A stretch of 20,000 nt of DNA from an uncultured virus (IMG/VR IMGVR_UViG_3300013108_000147). Its lineage: Duplodnaviria; Heunggongvirae; Uroviricota; Caudoviricetes; Crassvirales. Shown piece by piece: positions 1-20,000 of this stretch. The DNA lies in IMG/VR virus record IMGVR_UViG_3300013108_000147, one strand, 5' to 3'. The number at the start of each line of letters is the position of its first letter. Positions within the stretch are counted from its first letter, which is position 1. The translations under genes and the position numbers were made by a program. The notes under the pieces were generated by a model, which had not been told where the DNA came from, made no database searches, and saw only the letters and a list, made by a program, of their open reading frames with translations.

Positions 1-155
1 CTATGTCTAGTGTCGTACCACTCGTAGTATCCGTCTATGTGCTTAGAGATTCTGAAACCTCTGAAGAAAATTACATCTTCATAAGGGAACTCTCTAACAG
101 AGTGAGGCATCTCTTTTATAGCTACCTCATATATAAGTTGTGTTATATCTTTCAT
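1..155 (-). CDS. Hypothetical protein, 3'-truncated by window edge (MKDITQLIYEVAIKEMPHSVREFPYEDV...)
   Basis: Manually translated open frame from ATG at 155 running off the left edge; lies just downstream of the promoter at 173-204. Confidence 0.65.
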   Translation of the reverse strand, partial: MKDITQLIYEVAIKEMPHSVREFPYEDVIFFRGFRISKHIDGYYEWYDTRH

Positions 156-172
156 TACGTATTTTGTTTTAC

Positions 173-204
173 GCAATATACGAAAAATATATCGGAAAAC
201 CAAA
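173..204 (-). promoter_or_regulatory. Bacteroidota-type -33/-7 promoter variant TTTG-N20-TATATTGC
   Basis: Minus strand TTTG-GTTTTCCGATATATTTTTCG-TATATTGC; same geometry recurs at 16033, 18108 and 18861. Confidence 0.7.
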
Positions 205-205
205 T

Positions 206-568
206 CTATTTACCCTCTAGCCTCTTCGTAATCCTAGCTTGTAGTAAAATCCTATCGTAATTAGTAGGCTTGTAATCTTTGTACAACTCTTTAGGTAGTC
301 CGTCAAAAGACCTGCCGTAATACTCTACATTAAAACCTCTATCTTTACACTCTCTGTAAAGAGTTTCATACCTTCTCCTCAGGTACTTAAGTTTATCATA
401 AAAGAATTTAACGTGACCTGTACCTAGTTTAAACTCACTAGGTTGGTTGTCTAAGCTGTATCTGCCCTTCCTTATGCAGTTGGGTATACGCTTTATCTCT
501 CTGTGTTCGGCTATCAACATCTTGTTGTTTAATTCCGACGCTCTAATTCCTACGTTTATCCTAGTCAT
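206..568 (-). CDS. denV: Pyrimidine dimer DNA glycosylase / T4 endonuclease V
   Basis: N-terminal MTRIN (catalytic Thr2), AEHREIKR (catalytic Glu/Arg), FKLGTGHVKFFYDKL and ECKDRGF closely match T4 DenV. Confidence 0.95.
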   Translation of the reverse strand: MTRINVGIRASELNNKMLIAEHREIKRIPNCIRKGRYSLDNQPSEFKLGTGHVKFFYDKLKYLRRRYETLYRECKDRGFNVEYYGRSFDGLPKELYKDYKPTNYDRILLQARITKRLEGK

Positions 569-703
569 CTATATAGACCTAAATCTTCTGTTACTGTTCC
601 AGTCTTGCCTCTTAGCTTTGCCTAGAATAGCTTTTTTAGAAACACGCTTGTTAACGTCTTCTCTAGCCTCGTTCATCTGAGGGTTTCCGTTTTGGTTTTT
701 CAT
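569..703 (-). CDS. Small basic hypothetical protein (44 aa, MKNQNGNPQMNEARED...)
   Basis: Manually translated; exactly fills the gap between flanking co-oriented genes. Confidence 0.6.
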   Translation of the reverse strand: MKNQNGNPQMNEAREDVNKRVSKKAILGKAKRQDWNSNRRFRSI

Positions 704-705
704 GT

Positions 706-1083
706 TTAAAGTTTTTTAATAGTTGCGTTATTCCATTTACCTATTGGCATGTCTTCGTTTATTAAGATGTCTATTCTCTTACTAAACCTTTTGTTCATCT
801 TGTCCATGACAGTGTACACACCGTCATATTTAGTACCGCTAAGGTAAACCTTAGTCCCTTTAGGGTACTTCGCAAGTAAATCCCTTGACACGGCTATAAT
901 CTTGTGCTTGTAGGGATTGTTCAAGTCTAATTCAAACATGAAAGCTGTGTGCTTTGGGTCTGAGTTAGTCTGCTCTTCAACAGCGTTATACACTGTACAA
1001 ACTACCTGCTCTTGTGCTGATAGTGAAACAAATGTAGTAAATAAAAATAACACTACAAAATATTTTCTAAACTTTTTTTTCAT
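706..1083 (-). CDS. Secreted 3D-domain (RlpA-like double-psi barrel) peptidoglycan-active protein
   Basis: Signal peptide, then TVYN...IIAVSRDLL...GTKVY...YTVMD...RIDIL, the 3D/MltA-like Asp motifs. Confidence 0.8.
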   Translation of the reverse strand: MKKKFRKYFVVLFLFTTFVSLSAQEQVVCTVYNAVEEQTNSDPKHTAFMFELDLNNPYKHKIIAVSRDLLAKYPKGTKVYLSGTKYDGVYTVMDKMNKRFSKRIDILINEDMPIGKWNNATIKKL

Positions 1084-1093
1084 AATTTAAACT

Positions 1094-1342
1094 TTAATCT
1101 TCTATTCTAAATGTTATTAGTCCGTCTTTAGCAAAAGGGATTCCGTACACAGTGTAATTTGTCATAGCTTCAACTTCGTTTATTAAGTCTAGGAAATGGT
1201 AACCCGTATTTTTTGGTATAGGGTATTTAAACTTATCTATACCTGCTTTAGCTCTTTGTTCTGCTATCGTGATTATAGTATTTACATGTGTTTTATAATT
1301 TACAGCTCTTTTCGTTTTACTAACTTTTATTTCCATAATCAT
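1094..1342 (-). CDS. Hypothetical protein
   Basis: ORF track; tight packing in leftward operon (start may be ATG at 1336). Confidence 0.7.
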   Translation of the reverse strand: MIMEIKVSKTKRAVNYKTHVNTIITIAEQRAKAGIDKFKYPIPKNTGYHFLDLINEVEAMTNYTVYGIPFAKDGLITFRIED

Positions 1343-1498
1343 TTATCTAGATGTTAATGCCCATATAACAAGGTAAGGTATGAGTCCTACCACAAAGATA
1401 AATAATAGTCTCCAAAATATGGGGTCTATATTAGTGTAATCTCCTAATCCCTGGCATACGCCACCTACGTAGCCGTCTCTTCTTTTAAATTTTCTCAT
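1343..1498 (-). CDS. pspC: PspC (phage shock protein C) domain membrane protein, 51 aa
   Basis: Not in ORF track. Manual translation MRKFKRRDGYVGGVCQGLGDYTNIDPIFWRLLFIFVVGLIPYLVIWALTSR matches the PspC pattern GVC.Gl..Y..iDp...Rl.f....Y...W. Confidence 0.85.
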   Translation of the reverse strand: MRKFKRRDGYVGGVCQGLGDYTNIDPIFWRLLFIFVVGLIPYLVIWALTSR

Positions 1499-1500
1499 AA

Positions 1501-1830
1501 TTATCTATTTGTATAATAAAATTGATTTCCATCCTCATCTGTAAACATCTTAGATGGTAGTTTAAACTCGCAAGGAACATCTACTAACTCTTCTTCTGTT
1601 CTTACGCCATTGTTTGATAATGTTTCACAAGCACCGTCTACTGCATTTGGATTGTTGTTTAATACATTGATGTATGCGTTGTAATTACTATAGGTCTTTG
1701 TCTGACCATTTAAACATAAAGTCCAAGATTGATTTTTACCACCTACATAAACTTTTTTTGCCTCTTGTGTACATTCGTTCTCGCAATTAAACATTGCTAA
1801 TGTTACTAATAATACTAATACTTTTTTCAT
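1501..1830 (-). CDS. Putative lipoprotein
   Basis: From ATG at 1830: MKKVLVLLVTLAMFNC, a signal peptide II-like sequence ending in Cys. Confidence 0.65.
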   Translation of the reverse strand: MKKVLVLLVTLAMFNCENECTQEAKKVYVGGKNQSWTLCLNGQTKTYSNYNAYINVLNNNPNAVDGACETLSNNGVRTEEELVDVPCEFKLPSKMFTDEDGNQFYYTNR

Positions 1831-1832
1831 TT

Positions 1833-2039
1833 TTACTTGGTTTTTAAATTTATATACCAACCACTATTCATTTCTTCGTTTAATCTATCTTCGCCTTTCT
1901 TTGTAAAGAATTTTTTCTCAAAATCTCCAAAAGTGTGGTAGTCTTTTAACTTGTCAATACATTCTTTTACTGACTCTCCGCTTGTGTAAGTTTCACGATT
2001 TCCGCAGTCGCTTACAATTTTTAATTGATATTTTGCCAT
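1833..2039 (-). CDS. Hypothetical protein
   Basis: ORF track; AT-rich leader, operon packing. Confidence 0.7.
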   Translation of the reverse strand: MAKYQLKIVSDCGNRETYTSGESVKECIDKLKDYHTFGDFEKKFFTKKGEDRLNEEMNSGWYINLKTK

Positions 2040-2056
2040 TTCTATTGGTTTTTAAT

Positions 2057-2242
2057 TTAAAGTTTTACTAATTTTTCCATGACCTCCATTCTGTTGTCCC
2101 AATTGTAGAAACAGAACTTAATGAAGGAGTTTCTGTGTTGCATAGCGTCAGCTTTCTTGAGGAAGGCGTCTATATGCTTTTCATCAGGTGTATAGTTTAA
2201 CTTGTCACACTGATGTATAAAATCGTACATTAATCCTAACAT
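2057..2242 (-). CDS. Hypothetical protein
   Basis: ORF track; operon packing. Confidence 0.65.
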   Translation of the reverse strand: MLGLMYDFIHQCDKLNYTPDEKHIDAFLKKADAMQHRNSFIKFCFYNWDNRMEVMEKLVKL

Positions 2243-2249
2243 AAATTAT

Positions 2250-2405
2250 TTATTTTTCTTCAACATTCGTTAAGTGGTCATACAATAAGTTCATTTGATT
2301 TTTAAAAGATAGAGGTTTTTTTACACACTCGTATCTGCTATACTTGTTATAATAGTAATTTAAGTAGTCTTGAATTACTTTTTTTTCTTTTGGTGTGAGT
2401 TTCAT
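2250..2405 (-). CDS. Hypothetical protein (51 aa, MKLTPKEKKVIQDYLNYYY...)
   Basis: Manually translated; fills intergenic gap. Confidence 0.6.
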   Translation of the reverse strand: MKLTPKEKKVIQDYLNYYYNKYSRYECVKKPLSFKNQMNLLYDHLTNVEEK

Positions 2406-2426
2406 AATATTCACTTTTAAGATTAG

Positions 2427-2726
2427 TTAAAGCTCTCTAATGATTCTCATTTTCTGAGCTAGAACCCAAGTGCCTCCTTGAGACTCGGGTCTATTATAAA
2501 GTTCGTAGTCTTTTACCTCTACTTCAACCCATACTCTACCCTTCTCGGATAGGTGTGGTGCACTCTTCTCTAGGGTACAGTGCCAACCTTTTCTAGGTGC
2601 AAAACCCTTTTTAGGGTGAAACTCTGCATCTATCCAAACGTTTATCGGCACTCTACTTCTCTGATTTATGAACAACGGAGATAAGCTGCCGTCTTTCATC
2701 TTTCTAATTAGCTTGTATGCTTTCAT
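2427..2726 (-). CDS. Conserved-looking phage hypothetical protein
   Basis: ORF track; motif-rich (AYKL...LSPLFIN...KGFAPRKGWH...APHLS...SQGGTW). Confidence 0.75.
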   Translation of the reverse strand: MKAYKLIRKMKDGSLSPLFINQRSRVPINVWIDAEFHPKKGFAPRKGWHCTLEKSAPHLSEKGRVWVEVEVKDYELYNRPESQGGTWVLAQKMRIIREL

Positions 2727-2727
2727 T

Positions 2728-2913
2728 CTAATCTAATTGGTTTAATAATCCTCTTACAATATCTATCTGTTTTTTCAAGTAATCATCTGCGTCAGAAGGT
2801 TCTCTTTCTGATAATGATATTAATAGGTCTTTAAGAGCCCTCTTCCTATGTTCTAGGGACACCTTAACTATACTAGCTGATTCATCATTCAGCACTATGA
2901 TTTTCTGTGACAT
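2728..2913 (-). CDS. Hypothetical protein
   Basis: ORF track; abuts neighbours. Confidence 0.65.
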   Translation of the reverse strand: MSQKIIVLNDESASIVKVSLEHRKRALKDLLISLSEREPSDADDYLKKQIDIVRGLLNQLD

Positions 2914-2919
2914 GTCTGC

Positions 2920-3795
2920 TTAATTATATTTTTTGTTATACCAAGCTAACTTGTTTAAATCTAGCTTAGCGTTATTAGACTTCATGCTTCCTCCGTTTAT
3001 AAACAGTTTGATTGCTTTTTCTTTGTTTATAATGTTATTGGATTTGTTGTCTTCCTTAGGTGACCAACCTAGTCTAAGTATGTAGTTGAGTAGTGCGTCA
3101 TTACTGATGTTGCTTAAGTCTATCTCATCGGAATCTCTCTTAGACAACTTCTTTCCTGAACTGTGGCATACTAAACCTACGTGTGTAAATTTAGGTAAAT
3201 CTTTTTCAATTACAAAACTTTCGTTCAATAATTTCCAAATTAATGTTTGTTTATACGTATTAGATATGTGGTCTACTCCGCGAACTATCCACGTTACATC
3301 TTCATCGTAGTCGTCTACTGTAGATGCAAAGTTGTATGCCGGTGAGCCGTCAGACTTCATTATAACTTGTTCTGAGGCGTACCCTGCAATTTGGTCGTTA
3401 GCTTTCTTTAAACCTGTCAAAGTATCTGTCCAACTACAAGCGTCAACTTTAGTGGTTCCGTCGTAAAGTTCGTAACCTTTATTAAGTCTTATACATCCGT
3501 CATCTTCGATAGCCATACCTAATTCTACAAGTTGATTAGCTACTTCTCTATATCTGCCAAACCTCTCAGACTGCTTGAAAGTCTTGTCGTAGTCTAGACC
3601 AAGCCGTGATAGTGAATCAAATATGGGTTGTATAAGTTCCTCTCTACTACGTGTTAAGTCAGTGTCATCAACACGGACTATAAACTTAGAGTTTGTGTCT
3701 TGCTTAGATATAAGCCAATTGTGGTAAGCTGTTCTAAGTGTACCTATGTGTAACATACCAGTAGGTGATGGTGCTATTCTAACTATTTCTGCCAT
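2920..3795 (-). CDS. Glutamyl-tRNA synthetase catalytic-domain-only protein (GluRS/GluQ-RS-like, 291 aa)
   Basis: RIAPSPTGMLHIG (HIGH), RVDDTD, QSER, YNFASTVDD, IVRGVDH, KKLSKRD (KMSKS), NYILRLGWS, LDLNKLAWYN, then stop; the C-terminal anticodon-binding domains are absent. Confidence 0.92.
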   Translation of the reverse strand: MAEIVRIAPSPTGMLHIGTLRTAYHNWLISKQDTNSKFIVRVDDTDLTRSREELIQPIFDSLSRLGLDYDKTFKQSERFGRYREVANQLVELGMAIEDDGCIRLNKGYELYDGTTKVDACSWTDTLTGLKKANDQIAGYASEQVIMKSDGSPAYNFASTVDDYDEDVTWIVRGVDHISNTYKQTLIWKLLNESFVIEKDLPKFTHVGLVCHSSGKKLSKRDSDEIDLSNISNDALLNYILRLGWSPKEDNKSNNIINKEKAIKLFINGGSMKSNNAKLDLNKLAWYNKKYN

Positions 3796-3799
3796 TGTT

Positions 3800-4177
3800 T
3801 TAAAGTATTATTAATGTGTCGTATAAACTGTTTTGTTCTTCTTTTGATAGAGAGTTCATAAAGTATTTGATATCTGATATATCTTCTAGCGTCTCTATAG
3901 CGCTTCTGACGTGGTGATTCGGGTCGTACACCTCTTTGAATAAAGATATAGCTTTGTTAACACTCGTTATACCCTCATCTAATTTAAGATGTTTGCCTAT
4001 GCTTTTATTGTTCATAAGCATTTGGTCGTAATATAAATCCTCTACCCAAAGGTAGTTGTGGATTATCATAAGAAATCTTTGCGCCTTTTTCGCGTCTTTC
4101 ACGTGGCTTTTATAACCTAGAAGTCTTATGTATCTTCTAAGAGCCTTTTGTCTATTTCTAATATCTTCTCTTGTCAT
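3800..4177 (-). CDS. Hypothetical protein
   Basis: ORF track; operon packing. Confidence 0.7.
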   Translation of the reverse strand: MTREDIRNRQKALRRYIRLLGYKSHVKDAKKAQRFLMIIHNYLWVEDLYYDQMLMNNKSIGKHLKLDEGITSVNKAISLFKEVYDPNHHVRSAIETLEDISDIKYFMNSLSKEEQNSLYDTLIIL

Positions 4178-4262
4178 TATTTCTGTTTTATTTCTTCAAA
4201 ATGTATTTTATGGTAGCGACATTCGTGTCGTTAGCATCGGCTTCAATTTTTATACAGAGCCG

Positions 4263-4460
4263 TTACCACCCATAAGAGTTGTACATTTTTACTATATCCT
4301 CTCTTGTTATAGTTGTGTCTTCCATAAATTCACCATAACCAAACATTTTGTGTTCATAGTGAAATTTTTGTGACTTAGATAATTTATTCCACCACTTAAT
4401 AGCTTTATTACGTGTGGTAACACCACCTAAATTTAATTTATTCTCTTCGTTCATAAACAT
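4263..4460 (-). CDS. Cassette-associated hypothetical protein
   Basis: ORF track; starts inside attC-like element 4414-4482; its TAA stop lies in the GTTA core at 4262. Confidence 0.65.
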   Translation of the reverse strand: MFMNEENKLNLGGVTTRNKAIKWWNKLSKSQKFHYEHKMFGYGEFMEDTTITREDIVKMYNSYGW

Positions 4461-4486
4461 AATTTTAGCTTAACCGTTGTAAGTAA

Positions 4487-4780
4487 TTAAAGGTTCATTT
4501 CTTTTATTTTCATATAAACCATCATTAGTTCAAACAAACTATAACTTGTTTTCTTATAAAGGTATATATTTTCTCCTTGTACGCTTACATACTTTTCACA
4601 CCAATCATCAAAGGTCAGTTCCTTTTTGCTCTTTAACTCCGTACAACAATGTGTATAATTAATAGCTTCTATATCGTTCATTAAACAAGCTACTGTTTTA
4701 ATTGTTTTTTTGTCTGCATCAGCTTTTTCTATGTAAAAATCTATTACTCTTTGCAATATCTGTTTCTTATAATTATCCAT
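4487..4780 (-). CDS. Cassette-associated hypothetical protein
   Basis: ORF track; N-terminal half is encoded in the loop of attC-like element 4641-4835 and reads through the arm as INYTHCC. Confidence 0.65.
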   Translation of the reverse strand: MDNYKKQILQRVIDFYIEKADADKKTIKTVACLMNDIEAINYTHCCTELKSKKELTFDDWCEKYVSVQGENIYLYKKTSYSLFELMMVYMKIKEMNL

Positions 4781-4829
4781 TTTTATTATTTTTAGTTATT
4801 ATTCAAGCTACTAATCATACACTCGTCCG

Positions 4830-5018
4830 TTATGCACCATTACGCAAACTCTTACCTTGCTCTTTCGCCAAAGTTTTTAGTGTTTCCTTTTTTATTAAAA
4901 TACCCTTACAAGGCATTGTTCTGCAAATTGTTTCACAGCCTTCTCTTTCCAATAAATCTAAACCGCATTTAGTGCAAGGTATCCTACCAAGTTCATTGTA
5001 AGTATCTACTACATCCAT
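4830..5018 (-). CDS. Cassette-associated small Cys-rich protein (CxxC...CxxxC)
   Basis: ORF track; stop TAA in GTTA core at 4829. Confidence 0.6.
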   Translation of the reverse strand: MDVVDTYNELGRIPCTKCGLDLLEREGCETICRTMPCKGILIKKETLKTLAKEQGKSLRNGA

Positions 5019-5078
5019 TTTTTACAATTTAAAATTAACGGTGCATAACACCATATAAAATTCATTTCGTTCCTCCCG

Positions 5079-5288
5079 TTAGCCACAATTAACAGGTTGC
5101 TCTTTTGCCATTGTAGCGTTTTCTAAAATACTTATAGCTTGGTTTAGTTCTGAGATAGCATCTAAATCAGCATCAGTATCGGGGCAAGGTGCATCTATCT
5201 TACAGTTTCTTTTTATAAAACTATTTTCTATAAACGTATCCTTTGCTTTTTCTCGTTGTTCTTTTAGTTGTTGAATAATTCTTTCCAT
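5079..5288 (-). CDS. Cassette-associated hypothetical protein (MERIIQQLKEQ...)
   Basis: ORF track gives 5357 as the longest start; ATG at 5288 lies inside the cassette; stop in GTTA core at 5078. Confidence 0.6.
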   Translation of the reverse strand: MERIIQQLKEQREKAKDTFIENSFIKRNCKIDAPCPDTDADLDAISELNQAISILENATMAKEQPVNCG

Positions 5289-5399
5289 AATTAAATTAAC
5301 TGTGGCTAACACAAAAGATAGTGAATAGCCGATTAAACATTTGTTTTTCATAGCCAAGTTTAAGGTGTCGGCTACTCACCATATTCAAGCACGTTGTAG

Positions 5400-5612
5400 T
5401 TAATGTTTTTTACGAAACTTTCGCCATTTAATTTTAATCCATTCTACTAACACAATCACACCAAAGGCAAGTATTAATATCCCAAATATTGATAAACCTA
5501 TTACGTCTTTCCAATTCCAAAACATTGTTGTATCGTTACCGCAAGAGGTAAAAAACACTAACAACAACATTGTATATAGTGCATAGCTTGTTTTTGTTCT
5601 TAATCGTTTCAT
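5400..5612 (-). CDS. Cassette-associated membrane lipoprotein
   Basis: LLLVFFTSC lipobox plus a second TM helix and basic tail; starts inside attC-like element 5562-5692. Confidence 0.65.
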   Translation of the reverse strand: MKRLRTKTSYALYTMLLLVFFTSCGNDTTMFWNWKDVIGLSIFGILILAFGVIVLVEWIKIKWRKFRKKH

Positions 5613-5698
5613 TTTGCTTTTTATTTAAGTTATTTATAAATCATTATTTCGTGCTATAAGGTCGCTACGACACCATACACTAAGCGTTGTGTGTAATG

Positions 5699-6085
5699 CT
5701 ATACTTGCTTGTTAATTTCCTTAAAACACAATATACACTCAGGGTATTGTCTTCTACTATTAAAACTATAAAAACCGCCTTCCATATATTGTTTCCACAA
5801 TTCACTTTTTCTTTTAATTTCTAAAACATCTACCAATAAAAATTTATTAGGATTTAATTTTACAAAATCCCAAGATTTTTTATCTAAAAATCCTTTAAAA
5901 TCACCACTTTGTTTTAATGAGTTGTAATAATTACCTTCATTAATAGTGATAAAAGTTCCTCCGTATTCTCTTGTAAAAGTGTTAAGTTTTACTTTGTTTC
6001 CTTTTGATATTACAACTTGTTTTAAATCTTCTTTTGTCAGTTTTTCAGTATAAAATCTTTTTCTAAGTTTTGAAAGTTCACTCAT
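5699..6085 (-). CDS. Cassette-associated hypothetical protein
   Basis: ORF track; wholly contained in cassette 5686-6128. Confidence 0.7.
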   Translation of the reverse strand: MSELSKLRKRFYTEKLTKEDLKQVVISKGNKVKLNTFTREYGGTFITINEGNYYNSLKQSGDFKGFLDKKSWDFVKLNPNKFLLVDVLEIKRKSELWKQYMEGGFYSFNSRRQYPECILCFKEINKQV

Positions 6086-6177
6086 TATTTCTATATATCA
6101 TTAATTAATAATCCGCACTACACACAACAATATGTATAGTGCATTTTCGTGCCTCAAACGACACCATACACTCAAAG

Positions 6178-6450
6178 TTAGCCACAATTAAATGCCTTTA
6201 ACGTCTCTTCTATCATTGTTTGCCCTACGTAAGTATGTGTACTTTCATTAAATCTGTCTGCCAAATCATTTAACAGTTCACGTTGTTGGCTAACATCAGA
6301 TAAAACAAATTCTATGTCATTGTCATTTATCCGATGGTCTGACCAAGTAATCGCACTTTGAAACAAATCATTCCAATCTGTTGTGCTCTTGTCTATTGTT
6401 ACATCACTGCCTTCAATTTGTAGGTATATTTTTTTAGGTATATTTTTCAT
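6178..6450 (-). CDS. Cassette-associated hypothetical protein (MKNIPKKIYLQI...)
   Basis: Likely ATG at 6450 inside loop of attC-like 6288-6483; reads through the arm as FVLSDVSQQRELL; stop in GTTA core at 6177. Confidence 0.65.
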   Translation of the reverse strand: MKNIPKKIYLQIEGSDVTIDKSTTDWNDLFQSAITWSDHRINDNDIEFVLSDVSQQRELLNDLADRFNESTHTYVGQTMIEETLKAFNCG

Positions 6451-6488
6451 AATCAAACTTGTTTTATCTGTGATACGTTGTATCACAT

Positions 6489-6722
6489 TTATGGTTGTTT
6501 AAATACATTGTCTGCCCACTTAATATATTTCAAAGCATAATCAACACCTGTTAATATATAAGCTAAGTTTAGAGGTACTGCCAACACAATAAACACGATT
6601 GATAAGACAAGGTTTCCTACTGCATATCTTAAACGTGCTACAACACCGTATAAACTTAATTTAGGTTTCTTTTCTAATCCTAAACTTTTAATCATATATT
6701 CTGCGTCTATTTCTTTTTTCAT
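6489..6722 (-). CDS. Cassette-associated membrane protein
   Basis: ORF track; hydrophobic helix; crosses the half-site at 6635-6660 as LSLYGVVAR. Confidence 0.65.
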   Translation of the reverse strand: MKKEIDAEYMIKSLGLEKKPKLSLYGVVARLRYAVGNLVLSIVFIVLAVPLNLAYILTGVDYALKYIKWADNVFKQP

Positions 6723-6742
6723 AATTTCTGTTATTTAATTCA

Positions 6743-7156
6743 TTACACATCAATCAACTCGAATGATTTAGCATTTCTTGTTTTATCGTTCCAATATTTT
6801 TTGTTTAGTTCGTAAGCATCAGACATTCTCAAACCCATAGTTTCAGCAAGTATGTAGAATGGTTTAGTTAAGTAGTTAAATGCTAATGTCATTTCTGTTG
6901 CATCTCCTTCAAAAATTACTTCTTTTTTGTCGTTTAAAATTTGTTTCATATCACTTCGTTGGCTAACAATAGATACACTCAAATTTTTAACCTTAGCTTC
7001 GAGCCATTCTACGTATTCATCACAAAAACCATCTTCATAAGGTGTTTGTCCTGCGTAATCCTGTCTAACAGCCATCACACCATATCCGTTTTCTTTTTTA
7101 AACTTTTCTCTTAAATCCATATTTACTTCTTTTTTGTCGTTTAAAATTTGTTTCAT
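6743..7156 (-). CDS. Chimeric hypothetical protein with duplicated N-terminus MKQILNDKKEV
   Basis: ORF track; 34-bp perfect direct repeat in frame. Confidence 0.65.
   Translation of the reverse strand: MKQILNDKKEVNMDLREKFKKENGYGVMAVRQDYAGQTPYEDGFCDEYVEWLEAKVKNLSVSIVSQRSDMKQILNDKKEVIFEGDATEMTLAFNYLTKPFYILAETMGLRMSDAYELNKKYWNDKTRNAKSFELIDV
6916..7156. repeat. 34-bp perfect direct repeat (6916-6949 and 7123-7156)
   Basis: TTACTTCTTTTTTGTCGTTTAAAATTTGTTTCAT twice, 207 bp apart. Confidence 0.95.
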
Positions 7157-7323
7157 CGCTCAATGTGGTTAAAAATTAACTTCATCACCCAAGCATTTTC
7201 AAACTCATACATACCACAAACTAAACGCGCTTCTTCTGCTGTTTCGTAGTAGTTAATTTTTCCGTTTTCGTCTTTCATATAGTCCATATTTCTAAGGTCT
7301 ATAATTACATATTTGTTTTCCAT
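7153..7323 (-). CDS. Hypothetical protein (56 aa, MENKYVIIDLRNMDYMKDENG...)
   Basis: Manually translated; ATGA overlap with downstream ORF. Confidence 0.7.
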   Translation of the reverse strand: MENKYVIIDLRNMDYMKDENGKINYYETAEEARLVCGMYEFENAWVMKLIFNHIER

Positions 7324-7328
7324 TCCGT

Positions 7329-7529
7329 TCATCTTGTTAGTTTTGAGTTAACTACATCGATAATAACCCAATCGTGAGCACCCTCTTTTTTAAATTCTTC
7401 TAACTCTCTTTCAGAGTCTAAGTAAAAGAAAATGTCATCGTCATCTTCTTCTATGTCTCCGATTTTTAGAACCATATCGTCTTGTATGTTTCCGTCATCT
7501 AACCATTTTATCGTTGCTATAAATCTCAT
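7329..7529 (-). CDS. Acidic hypothetical protein
   Basis: ORF track; probable ATG at 7529 (MRFIATIKW). Confidence 0.7.
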   Translation of the reverse strand: MRFIATIKWLDDGNIQDDMVLKIGDIEEDDDDIFFYLDSERELEEFKKEGAHDWVIIDVVNSKLTR

Positions 7530-7607
7530 TTTAATCCCTTTTAATTTGTAAAACAATTTAATTCCACCCTTACACTTTGAGTGAGGGCTGATAGTGAATC
7601 GCTAATA

Positions 7608-7958
7608 TTAAACATTAAAACGATTATATTCTTGAATAAATTCTACTACTGCCTTATATGTATCTTCTATAGTCCATATGTTTTCGTACCCCTCTGTAAG
7701 TTTTGAGAATGTTTCATCAAATGGTGTGTTATAGTAATCATCCCCTATCTTTTGGACTACTGGCATCAGCCAATCCCAAGAGGTGTGGTATTTTAAATCA
7801 CTAATTCTTTTAACGGCATAAGTACCACTTGGCAAACCCTCACTTCCTTTTACGCAAAGGATTCTTGATTCTCCTATTGTTTGTGGCAGGTTAATTAAAT
7901 TTGGTACACTTGATGGTATACCACTCATAAATTCTGCAATAAGTTTATTGTATTCCAT
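7608..7958 (-). CDS. Phage hypothetical protein (NKLIAEFM...YHTSWDWLMPVV motif; possibly ABA-sandwich-like)
   Basis: ORF track; motif recalled from Bacteroidota phage proteins, family assignment tentative. Confidence 0.7.
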   Translation of the reverse strand: MEYNKLIAEFMSGIPSSVPNLINLPQTIGESRILCVKGSEGLPSGTYAVKRISDLKYHTSWDWLMPVVQKIGDDYYNTPFDETFSKLTEGYENIWTIEDTYKAVVEFIQEYNRFNV

Positions 7959-7992
7959 GATTGTAATTTTTAAGTCTTAGGTTTTTTCGTTT

Positions 7993-8020
7993 AAAATAAA
8001 GCCCCCTATCTCTAGGGGGC
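7993..8020 (-). terminator. Rho-independent terminator downstream of peptidase
   Basis: GCCCCCTA-4nt-TAGGGGGC stem (8001-8020) followed by TTTATTTT on minus strand. Confidence 0.75.
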
Positions 8021-8060
8021 AGGTTAACAATTAAAACAAATAAAACAAATAAACAATATT

Positions 8061-9137
8061 TTAAAACGGTAAGTCTCCGTGTTCGTCAGTATCTTCTAGT
8101 AGCTCTTCTTCGTAAAAACCTTCGAAACTGTCTTTTGTCCAATCTTCTACTTCGTCATCAGATATGTAGTCTTGACAACCGTGGCACCAATGCATTTGGA
8201 CTGTTTCGTCATACTCTAGCTCTCCGTATGTGCCACAAGACATACAGACTAAGTCGTCAGTATTACTAACATTGTTGCTTTCGGTGTCTACGAAGTCGTC
8301 ATCATAGTAGTGGTCAAAGTATCTTGAACCTCCGCCGTATTTGTGGTATCTAGACGTTGCCCATTGTGATAAGACCTCTCTGTCTGCAGTTTTGATAGTG
8401 AACTTTGTGCCACCTAAGTTGTCTATAACATCTTGGACAAAGTCTGCAGTTCTAAACACTTCGCTTATGATTATGTACTCATTGTCAGTGTGGGGGTCGT
8501 AGTATCCGCAAGACATATTTGCTACAGATACTTCTAAGCCATTCTTGGTTAACTGATATACATCTGTCAATCCTCCGTCAGCCTCTACCCTATCGTATTG
8601 TGCTAAGTAGGGTGCTACTGCTTGAGAGAATTCATCGCTATATAGTTTAGTGCTATAGATTGAAGATACAAAGTCTGCGTAACCTCGTCTATCACACTGA
8701 AGGACAAACCCTACATCTGAGAAGAAGGACATAAGAGCCACGCTACTGCCTACACAACCTACTTCCTCGTCTCTGAAGAACGCAACCTTTATGTTGTCAG
8801 TGTTGATAAGTGCTTGAAGGGCTACAAATATACCTACTTTATCGTCACCACCTATACCTACTCTCTCGTATTTATCGTTGATAGCGTAGAGTGCATCTTT
8901 ATGGCGTTTAACATGAAATTCTTTCTCTATATCATGTACTGTGTCTGTGTGAGCTACTACGCAAGGGTAAGCGTCTGACTCACCTTTTGTTGCGTAGATG
9001 TTACCCTTGTTTTTACAAACCCTTACACCGGGGATAGTTGATATATAGTCTATTAAAAACTTGTTCATTTGTTTGGTATTGTAGCTAGTAGTTTGTACTG
9101 CCATTACCGATTTTAAATCTTTTAATCTGCTTTCCAT
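8061..9137 (-). CDS. M20/M28-type Zn-dependent peptidase/amidohydrolase with C-terminal Zn-ribbon and acidic tail
   Basis: AHTDTV, GIGGDDKVG, DEEVGCVGS, QCDRRG and YDPHTDNE metal-ligand motifs; CMSC...CHGC; ends DEHGDLPF. Confidence 0.85.
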   Translation of the reverse strand: MESRLKDLKSVMAVQTTSYNTKQMNKFLIDYISTIPGVRVCKNKGNIYATKGESDAYPCVVAHTDTVHDIEKEFHVKRHKDALYAINDKYERVGIGGDDKVGIFVALQALINTDNIKVAFFRDEEVGCVGSSVALMSFFSDVGFVLQCDRRGYADFVSSIYSTKLYSDEFSQAVAPYLAQYDRVEADGGLTDVYQLTKNGLEVSVANMSCGYYDPHTDNEYIIISEVFRTADFVQDVIDNLGGTKFTIKTADREVLSQWATSRYHKYGGGSRYFDHYYDDDFVDTESNNVSNTDDLVCMSCGTYGELEYDETVQMHWCHGCQDYISDDEVEDWTKDSFEGFYEEELLEDTDEHGDLPF

Positions 9138-9160
9138 TGTTTGTTTATTTAATGTTTTAA

Positions 9161-11764
9161 TTATTCTGATTCTTTCATCTCCTCTAAGTACTCTTCATAG
9201 TACTCAACTAACACGTACTCATCGGCATCGGTAACATGATAATCAGAGTGCTCTAAGCTAAACTCTGTACCCGACTGAGCGCATGTTCCCATATCGTCAC
9301 AATCCCTAACATAACCGCCGTTATAATCTACGTAAATAGCGTGAGATTCGTGTATGTACTCTCCGTCAAGCAACTCTACTGCGTCATCGTTCAATATATA
9401 CTCACCTGAATATTCGCAGTAAGTAGCGTTATCTATGTGTGTATTTATTCCTCTACTATCTATGTAAACAGCGTCTCCGCTATATATGTATCTATGATCC
9501 CAATCGTCGTACTCTCTTTCTTCCAAGTTACTGTGCTCACCTTCAGTAGACCTAAGCTCTGTTACCTCGTCACGGCTACTCAAGTACCCCGACAATTCTC
9601 CCGAATCTATATTAAGGTAGTAGAATGTGTCTAAGTAAGGGAATCCATCGTCATCACTTGGTATATGGTCAAGCATAATACTTATGTCTTCAGAGCTCTC
9701 TGTTTCATTTCCGTCAGGAGACACAAAGTTACACGTTGAAGAGTCTTGATGTTCTTTACACCAAAAACCTTTGTCTCTTGCAAAACTCTTGAAAGCGCTG
9801 ATAGTGGCATCAGTACCATATATTCTGTCTAGCCACTTATTATCCCAAAGAAGTGCCCTACCTTTAAGTAGGTCATCCTTAGTTAGAATAACCAATTTAA
9901 CTTGGTTAGGGTTCTCTGTGTATATATCTAACCAAGGTAAACATTGTTCGTGTCTCATGCATGACGAGCCTAGTGTACCTACGTTTTCATTGTGGTGATT
10001 AGAGCCGTCATACCAATGTCTTATATCCTCTCCTGTAACTATACTGAAATTTCCTACGCTATACTCGCCTTTGATAGAGTTAACTAACTTCTCAATCTCG
10101 TGGTCAGTAAACTTCTTTCTAGGTACTTGCTCGCTAAGTACTTTCCTAATCAACTTGCCGTACTTTGACGATTGTCTGCCTTTAGAGCTCCATTTGTAAC
10201 CGTCTGTTATCACAGTCTCCTTGCCTGCAGGCGTGTAAGTCATAGATTGGTCTGCTTTAATCGTGATGTTTCTAGTACTGTCTTTGTAGTAGCCTAAAGA
10301 ACTAATCTTAGTAAGAGTTTTAGCTACAGAGTTTTTATCTGCAAACTTCATTAGAACATTAAATAAACTTTCAGAAAACAATTGTGTCTCTAAGTCAGAG
10401 TTATATCTTGGCGTCATGCTATACAACTTATGTCTTTTACGGAATATTAGTCTTTGACTCCAATTAGATTCTCTAATATTCCTTTCAAAATTAGCTATGT
10501 ATCTCAACGTATCGTTATACTTAGCCGCGTCTTCAGAGTTAGCTCTCCTTATAACTATTTCAGTGTTATCAACCGTAAACGTGTTTCCAAAGTTCGTGCC
10601 GGAGTACCTTATATATTCGCCCGATTGTTTATCAACTACTACTAACTTTCTTGTTTTCCAATACTTAACTAAGCGTTCTTTCCCGTATTTTACTACGTAG
10701 AGTTCTCCCGACCTAAGACTTGTGACTGATAGTGAATCTTCTTTTGTATTACCATTAAGTAAAGCGTAATTAAATGCTCCCGTATCCGCAATGGTAGTTA
10801 TTTCGTAAAGTGCGTGCCCTTTGTAATTAACGAGTAAGTCTAGCACAGTGTTGTAATAACCAACAACGTATTCACCCTCAGACGCAACATAGCCTTCGTA
10901 TACTCTGATTACGGTTATTCCCCCTCCATTCCCAAAACTGTTCTTAATATATAGGGTTGACTTACCTTCTTCAAACAAATCTCTGCTGATAGCTGAGATT
11001 GATTCCTCGCTAAGCTCTACGGGTACGAAACTATCTTCTGTAAATGTTTCGCCTTTATCATGCATTGCAACCCCAGTTGCTTGTCGAAGCGCTTCGTTTA
11101 AATTGAACATTACTGCCTCTACCTCGTACATGTTTCTAACTTTAACAGTGGCTATATTAGGTGCAAAGTGACTATGCTTCTTTTCAATCACTAAAGAGTT
11201 ACCTAACATAAGCCTGCTATTAATCATGTACTTAAAATTTGGTAAAATGTATTGTAGAGTCTCTAAGCTACCGTAGAGTCTTCTTGAGTCTTCTACCATT
11301 ACACCTAGCACACCTTCGCCGTCTATAAGTAGTGTAAGAGACTCATACCCATATTCGTTGTCAGTCATACTACGTATAGCGTCAAGAAGATAAGGTATGT
11401 GTTCACCTAAAGAGTAGTGCAGTGAGGTAAACGCTGTTACAAACTTACTCAAGTCTCTATCTTTTGTACTACTAAAACTTGACGTTGGTGAGCCTTCATA
11501 ATAGCTGAATTCATGTTTTAGAGCCGATTGTAAAAGCTGCTTAGGTATTTCGTCTGACAAACGCAATAGTGGTATATACCCCACATTTAAACAACGCTTA
11601 ACAGATGATACGTTTAAACTATGTATCACAGTATCCGAATGCCTTGCTGTTCTAAACTCTTGCAAGTTAGAGTTGGAGTCTGTTAAAAAGGGTACTGTTA
11701 GTTCCTCGTGGCTTTTGTTCTTGTCTGAATCCGTCAGTAATTCTTCGTGAAAAAGTCTCTTCAT
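9161..11764 (-). CDS. Large phage protein of unknown function (867 aa)
   Basis: Long ORF; C-terminal half has SCMR...GRALLW...WLDRIY...FPYLDTF motifs and acidic Tyr/Cys repeats. Confidence 0.85.
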   Translation of the reverse strand: MKRLFHEELLTDSDKNKSHEELTVPFLTDSNSNLQEFRTARHSDTVIHSLNVSSVKRCLNVGYIPLLRLSDEIPKQLLQSALKHEFSYYEGSPTSSFSSTKDRDLSKFVTAFTSLHYSLGEHIPYLLDAIRSMTDNEYGYESLTLLIDGEGVLGVMVEDSRRLYGSLETLQYILPNFKYMINSRLMLGNSLVIEKKHSHFAPNIATVKVRNMYEVEAVMFNLNEALRQATGVAMHDKGETFTEDSFVPVELSEESISAISRDLFEEGKSTLYIKNSFGNGGGITVIRVYEGYVASEGEYVVGYYNTVLDLLVNYKGHALYEITTIADTGAFNYALLNGNTKEDSLSVTSLRSGELYVVKYGKERLVKYWKTRKLVVVDKQSGEYIRYSGTNFGNTFTVDNTEIVIRRANSEDAAKYNDTLRYIANFERNIRESNWSQRLIFRKRHKLYSMTPRYNSDLETQLFSESLFNVLMKFADKNSVAKTLTKISSLGYYKDSTRNITIKADQSMTYTPAGKETVITDGYKWSSKGRQSSKYGKLIRKVLSEQVPRKKFTDHEIEKLVNSIKGEYSVGNFSIVTGEDIRHWYDGSNHHNENVGTLGSSCMRHEQCLPWLDIYTENPNQVKLVILTKDDLLKGRALLWDNKWLDRIYGTDATISAFKSFARDKGFWCKEHQDSSTCNFVSPDGNETESSEDISIMLDHIPSDDDGFPYLDTFYYLNIDSGELSGYLSSRDEVTELRSTEGEHSNLEEREYDDWDHRYIYSGDAVYIDSRGINTHIDNATYCEYSGEYILNDDAVELLDGEYIHESHAIYVDYNGGYVRDCDDMGTCAQSGTEFSLEHSDYHVTDADEYVLVEYYEEYLEEMKESE

Positions 11765-11815
11765 TTTTTATTGTTTTAATTGTATTTAAGTTTTACTTCT
11801 AGTTCTGATAGTGAA

Positions 11816-11980
11816 TTAACCGTATATGCCGAACTGATAAGTTTGTTCAGTTGTTAGGAGGGTGTACAAAATTAATAAGGCGCACCCCGCTATAAAGCCT
11901 ACTACGCAATAAGATATGCGCATGGTTAATTCTGTAGGCTCTCCGTTGTTGTCTACAAACTTGTTTAAAAGTGTTTTCAT
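11816..11980 (-). CDS. Small membrane protein
   Basis: Probable ATG at 11980 (MKTLLNKF); one TM helix. Confidence 0.6.
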   Translation of the reverse strand: MKTLLNKFVDNNGEPTELTMRISYCVVGFIAGCALLILYTLLTTEQTYQFGIYG

Positions 11981-12089
11981 ACCGATAATTTTAATATGTA
12001 AGTTAATAAGCACAAAAGGAGAAATGCTGCTGCAAATCTCCCTAATGCTATAATGTTATCTTTTGTTATGATGTCTTTGATAAACTCTC

Positions 12090-12329
12090 TCATACTTTTG
12101 GTACGTATTGAGTTATATTTCTATCGTCTACATAAATGTCTAGTGGCACATGCCCTGTAACTTCAACCATAACGATTTCTACTGCGTCGCTAGGTATGTC
12201 TACAACTGTTTCAAATTCTGCAGTTGCAAGGTCGTTTGCGCAAACATTGTTAATAAAATGATTTCCACCGTGGTCTACTCGGTTCTTGTTTCCGTTTGCG
12301 TCTGTCCAAACTTGATTAAAATATCCCAT
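12090..12329 (-). CDS. Hypothetical protein
   Basis: ORF track; AT-rich leader. Confidence 0.7.
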   Translation of the reverse strand: MGYFNQVWTDANGNKNRVDHGGNHFINNVCANDLATAEFETVVDIPSDAVEIVMVEVTGHVPLDIYVDDRNITQYVPKV

Positions 12330-12358
12330 TTTCTATTTGATTTTAAGGGTTAAACTTG

Positions 12359-12438
12359 TACCCGCAGTGTGATTCGAACACACGTCTAAACATCTGTGTA
12401 TCATAGATGAATTGTCCTAACCTCTAGACGATGCGGGC
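12359..12438 (-). tRNA. tRNA-Glu-scaffold tRNA-like RNA with aberrant 25-nt anticodon arm (copy 1)
   Basis: GCCCGCA/TGCGGGT acceptor stem, TC-GTCTAGAGGTTAGGAC-A D arm, AGAC variable loop, GTGTG-TTCGAAT-CACAC T arm; no canonical anticodon loop, no encoded CCA. Confidence 0.8.
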
Positions 12439-12451
12439 GCACTTTAATTAT

Positions 12452-12883
12452 TTATATTAAGCTATTACGTAGCTTATCTATAAACGATTCAACCTCATTG
12501 GATTGTTTTTCTATTTCGTCACTCCATACCTTTGCTAGATGAATAGAAAGGATTTGATTTTCTTTTAAAACACGTTCTTTTGTCCAAATATTTTCAGTAC
12601 CAAACCAAACAGTGTCCCATCCTACTACCCACATGTCCTCCATGTCTGCAACCTCTTCCCATCCTATAATATCGTCTGAGTTTTTAGAGAATGTAAGATT
12701 AACATGAGCATGGTGTTCTAACTTCTTATTTATCTCACCATATCCTAAACCGAAGTACGGATGTCTTCTTGGTAGTGCAACATATCCGTTTCCCCAACCT
12801 CCTAACCCTTGTGGAGTCCAAGTGTTTTCTTTTAAAAATGCTTTCATGATATTTATATTAAATTTGTTTATTATCTCAGCCAT
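12452..12883 (-). CDS. Conserved phage hypothetical protein (NGYVALP..HP...LTF...WVVGWD family)
   Basis: ORF track; motif pattern recalled from phage proteins. Confidence 0.75.
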   Translation of the reverse strand: MAEIINKFNINIMKAFLKENTWTPQGLGGWGNGYVALPRRHPYFGLGYGEINKKLEHHAHVNLTFSKNSDDIIGWEEVADMEDMWVVGWDTVWFGTENIWTKERVLKENQILSIHLAKVWSDEIEKQSNEVESFIDKLRNSLI

Positions 12884-13113
12884 CTGTTCAATTTTAAAGC
12901 TATTTTATATCTTAAAGTATTGCCGTGTTTTGCACGATTGATAGTGAACGCTATCTTATAGATTTGATAACCCACGACCATAGCAGTTAAGCCTACAGTT
13001 TTAACTACTACAAATGTTTGTAGGTTAAAGCCATTAGTTTGTTCTGCTAACACTAAGCATAGCCCTGCCATTATAAGCAAAGCTGATATGCTAAAAGTTA
13101 ATATGTGTCTCAT
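12871..13113 (-). CDS. Two-TM membrane protein
   Basis: ORF track; two hydrophobic helices, basic C-terminus. Confidence 0.7.
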   Translation of the reverse strand: MRHILTFSISALLIMAGLCLVLAEQTNGFNLQTFVVVKTVGLTAMVVGYQIYKIAFTINRAKHGNTLRYKIALKLNRWLR

Positions 13114-13115
13114 GA

Positions 13116-13268
13116 TTATATTAGTTTTAATTGCCTTTGCATTTCTTTATAGCGCATAATATCCCACGCTTTTTTATAGCCTATGTTATGTAATTGCATT
13201 AATTTATGCACCATTTTTTCTTCGATAGACTGCACTCGCATACGTCTACGTTTTGGTTTATTTGCCAT
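13116..13268 (-). CDS. Small basic protein (50 aa, MANKPKRRRMRVQSIEEK...)
   Basis: Manually translated; AT-rich leader, abuts next gene. Confidence 0.6.
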   Translation of the reverse strand: MANKPKRRRMRVQSIEEKMVHKLMQLHNIGYKKAWDIMRYKEMQRQLKLI

Positions 13269-13291
13269 TTTTATTTAATTTAATTGATTTG

Positions 13292-13371
13292 CACCCATAG
13301 ACAGATTCGAACTGCCGTCTATACACCGCGACGATTTTAGTGTATTGTCCTAGCCACTAGACGATATGGGC
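13292..13371 (-). tRNA. tRNA-Glu-scaffold tRNA-like RNA with aberrant 25-nt anticodon arm (copy 2)
   Basis: GCCCATA/TATGGGT acceptor stem, TC-GTCTAGTGGCTAGGAC-A D arm, ATACAC-13nt-GTGTAT arm, AGAC, GGCAG-TTCGAAT-CTGTC T arm. Confidence 0.8.
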
Positions 13372-13375
13372 ATGA

Positions 13376-13408
13376 TATAAAAAGCCCTACACTTTTACAT
13401 GTAGGGCT
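13376..13408 (-). terminator. Terminator-like hairpin between Rho-N gene and tRNA-like copy 2
   Basis: AGCCCTACA-8nt-TGTAGGGCT (13383-13408) running into a T-run on minus strand. Confidence 0.6.
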
Positions 13409-13438
13409 GTGAGGGATATGGATTGAGGCAAAAAAGGT

Positions 13439-13861
13439 TTATGCCGTTACTAAAGCTATTAATTCAGCTTTTTTCATCTTTGAAAATTTGGTTTTACCTT
13501 GTTTTTTAGCTACCTCTTTAAGCTGCGCTACGTTCATCTTCTCAATTGGAGTTAATGTAGGTGCAGTATCAGATAAATTCGCAGCGCTTTTAATAGCCTT
13601 GTGTATTGCTTGTAACACAAAGAATGGGCTGTAATTTCCTGCCTTTGAAACTCGCACGTTCTCCTTGAATGTAGCGTAAACATCGTTGTTTTCTCTAATC
13701 TCACTCAATATTTGAATGTATTGCGTGCTAAGCTCTATTTCATCTCTAAAAAGCCACAGTATTTTTACTGCACCTCCTAATGATTTGCACTCTCGTTTTA
13801 ACGCCTTGTTAGTGTTTAAAACGTTCATTTTGTAAGCTGAAATTTTGTTTGATTTTGCCAT
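13439..13861 (-). CDS. Protein with C-terminal Rho termination factor N-terminal (HeH-like) nucleic-acid-binding domain
   Basis: IEKMNVAQLKEVAKKQGKTKFSKMKKAELIALV matches the Rho_N consensus. Confidence 0.8.
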   Translation of the reverse strand: MAKSNKISAYKMNVLNTNKALKRECKSLGGAVKILWLFRDEIELSTQYIQILSEIRENNDVYATFKENVRVSKAGNYSPFFVLQAIHKAIKSAANLSDTAPTLTPIEKMNVAQLKEVAKKQGKTKFSKMKKAELIALVTA

Positions 13862-13903
13862 AATTTAAAAATTTAATTATTGTTTATTGATTTTAATTAA
13901 TAG

Positions 13904-14604
13904 ATGCCCATGACAATATGCACTACGTGTCATGGGCTATTGATATGTACCACTTTTGTGGATTTCACGCACTGGTTTACTGCGCTTATGTAAATATATG
14001 TATACGGATTTATTCCGTTGGTGTAACTTAATAAAATGTTGGGTTTTTTTGAGCCTTGAAATATACACGTTAGTACCACAGCTATTTTATTGTACTTTTG
14101 ATAACTCATTACCTAGAGATAAAACCCGTCTGAAAAATGTTGGCGTATCGCTGACTAATGTATATGCAGGTTAGTTTCATACCTTTCCTGCCAACCACTC
14201 GAATAATCACGCTAGGGTATTTTACTCCCATTGTCACGCAGTGGCAACCTTTTTACACCTTTACGGTGCCCTATATGCGTTCACGCTTCTCACGCCCAAC
14301 TGATAGGTTTTAATTCGTTTCAGTAAGGATTCTACTCACTTTGCGCTATAATAGTAGTTTAACGTGACTAAACTCGCCATACGATTCACCCAATGCGCTG
14401 CACTCCTAATGCTTGACCATACCTGTGCTTACAGGGCATTTCACCCTTATTATATGCTTACACCTTTGTGCTTAGCATACCTGCTGAATTGCAGTACACG
14501 TGTAGAATTGCCATTCTACCATGGCGCCATTGTGGCTCCAAAACTACTTCGCTACCTAGTAACAAAGTTTTAAAATCATGTTGAAATCGTTATTTCGTTT
14601 CAAC
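13904..14604 (-). ncRNA. Candidate large structured non-coding RNA / leader (~700 nt)
   Basis: No minus-strand ORF of 60 aa or more; many hairpins; promoter directly upstream; closing 10-bp hairpin at 13906-13937. Confidence 0.5.
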
Positions 14605-14608
14605 AGTA

Positions 14609-14616
14609 CAAACATA
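14609..14616 (-). promoter_or_regulatory. Bacteroidota -7 promoter element (TAnnTTTG) driving leftward transcription
   Basis: Minus strand TATGTTTGTACTGTTG; near-identical TATATTTGTACTGTTG at 16911 on plus strand. Confidence 0.65.
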
Positions 14617-14635
14617 CGTGGCATTTTTGACATAG

Positions 14636-15939
14636 TAAAATCCTGATAATCAAGCAGTTAGAAATTAAAGTGTTGATAATCAGACAGTTAGCTAAGTAGC
14701 TGAGTATCAAGGACTTAAGCAAAATGCCTTCTCGGTTAAAGCGCTGAGTATCAGGTAGTTAGCTTGTTTGTAATCGCCGTTTTTCCCAAACTGAAAACCT
14801 AGAGTAAAAAAAATTCAAAAAAAATTAAAAAGGGCTTATAAGTAACTGATATTCAAGTAGTTACAAGCAAAAAAAATTTTAAAATTAGCTTTAAAGTTAA
14901 AAGGTTGATAATCAAGCAGTTATAAAATCGAGTTTGTAAGTAGCTGAGTATCAATAAGTTATAAATTTAAAAAATTACGTTTGTAAGTATCTGAGAATCA
15001 AGTAGTTAGAGTAAGTAGTTGATAATGAGGCAGTTACGTTAAAGTGTTGATACTCAAGTAGTTAGATTAAAACGTAGTTAAAAGTTAAAGCGCTGAAAAT
15101 CAGGTAGTTAAGTTTTGGCTAGGTAGCAGTTAAACTAAAGTACTGATACTCAAGGGTTTAGGTACAAAGAGTGTTTGTAAGTAGCTGAGGTTCAGGCAGT
15201 TACGATTCTGGCTCATAAGGTAGATTAAAGGTAAAACGTTGATAATGAGGCAGTTACGGCTAAGTAGCTGAGTATCAGGCGCTTACACCGGCACCGAGAA
15301 TTAAATAGTCGTAACTATCTGAAAGTCAGGCAATTAGGCGTAACTATCTGAGAATCAGGCGCTTACACTGGCACCGAGACTTAAATAGGCGTAACTATCT
15401 GAGTATCAGGCGCTTACACCGGCAAGCATATTTAAGTAGTTGTAACTATCTGAGAATCAGGTAATTAGACGTAACTAATTGATAATGAGGCAGTTAGATT
15501 AACTCTTAAAGTATATGGAATTCGCGCGCGCGTAAAGAGCGTAACTATCTGAGAATGAAGCAGTTAGACGTAACTAATTGATAATGAGGCAGTTACGGTA
15601 GAGTGGGTGAATTGAGTGGGTAAATAATTGATAATGAGGCAGTTACGGGTAAGTGTTTGATAGTCAAATGATTAGAGTATAAGTAGTTAATAGTAATATA
15701 TAAGCCTGAGTATCAAGCAGTTAGAATAAAAAACCTACAATACATAACTGTTAAGCGCCTGATTGTCAAGGTGTTAAGTTTGTTAAGCTAGTGTTTAACA
15801 GATTTTACAGATACATTAGACAAAAGATGTAACTATCTGAGTATCAGCGATTTAGACTAGTGTTTTAGGGCATTTCAATAAATAAGTTATTAAAAAAGTC
15901 AAAAAATTTGCTCGTAAAAGCCTGAAAATCAAGCCCGTA
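14636..15939. repeat. Array of ~28 quasi-palindromic 25-bp repeats TAA-N5-TGA-N3-T(C/G)A-N5-TTA (IHF-consensus-like)
   Basis: Copies counted by eye from 14636 to 15915; right half fits WATCARNNNNTTR in most copies. Confidence 0.9.
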
Positions 15940-16032
15940 CGCCTAAAAAAATCGGTTTTCCTTTTCAAAAAATTCCCGTTCCATTTATGTAATACCTTTG
16001 TACCTAGTCCGTCCTCAATAATTTCAAATTGG

Positions 16033-16064
16033 CTTGCATATGTGGAAAATATTTCGTATATTGC
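16033..16064 (+). promoter_or_regulatory. Rightward promoter CTTG-N20-TATATTGC
   Basis: Same geometry as 173-204 and 18108-18139; additional TACCTTTG -7 box at 15993-16000. Confidence 0.65.
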
Positions 16065-16103
16065 AAAGACAGGAAAGTTACAACTAATTAAAATTACCGT
16101 AAA

Positions 16104-16265
16104 ATGGGCGTTAAAACACCAAAAAATGAGAAAAATACAGAGGTTTCGGCATACCCGTGCTTTACTGAGGAAGCTATAACTATCACTACTTCCTTCAAAG
16201 TACCCGTACCCGTTACATACAGGGTTGCTACGCCTCGCAAAATAAATAAAAGTGACGACAACTAA
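16104..16265 (+). CDS. Possible small protein (53 aa, MGVKTPKNEK...)
   Basis: Manually translated; downstream of promoter. Confidence 0.35.
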   Translation: MGVKTPKNEKNTEVSAYPCFTEEAITITTSFKVPVPVTYRVATPRKINKSDDN

Positions 16266-16293
16266 GTTTCAAATAATTTAAAGCCAAATAAGG

Positions 16294-16641
16294 GTGAAAA
16301 CACAAAAAGAGACAGAGCAGAAAATAAATCACGGCCTAAGTAATGAATTATACACATTGTTGTGCGCCGTTGATTTTAAGCCGAAGTCAATGGCTTTTTA
16401 TAATAGTAGACAAAAACCTGATGGAAGTTGGGATAACTTTTTAGACCACGTTGACTGTATGCAAAAGTACGTTAAAAACCATATGGGCGGAAACTATGGA
16501 TTAGCTGACGAATATCTAATAGTAAAGCACGATGGGATATTTAATTTTCGATACTTTGGCGACTCTTCTGCTAAAATAGAAAAGATTGCAGAAGCAGATA
16601 AGGAAAGTGTTTTGCAGTATTGTGTACTAAAATCGTTGTAA
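16294..16641 (+). CDS. Hypothetical protein crossing an orphan attC-like half-site (NELYTLLCAV)
   Basis: ORF track (GTG start); 18-nt identity to the reverse complement of the attC-like arm at 4644-4661. Confidence 0.7.
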   Translation: MKTQKETEQKINHGLSNELYTLLCAVDFKPKSMAFYNSRQKPDGSWDNFLDHVDCMQKYVKNHMGGNYGLADEYLIVKHDGIFNFRYFGDSSAKIEKIAEADKESVLQYCVLKSL

Positions 16642-16665
16642 TTTAATTATAAAAACAAAGTAAAA

Positions 16666-16833
16666 ATGGAAGATTTAAAAGTATTAGCCACAGCGCTAAA
16701 TGACGCTACTAAAAAAGGGGCCTTCAATCTTGATGAAGCAGTAGCGATTTCTCAATCAATTAACAATTTAGTTAAGGCGTTGAAAAATTGTGAAAAATGC
16801 AAGCCTTGCGACTCAAATTGTGAAAAAGAATAG
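16666..16833 (+). CDS. Small protein with Cys-rich C-terminus (55 aa, MEDLKVLATALNDATKKGAFNLDEA...CEKCKPCDSNCEKE)
   Basis: Manually translated; A-rich leader. Confidence 0.7.
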   Translation: MEDLKVLATALNDATKKGAFNLDEAVAISQSINNLVKALKNCEKCKPCDSNCEKE

Positions 16834-16910
16834 CACTTTGTCGGATAAATTGACATGTTTTTAAATAAAACTATGGTTTTTCCGTAAAATTATTGTATTT
16901 GTTTTATGTT

Positions 16911-16918
16911 TATATTTG
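16911..16918 (+). promoter_or_regulatory. Bacteroidota -7 element TATATTTG
   Basis: Exact TAnnTTTG, followed by TACTGTTG as at the leftward promoter. Confidence 0.55.
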
Positions 16919-16966
16919 TACTGTTGTATTAAAATGATTATAATATAGCGTAAGCAATCGAAACTA

Positions 16967-16994
16967 GCCTACCTCTTTCGGGGTAGGTTTTTTT
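16967..16994 (+). terminator. Rho-independent terminator
   Basis: GCCTACCTC-TTTC-GGGGTAGGT followed by T-run. Confidence 0.85.
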
Positions 16995-17055
16995 ATGCTC
17001 CAATTTTTCTTATATTGTTACCCTAAAACGTTTTAATAATTAAAATCATAGTATT

Positions 17056-17385
17056 ATGGCAAAGAATGGGCCCGTTAAAAAGGGGAAAAAGAAGACCCAC
17101 GTAGTAAAGGGTAAAAAGAATACTACATTGGTCACGAGTAAGTCTGTAGCGGACGCTAAGAGTAAATCAGGAGTTTTTAAAAGTAGGCCTGCGTATAAAG
17201 GTAAGGAATCTAAATCAGGAGTCACAACTCACGACGGTACTTTTCATAAAGTGACTGGCCCTGTATCAAGAAGAGCTGCTAGAAAAGTCTTAGCTAAAGA
17301 CAAAGCTCTATACGGAGCAAGCTCTGCGGCTCATAGTGCAAGAACTAATAGGTTCGCGACTGCAAAAAGAAGAAAAAGTAAATAA
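17056..17385 (+). CDS. Highly basic Lys/Arg-rich (histone-like) protein
   Basis: 109 aa, K/R/A/S-rich, few acidic residues; followed by a terminator. Confidence 0.75.
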   Translation: MAKNGPVKKGKKKTHVVKGKKNTTLVTSKSVADAKSKSGVFKSRPAYKGKESKSGVTTHDGTFHKVTGPVSRRAARKVLAKDKALYGASSAAHSARTNRFATAKRRKSK

Positions 17386-17417
17386 TATAGAAAGGAGACT
17401 ACAAATATATCTTAGAA

Positions 17418-17445
17418 GAGGCCTACTTAATAGTAGGTCTTTTTT
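17418..17445 (+). terminator. Rho-independent terminator
   Basis: AGGCCTACT-TAAT-AGTAGGTCT followed by TTTTT. Confidence 0.85.
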
Positions 17446-17450
17446 ATTAC

Positions 17451-17485
17451 GCCCCCTCTAACAAAAGCCCCCTCTAACAAAAGCC
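17451..17485. repeat. 16-bp tandem duplication GCCCCCTCTAACAAAA x2
   Basis: Direct reading. Confidence 0.85.
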
Positions 17486-18107
17486 TACCTTAGAAAAAAG
17501 CCGCGCGCGCCGCTAATAAACTGATAGAAGCATACAATTCCCCTATAGGTACAAATAGAACTCTCCAAGTTAAGAGGTACTTATTTATATAAAGTTACAA
17601 TTAAATATAGGGGGGCATAGATATGTAGCTTTGAAAAAAGCAAAGAGTTTACCTGCTCCCCCGAGACTGAGTTTAAAGCTTACAGTTACAGTACGCTTTA
17701 TCATGCTCCGAAGCCGCAAGGCATCACTTGCACTCTCACTGGCGTTCGTTCACAAGTGAAACGGATTTAAAAATTTTGTTTTTTAGCGAGGAACTGTAAC
17801 TTTGTGGGTGCAGTACCTAGAGGGAGGCAGAACCTAAAAGGGTACTTATTAGTAGCTCTTAAAAAAGAAATACTATAATTTTCGCGTCCCTTAAAAAAAC
17901 ATTAGATTTAAAAATTGTGACGGCTAAGTCACTGATTAGCTAAAAACACTCGTAAGACCGTTATTCACACGGACGCATTATTAATCAATTGAAATCTAAA
18001 AAGAATGTGAGACGTGTCAAAGGAGATTTAAGTTGCCTGAACCAAGTGCCTTACGATTATGACACAAGTTTAGAAACTTTTTACGTAGATTTTCGACTAC
18101 TGATACT

Positions 18108-18139
18108 GCAATATACAAAAAATATTTCATATATCCAAA
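18108..18139 (-). promoter_or_regulatory. Leftward promoter TTTG-N20-TATATTGC pointing into an ORF-free region
   Basis: Minus strand TTTG-GATATATGAAATATTTTTTG-TATATTGC; second -7 box TATATTTG at 18182-18189. Confidence 0.7.
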
Positions 18140-18309
18140 TCGCAACAAAAAATACCTAATCGTCGCGGTATACTTGCACTACAAATATAAGGATTATTTT
18201 AACGCGGTATTTTTACGCCCAAAGCCTTATTGCAACTGAGTGTTAATAACTTTTCTTATGCTCGCATAGTACTAAAAAAAGCGTAAAGAAAAAAGTCTTA
18301 TATTGCACC

Positions 18310-18873
18310 ATGAAAAGATTTGCTTACGTTTTTTCAATAGTGTTTATTTTATTTGTTAATTTAAAGGGGAGCTCGGCCTATATATCCAAATCACCACTTT
18401 CACACAATGCTACTCCCCTTTATTTTTTAGACACTTACAACGCATCCCCTATAAAAGTTGACAAACTCTTAGTACCTTACTACATATCATTTGTAAATTA
18501 TATAGAAGATAACGGCATAAAGTCTGAGTATTTAGTTAGGAAGCTAGATGATATAGTGCTTTACCCTTTAGAAGATGGGTTATACGGTCTTTACTCACCT
18601 GAAAATAGACAAATAGTAATAAACTCAAAGTATTTATACAGCGCCACTATATTAAGGAAGGTAATGTTCCATGAATTAGGGCATGTATACGGACTGAATC
18701 ACTCAGAAAGCGGTATAATGCAAACTTATCAGACACCCTTAGATATATACGCATCTTACTTTACAGGAGAAGAGTACGACCCCTCCATATGGGAACTGCA
18801 CAAAGCTAAAATGGCTCAAGACATAAAAAAGTCTTTTGTTTACGTTATTAGCAGAGAAAATTTGCTAGATTAA
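18310..18873 (+). CDS. Secreted/membrane-anchored metzincin (matrixin M10-like) Zn metalloprotease
   Basis: N-terminal signal/TM; HELGHVYGLNH (HExxHxxGxxH) followed by Met-turn GIM. Confidence 0.85.
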   Translation: MKRFAYVFSIVFILFVNLKGSSAYISKSPLSHNATPLYFLDTYNASPIKVDKLLVPYYISFVNYIEDNGIKSEYLVRKLDDIVLYPLEDGLYGLYSPENRQIVINSKYLYSATILRKVMFHELGHVYGLNHSESGIMQTYQTPLDIYASYFTGEEYDPSIWELHKAKMAQDIKKSFVYVISRENLLD

Positions 18874-18892
18874 AAAATAATTTGTATATTAG
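18861..18892 (+). promoter_or_regulatory. Promoter TTTG-N20-TATATTAG immediately upstream of ATG 18897
   Basis: Same 20-nt spacing as the other copies. Confidence 0.55.
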
Positions 18893-18896
18893 AGGT

Positions 18897-19259
18897 ATGA
18901 AACAGACAATATCATACCTAGAGACAATAAAGTTACCTCACAACGGAGAACTTACCAAAACGCTTACTAAAATCGAAGGACTTATTCACTCAGAGGAAGA
19001 TTTATCCAAAGAGGGTATAGGAATCTCTAAAATCTACACCATAGAGAATGAAGACGGTATTTTCAGGCTTACTATTTATTCTGATGGCTACGGAACCTTA
19101 GCTAATGTTAAATCAGGCCCGGAGCAACAGAAAATGTGTTTAGCAGAAAGAATTTTGAAGCTCGACAAAGATATTTTCCAAATGAAGCTTAAAATTAGAG
19201 ACTTAATCTTCGAGAGAGATTTTTACAAAGAGGAAGCAATGAAAAAGCAGCCCAAGTAG
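18897..19259 (+). CDS. Hypothetical protein with C-terminal coiled coil
   Basis: ORF track; probable ATG at 18897. Confidence 0.7.
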   Translation: MKQTISYLETIKLPHNGELTKTLTKIEGLIHSEEDLSKEGIGISKIYTIENEDGIFRLTIYSDGYGTLANVKSGPEQQKMCLAERILKLDKDIFQMKLKIRDLIFERDFYKEEAMKKQPK

Positions 19260-19267
19260 GCTGCTTT
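19244..19267. terminator. Bidirectional terminator between convergent genes
   Basis: AAAGCAGCC-CAAGTA-GGCTGCTTT. Confidence 0.75.
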
Positions 19268-19291
19268 GTTGTAAAGTTACTAAATGAATTA

Positions 19292-20000
19292 TTATCTTTC
19301 CTTAACTGACCAAGTTGAATCTATTTCTAAAGTACAGTTATCGTTATCTAACAGGTTTGCTATCTGCCAAAATACAAAATCATTCTGATTTAATATAACA
19401 GAAGTTTGTCCTGACCAAATACCTACATCCCTACCTCCTTGAAAGTTGTTAACTGTTCTTACTTGAGAATAAACTGTAGTTGTAACAGCGTTAGCATCTG
19501 TCTTCATTAAGAATAGTTCGTAATTATCGTTATTCTTACCGTCTATCAATAAATCCCAATTAACTGTAAACTCTCTAGGGTTAATACCTATGTGTCTTAA
19601 CCTACCTGCAGAAGGGCTGTCGAAATGTTGTAAGTCTATAGTAGAAAAGGTTCCGTTTAAGTCCACTTGCACATTCTGAGCACTTATAACAGTCTGAACC
19701 TCAGCGTCGTTGTTTATAGCTCCTCCAACAAATGTATTAGCTATCCCTATATTGTTATCCCAATCACAAGGTAAATCAGCAGGGGTTAAGTTAGGGAATA
19801 TGTTACTGTCGTTTGCATCAAAAGCGCCATCCCTACTTAATATAGCCCCTTTAACCTGAATAGTTGAAGGATTTGGGAAGTTGGCCACTTCAAAATCACA
19901 AAGTGGCGCTAACGTAGGTAAATCACAGTTAATATCAGTTAAAAACCTTGAGTTCATTTGGAATGCTACACCTTCTTTAAATAGTGGAGCAGTCATTGTG
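19292..20000 (-). CDS. C-terminal part of a probable virion structural (tail/fibre-like, beta-rich) protein
   Basis: 234+ aa, N/D/T/G-rich beta-strand composition; start probably beyond window; function inferred only. Confidence 0.55.
   Translation of the reverse strand, partial: TMTAPLFKEGVAFQMNSRFLTDINCDLPTLAPLCDFEVANFPNPSTIQVKGAILSRDGAFDANDSNIFPNLTPADLPCDWDNNIGIANTFVGGAINNDAEVQTVISAQNVQVDLNGTFSTIDLQHFDSPSAGRLRHIGINPREFTVNWDLLIDGKNNDNYELFLMKTDANAVTTTVYSQVRTVNNFQGGRDVGIWSGQTSVILNQNDFVFWQIANLLDNDNCTLEIDSTWSVKER

Follow-up and report, generated by a model that had tools for sequence, protein, structure and literature searches.

Phage DNA has been known for about 50 years to carry nicks at specific sites, the purpose of which is unknown even in model phages, according to two reports (Glukhov 2012, PMC3517423; Dougherty 2025, PMC11780129). 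The mapped examples given in these reports are T5-like, phiKMV-like and LUZ24-like phages of Proteobacteria. For T5 and the phiKMV-like phages, the consensus sequences R/GCGCRGG and CGACxxxxxCCTA/CTCCGG, respectively, are quoted (PMC3517423). In phage tf, 14 nicks were mapped at TACT/RTGMC, all on the top strand and 11 of them within the left half of a genome that is organized in two convergent transcription units, and the main site of tf relatives differs by one letter (Glukhov 2012, PMC3517423). Phage Rembedalsseter and 60 relatives carry WACTRTGAC on one strand, concentrated on one side; 88% of these sites are inside coding sequences, which is about the coding density, often at their starts, and they occupy mostly, although not solely, the coding strand (Dougherty 2025, PMC11780129).

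The 20,000-nt stretch of an uncultured virus analysed here (the window), present in four DNA metagenome runs of one study, with no RNA run listed as containing it, and without a match in an exact 40-mer scan of viral contigs, contains a dispersed decamer, TGATAGTGAA, that shares many of these properties. An earlier note had listed seven perfect copies in one orientation, and all seven were confirmed (Table 1). They are all on the plus strand, with none on the minus strand, while dinucleotide shuffling of the window predicts 0.04 copies and none of 200 shuffles reached seven, which agrees with the original estimate of far fewer than one chance copy per 20 kb. The decamer is tied for the most frequent 10-mer of the window, and when one mismatch is allowed, all ten matches are on the plus strand. 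The codon-preserving shuffle that had been proposed beforehand, performed on 33 leftward ORFs (12,630 nt), gave 0.052 copies on average and never more than 2, so that the five copies observed within these ORFs were not reached in any of 5000 rounds. As these five occur in two reading frames and the remaining two copies are intergenic, ORF placement also upholds the initial statement that the decamer is not a protein motif.

Table 1. Positions of decamer copies, related sites and the repeat array in the window (strand refers to the sense of TTCACTATCA)
Feature	Coordinates	Strand	Context
Exact copy	1018..1027	-	TTCACTATCA on - strand; within ORF 706-1083, signal-peptide region, S-L-S
Exact copy	3607..3616	-	Within truncated GluRS-like ORF 2920-3795, S-L-S
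One-mismatch copy	4354..4363	-	TCATAGTGAA on + strand
One-mismatch copy	5316..5325	-	AGATAGTGAA on + strand
Exact copy	7589..7598	-	Intergenic, 32 nt before start at 7556; short hairpin next
Exact copy	8393..8402	-	Within M20/M28-like peptidase ORF 8061-9137, F-T-I
8-letter core only, CACTATCA	9799..9808	-	In 867-aa ORF, A-T-I-S; 2 mismatches to decamer
Exact copy	10727..10736	-	Within 867-aa ORF 9161-11764, S-L-S
Exact copy	11806..11815	-	Intergenic, abuts stop of ORF 11816-12013; 867-aa ORF start 41 nt on
Exact copy	12939..12948	-	Within ORF 12871-13113, F-T-I; present in near-identical record G001
One-mismatch copy	15658..15667	-	TGATAGTCAA on +, TTGACTATCA on -; right side of repeat array
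Array, ~40 imperfect palindromic units, 25-28 nt, TAACTnCCTGAnnnTCAGnTAGTTA type	14626..15931		Between divergent gene blocks

The account of imperfect copies had to be adjusted. The near-copy placed at 5317 is real and starts at 5316, while the one at 9799 preserves only the 8-letter core, which shares an alignment column with a CACAATCA copy (I-T-I-N) of the relative G005. The one-mismatch copies at 4354 and 15658 had been overlooked; the absence of copies right of 13 kb thus holds for exact copies in the window, but not for the one at 15658, which has the same orientation as the others. Among the 40 of 165 variable places listed for the window contigs, none falls within the seven exact sites, which says little because just this fraction is listed.

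The decamer represents the local form of a DNA-level signal that the family shares and that is confined to one strand. Read along the sense strand of the early genes, the word CAC(T/A)ATCA outnumbers any other dispersed 8-mer in 12 related Flavobacteriia podophage genomes or contigs, among them those of two cultured Cellulophaga phages, phi38:1 and Calle, and of the Maribacter phage Panino; 170 copies are on the major and 12 on the minor strand. Since 0.6-1.6 copies are expected per strand, the minor-strand copies are at chance level, while individual relatives carry 9-24 copies where about one per strand would be expected. Major to minor counts are 13:0 in G008, 9:0 in G013, 24:2 in Panino, 15:1 in phi38:1, 18:1 in Calle and 69:1 in G002-G006 taken together. 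Lineage variants are one letter apart (CACTATCA versus CACAATCA), and conservation around the word extends over only 8-12 nt. Copy positions are kept within clades and turned over between them, with density maintained; in the 867-aa gene family, for example, each lineage has one or two copies, in columns that differ between lineages. The shuffles and the one-strand rule, together with the presence of the core word across relatives, support the original proposal of a non-random, strand-polarised cis signal. Four family members are wholly without the word; the motif-less side comprises elemo phages and G009-G011. Frequent k-mers of other peptidase-bearing loci were also considered as dispersed words and turned out to be local arrays or start-codon contexts.

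The distribution along the genomes is uneven. In G002, G008, Panino, phi38:1 and Calle the early block holds about one copy per 1-2 kb and the rest is sparse, block densities differing 4-fold or more, and G002 has an 18-kb stretch with one copy. Within genes, 43 of the 170 major-strand copies are antisense, mostly in late genes past the convergent junction, which indicates that the word tracks the DNA strand and not transcription. Antisense late-gene copies of the CACAATCA clade, G008 and G013 retain the full flanking consensus. The frame bias of antisense copies results from the stop codons that the reverse complement has in one frame, and the idea that such copies mark special late-gene start codons (M-I-V-N) was dropped.

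In its organization, the word most resembles the nick sites of LUZ24-like (Bruynoghevirus-type) Pseudomonas phages. In both groups, a word of 9-10 letters is found 9-24 times per genome on one strand with regional concentration. It is frequently placed at the beginning of genes and mostly, although not solely, on the coding strand; it spans convergent transcription units, and relatives have one-letter variants at similar positions. Apart from Callevirus, it also lies within genes at a frequency near the coding density. The main site of tf relatives, TACTATGAC, and CACTATCAG agree in six of nine letters, ACTAT included, both words being oriented alike with respect to the rightward left unit. 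On the other hand, the word itself is different, the hosts are Pseudomonas there and Bacteroidota here, genomes are about 45 kb as opposed to 60-77 kb, and the Callevirus word is mainly between genes. Moreover, the nicks of the Pseudomonas phages are proven, whereas those considered here are predicted. A portal search returned 87 records, all of them Flavobacteriia phages and none a Pseudomonas phage. T5 and phiKMV-like phages share strand-specific, sequence-associated interruptions whose function is unknown, but their consensus is quite different and sites per genome are fewer. Among the four roles suggested initially, a nick site as in T5 has the closest published parallel, for which tf and Rembedalsseter are the better model.

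We tentatively favour, as the best explanation and at somewhat less than an even chance, that the words are recognition sites of a phage-specified strand-specific nicking system. From the parallels we infer the nick, its position, the enzyme and the timing as follows. A strand-specific nicking activity would cut in or next to CACT/ATCA, so that packaged DNA would carry single-strand interruptions on the early-gene sense (non-template) strand. Once the DNA is injected, the nicks would be sealed by host ligase; those in early genes, being non-template, would spare the first transcription of the injected DNA, and those in late genes would be repaired before late genes are needed. The orientation of the word would be accounted for in this way, because non-template nicks would not block first early transcription.

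The phage of the window itself follows the one-strand rule least well, which is a weak point for the nicking interpretation: its composite genome has exact 10-mers in a ratio of 7:2 and cores in a ratio of 9:5 between strands, and its copies in the late region have the sense orientation of the genes there. One metagenome run, X1, contains a 17-kb contig that extends 12.7 kb beyond the left end of the window. The contigs of the four runs revealed no molecule ends. Contig ends or mosaic joints were encountered anecdotally beside the copies at 10727, 11806 and 12939; at the first of these, contigs from two metagenome runs stop at the edge of the copy. Three of ten contig ends of relatives are located 19-45 nt 3' of a copy, and these ends and joints are suggestive of recombination junctions.

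Placement relative to genes differs among the groups. Copies in the window, the CACAATCA clade, G008 and Panino are independent of gene borders: all three frames are used, and a copy may fall anywhere along a gene, most copies being deep in genes, 200-1500 nt from the next start; placement within coding sequences at about coding density was also seen in G007 and G013. In Callevirus, non-coding DNA makes up about 8% of the sequence, yet 9 of 15 copies of phi38:1 and 8 of 18 of Calle lie between genes, a placement that looks like a gene-expression signal. Ranked second, and in our estimation unlikely, is a short early or delayed-early promoter that some unrecognised polymerase or specificity factor of the phage would read. 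Transcription would start at the A after CACTATC and yield leaderless or near-leaderless mRNAs, while the antisense late-gene copies would drive antisense RNA or help to pull DNA into the cell. Several observations are in line with this. The word is mostly confined to the early block, and in phi38:1 its range, from 33983 down to 11965, corresponds to the published early block, in which the phosphatase counts as early and the primase as middle. In the early block of phi38:1, 8 of 13 copies are 0-21 nt ahead of an annotated ATG, and the word and an ATG are often overlapping or directly adjacent (CACAATCATG, CACTATCATCATG). The CACAATCA clade has its first copy in a non-coding leader that is conserved, and a further copy stands between a T-run and a non-coding GATGCGAC array. 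Copies are absent from the first 1-1.5 kb of the early block, which would fit a signal whose reading requires an immediate-early product.

The decamer also agrees in 8 of 10 letters with positions -9 to +1 of the T7 promoter phiOL (NC_001604; TTCACTATCA versus CTCACTATAA), and, as in T7-type promoters, copies are co-oriented and some are in genes. However, conservation spans about 10 nt as opposed to 23, numerous copies lie far inside genes or in antisense orientation, and the copies as a whole are not sites upstream of and co-directional with genes. No T7-type RNA polymerase (PF00940) was found in the records of phi38:1, Calle, G002 and G001, with the T7 control matching at 1e-109, nor was sigma70 region 2 found in the same four, where controls also matched. 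The 3083-aa and 1366-aa proteins, labelled only as virion structural proteins, have no DFDxD motif and no Pfam, PHROG or PDB polymerase match, nor any PDB sequence match. The primary-sigma promoter of Bacteroidota consists of -33 TTG and -7 TAnnTTTG, and a comparison by eye showed no fit of either strand of the word to these elements. The gene-internal and antisense copies and the short conserved length count against a promoter as well.

Alternatively, the word could be a polar DNA signal for a one-way machine, namely a Chi-like site for a host helicase-nuclease, a site at which lagging-strand synthesis is primed during rolling-circle replication, or a site that orients a translocase, which we regard as rather improbable. 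Its presence genome-wide on one strand, independently of genes, would suit such a function; like known Chi sites, the complementary strand (TGATAGTG / TGATTGTG) is rich in G and T, and like them the word is short, over-represented and orientation-dependent. In late genes of Panino, six successive antisense copies are spaced 4.6-6.3 kb apart, although this amounts to only five gaps. A Chi-like signal of the host would be shared by unrelated phages of the same species, but five Cellulophaga baltica phages of other groups carry the word at background, with counts of 0:1, 4:4, 1:6, 4:2 and 3:6 against 0-4 in controls, and the phage with 1:6 has no common flanks; this part of the initial proposal thus received no support from these phages. 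Clustering in one block is also unlike Chi, the uneven density is unsuited to priming, and the absence of the word from four family members and of a polarity flip around either repeat array speak against such a signal. A combined form, slightly less probable still, is a new kind of one-strand track signal in place of a nick site, acting as the start site for an unrecognised phage transcription machine that has no detectable T7-type or sigma-like domain. This machine would move one way round the genome, produce leaderless early mRNAs from the A after CACTATC, and use the copies spaced by a few kilobases in the oppositely oriented late genes for DNA entry or antisense silencing. A role as a DNA-entry signal, as suggested initially, is possible as well.

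The array at 14.6-15.9 kb was another candidate component, as the decamer had been thought to fit its TGA-N3-TGA core. The fit is weak, with 8 of 10 letters shared by the TGATAATGAG unit type and 5 of 10 by the palindromic unit type, and it is doubtful that the array is part of the same system.

A signal acting on RNA, as a processing or decay site on early transcripts or as the binding site of an antitermination protein, seems very unlikely. It would agree with the sense orientation of 8 of 9 exact copies in the phage of the window, with the location of Callevirus copies between cistrons and with the hairpin that follows one window copy (7589), but full-consensus antisense copies are maintained in late genes of most relatives and there is no conserved structure beside the word. 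The Rho-N protein, initially put forward as the reader in antitermination, has homologs only in two Callevirus loci among the eight motif-bearing loci examined, and together with the antisense copies this leaves that proposal unsupported.

Other searches for a reader protein were also negative. Phylogenetic profiling revealed no gene that is shared by all motif-bearing genomes and missing from the four motif-less family members, and no candidate nickase was found in motif-bearing genomes; a literature search for a phage nickase was likewise unproductive. For the 867-aa protein, Pfam, PHROG and PDB gave no match, the Atlas offered only a weak PcfJ lead at 0.80, and a single-protein locus search returned no relative. 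Homologs of this protein are present in 57 of 80 peptidase loci, so that it lacks specificity for the word.

Term searches of the literature on these phages, within the parts covered, turned up no such word, nick or promoter. If the nicking interpretation holds, abundant marine Flavobacteriia podophages would carry the same signature as the Pseudomonas phages, written in a different word, and would offer an independent lineage for asking what the nicks are for. Cultures exist for three model lineages (phi38:1/phi40:1, Calle and Panino), and Panino has already been sequenced from native virion DNA on MinION with the Rapid kit (PMC11590407), while the four motif-less family members provide a natural comparison. 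If, instead, transcription begins at the word, this would suggest that a model marine phage uses a transcription system that has so far gone unrecognised.

The ten-letter word TGATAGTGAA occurs seven times within the 20-kb window, always on the + strand and exactly where the earlier note had placed it, against a chance level of 0.04 copies, and seven copies were reached in none of 200 dinucleotide shuffles. With one mismatch allowed, ten matches were found, all ten on the + strand, including those at 4354, 15658 and 5316. Of the two near-copies described before, one is real but lies at 5316 instead of 5317, while the other, at 9799, keeps the 8-letter core and nothing more of the decamer; the matches at 4354 and 15658 had been overlooked, and the latter, with its one mismatch, lies right of 13 kb, where none had been noticed. 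Since every ORF from 1 to ~14.1 kb runs leftward, the coding-strand form is TTCACTATCA. The use of two reading frames and of intergenic positions was borne out, as five copies lie in ORFs (S-L-S three times, F-T-I twice) and two between genes, 32 and 41 nt from the following start. In the codon-preserving control that had been proposed, the 33 leftward ORFs had their synonymous codons shuffled in a way that left proteins and codon usage unchanged; compared with the five copies observed in ORFs, the mean was 0.052 and the maximum 2, and at least five were reached in 0 of 5000 shuffles.

The source is an uncultured marine phage, found in four DNA metagenome runs that all come from a single study; no RNA runs are listed for it. 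Its peptidase (43% identity) and 867-aa protein (32-36%) are nearest to those of the Cellulophaga phages phi38:1, phi40:1 and Calle (Pervagoviridae). The 54.4-kb IMG/VR record G001 represents the same phage, with its positions 1-7719 matching window 12269-20000 at 98.3%, and its addition gives a map of 66.7 kb (see table). This composite, covering the genome minus ~5 kb still missing, holds two extra exact copies, both on the strand opposite to the window's seven, one in sense orientation in the portal gene and one antisense in a distal leftward gene; the core amounts to 9:5 (major:minor strand). Because of these two copies, a "sense strand" rule (8/9) has a slight edge in this phage over one tied to a single DNA strand (7/9), unlike in its relatives. 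The likeness of the 3083-aa virion protein to phi38:1 gp101 is confined to the first ~700 residues, and giant proteins at the late-block end range from 1691 to 3083 aa across the family.

Features of the window, the composite map and related contigs
Feature	Position	Orientation	Remarks
Truncated GluRS-like gene, 291 aa	2920-3795		early block; catalytic domain only
867-aa protein	window 9161-11764		acidic; C-terminal 350 residues define a family
tRNA-like gene, 80 nt	12359-12438	-	Rfam; early block
tRNA-like gene, 80 nt	13292-13371	-	Rfam; early block
ORF-free stretch, ~500 nt	window 14110-14640		between array and first leftward gene
Repeat array	window 14626-15931		~40 units, each an imperfect palindrome of 25-28 nt (TAACTnCCTGAnnnTCAGnTAGTTA type); between divergent gene blocks
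Early block	composite map	leftward
Gene-free region, 2.2 kb	composite map		holds repeat array
Late block	composite map	rightward	last gene encodes 3083-aa virion protein
3083-aa virion protein	G001 39101-48352 (composite 51369-60620)
Distal block with GroEL	composite map	leftward
Word copy between T-run and GATGCGAC array	L026:12925, L055:13114, L033:4614, L029:3940, L035:13108		CACAATCA clade
Contig ends near word	G003 start, G005 end, L029 end

Several further features of the window deserve mention. Each unit of the array is hairpin-capable, and the array is 99 nt shorter in all four metagenome runs (15465-15563 skipped). The adjoining ORF-free stretch, G+C-richer by eye, looks like a structured RNA and has no Rfam match. 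Both tRNA-like genes, scored by Rfam at 41 and 51 bits, were not found by ARAGORN. Of 80 phage loci with a peptidase, 57 encode a member of the family defined by the C-terminus of the 867-aa protein, which also occurs at 7-15 places per genome in uncultured megaphages of 630-735 kb. A hypervariable ORFan region (4400-8300) is joined in many alternative ways in the four runs, and a 501-nt presence/absence polymorphism (12361-12861) deletes a 143-aa ORF with most of the first tRNA-like gene.

The word is a family trait, extending beyond the window's phage. In phi38:1, the core TGATAGTG, extended to AAACACTATCAAA, is distributed 15:1 by strand, with 13 copies in the leftward block (11965-33983), and in Calle 18:1. 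Among 80 IMG/VR loci collected by peptidase alignment, eight carry a dispersed one-strand word, namely two of Callevirus and six with TTCACAATCA, which differs by one letter. On whole contigs, TCACAATCA gave 14:0, 15:0, 10:0, 15:0 and 9:0, with reversed-pattern controls at 0. Additional members, obtained by portal alignment, carry CACTATCA (G007 13:2; G008 13:0; G013 9:0), as does the cultured Maribacter phage Panino (24:2). Pooled over 12 genomes or contigs, the core reaches 170:12, with 0.6-1.6 expected per strand by chance. The family members G009, G010, G011 and elemoE hold the core, and likewise G012 and G014-G016 the word, at background counts only.

For each of the 12, the early block's dense cluster has the major strand as its sense strand. 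By simple gene calls, the 170 major-strand copies divide into 90 sense and 43 antisense in genes and 37 intergenic. Antisense copies, chiefly within late genes past the convergent junction, keep the full flanking consensus in G002-G006, G008 and G013, and use a single frame (xTG-ATT-GTG-AA) because the reverse complement has stop codons in another. Six successive ones in the late genes of Panino (PP540027; 28530, 34380, 40176, 46448, 51143, 55765), 4.6-6.3 kb apart, look more regular than chance. Copies in Panino, G008, the window and the CACAATCA clade use all three frames and can sit anywhere along a gene, with 200-1500 nt between them and the following start. Genes of the 867-aa family hold one or two copies per lineage, in alignment columns differing between lineages; at one shared column (window A-T-I-S, ACT ATC; G005 I-T-I-N, ACA ATC), the Thr codon differs precisely at the letter separating both lineage words.

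Callevirus is an exception, with 9/15 and 8/18 copies intergenic and 8/13 early-block copies of phi38:1 located 0-21 nt upstream of an annotated ATG. The word's range in phi38:1 corresponds to the early block, since its transcriptome paper gives the phosphatase as early and the primase as middle; a term search of the paper's text found neither "promoter" nor "motif". Such placement, ATGs adjoining the word in several lineages, the earliest copy within a conserved non-coding leader, the order T-run, word, non-coding array, and 8/10 letters matching T7 phiOL lend real support to an early-promoter-like signal, which ranks second. We nevertheless consider this unlikely, as copies scattered inside genes, antisense copies, and positions that turn over while density stays fit a promoter poorly; moreover, neither a PF00940 polymerase (T7 control 1e-109) nor sigma70 region 2 was found in phi38:1, Calle, G002 or G001, and the giant virion proteins show no sign of a polymerase. 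In the CACAATCA clade, the T-run, word and GATGCGAC array lie within the early block, and GAAACTGC arrays occupy a similar spot in three other peptidase-bearing phages (L016, L021, L028). Three of ten contig ends in this clade fall 19-45 nt 3' of a word copy, which may represent assembly breaks at mosaic junctions beside the sites.

A polar DNA signal, such as the Chi-like one raised in the earlier note, appears somewhat less probable still, being weakened by background counts of the word in five other Cellulophaga baltica phages and by the strong clustering of copies. An RNA-level signal, including the Rho-N protein as its reader, is very improbable: the DNA-strand rule is at odds with it, and homologs of that protein are restricted to Callevirus loci.

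The programmed nick site raised in the earlier note is ranked first, tentatively and at a little under even chance, because the pattern agrees point by point with published motifs of proven nicks; the nick itself, the point at which it would fall, the enzyme and the stage at which it would act are all putative. [quoted passage not shown] For Rembedalsseter, 13 breaks at WACTRTGAC were mapped by nanopore, every one on the same strand; the motif is enriched in 60 relatives, clustered at one genome side, found on the coding strand in most but not all cases, and 88% within CDS, equalling coding density, with CDS starts frequent (PMC11780129). The main site of the tf relatives, TACTATGAC, has 6/9 letters in common with CACTATCAG, a weak lead only.

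Term searches of the publications on Callevirus and Panino turned up neither the word nor nicks or promoters, and the nick-motif papers and full-text literature searches likewise yielded none for these phages. The word is a probable addition to the strand-specific nick-associated motifs of phages, in a new host phylum, and cultured model phages are on hand for testing this assignment.

Follow-up and report, generated by a model that had tools for sequence, protein, structure and literature searches.

The window, by which we mean the whole 20,000-nt stretch of viral DNA that was analyzed, encodes a short glutamyl-tRNA synthetase (GluRS) homologue, a metallopeptidase, an 867-aa protein with what we call the SCM domain, and two tRNA-Glu-like RNAs (Table 1). 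The genes for the peptidase and the 867-aa protein separate the RNAs from the GluRS homologue, as the original prediction had them. The source phage is marine.

Table 1. Features of the locus, their positions in the window, and the evidence for each
Feature	Position	Strand	Evidence
GluRS catalytic core, 291 aa	2920-3795	minus	ORF, translation, PF00749, NCBIfam, tree, PDB profile search
125-aa protein without assigned family	3800-4177	minus	cluster 22, tblastn
MH-clan (M20/M42/M28-like) dinuclear metallo-exopeptidase, 358 aa, C-terminal Zn ribbon	8061-9137	minus	phrog_4191, AF2 and Foldseek
867-aa protein with SCM domain	9161-11764	minus	alignments A4, A5; AF2; Foldseek
tRNA-Glu-like RNA 2, 80 nt	12359-12438	minus	RF00005 41.3 bits, model R1 69.8 bits
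tRNA-Glu-like RNA 1, 80 nt	13292-13371	minus	RF00005 50.7 bits, model R1 67.6 bits
Terminator-like hairpin, 10 bp then T run	13383-13408	minus	ends 11 nt upstream of RNA 1

A GluRS that ends at its catalytic core

The GluRS homologue matched PF00749 in Pfam (E 5.8e-50), and its translation can be read directly for a HIGH-type motif (HIGT), a KMSKS-type motif (KLSKR), and the GluRS-type NY..LGWS and D..KL.W.N motifs, with no CxC pair in it. Among the NCBIfam models, gltX_bact scored 225.9 bits and the GluQRS model TIGR03838 scored 141.9 bits, both under their curated cut-offs, and the gltX_bact match stopped at profile position 315 of 470. The original prediction of a GluRS with intact motifs that ends before the anticodon-binding domains was thus borne out. 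We found this core to be a member of a large phage family (~260-330 aa), also found in tRNA-rich regions of jumbo phages, whose alignment has 30 invariant columns and 49 that are nearly invariant. The best 120 of 7929 homologues were all 234-365 aa long and contained PF00749 only, and we therefore regard the short form as the native form. In eight loci of the window's core clade, the 125-aa protein is encoded directly upstream of the core; it matched no family in Pfam or in a further profile search.

In a tree with five cellular reference sequences, 60 phage cores formed a single clade (SH-aLRT 100) that sat with GltX and left the GluQRS references outside, and a PDB profile search placed 22 bacterial GluRS entries above GluQRS (1nzj). 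These comparisons support the derivation of the core from GltX and not from GluQRS, and they speak against the GluQ-RS (YadB)-like enzyme that had been offered as an alternative. The core resembles the catalytic half of bacterial GltX, with which it shares the class I fold, both signature motifs, and its best profile and tree affinity, but it is phage encoded, forms its own clade, and stops where the anticodon-binding domains of GltX start. GluQRS, the sole GluRS paralogue for which one review lists a noncanonical role (PMC9437257), is likewise ~300 aa long and without an anticodon-binding domain. However, it modifies queuosine in tRNA-Asp, whereas the genomic partner of the core is a tRNA-Glu scaffold.

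Two RNAs with a tRNA-Glu body and no glutamate anticodon

Both RNAs exceeded the RF00005 gathering score of 29, and ARAGORN reported no tRNAs in the whole window. They retain the acceptor, D, and T arms of tRNA-Glu, while a longer hairpin replaces the anticodon arm (in RNA 1, 6-7 bp closing a loop of 11-13 nt; in RNA 2, a 5-bp helix with flanking mismatches and a 9-nt loop), and the cmscan alignment has 11 and 15 nt in place of the model's 3 and 7. Each has a G1.U72 pair and no encoded CCA, and the discriminator is G in RNA 1 and A in RNA 2. Both also carry U11:A24 and U13.G22, and their 4-nt variable region consists only of A44, G45, A46, and C48, so that residue 47 is missing. Together, these features make up the tRNA-Glu D-helix identity set as given in section 16 of PMC9976931. 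At the anticodon-loop position, neither RNA has UUC or CUC. The RF00005 alignment and our reading of the sequence thus agree with the original prediction, which had combined this identity set with the lack of a usable anticodon.

In an alignment of Glu-scaffold RNAs (31 distinct sequences), 99.0% of cells were paired and 11 of 16 pairs had changed on both sides, and none of 500 shuffles attained the observed value; U11:A24, C12:G23, and U13.G22 were invariant in all 31. The anticodon-arm sequences of homologous RNAs with a replaced arm (hereafter odd RNAs) are unrelated to one another, and each still closes into a helix. Odd RNAs recur across all three deep clades of the core, in one to five copies per locus. 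The sole RNA-library contig from the region (151 nt, depth 2.5) lies inside the ORF at 12452-12883. In DNA contigs from two runs, a joint present at roughly half depth bypasses 12361-12861, which would remove RNA 2.

Several tRNA-shaped amino-acid carriers act outside ordinary decoding, among them the staphylococcal tRNA-Gly of cell-wall synthesis, tmRNA, and viral tRNA-like structures. RNA 1 and RNA 2 are candidates for the same kind of role, although they differ from these carriers in that the tRNA body is complete and just the anticodon arm is replaced, and in that they are virus encoded and have a dedicated minimal synthetase as a linked partner.

A large protein with a predicted GNAT-like domain and its peptidase partner

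The SCM domain spans approximately residues 508-800 of the 867-aa protein (~9365-10243 in the window), between a lineage-specific N-terminal half and a C-terminal region with an acidic beta-hairpin and Zn-ribbon-like repeats. Its invariant residues are S601-C602-M603, R636, D646-R647-x-Y649, and P709-Y710-x-D712, and the protein family comprises 4875 representative clusters. The protein matched nothing in Pfam or PHROG, the domain was hit by no Pfam GNAT model, and we found no sequence relative in the PDB. AF2 modeling gave a pLDDT of 92.5; the domain matched GNAT-like folds with modest scores, and the Foldseek list included the aminoacyl-tRNA-dependent enzymes MprF, FemX, and Sbb17. The model therefore suggests, at the strength of these scores, a GNAT-like domain, which is the fold of aminoacyl-tRNA transferases.

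This predicted core would be shared with the aminoacyl-tRNA-dependent GNAT-fold transferases FemX, MprF, L/F-transferase, ATE1, and Mom of phage Mu (PMC13219725). Mom, described there as a GNAT that uses Gly-tRNA-Gly for DNA modification, offers a phage-encoded precedent for a putative transferase role of the SCM protein. A further point of similarity is the genetic association with a single tRNA species (see below). The SCM domain nevertheless has no detected sequence relationship to them and has a distinct invariant set (S-C-M / R / D-R-x-Y / P-Y-x-D), and the SCM protein is always accompanied by a metallopeptidase and, in some cases, also by anticodon-less carriers and a synthetase of its own.

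That peptidase forms a conserved gene pair with the SCM protein. It matched phrog_4191 (E 1.8e-55) and, weakly, the M28, M20, and M42 families of Pfam, and its AF2 model found PepT (3gb0, E 8.6e-11) and M42 TET peptidases in Foldseek. The residues H63, D65, D98, D99, E124, E125, D149, and H216 are invariant, and the product is an intact M20/M42-type metallo-exopeptidase.

Linkage of the core, tRNA-Glu, and the gene pair across phages

Within the fetched flanks, 23 of 70 nonredundant locus groups had a Glu-scaffold RNA by the core, either a canonical tRNA-Glu array or an odd RNA, always on the same strand as the core. Glu tRNAs made up 22 of 52 at ≤1.2 kb from the core versus 7 of 113 farther off (Fisher p 7e-8). 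The peptidase was present in 11 of 92 core loci, spread over all three deep clades, with a large SCM-motif ORF directly upstream of it in each case where the contig allowed, and odd RNAs occurred in seven of the eight peptidase-bearing core loci with enough flank. Many odd-RNA core loci (e.g., L047, L056, L063, and L054) had no SCM protein or peptidase within 10 kb. In one complete phage genome of 62.5 kb (G007), the core occurs together with the peptidase and an SCM-like ORF, yet without a Glu-scaffold RNA; the only tRNA there is tRNA-Tyr. Elsewhere, arrays of two to five ordinary tRNA-Glu(UUC/CUC) genes lie directly upstream of the core (L017, L018, L027, L030, and L050), and the core family is thus not restricted to anticodon-less RNAs. 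In 10 core groups the nearby tRNA-Glu arrays are ordinary only, a pattern consistent with a plain translational role. The linkage of tRNA-Glu scaffolds to the core supports the original interpretation, with G007 and the phages with ordinary arrays as qualifications.

We also sampled 19 viral loci from the SCM side, independently of the core. The peptidase was found in 17, abutting the SCM gene in 16 of those, and neither a GluRS core nor an odd RNA was found in any of the 19. Their tRNAs were 10 tRNA-Glu(UUC) and one tRNA-Ile, although the loci with tRNA-Glu may stem largely from one viral lineage, in which case shared descent inflates these counts. A chance neighborhood does not explain such company, and anticodon-less versions were seen only where the core also occurs. 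With the pair conserved near the core in three deep clades, and tRNA-Glu beside pairs that have no core, we agree with the earlier proposal that both proteins are part of the system.

Cellulophaga phage phi38:1 (Pervagoviridae, Callevirus) illustrates the arrangement without a GluRS core. Two identical tRNA-Glu genes, with G1.U72 as in the window, lie upstream of, and on the same strand as, peptidase gp038 and gp037, a homologue of the window's SCM protein that is annotated as hypothetical and is 36% identical to it across the domain. The genome sizes are similar as well (~72.5 kb), but the anticodons in phi38:1 are canonical UUC. Its remaining tRNAs are clustered elsewhere, on the other strand, and an RtcB tRNA ligase gene lies near the tRNA-Glu genes.

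A possible Glu-tRNA-dependent transfer system

From the anatomy of the locus, the families of its members, and the conservation and co-occurrence described above, we infer, at about even chances, that the four-part phage module is a Glu-tRNA-dependent transfer system. The core would attach glutamate to the 3' end of the tRNA-Glu-shaped RNAs, recognizing the acceptor and the augmented D-helix scaffold, with an anticodon not being readable by it, and the two RNAs would be dedicated non-decoding glutamate carriers. From the charged RNA, the SCM domain would transfer the glutamyl moiety to an acceptor, for which a protein, the cell wall, DNA, and a small molecule are candidates, and the exopeptidase may prepare or trim the same substrate. 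Host GluRS needs the anticodon, with U34, U35, C36, and A37 listed as strong determinants (PMC9976931, section 16). Phages without the core would keep UUC so that host GluRS charges their tRNA-Glu, whereas an anticodon-blind core would free a phage from this constraint and let the anticodon arm drift into arbitrary hairpins. The two RNAs may descend from the pair of tRNA-Glu genes that occupies the same position in related phages. Much of the original interpretation survives here (a GltX-derived core, its tRNA-Glu linkage, and the membership of the pair), and the GNAT-like fold of the SCM domain supports it further, except that the core family is not tied solely to anticodon-less RNAs.

An unlikely alternative is translational backup or counterdefense. 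The core and phage tRNA-Glu would then sustain glutamate decoding under an attack on host tRNA-Glu or GluRS, the anticodon-less RNAs would act as decoys or sponges to occupy a host factor recognizing the tRNA-Glu body, and the SCM-peptidase pair would be an unrelated neighbor. The ordinary arrays upstream of the core, the jumbo-phage settings, and RtcB in phi38:1 would fit this explanation, but RtcB was not found in the nearest relative's record (G001, 75% complete), an RNA that cannot decode still keeps full scaffold covariation, and a chance neighbor does not account for the 10 of 11 Glu tRNAs near core-less pairs. Charged anticodon-less RNAs might instead supply the host glutamyl-tRNA reductase of the C5 tetrapyrrole pathway and thereby uncouple heme precursor supply from protein synthesis. 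Glu-tRNA is the substrate of that pathway, and a non-decoding carrier would suit the hypothesis, put forward in PMC11480375, that reserving tRNA-Glu for translation benefits phages. We consider this improbable, as Pfam and PHROG revealed no tetrapyrrole genes in the window and this reading does not explain why tRNA-Glu is so tightly linked to the SCM-peptidase pair.

A GluQRS-like core would place glutamate on a modified base, possibly in the odd loops, and not on the 3' end. GluQRS models do match the core (E 2.4e-41), and both are without an anticodon-binding domain, yet the profile scores, the tree, and the PDB ranking all favor GltX, no conserved base is common to the odd loops as a shared target, and Pfam and PHROG turned up no queuosine genes in the window, which makes this reading quite improbable. 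Finally, both RNAs could be functionless, decaying tRNA-Glu pseudogenes and the core likewise a leftover. Rejection by ARAGORN, freely varying anticodon arms, and the joint that would delete RNA 2 are in keeping with decay, but compensatory changes preserve the acceptor, D, and T helices, the anticodon arms re-form a helix every time, odd RNAs persist in all three deep clades, and the core family retains its invariant columns; we regard decay as highly improbable.

We found no published description in the literature of a Glu-tRNA-dependent transfer system of this kind, and the phage module looks like an undescribed use of charged tRNA outside protein synthesis.

A minimal GluRS without anticodon-binding domains

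We scanned viral and metagenome collections for relatives of the 291-aa GluRS core and obtained 93 core loci, 92 of which had a called ORF and formed 70 groups at 95% identity. The translation of the window's core contains readable HIGT and KLSKR motifs, and its only Pfam domain is the class I Glu/Gln catalytic domain PF00749 (E 5.8e-50). The core scored 225.9 bits against the bacterial GluRS model gltX_bact (TIGR00464), below the curated cut-off of 289.95, and the match stopped at profile position 315 of 470, with the C-terminal anticodon-binding domains missing. For the twelve best bacterial GluRS structures in a PDB profile search, whose chains span 448-526 residues, the match ended at residues 292-361. 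The original prediction of a truncated GluRS that keeps intact HIGH and KMSKS motifs was therefore confirmed. Core homologues at E <= 0.001 made up 7929 of 8000 scored candidates, and because the best 120 of these 7929 were all short (234-365 aa) and carried PF00749 alone, we conclude that the short length of the core is its native form. An alignment of 42 members retained 30 invariant columns.

Alternatively, the core could be a GluQRS-like enzyme that modifies tRNA, a reading that the original prediction had allowed for. In a 2022 review (PMC9437257), YadB is the sole GluRS paralogue credited with a new function, and the core does score 141.9 bits against the GluQRS model TIGR03838, where the cut-off is 276.7. 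We built a quick maximum-likelihood tree from 61 cores (one per non-redundant group with a 230-340 aa ORF; nine groups were dropped for length) and five cellular references, three GltX and two GluQRS. Sixty cores formed a single clade (SH-aLRT 100); the core of locus L125 and the three GltX references lay just outside it, and the two GluQRS references lay beyond a branch of support 100. When the core-family profile was searched against the PDB, 22 bacterial GluRS (E 3e-75 to 3e-45) ranked above E. coli GluQRS (1nzj, 5.7e-37). Grouping with GltX in the tree, albeit with a small reference set, and the ranking of structures both argue against the GluQRS-like alternative and for a GluRS.

Two RNAs with a tRNA-Glu body and no anticodon

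RNA 1 and RNA 2 scored 50.7 and 41.3 bits against RF00005 (gathering score 29), and ARAGORN called 0 tRNA genes in the window. In the cmscan alignment, both RNAs keep intact acceptor, D and T arms, and the excess sequence falls precisely within the anticodon arm, where inserts of 11 and 15 nt, versus 3 and 7 in the RF00005 model, leave no 5-bp stem with a 7-nt anticodon loop. Neither RNA has UUC in loop context, and neither encodes CCA. Both contain U11:A24 and U13:G22 with A46 and lack residue 47, which is the D-helix set of E. coli tRNA-Glu; the E. coli identity set also includes U34, U35, C36, A37, G1:C72 and U2:A71 (PMC9976931 section 16). The first two acceptor pairs of both RNAs depart from that set, with G.U at 1:72 and C:G at 2:71. 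Thus, two further predictions, that the RNAs keep the tRNA-Glu D-helix set and that they have no usable anticodon, were both upheld.

Features of the window and of the compared phage loci
Feature	Source	Position	Strand	Remarks
Endonuclease V ORF	window	206-568		120 aa; phage endonuclease V (pyrimidine-dimer glycosylase) family phrog_1183, E 2.5e-33
GluRS core	window	2920-3795	-	291 aa
Peptidase	window	8061-9137	-	
Large protein with SCM domain	window	9161-11764	-	867 aa
RNA 2	window	12359-12438	-	
Joint region	window	12360-12862		joint skips 12361-12861
ORF with RNA-run contig	window	12452-12883		
RNA 1	window	13292-13371	-	
Terminator-like hairpin	window			ends 11 nt before RNA 1
Palindrome array	window	14620-15860		no ORF >=30 aa between 14955 and 15851
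Odd RNA array	L047	15706-16583		arrays of 2-5 RNAs in this and the next four rows
Odd RNA array	L063	17449-18592		
Odd RNA array	L056	13929-14814		
Odd RNA array	L054	7245-7709		
Odd RNA array	L048	20436-20750		
Suppressor-type tRNA	L011/L012	8640-8715		jumbo phage
Suppressor-type tRNA	L058	8275-8353		jumbo phage
Suppressor-type tRNA	L070/L071	20104-20177		jumbo phage
RtcB gene	L151 (Cellulophaga phage phi38:1)	15602-17005		gp030, 'tRNA splicing ligase'

The window and its relatives

Minus-strand genes run from about position 200 to 13861, with many small ORFs and the appearance of a phage early region; in addition to the endonuclease V match, other PHROG matches include several families without an assigned function. 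In G001 (54 kb, an estimated 75% complete), the closest virus record, both RNAs are present with scores identical to the window's, and contigs of 72.4-72.9 kb encode proteins identical or near-identical to those of the window. A single-protein scan of viral contigs returned no close relatives, and GenBank phages searched by distant blastn with the RNA region likewise yielded none. We found the region in three DNA runs of one marine/seawater study, and one RNA run from that study produced just one contig, of 151 nt, which falls within the ORF at 12452-12883, and none on the RNAs or the core, an outcome neutral as to their expression.

Two further features of the window were observed. In two of the DNA runs, contigs contain a joint, with roughly half the depth of its surroundings and accompanied by a reciprocal joint that goes back, that would delete RNA 2 and the ORF at 12452-12883 from some of the phage population; one side of the joint is anchored by only 30 nt, and the joint may be an assembly-graph effect. 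The nearly ORF-free stretch of ~1.2 kb, located where leftward genes switch to rightward, holds an imperfect palindrome of 17-25 nt that is repeated more than 20 times, both directly and inverted. It resembles an iteron array, a replication origin or densely packed binding sites for a regulator.

Linkage of the core to tRNA-Glu

The original prediction named co-occurrence of truncated GluRS and its tRNA-Glu-like RNAs across phages as a check. For tRNA-Glu scaffolds in general, co-occurrence was borne out: a Glu-scaffold RNA was found within the fetched flanks in 23 of the 70 core groups, always on the core's strand, and ten groups have a canonical tRNA-Glu (UUC or CUC anticodon) at most 1.2 kb from the core. 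Among ARAGORN tRNAs, Glu accounts for 22 of 52 within 1.2 kb of a core and for 7 of 113 at greater distances (odds ratio 11, p 7e-8, where genes of the same array are not independent). Five loci (L017, L018, L027, L030 and L050) have no tRNAs immediately upstream of the core other than three to five tRNA-Glu(UUC/CUC). Separately, ARAGORN called suppressor-type tRNAs (UUA, UCA, CUA) at three sets of jumbo-phage core loci, which hints at stop-codon reassignment in these phages.

A wider family of odd scaffold RNAs

A covariance model of the scaffold, in which the anticodon arm was left unstructured, was run on 94 sources and recovered ordinary tRNA-Glu genes and many further odd RNAs, that is, tRNA-Glu scaffolds with a replaced or anticodon-less arm. 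L113 and L115, which share 66% core identity with the window, have one each, with 7-bp arms of unrelated sequence; L020 has three, L029 two, and L008, L042 and L117 one each, and five more loci have arrays. RNAs of these arrays are 84-116 nt long and have a hairpin inserted in the D loop plus variable anticodon arms; nearly all share one acceptor stem, GGTCTGT/ACAGACT (one L054 RNA has GGTCCAT). The arrays are located 3-10 kb downstream of ~280-aa GluRS cores, and one member (L048 20667) retains a UUC loop while another has a UCG loop.

RNAs of this kind could be decaying tRNA genes, or they could be spliced to a normal tRNA-Glu. In an alignment of 33 scaffold RNAs (31 distinct), 99.0% of cells are paired and both partners vary in 11 of 16 pairs, values reached by 0 of 500 shuffles and compared with 27-51% pairing in slid controls, although the alignment is biased towards structure because it was fitted to the model. 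U11:A24, C12:G23 and U13.G22 are invariant in 31/31, and the helix closes in every odd anticodon arm, a general statement that alone covers the RNAs with D-loop inserts, the detail of the arm fold having been taken from the window clade. On these sequence grounds, we regard the odd RNAs as selected, structured RNAs and not decaying genes. Splicing was rejected for the four window-clade RNAs (two in the window and those of L113 and L115): their arms have no UUC or CUC in loop context, and removal of the insert yields no Glu anticodon loop in any of them.

We also considered G1.U72 as a hallmark and found it too weak, occurring in 22/30 odd RNAs, 11/27 canonical ones and 4/4 Glu RNAs of SCM loci, but also in 18/53 control non-Glu tRNAs. 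This pair is found in the window clade and in SCM-locus tRNA-Glu genes, and nearly all canonical tRNA-Glu beside the cores of L017, L027, L030, L038 and L050 have G1:C72 with G2.U71. A G.U wobble at acceptor pair 1:72 or 2:71 may thus serve as an identity mark, with the 1:72 signal weak against control tRNAs.

The SCM-peptidase pair beside the core

In the window clade, the gene order is odd RNA, large protein, peptidase, a 125-aa protein and core, an order packed into ~4-5 kb in L113 and L115. The peptidase family is present in 11 of 92 core loci (the window, L113, L115, L106, L109, L111, L029, L020, L008, L042 and L009), which spread over all three deep core clades, and in each of the 11 a large ORF lies directly upstream of it. 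This ORF matches the profile of the SCM domain (named for a conserved S-C-M motif) in the window clade and L029, and in L020, L008, L042 and L009 it is 533-621 aa long and carries the motifs S/T-C-M, G-R-x-Y and P-Y-x-D in the same order. Odd RNAs accompany seven of the eight peptidase-bearing core loci with enough flank, the contigs of L106, L109 and L111 ending at the SCM gene. L009, the one locus of the eight that lacks them, comes from a complete 62.5-kb genome with terminal repeats (G007) whose sole tRNA is a tRNA-Tyr. Within 10 kb, the pair was found in none of the ten core groups with canonical arrays.

The SCM family sampled without the core

An exhaustive profile search returned 4875 representative clusters of the SCM family at E <= 0.001 and 1884 at E <= 1e-30; a word-based homologue search with the 867-aa protein found 5 proteins only, and the ESM Atlas gave no usable match for it. 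Among 18 members tested, none had a Pfam match on the domain and one had a weak PHROG match. A pattern scan of bacterial and archaeal species genomes found no SCM relatives, although its patterns were narrow and the family need not be absent there. From two scans of viral sequences with SCM alignments we obtained 19 further loci, some of them near-duplicates, and a further scan with another SCM alignment returned only that alignment's own four source loci. The five huge-phage GenBank records LR756501-LR756504 and LR745206 each have a GluRS-like gene and 7-15 SCM-domain matches, which suggests large paralogous SCM expansions in these genomes.

The peptidase occurs in 17 of the 19 SCM-sampled loci and adjoins the SCM gene in 16, in either order. 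The GluRS core was found in 0/19, and the scaffold model found no odd RNA in them; of the 11 ARAGORN tRNAs in these loci, ten are tRNA-Glu(UUC) and one is tRNA-Ile. Given that the pair recurs in core loci of three deep clades and, where the core is missing, still accompanies tRNA-Glu, the original suggestion that the 867-aa protein and the peptidase are part of the system is supported.

Cultured Cellulophaga phages phi38:1, phi40:1 and Calle_1-3 carry the SCM domain. The phi38:1 genome has two identical tRNA-Glu(UUC) genes, both with G1.U72, upstream of peptidase gp038 and SCM gene gp037 and on their strand, and its remaining six tRNAs are grouped elsewhere on the other strand; the window's two RNAs are at the position corresponding to this tRNA-Glu pair. 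These tRNA-Glu, peptidase and SCM genes of phi38:1 are followed, a few kb downstream, by its RtcB gene, and RtcB was not found in the ~75% complete G001.

Considering all pair loci with any Glu-scaffold RNA, 7/7 with a core have odd RNAs and 8/8 without a core have only canonical ones (~1.6e-4, relatedness ignored). Host GluRS is strongly dependent on U34, U35, C36 and A37 (PMC9976931 section 16). Since charging by the host enzyme needs the anticodon, a phage with no private synthetase must keep it, and the observed split fits this expectation.

Folds of the SCM domain and the peptidase

Our model of the SCM domain (residues 500-800, 78-sequence alignment) reached a pLDDT of 92.5. Foldseek returned nothing at E <= 0.001, and its top rows (E 0.1-1) were all GNAT, including the aminoacyl-tRNA users MprF, FemX and Sbb17/Sba18. 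No Pfam family matched the SCM domain of the 867-aa protein, none of 18 family members matched a GNAT model, and the SCM profile gave a chance match only in the PDB (E 0.32).

The peptidase model (pLDDT 81.9) has the co-catalytic metallo-exopeptidase (MH-clan) fold, with 293 Foldseek matches at E <= 0.001, among them PepT (3gb0, E 8.6e-11), M42 TET peptidases (~5e-10), DapE and carboxypeptidase G2. Its sequence falls below the Pfam gathering scores of M28 (20.3 vs 21.3), M20 (19.7 vs 24.6) and M42 (17.0 vs 23.2). H63, D65, D98, D99, E124, E125, D149 and H216, which we take to be the metal ligands and catalytic Glu of MH-clan enzymes, are invariant in 18/18 sequences, and because these expected metal-site residues are invariant, the peptidase is probably active.

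A possible non-ribosomal use of glutamyl-RNA

From the anatomy, conservation and co-occurrence observed here, we infer a chemistry in which the core would load glutamate onto the scaffold RNAs, from which the GNAT-like SCM enzyme would pass it on, as a glutamyl group, to an acceptor that the exopeptidase would prepare or trim. The system would work like the known aminoacyl-tRNA-dependent GNAT transferases, a likeness consisting of tRNA-Glu gene linkage and weak SCM fold matches. According to PMC13219725, phage Mom, a GNAT transferase, uses Gly-tRNA-Gly to modify DNA, and by this analogy phage or host DNA is one candidate acceptor. Individual carriers could even be directed to distinct partners by their variable arms and multi-copy arrays.

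A more far-reaching reading, which we consider rather unlikely as a whole, is that marine phages run a private non-ribosomal aminoacyl economy, in which a minimal, anticodon-blind GluRS charges viral tRNA-Glu bodies whose anticodon arm is free and variable, a very large and hitherto unrecognised GNAT-like family (4875 representative clusters) glutamylates a macromolecule and a dedicated metallopeptidase completes the chemistry. The system would belong to known tRNA-dependent aminoacyl transfer, with unusually novel parts. Full-text literature searches, with subscription journals and bioRxiv supplements outside their reach, returned no phage truncated GluRS with an anticodon-less tRNA-Glu and no SCM family. 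Because cultured phi38:1 carries a simpler three-part version, the hypothesis is directly testable.

If the proposed mechanism holds, this would be the first natural synthetase/tRNA-body pair to drop the anticodon altogether, and tRNA-Glu identity could rest on the acceptor and D-helix alone, which would bear on adaptor recognition in the genetic code and on orthogonal-pair design. It would also be the second phage case, after Mom, of a charged tRNA diverted to a non-ribosomal target, and it would provide the first functional lead, a Glu-tRNA-dependent transferase, for a very large, uncharacterised phage family without a Pfam or PHROG model.

Follow-up and report, generated by a model that had tools for sequence, protein, structure and literature searches.

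Positions 4262-6729 of the 20,000-nucleotide (nt) stretch of crassvirus DNA analysed here (hereafter referred to as the window) probably form a tandem minus-strand array of eight promoterless gene cassettes and one decayed cassette, belonging to a phage-borne, integron-like system whose recombinase is missing here; we put the probability of this reading at roughly two in three. The textbook example of a bacterial device for storing and exchanging single genes is the integron, and one family of integrases defines it. The array described here would apply integron logic in phages, with a recombinase that is different and smaller and with sites of another design, the gene lying inside the folded site.

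The preliminary description had listed eight consecutive inverted-repeat units running from GTT to AAC with hairpins between them, and all eight units and the intervening hairpins are present within positions 4238-6975, several units being longer than first given. This interval contains 13 pairs bounded by GTT and AAC at a score of at least 8 (mean 1.83, maximum 6, in 200 dinucleotide shuffles) and five at a score of at least 11 (shuffle mean 0.07, maximum 2). On the minus (coding) strand, all units follow one grammar: AAC, a linker of about 5 nt, a leader stem-loop (LS), 1-4 nt, and a unit stem (US), a 14-base pair (bp) stem that starts with GTTR, ends with YAAC and encloses the remainder of the open reading frame (ORF). 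The spacing is unequal, at about 5 nt on one side and 1-4 nt on the other; it reads AAC-5/6 nt-stem...stem-1 to 4 nt-GTT on the coding strand and AAC-(2-3 nt)-arm-loop-arm-(5-6 nt)-GTT on the plus strand, the latter as originally described. The grammar recurs in all eight window cassettes and in the arrays of eight other sources, and US position 11 is a G·T pair in 24 of 28 units. A strict US model (14 bp, GTTR/YAAC, G·T at position 11) is passed by six of the eight window units, the stems of cassettes B (4476-4647) and G (6177-6294) being weaker. RNAfold closes six of eight modules with the US and recovers the LS in five. Some LS carry a one-base bulge, for which no fixed position was found; fixed G·T pairs are seen instead. 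The unit anatomy is as these counts show it. Strict US number six in the window, five in Polaribacter phage P12002L, four in Cellulophaga phage phi46:3, two in Cellulophaga phage phi18:3 and two in G006, against 0-0.4 in shuffles; elsewhere, 661 kb of unrelated viral loci contained none and 735 kb contained four, all four on the gene strand. An Rfam search of positions 4000-7400 at E ≤ 1 returned no match.

All eight cassettes and their ORFs lie on the minus strand, and are given here from high to low coordinates. Cassette H (6477-6729) has a strict US with arms ending at 6477 and 6644 (13 of 15 positions paired) and a leader at 6645-6729, inside which its ORF (6489-6722; 77 amino acids, with a membrane helix) starts. 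Over the leader and the first 26 codons, identity to gene 0042 of phage P12002L is about 90%, with homology ending at the GTT, and the ORF matches PHROG 30810 over residues 1-27 only. Cassette G (6177-6476) combines a weak, 8-bp US (6177-6294; 8/8) with LS arms at 6297-6311 and 6456-6470 (15 nt, 93% complementary), which extend the hairpin first noted at 6297-6308/6459-6470; its ORF (6178-6450) begins with ATG and lies partly within the LS loop, and its 5′ arm region matches the recombinase-linked arrays L312 and L353 at 85-96%. Cassette F (5686-6176) comprises a linker (6172-6176), an LS (6132-6171) and a strict US with arms ending at 5686 and 6128 (13/14), and encodes 128 amino acids (5699-6085), the stop codon TAG adjoining the 3′ arm. 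Cassette E (5393-5685) has a 21-bp US (5393-5568; 19/21), LS arms at 5572-5587 and 5664-5680, and a 70-amino acid ORF (5400-5612) with a lipoprotein-type signal peptide, whose ATG (5612) lies in the LS loop.

In cassette D (5078-5392), the US spans 5078-5310 (14/15) and the LS arms lie at 5314-5332 and 5368-5386; the ORF (5079-5288) starts with ATG and ends as ...NCG-TAA-C within the 3′ arm, and the leader and 5′ arm share 82% identity with intergenic DNA of phage phi18:3. Cassette C (4829-5077) has a strict US (4829-5049; 13/14), a 28-nt leader with no predicted LS and an ORF of 62 amino acids (4830-5018); in this area, read depth peaks over 5026-5139 in all four runs mapped. Cassette B (4476-4828) has a US at 4476-4647 (14/17) and LS arms at 4651-4668 and 4805-4822 around a 136-nt loop, an 18-bp stem that had been reported with 17 bp (4651-4667/4806-4822); its ORF (4487-4780; 97 amino acids) has its ATG (4780) in that loop. 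Cassette A (4262-4475) has a strict US (4262-4421; 8/8) and, at 4422-4475, a weak hairpin as its leader; the ATG (4460) of its 65-amino acid ORF (4263-4460) lies in this hairpin, and the stop codon TAA is part of the terminal TAAC.

Both kinds of stem are built to form on the sense strand alone. Under strand-symmetric scoring, the mismatches of US and LS together comprise 58 G·T/T·G versus 7 A·C/C·A pairs, so a single strand does the folding. The asymmetry holds for both elements, with 28 versus 4 in 39 distinct US arm pairs (23 of the G·T at position 11) and 30 versus 3 in 26 distinct LS. Imperfect hairpins whose two strands differ in this way, by G:T skew and unequal linkers, are what an integron site would present. 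The folding strand is also the transcribed one, with the hairpins between cistrons. They might act only in RNA, insulating or stabilizing the cistrons of a long polycistronic message or marking them for processing; cassettes would then move without a dedicated enzyme, through ordinary or illegitimate recombination at the conserved feet of the hairpins. The coding strand outfolds the antisense strand in all eight modules, and the stabilities of sense and antisense are −147.9 versus −107.4 as RNA, compared with only −73.0 versus −65.1 as DNA. Start codons lie within loops and stop codons in or at the 3′ arm; of the 37 units that measure 120 nt or more, 33 have an open frame on the stem strand that ends at most 25 nt from the AAC. 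The sigma-A −7 box (TAnnTTTG, according to passages of PMC9723704) occurs only once on the coding strand inside the array, and the cassettes would therefore be co-transcribed. With stems on the mRNA strand, frames ending near AAC and this energy gap in RNA, an RNA role fits equally well. Set against it, the small same-strand genes next door (window positions 1-4200) lack such stems, and in one cassette of P12002L the ORF is found on the other strand. We regard an RNA role alone as unlikely, also in view of the cassette borders and the recombinase linkage described below.

The cassettes are real units of exchange with borders at the GTT/AAC core, which bears out the discrete cassettes of the preliminary description, and they are exchanged horizontally among phages of marine Flavobacteriia. 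Cassette E is found in seven complete copies (the window and six of ten metagenome contigs), which are 92-100% identical to the window copy with a mean pairwise identity of 95%; their flanks are about 57% alike, the background level, and the right flanks never exceed 62%. The copies are cut at AAC between unrelated flanks that have nothing in common beyond YAAC, and there is thus no homology for the ordinary recombination that an RNA-only role would call for. Positions 5393-5681 of this cassette are also present in a read run from another study. A minority path in runs X3 and X4 (depth 2.1-2.6) lacks precisely cassette B, from one border to the other, the joint 4473→4827 skipping 353 nt with an ambiguity of 5 nt. 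In both cases the border is the AAC on the G·T-rich strand, as in integrons. Joints 5701→6105 show the ORF of cassette F replaced in other contigs, and the arm type of this cassette flanks ten unrelated ORFs in nine sources, no pair of which reaches a blastp E below 0.78. In an orthologue of cassette E with 48% amino acid identity, the arms differ yet pair, with G·T at position 11. Some exchange points lie away from the AAC, at GTT (cassette H versus P12002L) or inside the stem (L159 versus L163). Linker length ranges from 3 to 8 nt across units, a looser arrangement than a strict site-specific joint.

Exchange of this kind recalls PeSL elements. As described in sections of Arbiol et al. (2010, PMC2839356), these have conserved stem-loop motifs on either side of ORFan genes in the variable regions of phages, with whole ORFs inserted, deleted or replaced between related phages, and the authors themselves liken PeSL cassettes to integrons; a full-text literature search found no description of a phage cassette system such as the present one, this paper being the nearest. 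The window cassettes could accordingly be PeSL or moron elements, in which, as in T4-type phages, repeated regulatory motifs (promoter plus stem-loop) on both sides of ORFan genes undergo homologous recombination. The conserved hairpin elements that flank ORFan cassettes are common to unrelated phages at 82-96%, depth peaks over the leaders resemble those of repeats, and PeSL mini-circles are described, in the same sections of PMC2839356, as arising without a dedicated recombinase. However, those sections give PeSL a sigma-70-type promoter, a terminator and homologous recombination at varying points, whereas here the border is fixed at AAC rather than spread across a motif, there is no promoter per cassette, a long-range 14-bp stem without a PeSL counterpart surrounds each gene, and a tyrosine recombinase is linked in relatives. 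We looked for a host-type early promoter within each flanking motif and found the single coding-strand TAnnTTTG in the array (35 in the window versus 27.9 expected); we also looked for exchange by homology between similar flanking motifs and found, at cassette E, flanks at background similarity. The leaders that flank neighbouring cassettes are mostly dissimilar, and a PeSL-type origin seems improbable. Nor are the units at all likely to be invertible segments or small transposons with terminal inverted repeats. Each unit does have its own inverted repeat with conserved ends, but all eight joints found by read mapping are skips, with no strand change, inversion would break the ORFs, and target duplications were not seen by eye at the flanks; in addition, recognition of double-stranded ends does not predict a strand-specific mismatch at position 11.

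A recombinase is linked to the same cassette type in other phages. Homologues of a compact, 268-amino acid Xer/IntI-like tyrosine recombinase occur beside such cassettes in 80 viral loci, in which 281 strict US lie upstream on the same strand (239 distinct, the loci including near-duplicates) versus 0 downstream on that strand; the other strand has 0 and 2, and shuffles have 1. At least one US lies upstream in 55 of the 56 loci with at least 1,500 nt upstream, and the final AAC is 37-83 nt from the start of the recombinase gene in 45 of 66 loci. At that gene start, a conserved terminal site (AAC|TATWWTATATA) follows the final AAC in many related viral contigs. This association, counted here, is one of position, and a role in RNA alone leaves the 281-to-0 stacking against the recombinase gene unexplained. 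Junction elements of the window match five recombinase-linked arrays at 83-96%.

The preliminary description had proposed an integron-type recombinase, of the phage or of its host. The linked enzyme does belong to the Xer/IntI clade, with PDB 4a8e and IntI4 (2a3v) as its nearest structures, but it is not an integron integrase: its nearest models are XerA (176.9 bits) and the integron integrase model TIGR02249 (151.8 bits), for which the cut-off is 265. Its residues 181-210 lie opposite IntI4 residues 182-259, about 48 of which have no counterpart, and the compact enzyme has an Xer-like layout, unlike the integrases of integrons. The lack of an integrase in the window, already remarked, is borne out by its 31 ORFs, none of which matches PF00589: neither a tyrosine recombinase nor an integron integrase is present there, and the window does not contain the terminal site either. 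The nearest record (G001, 54 kb) encodes no member of the 268-amino acid family and no other tyrosine recombinase, with about 5 kb of the phage, as estimated from the size of relatives, outside the coverage. We take the array to be integrase-less because the window and 54 kb more of the phage are without the enzyme, which speaks against the phage's own recombinase as the one proposed. The recombinase would therefore come in trans, from a co-infecting phage or as an Xer-type enzyme of the host, or else the array may now be passive. Cassettes can persist in phages without any tyrosine recombinase, because the complete phage P12002L has five units and no PF00589 match, a situation that an RNA role would accommodate as well.

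The array resembles integrons and clusters of attC sites without an integrase (CALINs) in several respects. Cassettes are mostly single-gene and promoterless, only the AAC and GTT triplets are conserved, with the border at AAC, and each cassette begins with bases complementary to those at its own end. As in attC, the site is one strand folded into an imperfect hairpin with excess G:T; a section of Nivina et al. (2016, PMC5027507) reports that attC bottom strands have more G:T mispairs (1.24 versus 0.39) and are cut within AAC. In relatives, a tyrosine recombinase gene lies at one array end beside a distinct terminal site, and the geometry suggests that the strand which folds is also the sense strand of this gene, as for intI; the window array itself is like a CALIN. 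A classical integron array served by an IntI integrase of phage or host would share the AAC/GTT cores with the border at AAC, the mutually complementary cassette ends and the strand-skewed hairpins, and a true integron integrase does exist in metagenome-recovered Bacteroidota (contig G011, 415.9 bits, above the cut-off). That contig, however, shows no array of the window grammar, no integron integrase was found in the window or G001, none of 301 genomes of the Flavobacteriaceae-level host family reaches the integrase cut-off, so that the host integron-type recombinase suggested earlier finds no support in the genomes searched, and the array-linked enzyme is under the cut-off and without the IntI-specific stretch. 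An integron of the classical kind is thus very hard to credit here.

The site design also differs from attC, as which the sites had initially been described. The paired ends form a 14-bp stem with a fixed G·T at position 11 rather than a 7-bp R box, and the consistent extrahelical bases of attC are not seen. Genes lie on the folding strand, run towards the recombinase and often start inside a hairpin loop, unlike those of integrons, and cassettes also occur singly, scattered in phage genomes. The complementarity that had been taken as the integron signature is real for the two ends of one cassette, which pair at 13.1 of 14 positions, but the arms that meet at a junction between neighbours pair at only 9.1 of 14. 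Nor do the junctions show the classical layout, a site of 57-141 nt in which R″ and R′ pair as a 7-bp R box; the core-to-core distance at junctions is 28-182 nt. An array start at an attI beside an integrase gene was also sought; the window has neither recombinase nor terminal site, and relatives have an analogous layout.

The integron-like reading would work as follows. The substrate would be a folded single DNA strand, cassettes would be cut and joined just after AAC at its foot, the compact recombinase may cut at that AAC, and the window array may still be active. In CTX-type phages, an Xer-family tyrosine recombinase that may come from the host integrates folded single-stranded phage DNA. 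The present system would share with them an Xer-family recombinase acting on a hairpin folded from one strand and possibly supplied by the host; there, however, a whole phage enters the chromosome dimer-resolution site, whereas here gene cassettes would move within a phage genome. REP/REPIN elements with their RAYT enzymes and IS200/IS605 transposases likewise involve strand-specific imperfect hairpins with short conserved feet, mobilized as single-stranded DNA, but use HUH enzymes and have no cargo ORF inside the hairpin.

We lean slightly towards a wider reading, in which Bacteroidota phages run a gene-capture system of their own, parallel to integrons but distinct, with a compact Xer-like recombinase, a dedicated terminal site, a cassette pool, service in trans and joining of gene parts. 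A community-wide pool of hairpin-caged cassettes would be drawn on, and arrays without an enzyme, like that of the window, would be served in trans during co-infection. Genes or gene halves may ride within the loops of the recombination hairpins, and new proteins might therefore be built from a leader part and a body part that meet at the GTT codon, which specifies valine. Should the enzyme link be borne out, the trade in ORFan, methyltransferase and membrane-protein genes among marine phages, precise to the single gene, would have an explanation; viromes could be searched for mobile accessory genes by their signature (AAC, linker, hairpin, GTTR, 14-bp stem with G·T at position 11), and a compact recombinase with structure-defined sites could become a tool.

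Both ends of the array carry cassette-like elements on the minus strand. The decayed cassette junction at 6966-6991, inside ORF 6743-7156, comprises an LS remnant and the arm GTTAGCCAAC, and weakly matches L094; the first 41 nt of the same ORF are repeated after it (6909-6949 versus 7116-7156, 93%). Beyond the last cassette, and before ORF 3800-4177, the array ends in a leader-type hairpin without a unit stem (4200-4261); its positions 4208-4255 share 92% identity with intergenic DNA from the cassette array of Cellulophaga phage phi46:3.

The preliminary description had claimed eight GTT...AAC inverted repeats, and we recovered all eight in place, several of them longer than claimed, together with the hairpins described between them; they bound cassettes A to H of a minus-strand array (4262–6729). 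Between 4238 and 6975, 13 GTT..AAC-bounded pairs scored at least 8, compared with an average of 1.83 (maximum 6) across 200 dinucleotide-shuffled sequences, and 5 scored at least 11, compared with 0.07 in the shuffled sequences. The rest of the 20-kb window contains only three such pairs with a score of at least 9. Two are chance-level 9-bp pairs, and the third, a long pair at 15253–15475, is explained by a separate repeat field in which it lies. This field (14600–15900) has no ORFs, and a ~28-nt motif resembling GTAAnTAnnTGAnAATCAnGCAGTTA occurs there about 25 times, in direct and inverted orientation; the field is iteron-like and may serve as a replication origin or as some other site of protein binding. 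The array had no match in Rfam (E ≤ 1), the only matches being two tRNA-like ones elsewhere in the window, both of 80 nt on the minus strand and without an ARAGORN call (12359–12438, 41.3 bits; 13292–13371, 50.7 bits).

On the coding strand, a linker of ~5 nt separates the AAC of the preceding unit from a leader stem (LS), after which come a second linker of 1–4 nt and the unit stem (US). The LS comprises 10–21 bp and encloses a loop of 7 to about 150 nt, which sometimes contains the start codon and first codons, and the 14-bp US, which starts with GTTR and ends with YAAC, encloses the remaining ORF. US positions 1–3 are fixed, positions 4–10 are free to vary with pairing kept, 24 of 28 units have a G·T at position 11, and T–A predominates at position 12. 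Of the 37 units 120 nt or longer, 33 have a same-strand open frame whose end is no more than 25 nt from the AAC; the stop codon at the unit end is often the TAA of TAAC or abuts the arm on its inner side. When whole modules were folded with RNAfold, the US was the closing helix in 6/8 and the LS was found in 5/8. Strand-blind scoring of 39 distinct US arm pairs gave 26 G·T, 2 T·G, 1 A·C and 3 C·A mismatches, and that of 26 distinct LSs gave 29 G·T, 1 T·G, 3 C·A and no A·C. A single strand folds, the sense strand of the cassette genes. In the phage phi46:3 locus L050, two unit stems (60 nt at 2935–2994 and 63 nt at 3677–3739, coding orientation) are 'empty', their loops lacking an ORF. At another locus (P12002L 14622–15197), the hairpin grammar is intact on the plus strand and the annotated ORF (gene 0024) is on the minus strand.

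In integrons, as described in PMC5027507, AAC alone is conserved, the folded bottom strand is cut within its AAC, and G:T mispairs are more frequent on the bottom strand. Measured against this description, the cassettes match integrons in all three respects: AAC conservation, an AAC border on the folded strand and a G:T excess on that strand. The proposed cassette reading also holds if 'top' denotes the plus strand of the window: the order is then unit followed by hairpin. By this geometry, the folding strand would correspond to the 'bottom' strand and, in relatives, also to the recombinase sense strand, as for intI. Full-text literature searches turned up no account of such a system, the PeSL paper (PMC2839356) coming closest.

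The motif is specific and recurs in other phages. A strict US model, requiring GTTR/YAAC, at least 12 of 13 Watson–Crick pairs and the G·T at position 11, identified six units in the window, five in Polaribacter phage P12002L, four in phi46:3, two each in phi18:3 and the record G006, and none in G001, the nearest to the window among the records compared; shuffles gave 0–0.4. With the same model, unrelated viral loci totalling 661 kb contained no unit, and four, all on the gene strand, were found in 735 kb. A 14-mer scan of viral contigs was dominated by chance matches, with 4, perhaps 5, true relatives among 80 fetched loci.

A recombinase gene adjoins the arrays in relatives. In the jumbo phage G002, which also has a cassette with cassette F-type arms, the gene for a 268-aa tyrosine recombinase starts 37 nt past the AAC of the last cassette, and homologues of this compact recombinase (52–100% identity) are present in 80 viral loci. 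Across these 80 loci, counted with any lineage duplicates included, 281 strict units, representing 239 distinct sequences and 159 distinct 5′ arms, lie upstream of the recombinase on the same strand (319 kb), and none was found downstream on that strand (422 kb); the opposite strand has 0 and 2, and shuffles gave 1. Of the 56 loci that extend 1500 nt or more upstream of the recombinase, 55 contain units there; the last AAC is located 37–83 nt from the gene start in 45/66 loci, and a conserved site, TATWWTATATA..GTAA, directly follows the last AAC. Five of the recombinase-linked arrays match junction elements of the window (83–96%).

The best models for the compact recombinase are archaeal XerA (176.9 bits; cut-off 220) and the integron integrase (151.8 bits; cut-off 265). 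Of the solved structures, a XerA-like protein aligns with it from end to end and IntI4 aligns in two pieces, with IntI4 residues 182–259 opposite only 30 residues. The enzyme therefore belongs to the Xer/IntI clade and is not an IntI. We infer that it catalyses the reaction, and that the substrate is single-stranded. Two other proteins, a 428-aa enzyme of phi18:3 and phi46:3, with only weak XerD likeness, and a 189-aa catalytic half in G313, were rejected as support, as BLASTP related neither of them to the compact enzyme.

The window itself has no such enzyme. Homologues of the compact recombinase were not found (tblastn, E ≤ 1) in the window, G001, P12002L, phi18:3, phi46:3 or G006; PF00589 matched none of the 31 window ORFs, in agreement with the initial observation that the window lacks an integrase; and the terminal site, located in relatives between the array end and the recombinase gene, was not found in the window. 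The array is therefore enzyme-less. PF00589 had no match in G001, with an estimated ~5 kb of the phage beyond the DNA covered, and P12002L, a complete phage with five units, has no tyrosine recombinase. An integron integrase was not found in 301 genomes from the family of one Flavobacteriaceae MAG, using the same procedure that did detect a true integron integrase in another Bacteroidota MAG (L274, G011 contig 42; 415.9 bits), which also has a contig with an F-type arm. A single attC-like hairpin lies beside the integrase on this 10-kb contig, which has no array of the cassette grammar and was set aside. The preliminary description had proposed an integron-type recombinase, the phage's own or the host's, and this proposal stands in part: a Xer/IntI-clade enzyme adjoins arrays in the 80 related loci, but it is not an IntI and is absent from the window and G001, and the 301 host-family genomes yielded no integron integrase.

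The cassettes are units of exchange. Cassette E (5393–5685) is present in ten metagenome contigs, and its seven complete copies (the window and six contigs) are 92–100% identical to the window copy. Their flanks have a mean identity of ~57%, which is the background level, with no right flank above 62% and a left flank common to one pair of copies. The likeness begins after the AAC of the preceding unit and ends at that of E, and 5393–5681 was also detected in a run from another study. In two source-study runs, a minority path (depth 2.1–2.6 versus 5–10) joins 4473 to 4827 with five ambiguous letters and short sides (25 nt, set by unitig building); this joint is a border-to-border removal of cassette B (4476–4828). 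The arm type of cassette F (5686–6176), accompanied by three kinds of leader, flanks ten cassettes in nine sources, and their ten ORFs (57–238 aa) include no related pair (best blastp E 0.78); in two more loci, the F-type 5′ arm lacks a 3′ counterpart within 900 nt. A homologue search with protein F returned two 19-residue matches only. Arms that are very different yet still paired, with G·T at position 11, flank an orthologue of protein E (48% identity). Joints of other kinds exist as well. Cassette H (6477–6729) shares its leader with P12002L gene 0042 as far as the GTT, in frame, and the bodies differ. One ORF family lies within the US in L159 and within the LS in L163, and the stems have only the inner 7 bp in common. 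The 238-aa ORF of one F-arm-type cassette (L156, oriented, 4004–4774) starts with a sequence that by eye resembles a DNA methyltransferase (DPPYG motif).

An initially favoured reading treated the stems as RNA elements only, with recombination at conserved feet accounting for their exchange. The stems are necessarily in the message, and, folded as RNA, sense hairpins greatly exceed antisense ones in stability; folded as DNA, the two differ little. However, the cassette E flanks resemble each other only at the background level and the borders fall at AAC, and a purely RNA reading leaves both these borders and the stacking of units upstream of the recombinase unexplained; this idea was accordingly demoted. 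For cassettes exchanged as units, an additional role of the stems in insulating or stabilizing each cistron is plausible, given the RNA stability gap and the lack of a sigma-A −7 box (consensus from PMC9723704) in individual cassettes, which also ruled out a promoter in each leader.

All ORFs in the array region are on the minus strand. None of the eight small cassette proteins matched Pfam, and only two matched PHROGs, weakly or partially. The window, from a marine metagenome, is phage sequence, with genes for endonuclease V, a peptidase PHROG and a GluRS-like protein. The closest of the records compared, G001 (54.4 kb), is 98% identical over 12269–20000 and has about ten structural genes in common with Cellulophaga phages phi18:3 and phi46:3. 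At 2920–3795 (minus), a 291-aa protein has a class I Glu/Gln tRNA synthetase catalytic domain (PF00749, 170 bits) at about half the usual length, and may be a GluQ-type enzyme. Used as queries for relatives of the window, this ORF and a 125-aa ORF found none, and a 358-aa ORF found 47 distant loci, all without the cassette feature. The 116-aa gene (7608–7958, minus) found 79 loci with that gene alone in common, 2 of which contain units. Its relatives are encoded by 146 stretches (protein identity up to 69%, tblastx segments to about 90%) on viral contigs otherwise unrelated to the window, with no synteny around them; the gene is another mobile single-gene unit, one that lacks hairpins. The ORF at 6743–7156 (minus) looks like two cassettes fused in one reading frame: its first 41 nt are repeated mid-ORF (93% identical), directly after a decayed cassette junction. 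The 867-aa ORF at 9161–11764 (minus), which has an acidic Cys/His-rich tail, was rejected as a candidate enzyme: Pfam, NCBIfam, PHROG, PDB and Atlas yielded no relative, and the one homologue found is encoded by the jumbo phage G002 (32% identity over 300 residues).

Follow-up and report, generated by a model that had tools for sequence, protein, structure and literature searches.

Gene-matched inverted repeats and attC-like junctions in a marine phage cassette array suggest a route to recombined small proteins

Integron attC sites share the core consensus RYYYAAC/GTTRRRY. Acinetobacter plasmids contain pdif modules, in which a gene lies between two recombination sites of inverse orientation; IS200/IS605-type elements move as single-stranded DNA in a hairpin-guided and strand-specific manner. 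At the protein level, T-even phages carry conserved N-terminal targeting leaders on their polymorphic internal proteins, and polymorphic toxins swap their C-termini. For T4-type phages, PMC2839356 and PMC4122927 describe PeSLs (promoter-stem-loop cassettes), direct repeats with a sigma-70 promoter and a terminator that act by homologous recombination. For Polaribacter phage P12002L, PMC9892861 (2023) reports two sites that HattCI and Infernal predicted as attC and that form a CALIN, an attC cluster lacking an integrase. IntI1 recombined one of them, P12002L_attC2, and P12002L_attC1 yielded no verified recombinants.

The window analysed here is a stretch of 20,000 nucleotides of marine phage DNA with kinship to Flavobacteriaceae phages. 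Its minus strand carries eight small genes in a row between 6722 and 4262, each with its own 14-nt inverted pair (Table 1), an architecture that can be seen directly. The bracketing pair reads GTT-N7-GT on the 5' side of the gene (R') and AT-N7-AAC on the 3' side (R''), and the coding strand shows a conserved G·T wobble within it; at finer resolution, the 5' arm is GTT-R-N5/6-M-GT.. and the 3' arm ..AT-K-N6-Y-AAC, with one G·T. A second arm pair (L''/L') between the gene bodies surrounds the start codon. In five of the eight genes these arms also surround the first 14-52 codons, so that the ORF crosses both L' and the GTT core before it reaches the body. The coding-strand order of R''(..AAC), L'', loop, L' and R'(GTT..), with AAC and GTT invariant, is that of integron attC sites, and the inverted core triplets are present at all eight junctions. 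As with PeSLs (PMC2839356 and PMC4122927), short conserved modules flank small ORFan genes in a plastic region, the modules being points of insertion, deletion and replacement.

Table 1. Features of the cassette array (window coordinates)
Feature	Position	Strand	Description
g6489	6489..6722	(-)	77-aa ORF; aa 1-27 are a leader common with gp0042 of Polaribacter phage P12002L
g6489 half-site, L' 16-mer and R' 14-mer	6631..6660	(-)	intra-ORF (LSLYGVVA); upstream L'' absent
R'' of g6489	6477..6490	(-)	AAC-ending; 13/14 paired with R'
Junction hairpin before g6178	6281..6476	(-)	L'' (about 6455-6470) pairs with L' (about 6297-6312)
Loop of the 6281..6476 hairpin		(-)	contains ATG 6450 and the 47-aa N-domain of g6178
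R' of g6178	6281-6294	(-)	FVLSDVSQ
g6178	6178..6450	(-)	90-aa ORF; N-domain MKNIPKKIYL..DIEF found elsewhere with other C-termini
R'' of g6178	6177..6190	(-)	same type as g5079 R''; weaker own pairing, 10/14
Junction E1	6100..6176	(-)	L'' 6162-6173, L' 6129-6144, R' 6115-6128 plus extension
g5699	5699..6085	(-)	128-aa cargo of the E1 frame; ATG 43 nt downstream of R'
R'' of g5699	5686..5699	(-)	14/14 stem, one G·T; abutted by TAG stop
Junction E2	5550..5685	(-)	L'' 5664-5680 pairs with L' 5572-5587; ATG 5612 in loop
R' of g5400	5555-5568	(-)	inside putative signal peptide (YALYTMLL)
g5400	5400..5612	(-)	70-aa lipoprotein-like membrane protein
R'' of g5400	5393..5406	(-)	13/14 paired; includes stop codon
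Junction E3	5295..5392	(-)	15-bp L stem 5368-5382/5318-5332, two G·U; R' 5297-5310
g5079	5079..5288	(-)	69-aa cargo; ends NCG-stop in TAA of TAAC; R'' 5078-5091
Junction E4	5019..5077	(-)	L' 5050-5065, R' 5036-5049; without L'' arm
g4830	4830..5018	(-)	62-aa Cys-rich cargo; stop is TAA of TAAC; R'' 4829-4842
Junction E5	4634..4828	(-)	23-bp L stem, 4805-4827 with about 4645-4669; R' 4634-4647 (INYTHCC)
g4487	4487..4780	(-)	97-aa ORF; R'' 4476-4489, 12/14 paired
Junction E6	4408..4475	(-)	ATG 4460, L' 4422-4437, R' 4408-4421; 14-aa leader MFMNEENKLNLGGV
g4263	4263..4460	(-)	65-aa ORF; stop is TAA of TAAC; R'' 4262-4275
Last junction	4178..4261	(-)	upstream of gene 3800-4177

PHROG and Pfam searches with the eight cassette proteins gave no function beyond a weak membrane-protein match and a PHROG match confined to a leader. 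An Rfam search (E<=1) returned two tRNA matches only. The cassette elements follow the orientation of the genes. The nearest record (G001) shares only window 12269-20000 and is therefore uninformative on the cassette region.

Pairing links the two repeats of one and the same gene, R' with R'', and does not span the junction, a feature absent from the sequence-only reading that had earlier been made of this DNA. Within a gene, R' and R'' are complementary at 10-14 of 14 positions (mean 12.9/14), against a mean of 8.7 for non-own combinations and 6-11/14 for junction neighbours. The resulting stem pattern of 10 Watson-Crick pairs, a G·T and 3 Watson-Crick pairs is repeated across loci. The cassette flanks are inverted and not direct repeats; unlike PeSLs, the arms are gene-matched and partly intra-ORF, and they show no sigma-70-like promoter signal in a scan that does not cover Bacteroidetes promoters. 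Six canonical pairs were found on the minus strand of the window, all within 4262-6644, compared with 0.15 in shuffles, and none on the plus strand. The strand bias is directly apparent. In the window and 10 related loci (171,088 nt), a refined 12-position rule gave 26 G·T-type pairs versus 2.8 in shuffles. This rule was needed because generic inverted-repeat scans are noisy in AT-rich DNA: the generic GTT../..AAC scan returned 26 pairs against a background of 10.9, and its counts for single loci barely differed from background. For 22 of the 26 G·T-type pairs, an ORF ends at R'' on the strand that reads the mismatch as G·T, and the wobbles are all G·U on the mRNA strand. Covariation is likewise observed: in the homologue of g5400 at locus L160, the frame sequence differs and complementarity is kept. 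Invertible segments of the shufflon or inverton kind were rejected, as the G·T asymmetry never flips and no inverted copy occurs among the 26 pairs.

The sequence-only reading had proposed that several ORFs begin inside the loops of attC-like hairpins and read through the recombination core. The five core-crossing peptides that it named lie on the minus strand where it had placed them: LNLGGVTT at 4413-4436, INYTHCC at 4643-4663, YALYTMLL at 5562-5585, FVLSDVSQ at 6286-6309 and LSLYGVVA at 6636-6659. Starts within hairpin loops hold for g4487, g6178 and g5400, whose stems were recovered; for g4263 the upstream arm is unconvincing by eye. As described, g6489 crosses a half-site, only the downstream half being present, and four ORFs (6178-6450, 5079-5288, 4830-5018 and 4263-4460) stop at the core TAA of TAAC.

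L stems were folded for E1, E2, E3, E5 and the junction before g6178; E4 and E6 are without a clear L''. In E5, 4634-4828 (195 nt) forms a 23-bp stem at -35.6 kcal/mol (z -3.79; 0/200 shuffles as good) that surrounds ATG 4780 and 38 codons. At 6281-6476 (196 nt), MFE and centroid structures alike contain a 16-bp stem, and the element taken as a whole is unexceptional (z -1.22; 21/200 shuffles). The 16-bp stem at 5550-5685 is present in the MFE with an unexceptional z of +0.57 (148/200 shuffles), since its loop is A-rich. Sense strands fold better than antisense strands, with -24.2 vs -12.3 kcal/mol for E1 and -27.7 vs -23.1 for E3. Three terminator-like hairpins were found versus 0.7 expected, two of which coincide with L'/R' hairpins, those in E1 and E4 (the latter a local hairpin at 5038-5054). 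Sigma-70-like promoters numbered 5, compared with 15 in shuffles, with none in the junctions, in the scan that does not extend to Bacteroidetes promoters. RNase III release of each cistron was discarded as a general function, given that five of the eight sites lie inside an ORF.

Comparing the N- and C-terminal halves of the ORFs separately by BLAST, as the earlier reading had suggested, revealed a homology break at the GTT core in all five ORFs (5/5), and the chimeric proteins can be seen directly. For g4263, the BLASTP alignment with L111 ends at aa 15, and the 14-aa leader is fused to five unrelated bodies across seven loci. For g4487, one BLASTP alignment is limited to EAINYTHCC, and 39-aa N-halves of 97-100% identity carry three unrelated C-halves. 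Body homologues of g5400 match over aa 20-70 and 22-70, and in L160, the only one for which upstream DNA is present, the N-terminus differs. Four of the five relatives of g6178 match just aa 1-48 to 1-57, the other matching aa 1-82. The first 27 residues of g6489 share 93% identity with a protein from a Polaribacter phage that is unrelated beyond them, and PHROG 30810 matches over aa 1-27 only. Full colinearity, which the reading had named as evidence against itself if it held for homologues throughout, was seen for a full-length homologue in L110 (89% identity), which shares window segment 4262-4473, alongside the breaks in all five ORFs.

The proposal that the site contributes a start codon together with an N-terminal module is supported, and natural chimeras meet precisely at the core. 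In g5400, where R' falls in the predicted hydrophobic core, it probably also gives part of a lipoprotein-like signal peptide. The leaders are presumably translated, and shuffling at the junctions may, in the words of that reading, be "built-in". A constant N-terminal coding block on many unrelated bodies recalls T-even internal proteins and polymorphic toxins. Unlike in those systems, where the block is conserved as protein, the DNA motif here occurs in several frames and also in non-coding DNA. Conservation of the core peptides as protein was accordingly rejected: at 16338-16371 the same DNA motif is read in a different frame, and the copy in E1 is non-coding. We found no description in the literature of ORFs that start within such sites or of N-terminal swapping, and neither "start codon" nor "N-terminal" occurs in the text of PMC9892861.

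The junctions recur well beyond the window. Junction E1, itself covered at 5-9x depth, is found at 92-97% identity in other viral contigs, E3 is 82% identical to the gp107/gp106 intergenic region of Cellulophaga phage phi18:3, and 4208-4255 in the last junction matches unannotated DNA of Cellulophaga phage phi46:3 at 91.7% identity. A 14-mer scan of viral contigs yielded 100 loci, of which only six are true E1 copies (five distinct), plus one relative; searching for exact copies of the L' site of g5400 gave no match. In bacterial genomes, E1 has a single match, one 2.4-kb MAG contig. The cassette family is common to unrelated phages of marine Flavobacteriaceae, and DNA methylases are among its cargos.

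The breakpoints can be read directly from these comparisons. The E1 arm pair frames seven unrelated cargos, with 0/21 cargo pairs similar. In its eight contexts (seven loci) the upstream R'' differs each time and homology starts just past AAC; the downstream frame is kept in 8/8 contexts with the break directly after AAC, and the leaders of E5 and E6 break at GTT. E5 is preceded by 12 different R'' in 14 loci. The arms are identical at 16/16 nt in 13 of 14 loci that span crAss-like, sipho- and jumbo-phage contigs, and identity at the joints is at most 5 nt. Among the E5-type junctions compared, loops vary freely and stems are conserved; variability of the array is confined to loops and conservation to stems. 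In one population variant precisely one cassette is missing, a cassette with AACGG at either end (3/4 runs, shorter side 25 nt), and cargo replacement is seen at 5701-6105 and 6190-6271, the read evidence on variants consisting of contigs with short sides and not of raw reads. A transposon with L and R terminal repeats was considered and rejected, as L'' remains attached to the unit downstream of it in 8/8 E1 contexts.

How far does the array follow integron rules? Both published P12002L attC sites were located as junctions of the cassette family, attC1 being a typical junction. As in integron cassettes, the stop is often the TAA of TAAC and the 5' end of the cassette is complementary to its own R''; as in integron arrays, the ORFs are small and promoterless-looking, with DNA methylases among the cargos. 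However, GTTRRRY fits 0/8 R' cores (e.g. GTTGTGT, GTTAGCC, GTTATGC, GTTACCA). Whereas the matched stem of integron attC sites is 6-7 nt, here it measures 14 bp and includes a fixed G·T, and the loops contain start codons and up to 52 codons. In integrons, attC goes with the upstream ORF and the crossover falls at G|TT; junction E1 goes with the downstream gene in all its eight contexts, the E5 and E6 leaders break at GTT, and extra breakpoints fall within the stems. In contrast to a complete integron, there is no intI, attI or Pc here, and the typical junction failed with IntI1.

The tyrosine recombinase family PF00589 was not found in the window, in G001 or in G005, the complete genome of a relative, and is present in 2/10 records; the serine recombinase family PF00239 was found only in G001. 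Pfam scans of 77 G005 and 39 G001 ORFs revealed general recombination genes only (an ERF-family annealing protein, a flap (FEN-type) 5'-3' exonuclease and a PD-(D/E)XK nuclease) and no TnpA or XerC/D type. The ERF gene of G005 adjoins its cassettes, and phi18:3 carries RecT. The array differs from pdif modules and IS200/IS605 elements, having neither an XerC/D-type site pair nor, in the Pfam scans of G005 and G001, TnpA. One R type resembles the XerC arm of E. coli dif; this likeness is probably coincidence, as the other R types differ. The earlier interpretation is borne out in part: that the sites are of integron attC type and served by a recombinase is at most possible, and no integrase was found in the window, G001 or G005.

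We tentatively prefer a reading in which attC-like sites fold in single-stranded DNA and homologous exchange operates in the conserved arms. The coding strand, when single-stranded, would fold at the attC-type sites, and modules would be cut and rejoined at the stem feet, directly after AAC and directly before GTT, as in integron cassettes. The enzyme would mostly not be phage-encoded; a host integrase, an Xer-type enzyme or another may act. Cargos would be swapped by ordinary homologous or annealing recombination within the conserved arms, and in-frame fusions of leaders with unrelated bodies would result. That the sites fold in vivo, which enzyme acts and where it cuts are all matters of inference here. 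A more far-reaching version is possible, if doubtful: an integrase-less phage analogue of the integron, with sites inside coding sequence and leader-body joins in a fixed reading phase, amounting to intronless prokaryotic exon shuffling. Phages of Flavobacteriaceae from unrelated families (crAss-like, sipho- and jumbo phages) would then share a cassette pool, and the single-strand recombinase may be host-supplied.

Homologous or single-strand-annealing exchange between co-infecting phages via 16-40-nt arms could also have built the array; this is the chief alternative, though we consider it rather unlikely. The stems would then serve an RNA role, insulating cistrons or keeping an A-rich start region open in the loop, and the chimeras would be a by-product. 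Homologous recombination likewise yields apparent breakpoints at conserved-block edges, and here every such edge is a breakpoint, inner stem edges included. The identical E1 arms around seven unrelated cargos, which a single crossover point leaves unexplained, fit such exchange, as do the two cargo replacements and the annealing proteins (ERF in G005, RecT in phi18:3). The exclusive G·U wobbles on the mRNA strand would suit an RNA role, and PeSLs provide a phage precedent (PMC2839356 and PMC4122927). The joints after AAC and before GTT share only 3-5 nt, yet one junction type has 12 upstream R'' in 14 loci, and the model needs no complementarity between the arms flanking a cargo. Moreover, ribosomes would melt intra-ORF stems, and cutting there would destroy the message.

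That the stems are regulatory hairpins only, which would terminate the early transcript, stabilise it or mark where it is processed, with illegitimate recombination and selection keeping stem-intact joints, appears improbable. Such hairpins would account for the two of three terminator-like matches that coincide with L'/R' hairpins, for elements that follow gene orientation, and for conserved stems with free loops. However, the identity of the arms across crAss-like, sipho- and jumbo-phage contigs argues that the arms themselves spread, five of eight sites are intra-ORF, and sigma-70-like promoter matches are below shuffles (Bacteroidetes promoters lying outside that scan). We consider it highly improbable that the array is classical integron debris, i.e. 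bacterial cassettes with ordinary attC sites that were captured by phages and moved by bacterial IntI. The HattCI/Infernal calls at the two P12002L sites and the IntI1 recombination of one of them agree with such an origin (PMC9892861). Against it, the cores misfit the integron consensus, the MAG contig is the only bacterial-genome match for E1, and the family is phage-wide, with intra-ORF sites and junctions linked to the downstream gene.

Folding of attC-like sites combined with homologous exchange can be tested at the bench, as two cultured phage-host pairs (Cellulophaga phage phi18:3 and Polaribacter phage P12002L) carry the elements. The published report of attC-like sites in virulent phages concerns two sites in one relative (PMC9892861); the family described here is much larger and departs from integron rules, and current attC finders would probably miss most of its members. 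The origin and turnover of small orphan phage genes are unexplained, and in this array the joints can be seen. Identical arms and protein beginnings, attached to unrelated bodies in related marine phages, suggest that the sites assemble new small proteins. Stem-framed loops and shared leaders on unrelated bodies thus offer a concrete, testable route to such proteins, and the same route could spread accessory genes, DNA methylases included, between unrelated phages of one host group.

The eight consecutive minus-strand genes running from 6722 down to 4262, named by lower coordinate (g6489 to g4263), are each surrounded by an inverted pair of 14-nt arms of their own. R′ begins with GTT and R″ finishes with AAC; we refer to a matched pair as a frame and to the enclosed gene as its cargo. 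A second arm pair lies between the gene bodies, with L″ often after AAC and L′, a conserved 16 nt (AT-K-n-A-n-T-W-T-A-n5-T), upstream of all GTT cores. Own arms are complementary at 13, 10, 14, 13, 14, 14, 12 and 13 of 14 positions in the eight genes. Non-own arms average 8.7/14, and local attC-like pairing of R″(n-1) with R′(n) reaches only 6–11/14. Within the R stem, G·T occupies position 11, after ten Watson-Crick pairs and before three more pairs. When a pair was required to be complementary at positions 4–10 (at most one mismatch), with G·T at 11 and T·A at 12, we counted 26 in 171,088 nt (the window and ten related loci) versus 2.8 in shuffles. Of these 26, 22 have an ORF that terminates at R″ on the strand reading the mismatch as G·T; the TAA of TAAC serves as its stop in nine, and in eight the stop abuts the R″ 14-mer. 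R′ precedes the start in nine, falls inside the ORF in ten, where GTT is a codon, and is in another frame in three. The window holds six canonical pairs, all on the minus strand at 4262–6644, where 0.15 would be expected. An orphan L′+GTTGT site is read in a different frame from that in g4487, and no matching R″ was seen at the end of its ORF (16294–16641). The inverted pair at 9143–10368 lacks the G·T and may be a chance occurrence.

Features of the window and of related records
Feature	Position	Strand	Details
Class I Glu/Gln tRNA-synthetase catalytic-domain protein, phage-encoded	2920-3795	-	291 aa; E 5.8e-50
Motif TTCACTAT(C/G)A	1010-1036, 4346-4372, 11798-11824; also ~7570, 5318-5326	-	
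Direct repeat, 41 nt	6909-6949 and 7116-7156		93% identity; gives ORF 6743-7156 the start MKQILNDKKEV twice (aa 1, aa 70)
Perfect 14-bp inverted pair	9143-10368	-	GTTTATTTAATGTT / AACATTAAATAAAC; arms 1.2 kb apart, across end of 867-aa ORF
tRNA match, 80 nt (Rfam)	12359-12438	-	41.3 bits
tRNA match, 80 nt (Rfam)	13292-13371	-	50.7 bits
Dense repeat array, 27-38 nt units	14600-15900		three overlapping families (13, 11 and 13 copies); GTAACTATCTGAGAATCAGGCAGTTA-like core
Orphan L′+GTTGT site	16338-16371	+	inside ORF; 18-nt identity to g4487 site
Serine recombinase, 234 aa	G001:8918-9313 (L153:1201-1905)		Resolvase and Recombinase domains; ~1.2 kb past window end
"Empty" frame	L025, ~2330-2400 (contig G002)	-	L′, R′ (GTTGTTGGCAAA), 11-nt loop, R″ (TTTGCCAAC), L″; gene inside absent
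Block gp106-gp111	phi18:3 record, 52921-54703	-	six small genes within plus-strand structural module

The sequence-only reading had placed five ORFs and their core-crossing peptides exactly where we located them, and had four of them start in hairpin loops. Junction E1 (6100–6177) folds at -24.2 kcal/mol in sense (z -3.98) and -12.3 in antisense, and E3 (5295–5392) at -27.7 (z -4.08) and -23.1. The 195-nt E5 contains a 23-bp stem enclosing ATG 4780 and 38 codons (z -3.79). The stems of E2 (5550–5685) and J6178 (6281–6476) are present in the MFE structure; as wholes, these elements are unexceptional versus shuffles. Given the folds of E5, E2 and J6178, the loop start is borne out for g4487, g5400 and g6178; g4263 shows no evident one, and g6489 has a half-site.

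Comparing the junctions across loci reveals homology breaks at the core, as had been proposed for a site that fuses new N- and C-terminal halves. E1 recurs at 92–97% identity in five distinct viral contigs, with two copies in one MAG contig. In all eight contexts compared, the upstream R″ differs, homology starts just past AAC and the downstream frame is constant; the seven cargos in this frame are mutually unrelated (0/21 pairs at E<=1e-3). The leader MFMNEENKLNLG(G/S)V precedes five unrelated bodies at seven loci, breaking directly after GTT, and each body has a matched frame of its own. The MKQILNDKKEV repeat is a second case of leader reuse, here without an R frame. The AINYTHC/C site (slash, breakpoint) occurs at 18 further loci beyond the window, with 15 N-halves in 11 groups. 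A four-member group (97–100% identical) carries three unrelated C-halves, the fourth member being truncated by a contig end, and a group of two carries two; among 17 C-halves, 1/136 pairs is similar. At 14 of 19 loci an exact match to the L″ arm lies 105–169 nt upstream, preceded by 12 different R″; of the five misses, three lack upstream DNA.

Breaks were likewise found in individual genes. Residues 1–27 of g6489 are common to P12002L gp0042 (25/27 identical) and the remainder is unrelated; the BLASTP alignment of g4263 to locus L111 ends at aa 15. This gene also has a colinear homologue, the common DNA being window 4262–4473, one AAC to the next. The N-domain of g6178 carries other C-termini in four of five relatives, which lack the element. 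The body of g5400 has homologues, and L160, the one with upstream DNA, has another N-terminus; its frame sequence differs yet stays complementary.

The cassette region is represented in four metagenome runs, all from one study. These were read as contigs and so report the presence of variants, not their frequency or origin. Contig breaks fall at junctions, E1 depth is 5–9x phage depth, and loose ends lie at 6105, 5683, 5075/5077 and 5032. A 353-nt skip joint in three of four runs removes E5 and g4487, with AACGG at both ends and a shorter side of 25 nt; further joints replace the cargo between arms.

Arms matched within each cassette, and a wobble kept to one strand, imply base pairing within a single strand that has coding polarity. 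Swapping of cargo between identical arms resembles homologous exchange, and fits a reading in which such exchange acts alone while the stems serve an RNA role. We consider this rather unlikely, as numerous AAC/ and /GTT joints share just 3–5 nt, which argues for a structure- or site-directed step. That the stems are solely regulatory appears improbable. From single-strand pairing, low-identity joints and arm-to-arm swaps, we tentatively favour folded attC-like sites combined with homologous exchange. The coding-polarity single strand would fold into attC-like sites, joining at AAC/ and /GTT would be structure- or site-directed, and homologous exchange between identical arms would swap cargos.

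The window is phage-type and AT-rich (35% GC). Its genes comprise many small ORFs, a T4 endonuclease V-like glycosylase, the tRNA-synthetase domain protein and a peptidase, and a PHROG and Pfam scan found no recombinase among its ORFs. The 98%-identical record G001 overlaps only window 12269–20000. It alone has PF00239 (serine recombinase), just past the window end, the sole site-specific recombinase seen in the available sequence of this phage. PF00589 (tyrosine recombinase) was found in two of ten records searched (G002 and phi18:3); the complete crAss-like genome G005 lacks it. Pfam scanning of 77 G005 and 39 G001 ORFs (>=90 aa) gave an ERF-family annealing protein, a flap (FEN-type) 5′-3′ exonuclease, PolA, an RNA ligase and a PD-(D/E)XK nuclease, and no transposase; phi18:3 encodes RecT and RusA. 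The 14600–15900 array, between leftward and rightward gene blocks, resembles an iteron-type replication origin. Sites of the TTCACTAT(C/G)A motif, in E3 and two further intergenic regions, may be a phage promoter element. The two tRNA matches are mutually related (repeat families D17 and D20; 73–84% identity); ARAGORN called zero tRNAs there, and phage tRNAs that are atypical or contain an intron are a possibility.

Matches of the cassette region to Cellulophaga phages phi18:3 and phi46:3 and Polaribacter phages P12002L/S (8 records) are confined to short patches. PMC9892861 describes 17 integrase-less attC clusters (CALINs) from a screen of 10,705 phage genomes. One, in P12002L, has two attC sites: IntI1 recombined attC2, and attC1 gave no verified product. 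The paper makes no mention of start codons or N-termini. We located attC1 between two methylase cassettes, where it forms a typical junction, and attC2 on the opposite strand, where a frame's R″ is used in complement. The literature searched yielded no published description of this cassette design; PeSLs (PMC2839356 and PMC4122927) are the nearest phage analogue for modular shuffling. P12002L has at least four canonical frames and G005 five that look genuine, and the design is present in G002 (a 288-kb contig) and other contigs. In phi18:3, one frame holds methylase gp032, and gp106 and gp107 share the design; with at least two framed cassettes, the gp106–gp111 block forms a cassette island in a late region. 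We regard the chimeric-protein outcome predicted by the sequence-only reading as established, as distinct from its mechanism or any purpose.

Follow-up and report, generated by a model that had tools for sequence, protein, structure and literature searches.

What could two genes with the shape of a tRNA, but without an anticodon loop, be doing in a phage genome? The question is raised by a 20,000-nucleotide stretch of DNA from an uncultured marine virus of the Crassvirales (IMG/VR record IMGVR_UViG_3300013108_000147), here called the window, which carries two tRNA-Glu-like genes, A and B.

Two tRNA-Glu-like genes with an intact body

Gene A (12359..12438) and gene B (13292..13371) are each 80 nt long. 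A first-pass annotation of the same DNA had described two 80-nt tRNA-like elements with coordinates that proved correct; the strand, which it left unstated, is the minus strand. In the 20-kb window, the tRNA model of Rfam (RF00005, gathering score 29) matched A with 41.3 bits (E-value 7.6e-06) and B with 50.7 bits (E-value 2e-08). Both matches span the full model (positions 1-71), so that the acceptor, the D arm and the T arm with its loop are present as in a cloverleaf, and in both alignments the extra letters fall in the anticodon loop, which holds 15 letters. ARAGORN called neither gene, as the annotation had expected, and reported 0 tRNA and 0 tmRNA genes over the window.

The acceptor stem reads GCCCGCA/UGCGGGU in gene A, with discriminator A, and GCCCAUA/UAUGGGU in gene B, with discriminator G; CCA is encoded in neither. 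Both copies contain the G1:U72 pair, the D arm (stem GUCU/GGAC), the AGAC variable loop and the UUCGAAU T loop that had been reported. The acceptor and T stems comprise 12 pairs, of which five are changed from A to B (5:68, 6:67, 50:64, 51:63 and 52:62) without loss of pairing; this bears out the earlier statement that the changes are compensatory. In the minimum-energy fold of the whole molecule, the 5' strand of the D stem pairs with the variable loop; since that loop looks like the 3' strand of the same stem, we dismissed the fold as an artefact.

The major determinants listed for E. coli tRNA-Glu include U11-A24 and U13-G22 with A46 and no residue 47, as well as U34, U35, C36 and A37, while G1-C72 and U2-A71 are listed as weak ones (PMC9976931). 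Genes A and B carry the D-arm set in full (U11-A24, U13-G22, A46, no residue 47). The anticodon-loop part is missing from both, and G1:U72 and C2-G71 stand in place of the weak determinants. Among 19 aligned phage tRNA-Glu and mimic sequences, U13-G22 occurs in all 19 and U11-A24 in 18, the variable loop has four letters, and G1:U72 is found in six, including four canonical phage tRNA-Glu genes. Across this alignment 96.7% of cells are paired and 17 of the 21 pairs change on both sides, values reached by none of 500 shuffles; these pair counts leave out alignment A5, which misplaced the D loop of the window copies. Canonical phage tRNA-Glu genes resemble A and B in the D arm, the four-letter variable loop, the T loop and, in L004, L005 and L011, the G1:U72 pair. 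They differ in having a 17-nt anticodon arm with UUC or CUC and in being called by ARAGORN.

A free arm on a constrained body

In both genes the 17-nt anticodon arm is replaced by 25 nt, with exactly the strings given in the first-pass annotation. Arm A (12388..12412, minus strand) and arm B (13321..13345, minus strand) are unrelated in sequence. Taken alone, arm A folds at -3.2 kcal/mol, with an inner stem of 5 bp around a 9-nt region, and is matched by 38 of 200 shuffles. The fold of arm B, at -4.2 kcal/mol, has a stem of 7 bp and a loop of 11 nt and is matched by 11 of 200 shuffles. The arms on their own therefore fold weakly, and the claim that both can form stems holds, but for arm A not beyond chance. 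Sequence, Rfam alignment and folds agree with the annotation that neither arm contains a Glu anticodon loop: both lack a 7-nt loop in which a Glu anticodon follows U33, and neither gene shows the combination of a 5-bp anticodon stem, a 7-nt loop, U33 and an anticodon that is expected of a functional decoder.

A relative from another metagenome run (X5, <90% identical) shows how the locus changes. Its arm A is hypervariable, with six substitutions (at 12388, 12389, 12396, 12403, 12405 and 12407) and a 21-nt insertion behind 12392, whereas no differences are listed in the 29-nt 3' body of A, compared with 16 in a 269-nt flank (~6%). In the same relative, 224 other letters replace 12439-12861, 327 replace 13072-13109, and 174 are inserted at 13371/13375. 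The homology breakpoints coincide exactly with the 5' ends of both elements, 12438 and 13371.

Bodies of the same type were found in two other phage lineages, L038 with four tandem copies and L044 with one element, and their arms measure 18, 20, 34, 36 and ~60 nt. Copies 1 and 4 of L038 have wholly different arms on nearly identical bodies, as is the case for A and B, and the 18-nt arm of copy 1 is a 7-bp stem with a four-base loop. An encoded CCA is present in all four L038 copies and in the L044 copy, which suggests that the acceptor end matters. The first-pass annotation had argued from the conserved arm length to selection on shape. This argument fails with the 21-nt insertion in X5 and the range of 18 to ~60 nt in related arms, which makes the equal length of 25 nt in the window a coincidence. 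Of the observations that the annotation had named as speaking against its own reading, random arm lengths in homologues were indeed found, but eroded stems were not, the stems being intact. The hypervariability in X5 and the compensated stems point to a constrained body and a free, fast-changing arm; within the lineage of the window, the contrast between fast arm and kept body comes from one relative, X5.

The mimics are the sole tRNA-like genes in these phages (two in G001, three in G020 and one in the complete G024). More widely, a hairpin replaces the anticodon arm of tRNA-Glu-type bodies in roughly two dozen contigs of phages and in several groups of bacteria, and within Rfam these bodies are recognised only by the generic tRNA model. 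A blastn search of 12300-13450 against phage records gave no match. Among look-alikes in Streptomyces, one adjoins an integrase and an HTH gene, and the others adjoin unrelated genes. The compensatory stem changes and the recurrence in two other lineages and many contigs support the view, put forward in the first-pass annotation, that A and B are non-decoding tRNA mimics maintained by selection rather than pseudogenes in decay.

A truncated GluRS on the same strand

Nine kb downstream of the mimics, on the same strand, lies a gene that the first-pass annotation did not mention. It encodes a GluRS catalytic core of 291 aa (2920..3795, minus strand; Pfam tRNA-synt_1c, E-value 5.8e-50), in which the motifs of a class I catalytic domain (HIGH, KMSKS) are present as intact HIGH and KLSKR. 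The core is of bacterial type (E-value 9e-67 for gltX_bact vs 5e-23 for gltX_arch). It scores 225.9 bits against gltX_bact (TIGR00464), where the cut-off is 289.95; the match ends at position 315 of the 470 of the profile, and the core aligns to residues 5-310 of a 468-aa GluRS. According to Pfam, profile and alignment, the C-terminal anticodon-binding domain is absent from the window protein, and Anticodon_2 (PF19269) was found in none of five related records, two of them complete genomes. Seven aligned phage GluRS cores share a common end point and have invariant catalytic motifs (7/7 in each case). With the YadB/GluQRS model (TIGR03838) the core reaches 141.9 bits, below both the cut-off of 276.7 and its own gltX score, which does not place it in that family.

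Relatives of the core with 72-94% identity were found as proteins. A metagenome DNA scan with an alignment of close relatives gave matches that, among those listed, were 31-39% identical, and a single-protein scan of viral contigs yielded no confirmed relative. In 8 of the 24 phage loci scanned, one to four canonical tRNA-Glu genes lie within ~2.2 kb of the GluRS core, and tRNA-Glu makes up 21 of the 49 tRNAs called in these eight loci. In larger phages the same core adjoins 1-4 normal tRNA-Glu genes. This genomic association marks the GluRS core as a predicted partner of tRNA-Glu.

The window, L044 and L038 share a common layout on one strand, with the mimic or mimics followed by a phrog_4191 peptidase and then by the GluRS core. 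Three lineages of 55-70 kb have no tRNA-like genes besides anticodon-less tRNA-Glu bodies, which lie upstream of the core. The M20/M28-like metallopeptidase (phrog_4191) between mimics and core, likewise found there in L044 and L038, occupies 8061..9137 (minus strand) in the window. Directly downstream of gene A, an 867-aa protein is encoded (9161..11764, minus strand), which we regard as a neighbour only: it had no match in Pfam, PHROG, NCBIfam or Atlas, no confirmed relative in the viral-contig scan, and no BLASTP likeness to the proteins preceding the peptidase in L038 and L047. Between the mimics are three small ORFs of 143, 80 and 50 aa (12452..13268, minus strand), which are partly replaced in the X5 relative. 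Upstream of gene B, a terminator-like GC-rich hairpin with a T run (13383..13408, minus strand) ends 11 nt from the 5' end of the gene, and in L044 a GC-rich hairpin is situated 3 nt upstream of the element. The best sigma-70-like match (10/12), at 14219..14247 (minus strand), could be the promoter of the minus-strand block with the mimics; this candidate is a consensus match, and such matches are as numerous in shuffles. RNA run X4 contained a single 151-nt contig on the stretch (12680-12830), inside an ORF between the mimics and covering neither of them.

A proposed anticodon-independent charging of the mimics

The presence of a synthetase without an anticodon-reading domain in the same genome suggests that mimics and enzyme may form a charging pair outside translation. 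Tentatively, and with somewhat less than even confidence, we posit that A and B are non-decoding tRNA-Glu mimics that are bound, and probably glutamylated, by the anticodon-blind phage GluRS core. This explanation starts from tRNA shape, identity nucleotides, a missing anticodon loop, a free arm, a truncated enzyme with intact motifs, and the repeated genomic association of mimics and enzyme. The mimics would retain the part read by a GluRS core, namely the acceptor helix, the T arm, and the D helix with U11-A24 and U13-G22 together with A46 and no residue 47, and would lack the part read by the anticodon-binding domain and the ribosome. After transcription and processing of the mimics, the host would add CCA to their 3' ends, the 291-aa core would bind them, and glutamate would most likely be attached. 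The product would be a glutamyl-RNA barred from decoding, and its use would have to fall to an enzyme of the host or to a phage protein that has escaped recognition.

Four functions had been proposed in the first-pass annotation. The role of amino-acid carrier gains most from our results, owing to the GluRS core of the same genome, which has no domain for anticodon binding. Decoy action against anticodon nucleases appears unlikely because no arm imitates any anticodon loop, and for a guide no convincing target was found in the window; processing marks are discussed below.

We consider it rather unlikely, but worth stating, that a self-contained, anticodon-independent charging pair has evolved in phages that makes a ribosome-unusable glutamyl-RNA as a private glutamate donor or signal. 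Such a donor could feed a host enzyme that reads nothing but the tRNA-Glu body, or a phage transferase not yet recognised, and the swappable arm could let one scaffold display different hairpins. The pairing is not obligate in either direction. In the complete 62-kb genome G027, core and peptidase are present without a mimic, and a search of it with a tRNA-Glu model at E <= 1e-4 gave no match. Conversely, of 32 other viral records whose tRNA-Glu-type bodies are expanded, none has a GluRS gene (PF00749), and similar bodies also occur in bacterial genomes in which gltX or glnS is present only at full length. The G1:U72 and C2-G71 pairs of A and B, in place of the weak determinants, likewise speak against the proposal. 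The known Glu-tRNA users GluTR and GatB were not found in G001, G020, G024 and G027. The LanB N-domain was likewise unmatched in these four genomes, a result that says little because no control genome matched either. The nine-kb spacing could also reflect descent from a cassette of GluRS and tRNA-Glu and not a present function.

Comparison with known systems

The tRNA-like domain of tmRNA consists of acceptor and T arms without an anticodon and is charged by AlaRS, which reads the acceptor helix; tmRNA also carries an mRNA-like reading frame and acts on stalled ribosomes together with SmpB. The mimics resemble it as anticodon-less RNAs that keep acceptor and T arms. They differ in the lack of a tag frame (80 nt long, no ARAGORN tmRNA call), the full D arm, the predicted amino acid, Glu, and the cut-down synthetase.

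GluQRS (YadB) is a truncated paralogue of GluRS that glutamylates queuosine-34 of tRNA-Asp. It is described as a GluRS catalytic core of ~290-300 aa without the anticodon-binding domain (PMC3542578). The phage core is of similar size and likewise lacks this domain, but it scores higher on the gltX_bact model than on the YadB model, and in phages it adjoins genes for tRNA-Glu, not tRNA-Asp. Moreover, GluQRS modifies an anticodon base, whereas the proposed phage RNA partner has no anticodon loop.

For the tRNA-like structures (TLS) at the 3' ends of plant RNA viruses, tRNA mimicry is reported to suffice for aminoacylation, and some classes are described as lacking a normal anticodon arm (PMC10870377, PMC11791061). 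The phage elements are similar as viral RNAs that mimic a tRNA, their charging being putative. The plant-virus structures, however, are the ends of RNA genomes and rely on host synthetases, whereas the phage mimics are free-standing genes of a DNA phage with its own cut-down synthetase. In engineered tRNA scaffolds and in the TMER RNAs of herpesviruses, an unrelated hairpin is attached to a tRNA body, which serves for processing and stability. TMER hairpins follow the tRNA, whereas those of the phage mimics replace the anticodon arm, and the engineered scaffolds are artificial.

Alternative explanations

To the strongest alternative we give limited credence: the mimics may be effector RNAs in which the tRNA body provides RNase P/Z processing, CCA addition and stability, while the arm is a guide, aptamer or bait, possibly in counter-defence, and the link with GluRS is inherited and not functional. 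This would fit the wholly different arms on near-identical paralogous bodies in the window and in L038, an arm that outpaces its flanks at a locus where insertions and replacements cluster in relatives, and the existence of such elements in phages without a GluRS gene. The L044 arm has a 14-nt perfect antisense match at L044 position 11773 that 0 of 100 shuffles reach, but the site lies well inside an ORF of 70 aa, in its middle rather than at a start, and it is one match among six tests. The antisense search covered ~20 kb of each phage and no host genome, and the complementarity of loops to targets envisaged in the first-pass annotation found no convincing example in the window for either arm. 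For arm A, 97 of 100 shuffles do as well. For arm B, a 12-nt match (3 of 100 shuffles) is not complementary to mRNAs because it has the same sense as the plus-strand genes there. Some arms, in addition, consist of no more than a stem of 7 bp and four loop bases, so that a guide would have little space.

Alternatively, the mimics could bind, as decoys that cannot be cleaved or as inhibitors, a host factor that identifies tRNA-Glu by its body, and offer it no anticodon loop. Such a factor might be a nuclease, a kinase or a transferase toxin with tRNA-Glu or the GluRS:tRNA-Glu complex as its target. We regard this as improbable. The body is kept while closed hairpins, some with stable four-base loops, replace the anticodon loop; the locus shows the hypervariability typical of conflict loci; and jumbo phages with the same GluRS core carry 2-4 extra tRNA-Glu genes, as if the supply were attacked. 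Decoys would also account for elements in phages without a GluRS gene. On the other hand, the titles and abstracts of the literature searched yielded no bacterial defence system directed at tRNA-Glu, a stoichiometric decoy is a weak strategy against an enzyme, and the encoded CCA kept in L038 and L044 is needless for a decoy of a loop nuclease.

A role as processing punctuation, in which the tRNA shape serves only for RNase P and RNase Z/E cuts in a long minus-strand transcript and would uncouple the stability of the flanking mRNAs, appears quite improbable. Each element is flanked by ORFs that belong to a single long block on one strand, the homology breakpoints fall on their 5' ends (12438 and 13371), and the arm is irrelevant to RNase P. 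The four tandem copies in L038, however, fit RNA dosage and not cut sites, the tRNA-Glu D helix, the four-letter variable loop and CCA exceed what RNase P needs, and a terminator-like hairpin precedes element B.

Decaying tRNA-Glu pseudogenes with anticodon-loop insertions are a very improbable reading. The missing ARAGORN calls and the irregular arm lengths would be expected of them, and single tRNA-Glu copies with a loop insertion do sit inside ordinary bacterial tRNA-Glu arrays (e.g. L259). Decay is at odds, however, with five compensatory pair changes and zero broken pairs between A and B, with three phage lineages that keep mimics as their sole tRNA-like genes, with CCA in all L038 copies, and with a 3' half of body A that is unchanged in X5 while the flanks are ~6% different.

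That A and B are decoding tRNAs with a mini-intron, spliced to a 7-nt anticodon loop, is hardly credible: the Rfam alignment places the extra letters in the anticodon loop and the same DNA pattern finds many archaeal genes that, from their titles, are probably intron-bearing tRNAs, but no insert of the archaeal bulge-helix-bulge kind, whose removal restores the anticodon loop, is found in A or B, where removing any 8 contiguous letters never gives a loop with U33 and a Glu anticodon; no anticodon is recoverable from the 18-nt arm of L038 copy 1 (7-bp stem, four-base loop), the phage is of bacterial type (gltX_bact over gltX_arch), and a scan of 44 window ORFs revealed no splicing enzyme.

Implications

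Phage tRNA genes are usually read as codon supply or as spares against nucleases, and here non-decoding bodies are accompanied by an anticodon-blind synthetase. If the proposed charging by the GluRS core is correct, the mimics and the core would be a natural pair for aminoacylation in which the anticodon plays no part, and tRNA identity would be reducible to the acceptor and D-helix half of the molecule. Glutamyl-tRNA would then have a use outside translation during infection, and synthetic biology would gain a ready-made pair and scaffold. Should charging fail, the hairpin-armed tRNA-Glu bodies would still form a class that is widespread and uncurated.

Structure of the tRNA-like elements

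The two tRNA-like paralogues described in the first-pass annotation were both recovered, with all listed details found. Element A (12438..12359, minus strand) and element B (13371..13292, minus strand) are each 80 nt long and match the Rfam tRNA model end to end with 41.3 and 50.7 bits, respectively (gathering score 29), the extra letters being assigned to the anticodon loop. Both have G1:U72, nearly identical D arms (stem GUCU/GGAC), the variable loop AGAC and the T loop UUCGAAU, and the compensatory stem changes are seen in five pairs (5:68, 6:67, 50:64, 51:63 and 52:62) that differ between A and B and are paired in each. The anticodon arm is replaced by two unrelated 25-nt arms, neither of which presents a Glu anticodon in a 7-nt loop containing U33. 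ARAGORN made no call in the whole window, A and B included.

A search of viral contigs with a 21-letter D-arm pattern yielded 13 further loci. At 12 of the pattern sites ARAGORN identifies an ordinary 72-nt tRNA-Glu with the anticodon UUC or CUC, and in the thirteenth locus an odd gene of 71 nt. As judged from sequence, the bodies of A and B are tRNA-Glu bodies. When six such anticodon-less elements (mimics) were aligned with 13 canonical phage tRNA-Glu genes, 96.7% of stem cells were paired and 17 of 21 pairs displayed changes on both sides, which none of 500 shuffles reached. U13-G22 is present in all 19 sequences and U11-A24 in 18. The major tRNA-Glu determinants named for Escherichia coli in PMC9976931 are U11-A24, U13-G22 with A46 and the lack of residue 47, beside U34, U35, C36 and A37. 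The mimics therefore retain the determinants that lie in the body and are without those of the anticodon arm. G1:U72 is not peculiar to mimics: it occurs in six of the 19 sequences, four being ordinary phage tRNA-Glu genes that have it in common with the window mimics.

Variability of the arms and the locus

Folded alone, both arms are weak (A, -3.2 kcal/mol, matched by 38 of 200 shuffles; B, -4.2 kcal/mol, matched by 11 of 200). Run X5, from a different study, contains a relative less than 90% identical to the window. Within the arm and 3' body of element A, which the comparison covers (differences less than ~32 nt from the end of an aligned piece, and hence the 26 body nucleotides at the 5' end, lie outside it), all six listed substitutions fall in the arm (12388-12412), together with a 21-nt insertion behind 12392, and none of the listed differences lies in the 29-nt 3' body. 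The flank from 12090 to 12358 (269 nt) has 16 differences. With this insertion in arm A, the proposed selection on arm length is not borne out, and the equal length of 25 nt is a coincidence of the window's genome; that the elements are non-decoding and selected is the part of the first-pass interpretation that stood.

The A/B locus is a variable locus. In the X5 relative, homology breakpoints coincide with the 5' ends of both A and B; 12439-12861 is replaced by 224 other letters, 174 letters are inserted at 13371/13375, and 13072-13109 is replaced by 327 letters. The stretch around A and B is rearranged in variant contigs of runs X2 and X3 too. Across the three runs 12439-13375 is replaced or enlarged, with same-sample variant contigs linking 12336-12371 to 12862-12895, and the inserted DNA could be a site of further tRNA-like copies.

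Gene layout of the window

The window looks like a segment of a phage genome, with a long series of small minus-strand ORFs to ~14.1 kb and plus-strand ORFs past that point. A denV-type glycosylase and a peptidase are among the PHROG matches. Three metagenome runs from marine samples or seawater contain the window's DNA (93-97% of sampled words). The denV-type pyrimidine-dimer glycosylase (206-568, Pfam E 2.3e-14) shares the minus-strand block with a 51-aa PspC-domain ORF (1343-1498). At the divergent strand switch (14620-15860), an imperfect palindrome of 26-28 nt recurs ~30 times within 1.2 kb without ORFs; the repeat families comprise 11, 7, 7, 6 and 5 copies, and 16 pairs are inverted. The stretch resembles an array of iterons or protein-binding sites and is perhaps an origin or partition site.

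A phage GluRS core and its association with tRNA-Glu

We posit that the mimics have a partner that the first-pass annotation overlooked, namely a class I Glu/Gln synthetase catalytic domain of 291 aa (GluRS core; 2920-3795, minus strand, Pfam E 5.8e-50). Its match to the bacterial gltX model stops at position 315 of 470, with a score below the model cut-off, and it aligns with residues 5-310 of a solved 468-aa GluRS, retaining the HIGH and KLSKR motifs. A protein search gave 7916 proteins at E <= 1e-10 among 8000 candidates scored, the best 120 of which display 42-94% identity and are mostly 277-333 aa long (range 234-365). Based on the lengths of these 120 relatives, the shortened core is a stable family. 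Seven phage cores have a common end boundary with the motifs intact in all, and the anticodon-binding domain is absent from all five related records, two being complete genomes.

Of 30 viral loci in which an alignment-based scan detected the core, 24 were run through ARAGORN. In eight, one to four canonical tRNA-Glu genes lie within ~2.2 kb of the core gene (directly upstream in five), tRNA-Glu accounting for 21 of the 49 tRNAs called there. Anticodon-less tRNA-Glu bodies neighbour the core in two loci (L038 and L044), and no Glu-type gene was found within 10 kb in 14. L038 carries four tandem mimics (5263-5637) with arms of 18, ~60, 20 and 34 nt, each followed by an encoded CCA; ARAGORN misnamed three, one as tRNA-Thr, one as tRNA-Tyr and one as undetermined. 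L044 has a single mimic with a 36-nt arm and encoded CCA. The window, L044 and L038, whose cores are 41-44% identical between lineages, have a common gene order on one strand: mimic(s), phrog_4191 metallopeptidase, GluRS core. The M20/M28-like phrog_4191 gene (window 8061-9137; L044 4222-5865; L038 8058-9701; L047 13741-15378) lies 0.3 to 4.2 kb from the core in all four small-phage lineages, preceded by a large family-less protein.

The cores closest to the window's (56-60% identity) belong to jumbo-phage fragments (G012, G013 and G015; loci L060-L089) with arrays of 15-22 tRNA matches, among them several copies of each of tRNA-Gln(UUG), Pro, Lys and Tyr, as well as oversize matches of 90-127 nt. 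In six loci, L003, L007-L010 and L013 (about 1219-1726), a phage tRNA-Glu gene has the Rfam 'freshwater-1' sRNA ~100 nt away; all of these except L008 have a 125-nt RF00005 match, a tRNA shape with a ~54-nt insertion.

Searched with a covariance model of the 19 aligned sequences, the small phages gave matches to mimics alone, two in G001, three in G020 and one in the complete genome G024; G001, a near-identical record starting at ~12270 of the window, is not independent of it. No match was found in G027, a complete 62-kb genome with core and peptidase. A looser pattern returned 33 distinct tRNA-Glu-type bodies from viral contigs, with 29-57 letters between D arm and T arm. About two dozen have a 20-48-nt hairpin in place of the anticodon arm, and a few a normal anticodon arm and a long variable arm. 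Leaving out G001 (two elements) and L206 (the same as G024), none of 32 records with expanded bodies has a GluRS gene. This result and the one for G027 speak against an obligate pairing of mimic and core.

The prokaryote matches listed for the looser pattern included numerous genes of archaea, which are probably tRNAs with introns. Two bacterial groups were also among them, one actinobacterial with arms of 23-27 nt (L213-L233, L256, L272-L276, L290-L325) and one of Bacteroidetes type with arms of 42-43 nt (L239, L247, L288, L304). In both groups a long closed hairpin makes up the anticodon arm. Five Bacteroidetes-type genomes (the four of the 42-43-nt group and L215) contain full-length gltX or glnS only. 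One Streptomyces copy adjoins an integrase and an HTH gene. The only Rfam match of the expanded bodies is tRNA (RF00005).

Possible roles of the mimics

We tentatively posit that A and B are non-decoding tRNA-Glu mimics that are bound, and probably glutamylated, by the phage GluRS core. The selected surface would be the acceptor, D-helix and T body, exactly what the core would read. Known Glu-tRNA consumers were not found in the four small-phage records G001, G020, G024 and G027, in a search whose LanB part matched no control genome. A tRNA scaffold displaying a functional hairpin appears rather unlikely: the apical part of the L044 mimic arm has a 14-nt perfect complement at 11773-11786 of that locus, within a 70-aa ORF (11658-11870) between GluRS core and DnaB-like helicase, and none of 100 shuffled arms reaches 14 nt, but antisense searches with arms A and B speak against it. 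That the elements are uncleavable decoys for a tRNA-Glu-directed host factor seems less plausible still. Processing punctuation is improbable, decay more so, and mini-introns we consider hardly credible.

In the parts of the open-access literature searched, we found no account of tRNA-Glu genes that lack the anticodon and are paired with a phage GluRS core. The glutamylated mimic would be a product closed to the ribosome. The elements are best filed under the idea of aminoacylatable tRNA mimics, as a variant that would differ by an unusual matched synthetase in the same genome.

What the first reader, a model, noticed from the sequence alone, without database searches (positions are those of the whole stretch)
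13904..14604. Candidate large structured ncRNA (~700 nt) upstream of the tRNA-like genes
Seen: ORF-poor and visibly more GC-rich than neighbouring spacers, directly downstream of a TAnnTTTG promoter. Minus-strand hairpins occur at 14580-14604, 14502-14519 (GTAGAAT/ATTCTAC), 14481-14494, 14434-14446, 14422-14435, 14356-14374, 14256-14268, 14166-14191, 14004-14018 and 13950-13961. A closing 10-bp stem GCCCATGACA/TGTCATGGGC (13906-13937) begins like the acceptor stem of tRNA-like copy 2. Known: phages carry large ncRNAs such as GOLLD and ROOL near tRNA genes. I cannot assign a family.
Basis: partly seen in the sequence, partly recalled or inferred. Interest (0 to 1): 0.7.

Follow-up and report, generated by a model that had tools for sequence, protein, structure and literature searches.

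The report
New large structured phage RNA
The flagged stretch encodes a real, roughly 700-base folded RNA of a marine flavobacterial phage that matches no described RNA family and whose relative in a cultured phage is present in infection RNA libraries.

Summary
Window 13904-14606, minus strand, is non-coding under four genetic codes. It folds better than shuffles on the minus strand only. It sits after a TAnnTTTG motif that is conserved in relatives. Two metagenome relatives (86% and 76% identical) support the fold: 32 of 183 predicted pairs change on both sides and stay paired, against 11.1±2.6 in shuffles. A model of its four-way junction finds Cellulophaga phages Calle_1 and phi38:1 at the same genomic position (E 5e-7, 4e-6). 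No Rfam family matches, GOLLD, ROOL and tRNA included.

In phi38:1 RNA libraries, contigs from two studies start 3 nt after the promoter motif. In two runs the contig covers only the RNA.

The RNA, a conserved 140-aa gene and an intrinsic terminator appear to form one transcription unit. The 3' hairpin is a separate module with a conserved 12-nt loop. It occurs once per genome in diverse phage contigs, with fully covarying stems.

Relatives carry a copy of the host ribosomal-operon boxA after the 5' hairpin. The window's own lineage does not.

My reading is a new family of large phage RNA. Its molecular function is unknown. A stable RNA that ends at the hairpin, with partial read-through, is most likely.

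The parts
14609..14616 (-). Bacteroidota-type -7 promoter box TATGTTTG (TAnnTTTG)
   Evidence: Identical in L058 and L059. TACATTTG in phi38:1 and Calle and TACCTTTG in L060 sit at the same place. In phi38:1, RNA-library contigs end 3 nt after the motif. The motif alone is not significant in the window.
13904..14606 (-). The structured RNA. The 5' end at about 14606 is inferred from phi38:1. The 3' boundary is the base of the conserved hairpin.
   Evidence: Fold z -4.61. 183 consensus pairs, 32 compensatory. No Rfam match. No conserved ORF.
14579..14605 (-). 5' hairpin H1
   Evidence: Helix 2: 8 of 10 pairs invariant and 2 broken in L058. A hairpin stands at the same place right after the promoter in phi38:1, Calle and L060.
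14562..14578 (-). Position where relatives carry a boxA-like element. It is degenerate here.
   Evidence: The regex G[TC]TCTTT[AGT][AG] is found after H1 in phi38:1, Calle and L060. It is not found in the window, L058 or L059 RNA.
14502..14568 (-). Three hairpins (helices 3, 4 and 5)
   Evidence: These helices have 1, 1 and 2 pairs with changes on both sides.
14394..14501 (-). Conserved core: a four-way junction (helices 6-9, 14425-14499). It includes the GGGU-GAAAU-GCCC hairpin and the following GUAUGGUCAAGC segment with a short hairpin at 14400-14412.
   Evidence: Model R1 hits Calle L005:5428-5520 (34.3 bits, E 4.7e-7) and phi38:1 L004:5421-5513 (30.8 bits, E 3.7e-6). 16 of 29 pairs are compensatory and 99.2% of cells are paired.
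14164..14309 (-). Central domain (helices 14-20), specific to the window's lineage
   Evidence: 15 pairs with changes on both sides across helices 14, 16, 17, 18 and 20. Model R2 finds no significant match in phi38:1, Calle or L060.
14041..14127 (-). GGGUUUU/AAAACCC-closed domain with two inner hairpins (helices 21-23)
   Evidence: Helix 23 has 3 compensatory pairs. Helix 21 hardly varies (6 of 7 pairs never vary, one is broken in L059), so it is untested.
13950..14018 (-). Two hairpins (helix 24 at 14004-14018, helix 25 at 13950-13961)
   Evidence: Helix 25 has 2 compensatory pairs. Helix 24 is invariant.
13899..13937 (-). Conserved 3' hairpin: 10-bp stem with a 12-nt loop CGUAGUGCAUAU (family consensus CGUAGAGAAUAU), followed by a CUA(U/A) tail
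   Evidence: 19 distinct examples: 9 of 10 pairs compensatory, 99.5% paired, both G-U and U-G wobbles. One copy per genome in 5 of 5 records.
13439..13861 (-). 140-aa gene that follows the RNA in every lineage found (the lineages were found through this gene)
   Evidence: Homologues follow the RNA in L058, L059, phi38:1 gp056, Calle and L060. C-terminal Rho_N/SAP-like helix pair. The N-terminal helical domain has no fold match.
13383..13408 (-). Intrinsic terminator that closes the RNA-plus-gene unit
   Evidence: 10-bp stem followed by TTTTTATAT. Equivalent terminators follow the gene in L058, phi38:1, Calle and L060.

Best explanation
The window carries a phage gene for a highly structured RNA of about 700 nt, on the minus strand from about 14606 to 13904. 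It belongs to an undescribed RNA family. The other members found are two metagenome relatives and the Cellulophaga podoviruses phi38:1 and Calle, with a reduced form in a TARA contig.

Shown: the RNA fold, the conserved four-way-junction core, the conserved 3' hairpin, and the layout promoter - RNA - 140-aa gene - terminator.

Inferred:
(1) Host RNA polymerase starts a few bases after the TAnnTTTG box.
(2) Many transcripts end or are cut at or just before the conserved 3' hairpin. This gives a stable RNA. A fraction reads through to express the 140-aa gene.
(3) The RNA body acts as an RNA in its own right, as a protein-binding scaffold or decoy. Size, a conserved core with variable domains, and phage-plus-tRNA context resemble GOLLD and ROOL. 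It is not only a leader.
(4) In the phi38:1/Calle and TARA lineages, a copy of the host ribosomal-operon boxA after the 5' hairpin recruits Nus factors, so the long untranslated transcript escapes Rho. The window's own lineage lacks a recognisable boxA.

My odds: real structured RNA on this strand 0.95; discrete RNA ending near the hairpin 0.55; independent (trans) function 0.45.
For: Fold and covariation. Minus strand z -4.61 against plus strand -1.65. Window, L058 and L059: 183 pairs, 96.9% of cells paired. 32 pairs change on both sides, against 11.1±2.6 in 500 shuffles (0 of 500 reach it) and 1-3 when partners are slid.

Cross-lineage core. A model built from the window's lineage alone finds Calle and phi38:1 at the syntenic place (E 4.7e-7 and 3.7e-6). 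16 of 29 pairs are compensatory.

Not coding..

No known family..

Promoter. It is conserved in all lineages.

RNA libraries of phi38:1, from 2 studies. Contigs of X1, X6 and X7 all end at L072:2023, the third base after the promoter motif at 2033-2026. X6 and X7 each hold one contig, 1271-2023 and 1280-2023. These cover only the RNA and run into non-phage letters at both ends. X1 has one contig, 632-2023, which bridges the RNA and gp056.

Unit structure. Intrinsic terminators follow the gene in 5 of 6 lineages. In the sixth (L059) a second copy of the conserved hairpin stands there instead.

Hairpin module..

BoxA. The 16-mer found inside the L060 RNA, and next to the hairpin in L079 and L070, is nearly confined to Bacteroidota genomes. 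In 42 of 70 loci with enough DNA it lies 58-235 nt before a 23S rRNA 5' motif, and never after one.
Against: The window's own phage has no expression data. The transcript evidence is from phi38:1, whose RNA shares only the junction, the ends and the synteny.

The RNA runs are assembled contigs. They show neither strand, nor level, nor true ends. The tool warns that contig depth cannot rank parts.

Only three sequences support most helices. The structure was derived from those same sequences. The 18-pair long-range helix (14395-14416 with 13965-13985) hardly varies (15 of 18 pairs never vary), so it is untested. Parts of helices 11-12 are contradicted by better-covarying local hairpins at 14365-14379 and 14400-14412.

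The 3' hairpin has no U-tract and was not called a terminator. In six other phage loci the same hairpin stands before a boxA and a further leader, which fits a nut-like or operator role better than a terminator role.

The window lineage has no boxA match, and the short boxA regex is not rare (5 in the window).

No promoter for the 140-aa gene lies between the RNA and the gene, and one contig bridges them. A purely cis-acting leader therefore explains the same layout.
Confidence: 0.6

Rival explanations
1. It is only a very long, structured 5' leader of the 140-aa gene. The fold and the hairpin control read-through or translation of that gene in cis, and the RNA has no role of its own.
For: No TAnnTTTG lies between the RNA and the ATG. 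The RNA and the gene are adjacent in every lineage found, and a terminator follows the gene. The X1 contig bridges the RNA and gp056. The conserved hairpin lies 24-75 nt before a start codon in most of the 19 loci.
Against: 700-830 nt is well beyond any cis leader known to me. In two runs the only contig on this 2.4 kb covers the RNA and not the gene. Large lineage-specific domains around a conserved core are typical of free-standing RNAs. The adjacency is partly built in, because relatives were collected through the gene.
Confidence: 0.3
2. It is an origin transcript. An RNA made next to an iteron-like repeat array primes or activates DNA replication, in the manner of ColE1 RNA II or T4 R-loop origins.
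For: It directly abuts a 1.3-kb array of about 25-nt palindromic units at 14640-15930. It lies at the minimum of cumulative GC skew, between divergent gene blocks.
Against: Transcription runs away from the array. The array is lineage-specific: phi38:1 has only a few short repeats there and L060 has unrelated GT-rich repeats. The RNA keeps its link to the downstream gene instead. The skew switch coincides with the switch of coding strand.
Confidence: 0.05
3. It is a diverged member of a known family: GOLLD, ROOL, a tRNA-like element, RNase P RNA, tmRNA, an intron or RAGATH-14.
For: Phage context near tRNA genes. The junction has a cloverleaf-like topology with a GAAAU loop. In L124 the same 3' hairpin follows a RAGATH-14 match.
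Against: No Rfam match at E<=10 on 746 bases searched alone with the laxest filters or on 12200-16300. The Calle homologue gives only chance-level rows. ARAGORN finds nothing.
Confidence: 0.03
4. It is non-functional spacer DNA whose hairpins are chance or act only at the DNA level.
For: The window's own phage has no direct experiment.
Against: Compensatory changes are far above both controls. G-U and U-G wobbles would be A-C mismatches on the other strand. Folding is strand-asymmetric. The homologue is present in RNA libraries, while the 390 bases upstream of its start are not.
Confidence: 0.02

Closest known systems
GOLLD and ROOL (large structured RNAs of phages and prophages, Rfam RF01998 and RF03087)
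   Same: Several hundred nucleotides, many helices, phage-borne, close to tRNA genes, function unknown. A conserved core with variable parts.
   Different: No sequence or structure match. This RNA sits at the head of a transcription unit with a protein gene and ends in a hairpin module shared with unrelated phages. It is known so far only from Callevirus-like phages of Flavobacteriaceae.
Ribosomal-operon leaders and lambda nut sites (hairpin plus boxA, Nus-factor antitermination)
   Same: Relatives have promoter - hairpin - boxA-like element at the 5' end. L060 and six other phage loci carry the exact host boxA 16-mer or a close version next to the conserved hairpin.
   Different: The window lineage has no recognisable boxA. 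Binding of NusB/NusE or of a phage N-like protein is untested. The hairpin loop is conserved across phages, which, as I recall, is not so for ribosomal-operon boxB.
[quoted passage not shown] 2016, PMC5335546)
   Same: Same phage as one homologue. That paper says strand-specific RNA-seq showed expressed intergenic regions (passage seen).
   Different: Their coordinates are in Supplementary Table S4 and Figure S2, which I could not read. I cannot tell whether this RNA is one of the six. The passages I saw report no structure, family or homologues.
RAGATH-14 (RF03145)
   Same: In L124 a full RAGATH-14 match ends about 46 nt before the same conserved hairpin. The arrangement 'structured RNA then this hairpin then gene' therefore recurs.
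   Different: The window RNA does not match RAGATH-14, and its length and helices differ.
ColE1 RNA II type origin transcripts
   Same: A long folded RNA made beside a repeat-rich, origin-like region.
   Different: The direction, the lack of a conserved link to the repeats, and the conserved downstream gene and terminator.

Membership tests
GOLLD (RF01998) / ROOL (RF03087) | Match to the family covariance model | tested here: not met
   cmscan of all 4227 Rfam families gives no row for either, at gathering score or at E<=10. None for the Calle homologue either.
tRNA / tRNA-like element | Cloverleaf scored by the tRNA model or by ARAGORN | tested here: not met
   The only RF00005 hits are at 13292-13371 and 12359-12438, outside the RNA. 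ARAGORN finds none. The junction is four-way but has linkers that, as I recall, tRNA lacks.
rrn/nut-type antitermination leader | boxA matching the host ribosomal-operon boxA shortly after the promoter | tested here: not met
   The regex is absent from the window, L058 and L059 RNAs. It is present after the 5' hairpin in phi38:1, Calle and L060. The host identity of the 16-mer is shown.
rrn/nut-type antitermination leader | Hairpin (boxB-like) next to boxA | tested here: inconclusive
   A 5' hairpin precedes the boxA position in all lineages. The conserved-loop hairpin is 12-20 nt before boxA in L138, L110, L079, L070, L067 and L068. In the window it is about 650 nt from the boxA position.
rrn/nut-type antitermination leader | Binding of NusB/NusE, and read-through of terminators | not testable with these tools
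   Needs in vitro transcription or binding assays.
Intrinsic terminator (for the 3' hairpin) | G+C-rich stem followed by a U-tract | tested here: not met
   The scan flags 13383-13408 but not 13906-13937. The tail is AUCUAUUAAUU. In L059 a copy of the hairpin does stand where the other lineages have a terminator.
New family proposed here | Four-way junction with a GAAAU-loop hairpin, between a promoter-proximal hairpin and the conserved-loop 3' hairpin, upstream of the 140-aa gene | tested here: met
   Met for the window, L058, L059, Calle and phi38:1. L060 has the two end hairpins and short motifs, but the junction model does not find it.
RAGATH-14 (RF03145) | Match to the family model | tested here: not met
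   168.4 bits in L124. No row for the window.

The most novel reading that the evidence does not exclude
This is a new class of large phage RNA made the way the host makes ribosomal RNA. It has a strong host-type promoter, a leader hairpin, the host's own ribosomal-operon boxA (in relatives) and a dedicated protein-recognised end hairpin. It is present when its neighbours are not yet seen. It works as an RNA machine or decoy. It may pair with the small helical nucleic-acid-binding protein encoded right behind it, or it may soak up host Nus or ribosome-assembly factors during takeover. The single-copy conserved-loop hairpin would then be a widespread, undescribed phage control element, nut-like or end-forming, shared by many marine phages.
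Probability: 0.25. Interest if true: 0.85.

Novelty: new variant of a known kind. Interest (0 to 1): 0.68.

Why it matters
Large structured RNAs without a known function are rare, and each has opened new RNA biology. This one occurs in phi38:1 and Calle. Both are cultured phages with a laboratory host and published infection time courses, so deletion, end-mapping, probing and pull-down experiments are possible now.

The work also turned up a hairpin with an invariant loop. It occurs once per genome in many unrelated marine phage contigs. In addition, phages of Bacteroidota were seen to copy the host ribosomal-operon boxA. Both point to an unstudied layer of transcription control in phages that rely on host RNA polymerase.

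Tried and rejected
Coding under other codes is rejected. No long frame opens with TGA=W, TAG=Q or TAA=Q, and the small ORFs are broken in relatives.

DNA similarity to the phage collection found nothing: no match by blastn. blastn and nhmmer against 47 loci of distant relatives, found through the peptidase gene, found only one chance-level row.

More relatives in IMG/VR: the neighbour protein finds only the near-identical copy of the window's phage, Calle and phi38:1. A 22-nt motif finds 2. An 18-mer finds only the near-identical copy.

Central-domain model R2 gives no significant hit outside the window's lineage; the best is E 0.25 in Calle. Junction model R3 gives no further member in 66 sources, 741 kb.

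The first boxA test found no 16S primer site downstream in any of 121 loci. The element turned out to be the spacer boxA before 23S.

Read laying: in X4 no contig covers L072:1170-1243, the stretch that holds the hairpin. Per-contig word depths are 1407-3323 for the RNA pieces and 131 for the gp056 piece. The tool states that uncovered parts and contig depths are not evidence, so I do not count them. Likewise, no run covers 2026-2414 upstream of the start. I read this only as a sign against DNA carry-over. I recognised the non-phage letters at the contig ends as a library adaptor from memory, not from a tool.

The 140-aa protein: Pfam and PHROGs give only a sub-threshold Rho_N/SAP-like C-terminus. 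The Atlas gives nothing above 0.77. The AlphaFold2 model (pLDDT 82.7) has no Foldseek match at E<=0.001. Only the last 36 residues overlay the Rho N-terminal helices.

A recalled likeness of the two most conserved loop motifs to part of 16S rRNA was not tested. No rRNA model matches.

Earlier notes of this scan: none.

Supplementary Table S4 and Figure S2 of PMC5335546 could not be read. The two PDFs held are unrelated text.

Full report
WHERE WE ARE. The window is a piece of a marine phage related to Cellulophaga podoviruses phi38:1, phi40:1 and Calle (genus Callevirus, about 72-73 kb). The 140-aa neighbour protein is 42-44% identical to theirs, and an 867-aa protein is 32-36% identical over 35-41% of its length. 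A protein cluster 99% identical to the window's 140-aa protein sits on a 72,223-base contig. Genes run on the minus strand up to 13861 and on the plus strand from about 16040. Between them lie the flagged region and a repeat array at 14640-15930. An IMG/VR contig (G001, L001) is identical over the region and adds nothing.

THE OBSERVATION.
- The region is ORF-poor under table 11 and with TGA, TAG or TAA reassigned.
- GC is raised to 0.41-0.44 over 14100-14599.
- As RNA, the minus strand folds at -198.2 kcal/mol with z -4.61. The plus strand has z -1.65. Each used 20 shuffles.
- TATGTTTG lies at 14609-14616 on the minus strand. The motif by itself is not rare: 35 found against 27.9±5.2 expected.

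HOMOLOGUES AND COVARIATION. I searched metagenome contigs through the neighbour protein. This gave:
- L058, whose upstream region is 86% identical to the window RNA.
- L059, 76% identical.
- The TARA contigs L060 and L061, which are identical to each other and much more distant.

On the three-sequence alignment A4, RNAalifold predicts 183 pairs.
- 96.9% of cells are paired.
- 32 pairs change on both sides and stay paired. Shuffles give 11.1±2.6 (0 of 500 reach 32), and slid partners give 1-3.
- Fourteen of the 26 helices carry at least one compensatory pair.

The support is uneven.
- The 18-pair long-range helix (14395-14416 with 13965-13985) hardly varies: 15 of its 18 pairs never vary. It is therefore untested.
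- A local hairpin at 14400-14412 has counterparts in Calle and phi38:1 that covary with each other (GGGC/GCCC against AGGC/GCCU) and a counterpart in L060 (read).
- A local hairpin at 14365-14379 shows G-U, U-A and C-G in the three sequences. It fits better than the predicted partners.
- None of the six small ORFs is intact in both relatives.

A FAMILY THAT REACHES CULTURED PHAGES. Plain alignment to Calle and phi38:1 shows only islands of similarity. I built covariance model R1 from the window lineage alone for 14394-14501: the four-way junction plus the next hairpin.
- With filters off, R1 finds Calle L005:5428-5520 (34.3 bits, E 4.7e-7) and phi38:1 L004:5421-5513 (30.8 bits, E 3.7e-6). Both hits lie at the syntenic place, and the next best hit has E 0.17.
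- In the five-sequence alignment, 16 of 29 pairs are compensatory and 99.2% of cells pair. Slid controls give 0-4. That alignment is fitted to the model and so leans towards it.
- The GGGU-GAAAU-GCCC hairpin becomes CGGU-GAAAU-ACCG.
- The central domain (14164-14309) is not found outside the window's lineage.
- The combined junction model finds no further member in 741 kb of other phage loci.
- L060 shares the 5' hairpin sequence, a GUGAAAC-loop hairpin, GUAUGGUAAGC and the 3' hairpin. It is not detected by the models, so I count it as a probable, reduced relative.

NO KNOWN FAMILY. Rfam 15 gives nothing in the region at gathering score or at E<=10. This held even when only 746 bases were searched. 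The Calle homologue gives only chance-level rows. ARAGORN finds nothing.

- Howard-Varona et al. [quoted passage not shown] It also says that phi38:1 has no RNA polymerase of its own.
- The Calle paper (PMC8776804; passages seen) contains none of the words 'non-coding', 'ncRNA' or 'intergenic'.

TRANSCRIPT EVIDENCE FROM THE HOMOLOGUE. Eight RNA runs from two studies hold part of the phi38:1 stretch L072. Four were laid; all are assembled contigs.
- Contigs of X1, X6 and X7 end at the same base, L072:2023. This is the third base after an upstream TACATTTG at 2033-2026.
- X6 and X7 each hold a single contig on the 2.4 kb, 1271-2023 and 1280-2023. These cover the RNA alone and have 20-24 non-phage letters at both ends.
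- X1 has one contig, 632-2023, from the start to just past gp056 (640-1125).
- X4 has pieces over 1244-2013 and over 632-1169.
- The phi38:1 RNA therefore starts about 240 nt further upstream than I first assumed and is about 750-830 nt long.
- Its promoter, 5' hairpin and boxA-like element are tandemly duplicated 238 nt apart.
- Contigs cannot give strand, level or true ends. I do not count depth differences or uncovered stretches as evidence.

THE TRANSCRIPTION UNIT. A classical intrinsic terminator lies at 13383-13408, right after the 140-aa gene. Equivalent terminators follow the gene in L058, phi38:1, Calle and L060. In L059 a second, identical copy of the conserved hairpin stands there instead. 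No TAnnTTTG lies between the RNA and the gene. So promoter, RNA, gene and terminator appear to form one unit in all lineages found. The lineages were collected through the gene, so the adjacency is partly built in.

The protein is all-helical (AlphaFold2 pLDDT 82.7). Its C-terminus is Rho_N/SAP-like and overlays 36 residues of Rho. The N-terminal domain has no fold match. L060 lacks that C-terminus.

THE 3' HAIRPIN IS A MODULE OF ITS OWN. All lineages end the RNA with a 10-bp stem of unrelated sequence and a 12-nt loop close to CGUAGAGAAUAU.
- 16 of the 111 hits have 9-10 uninterrupted flanking pairs. By my own estimate, chance would give about 0.02.
- In 19 distinct examples, which I chose for at least 8 of 9 pairs, 9 of 10 pairs are compensatory and 99.5% of cells pair. 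There are 7 G-U and 10 U-G wobbles, which would be mismatches on the other strand.
- A CUA follows the stem in most.
- The degenerate loop pattern occurs once per record in 5 of 5 phage records, and the reversed control occurs 0 times.

Contexts differ.
- Often the hairpin lies 24-75 nt before a start codon.
- In L124 it follows a RAGATH-14 match, near Hatchet and RAGATH-6 matches.
- In L138, L110, L079, L070, L067 and L068 it is followed within 12-20 nt by a boxA-like element and then by about 300-390 nt without an ORF, with conserved blocks.

BOXA. The 16-mer GTTCTTTGACATATTG occurs inside the L060 RNA and after the hairpin in L079 and L070. I scanned it against one genome per prokaryote species.
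- Of 70 loci with at least 400 nt downstream, 42 have a 23S 5' motif 58-235 nt downstream and none has it upstream.
- None of the 121 has the 16S primer site downstream.
- It is thus the spacer boxA of Bacteroidota ribosomal operons.
- BoxA-like elements follow the 5' hairpin in phi38:1 (both copies), Calle and L060. The window, L058 and L059 have only a degenerate U/A-rich stretch at that place.
- The 9-nt regex is not rare (5 in the window).

MECHANISM, WITH ODDS.
- Shown: the fold, the conserved core, the hairpin module and the unit layout. For phi38:1, RNA-library contigs cover the RNA from a promoter-proximal start.
- Inferred: host polymerase starts at about 14606. Many transcripts end or are cut at or before the hairpin (0.55). 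The rest express the 140-aa gene. The RNA has a function of its own (0.45), rather than being only a cis leader (0.3). In relatives, boxA recruits Nus factors to protect the long untranslated transcript from Rho.
- The role of the hairpin remains open: end-forming element, nut-like site or translational operator.

NOVELTY. This is a new RNA family of the 'large structured phage RNA' kind, and it occurs in cultured phages. The work also turned up a widespread single-copy hairpin module and phage copies of the host boxA.

Noticed in passing
window 14640-15930: An array of some 40 or more copies of an imperfect palindrome of about 25 nt (TAACTnnCTGAnnATCAGnnAGTTA type) fills the space between the two divergent gene blocks. 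The same units precede the promoter in L058 and L059. phi38:1 and L060 have other repeats there. It could be operator, iteron or partition sites.
   Followed up: partly
window 13292-13371 and 12359-12438 (minus strand): Two 80-nt tRNA-like genes score 50.7 and 41.3 bits with Rfam tRNA, but ARAGORN misses them at default settings. They have a tRNA-Glu-like acceptor, D arm and T arm, but an enlarged anticodon loop. Calle and phi38:1 have ordinary tRNA-Glu(UUC) genes at similar positions downstream of the homologous gene. A 291-aa protein with only the catalytic domain of Glu/Gln-tRNA synthetase lies at 2920-3795.
   Followed up: partly
L059:2957-3002: A second, identical copy of the conserved-loop hairpin stands after the 140-aa gene, where the other lineages have an intrinsic terminator. 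It lies 18 nt before the next ORF.
   Followed up: partly
L124:89-1461 (minus strand): One phage contig carries a Hatchet ribozyme (84 bits), a sub-threshold RAGATH-6 match (89.6 bits against a gathering score of 170) and a full RAGATH-14 (168.4 bits). These lie in a row just downstream (Hatchet, RAGATH-6) and upstream (RAGATH-14) of the conserved-loop hairpin.
   Followed up: no
L138:1226-1600, L110, L079:885-1189, L070, L067:880-1189, L068:741-1055: After the hairpin and boxA come 300-390 nt without an ORF, with conserved blocks (for example TAGCAGGGATGCCGAGA and a GCCCGTC...GCGGGC closing stem) up to the next start codon. This is probably another structured leader RNA. The quick alignment was poor: 20 pairs, 8 of them compensatory.
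   Followed up: partly
L004:5021-5111 and 5259-5349 (phi38:1): The promoter, the first hairpin and the boxA-like element of the RNA are duplicated in tandem 238 nt apart, each preceded by the same upstream element of about 44 nt.
   Followed up: partly
L060:4416-4635; L005:12219-12324: Relatives carry tmRNA genes. L060 has a permuted tmRNA match (57.3 bits). Calle has an annotated tmRNA. None is seen in the 20-kb window.
   Followed up: no
L173-L293 (genome contigs): The 16-mer GTTCTTTGACATATTG is a highly conserved spacer boxA before 23S rRNA across Bacteroidota classes. It is often preceded by a short hairpin or by the 3' end of a tRNA.
   Followed up: partly
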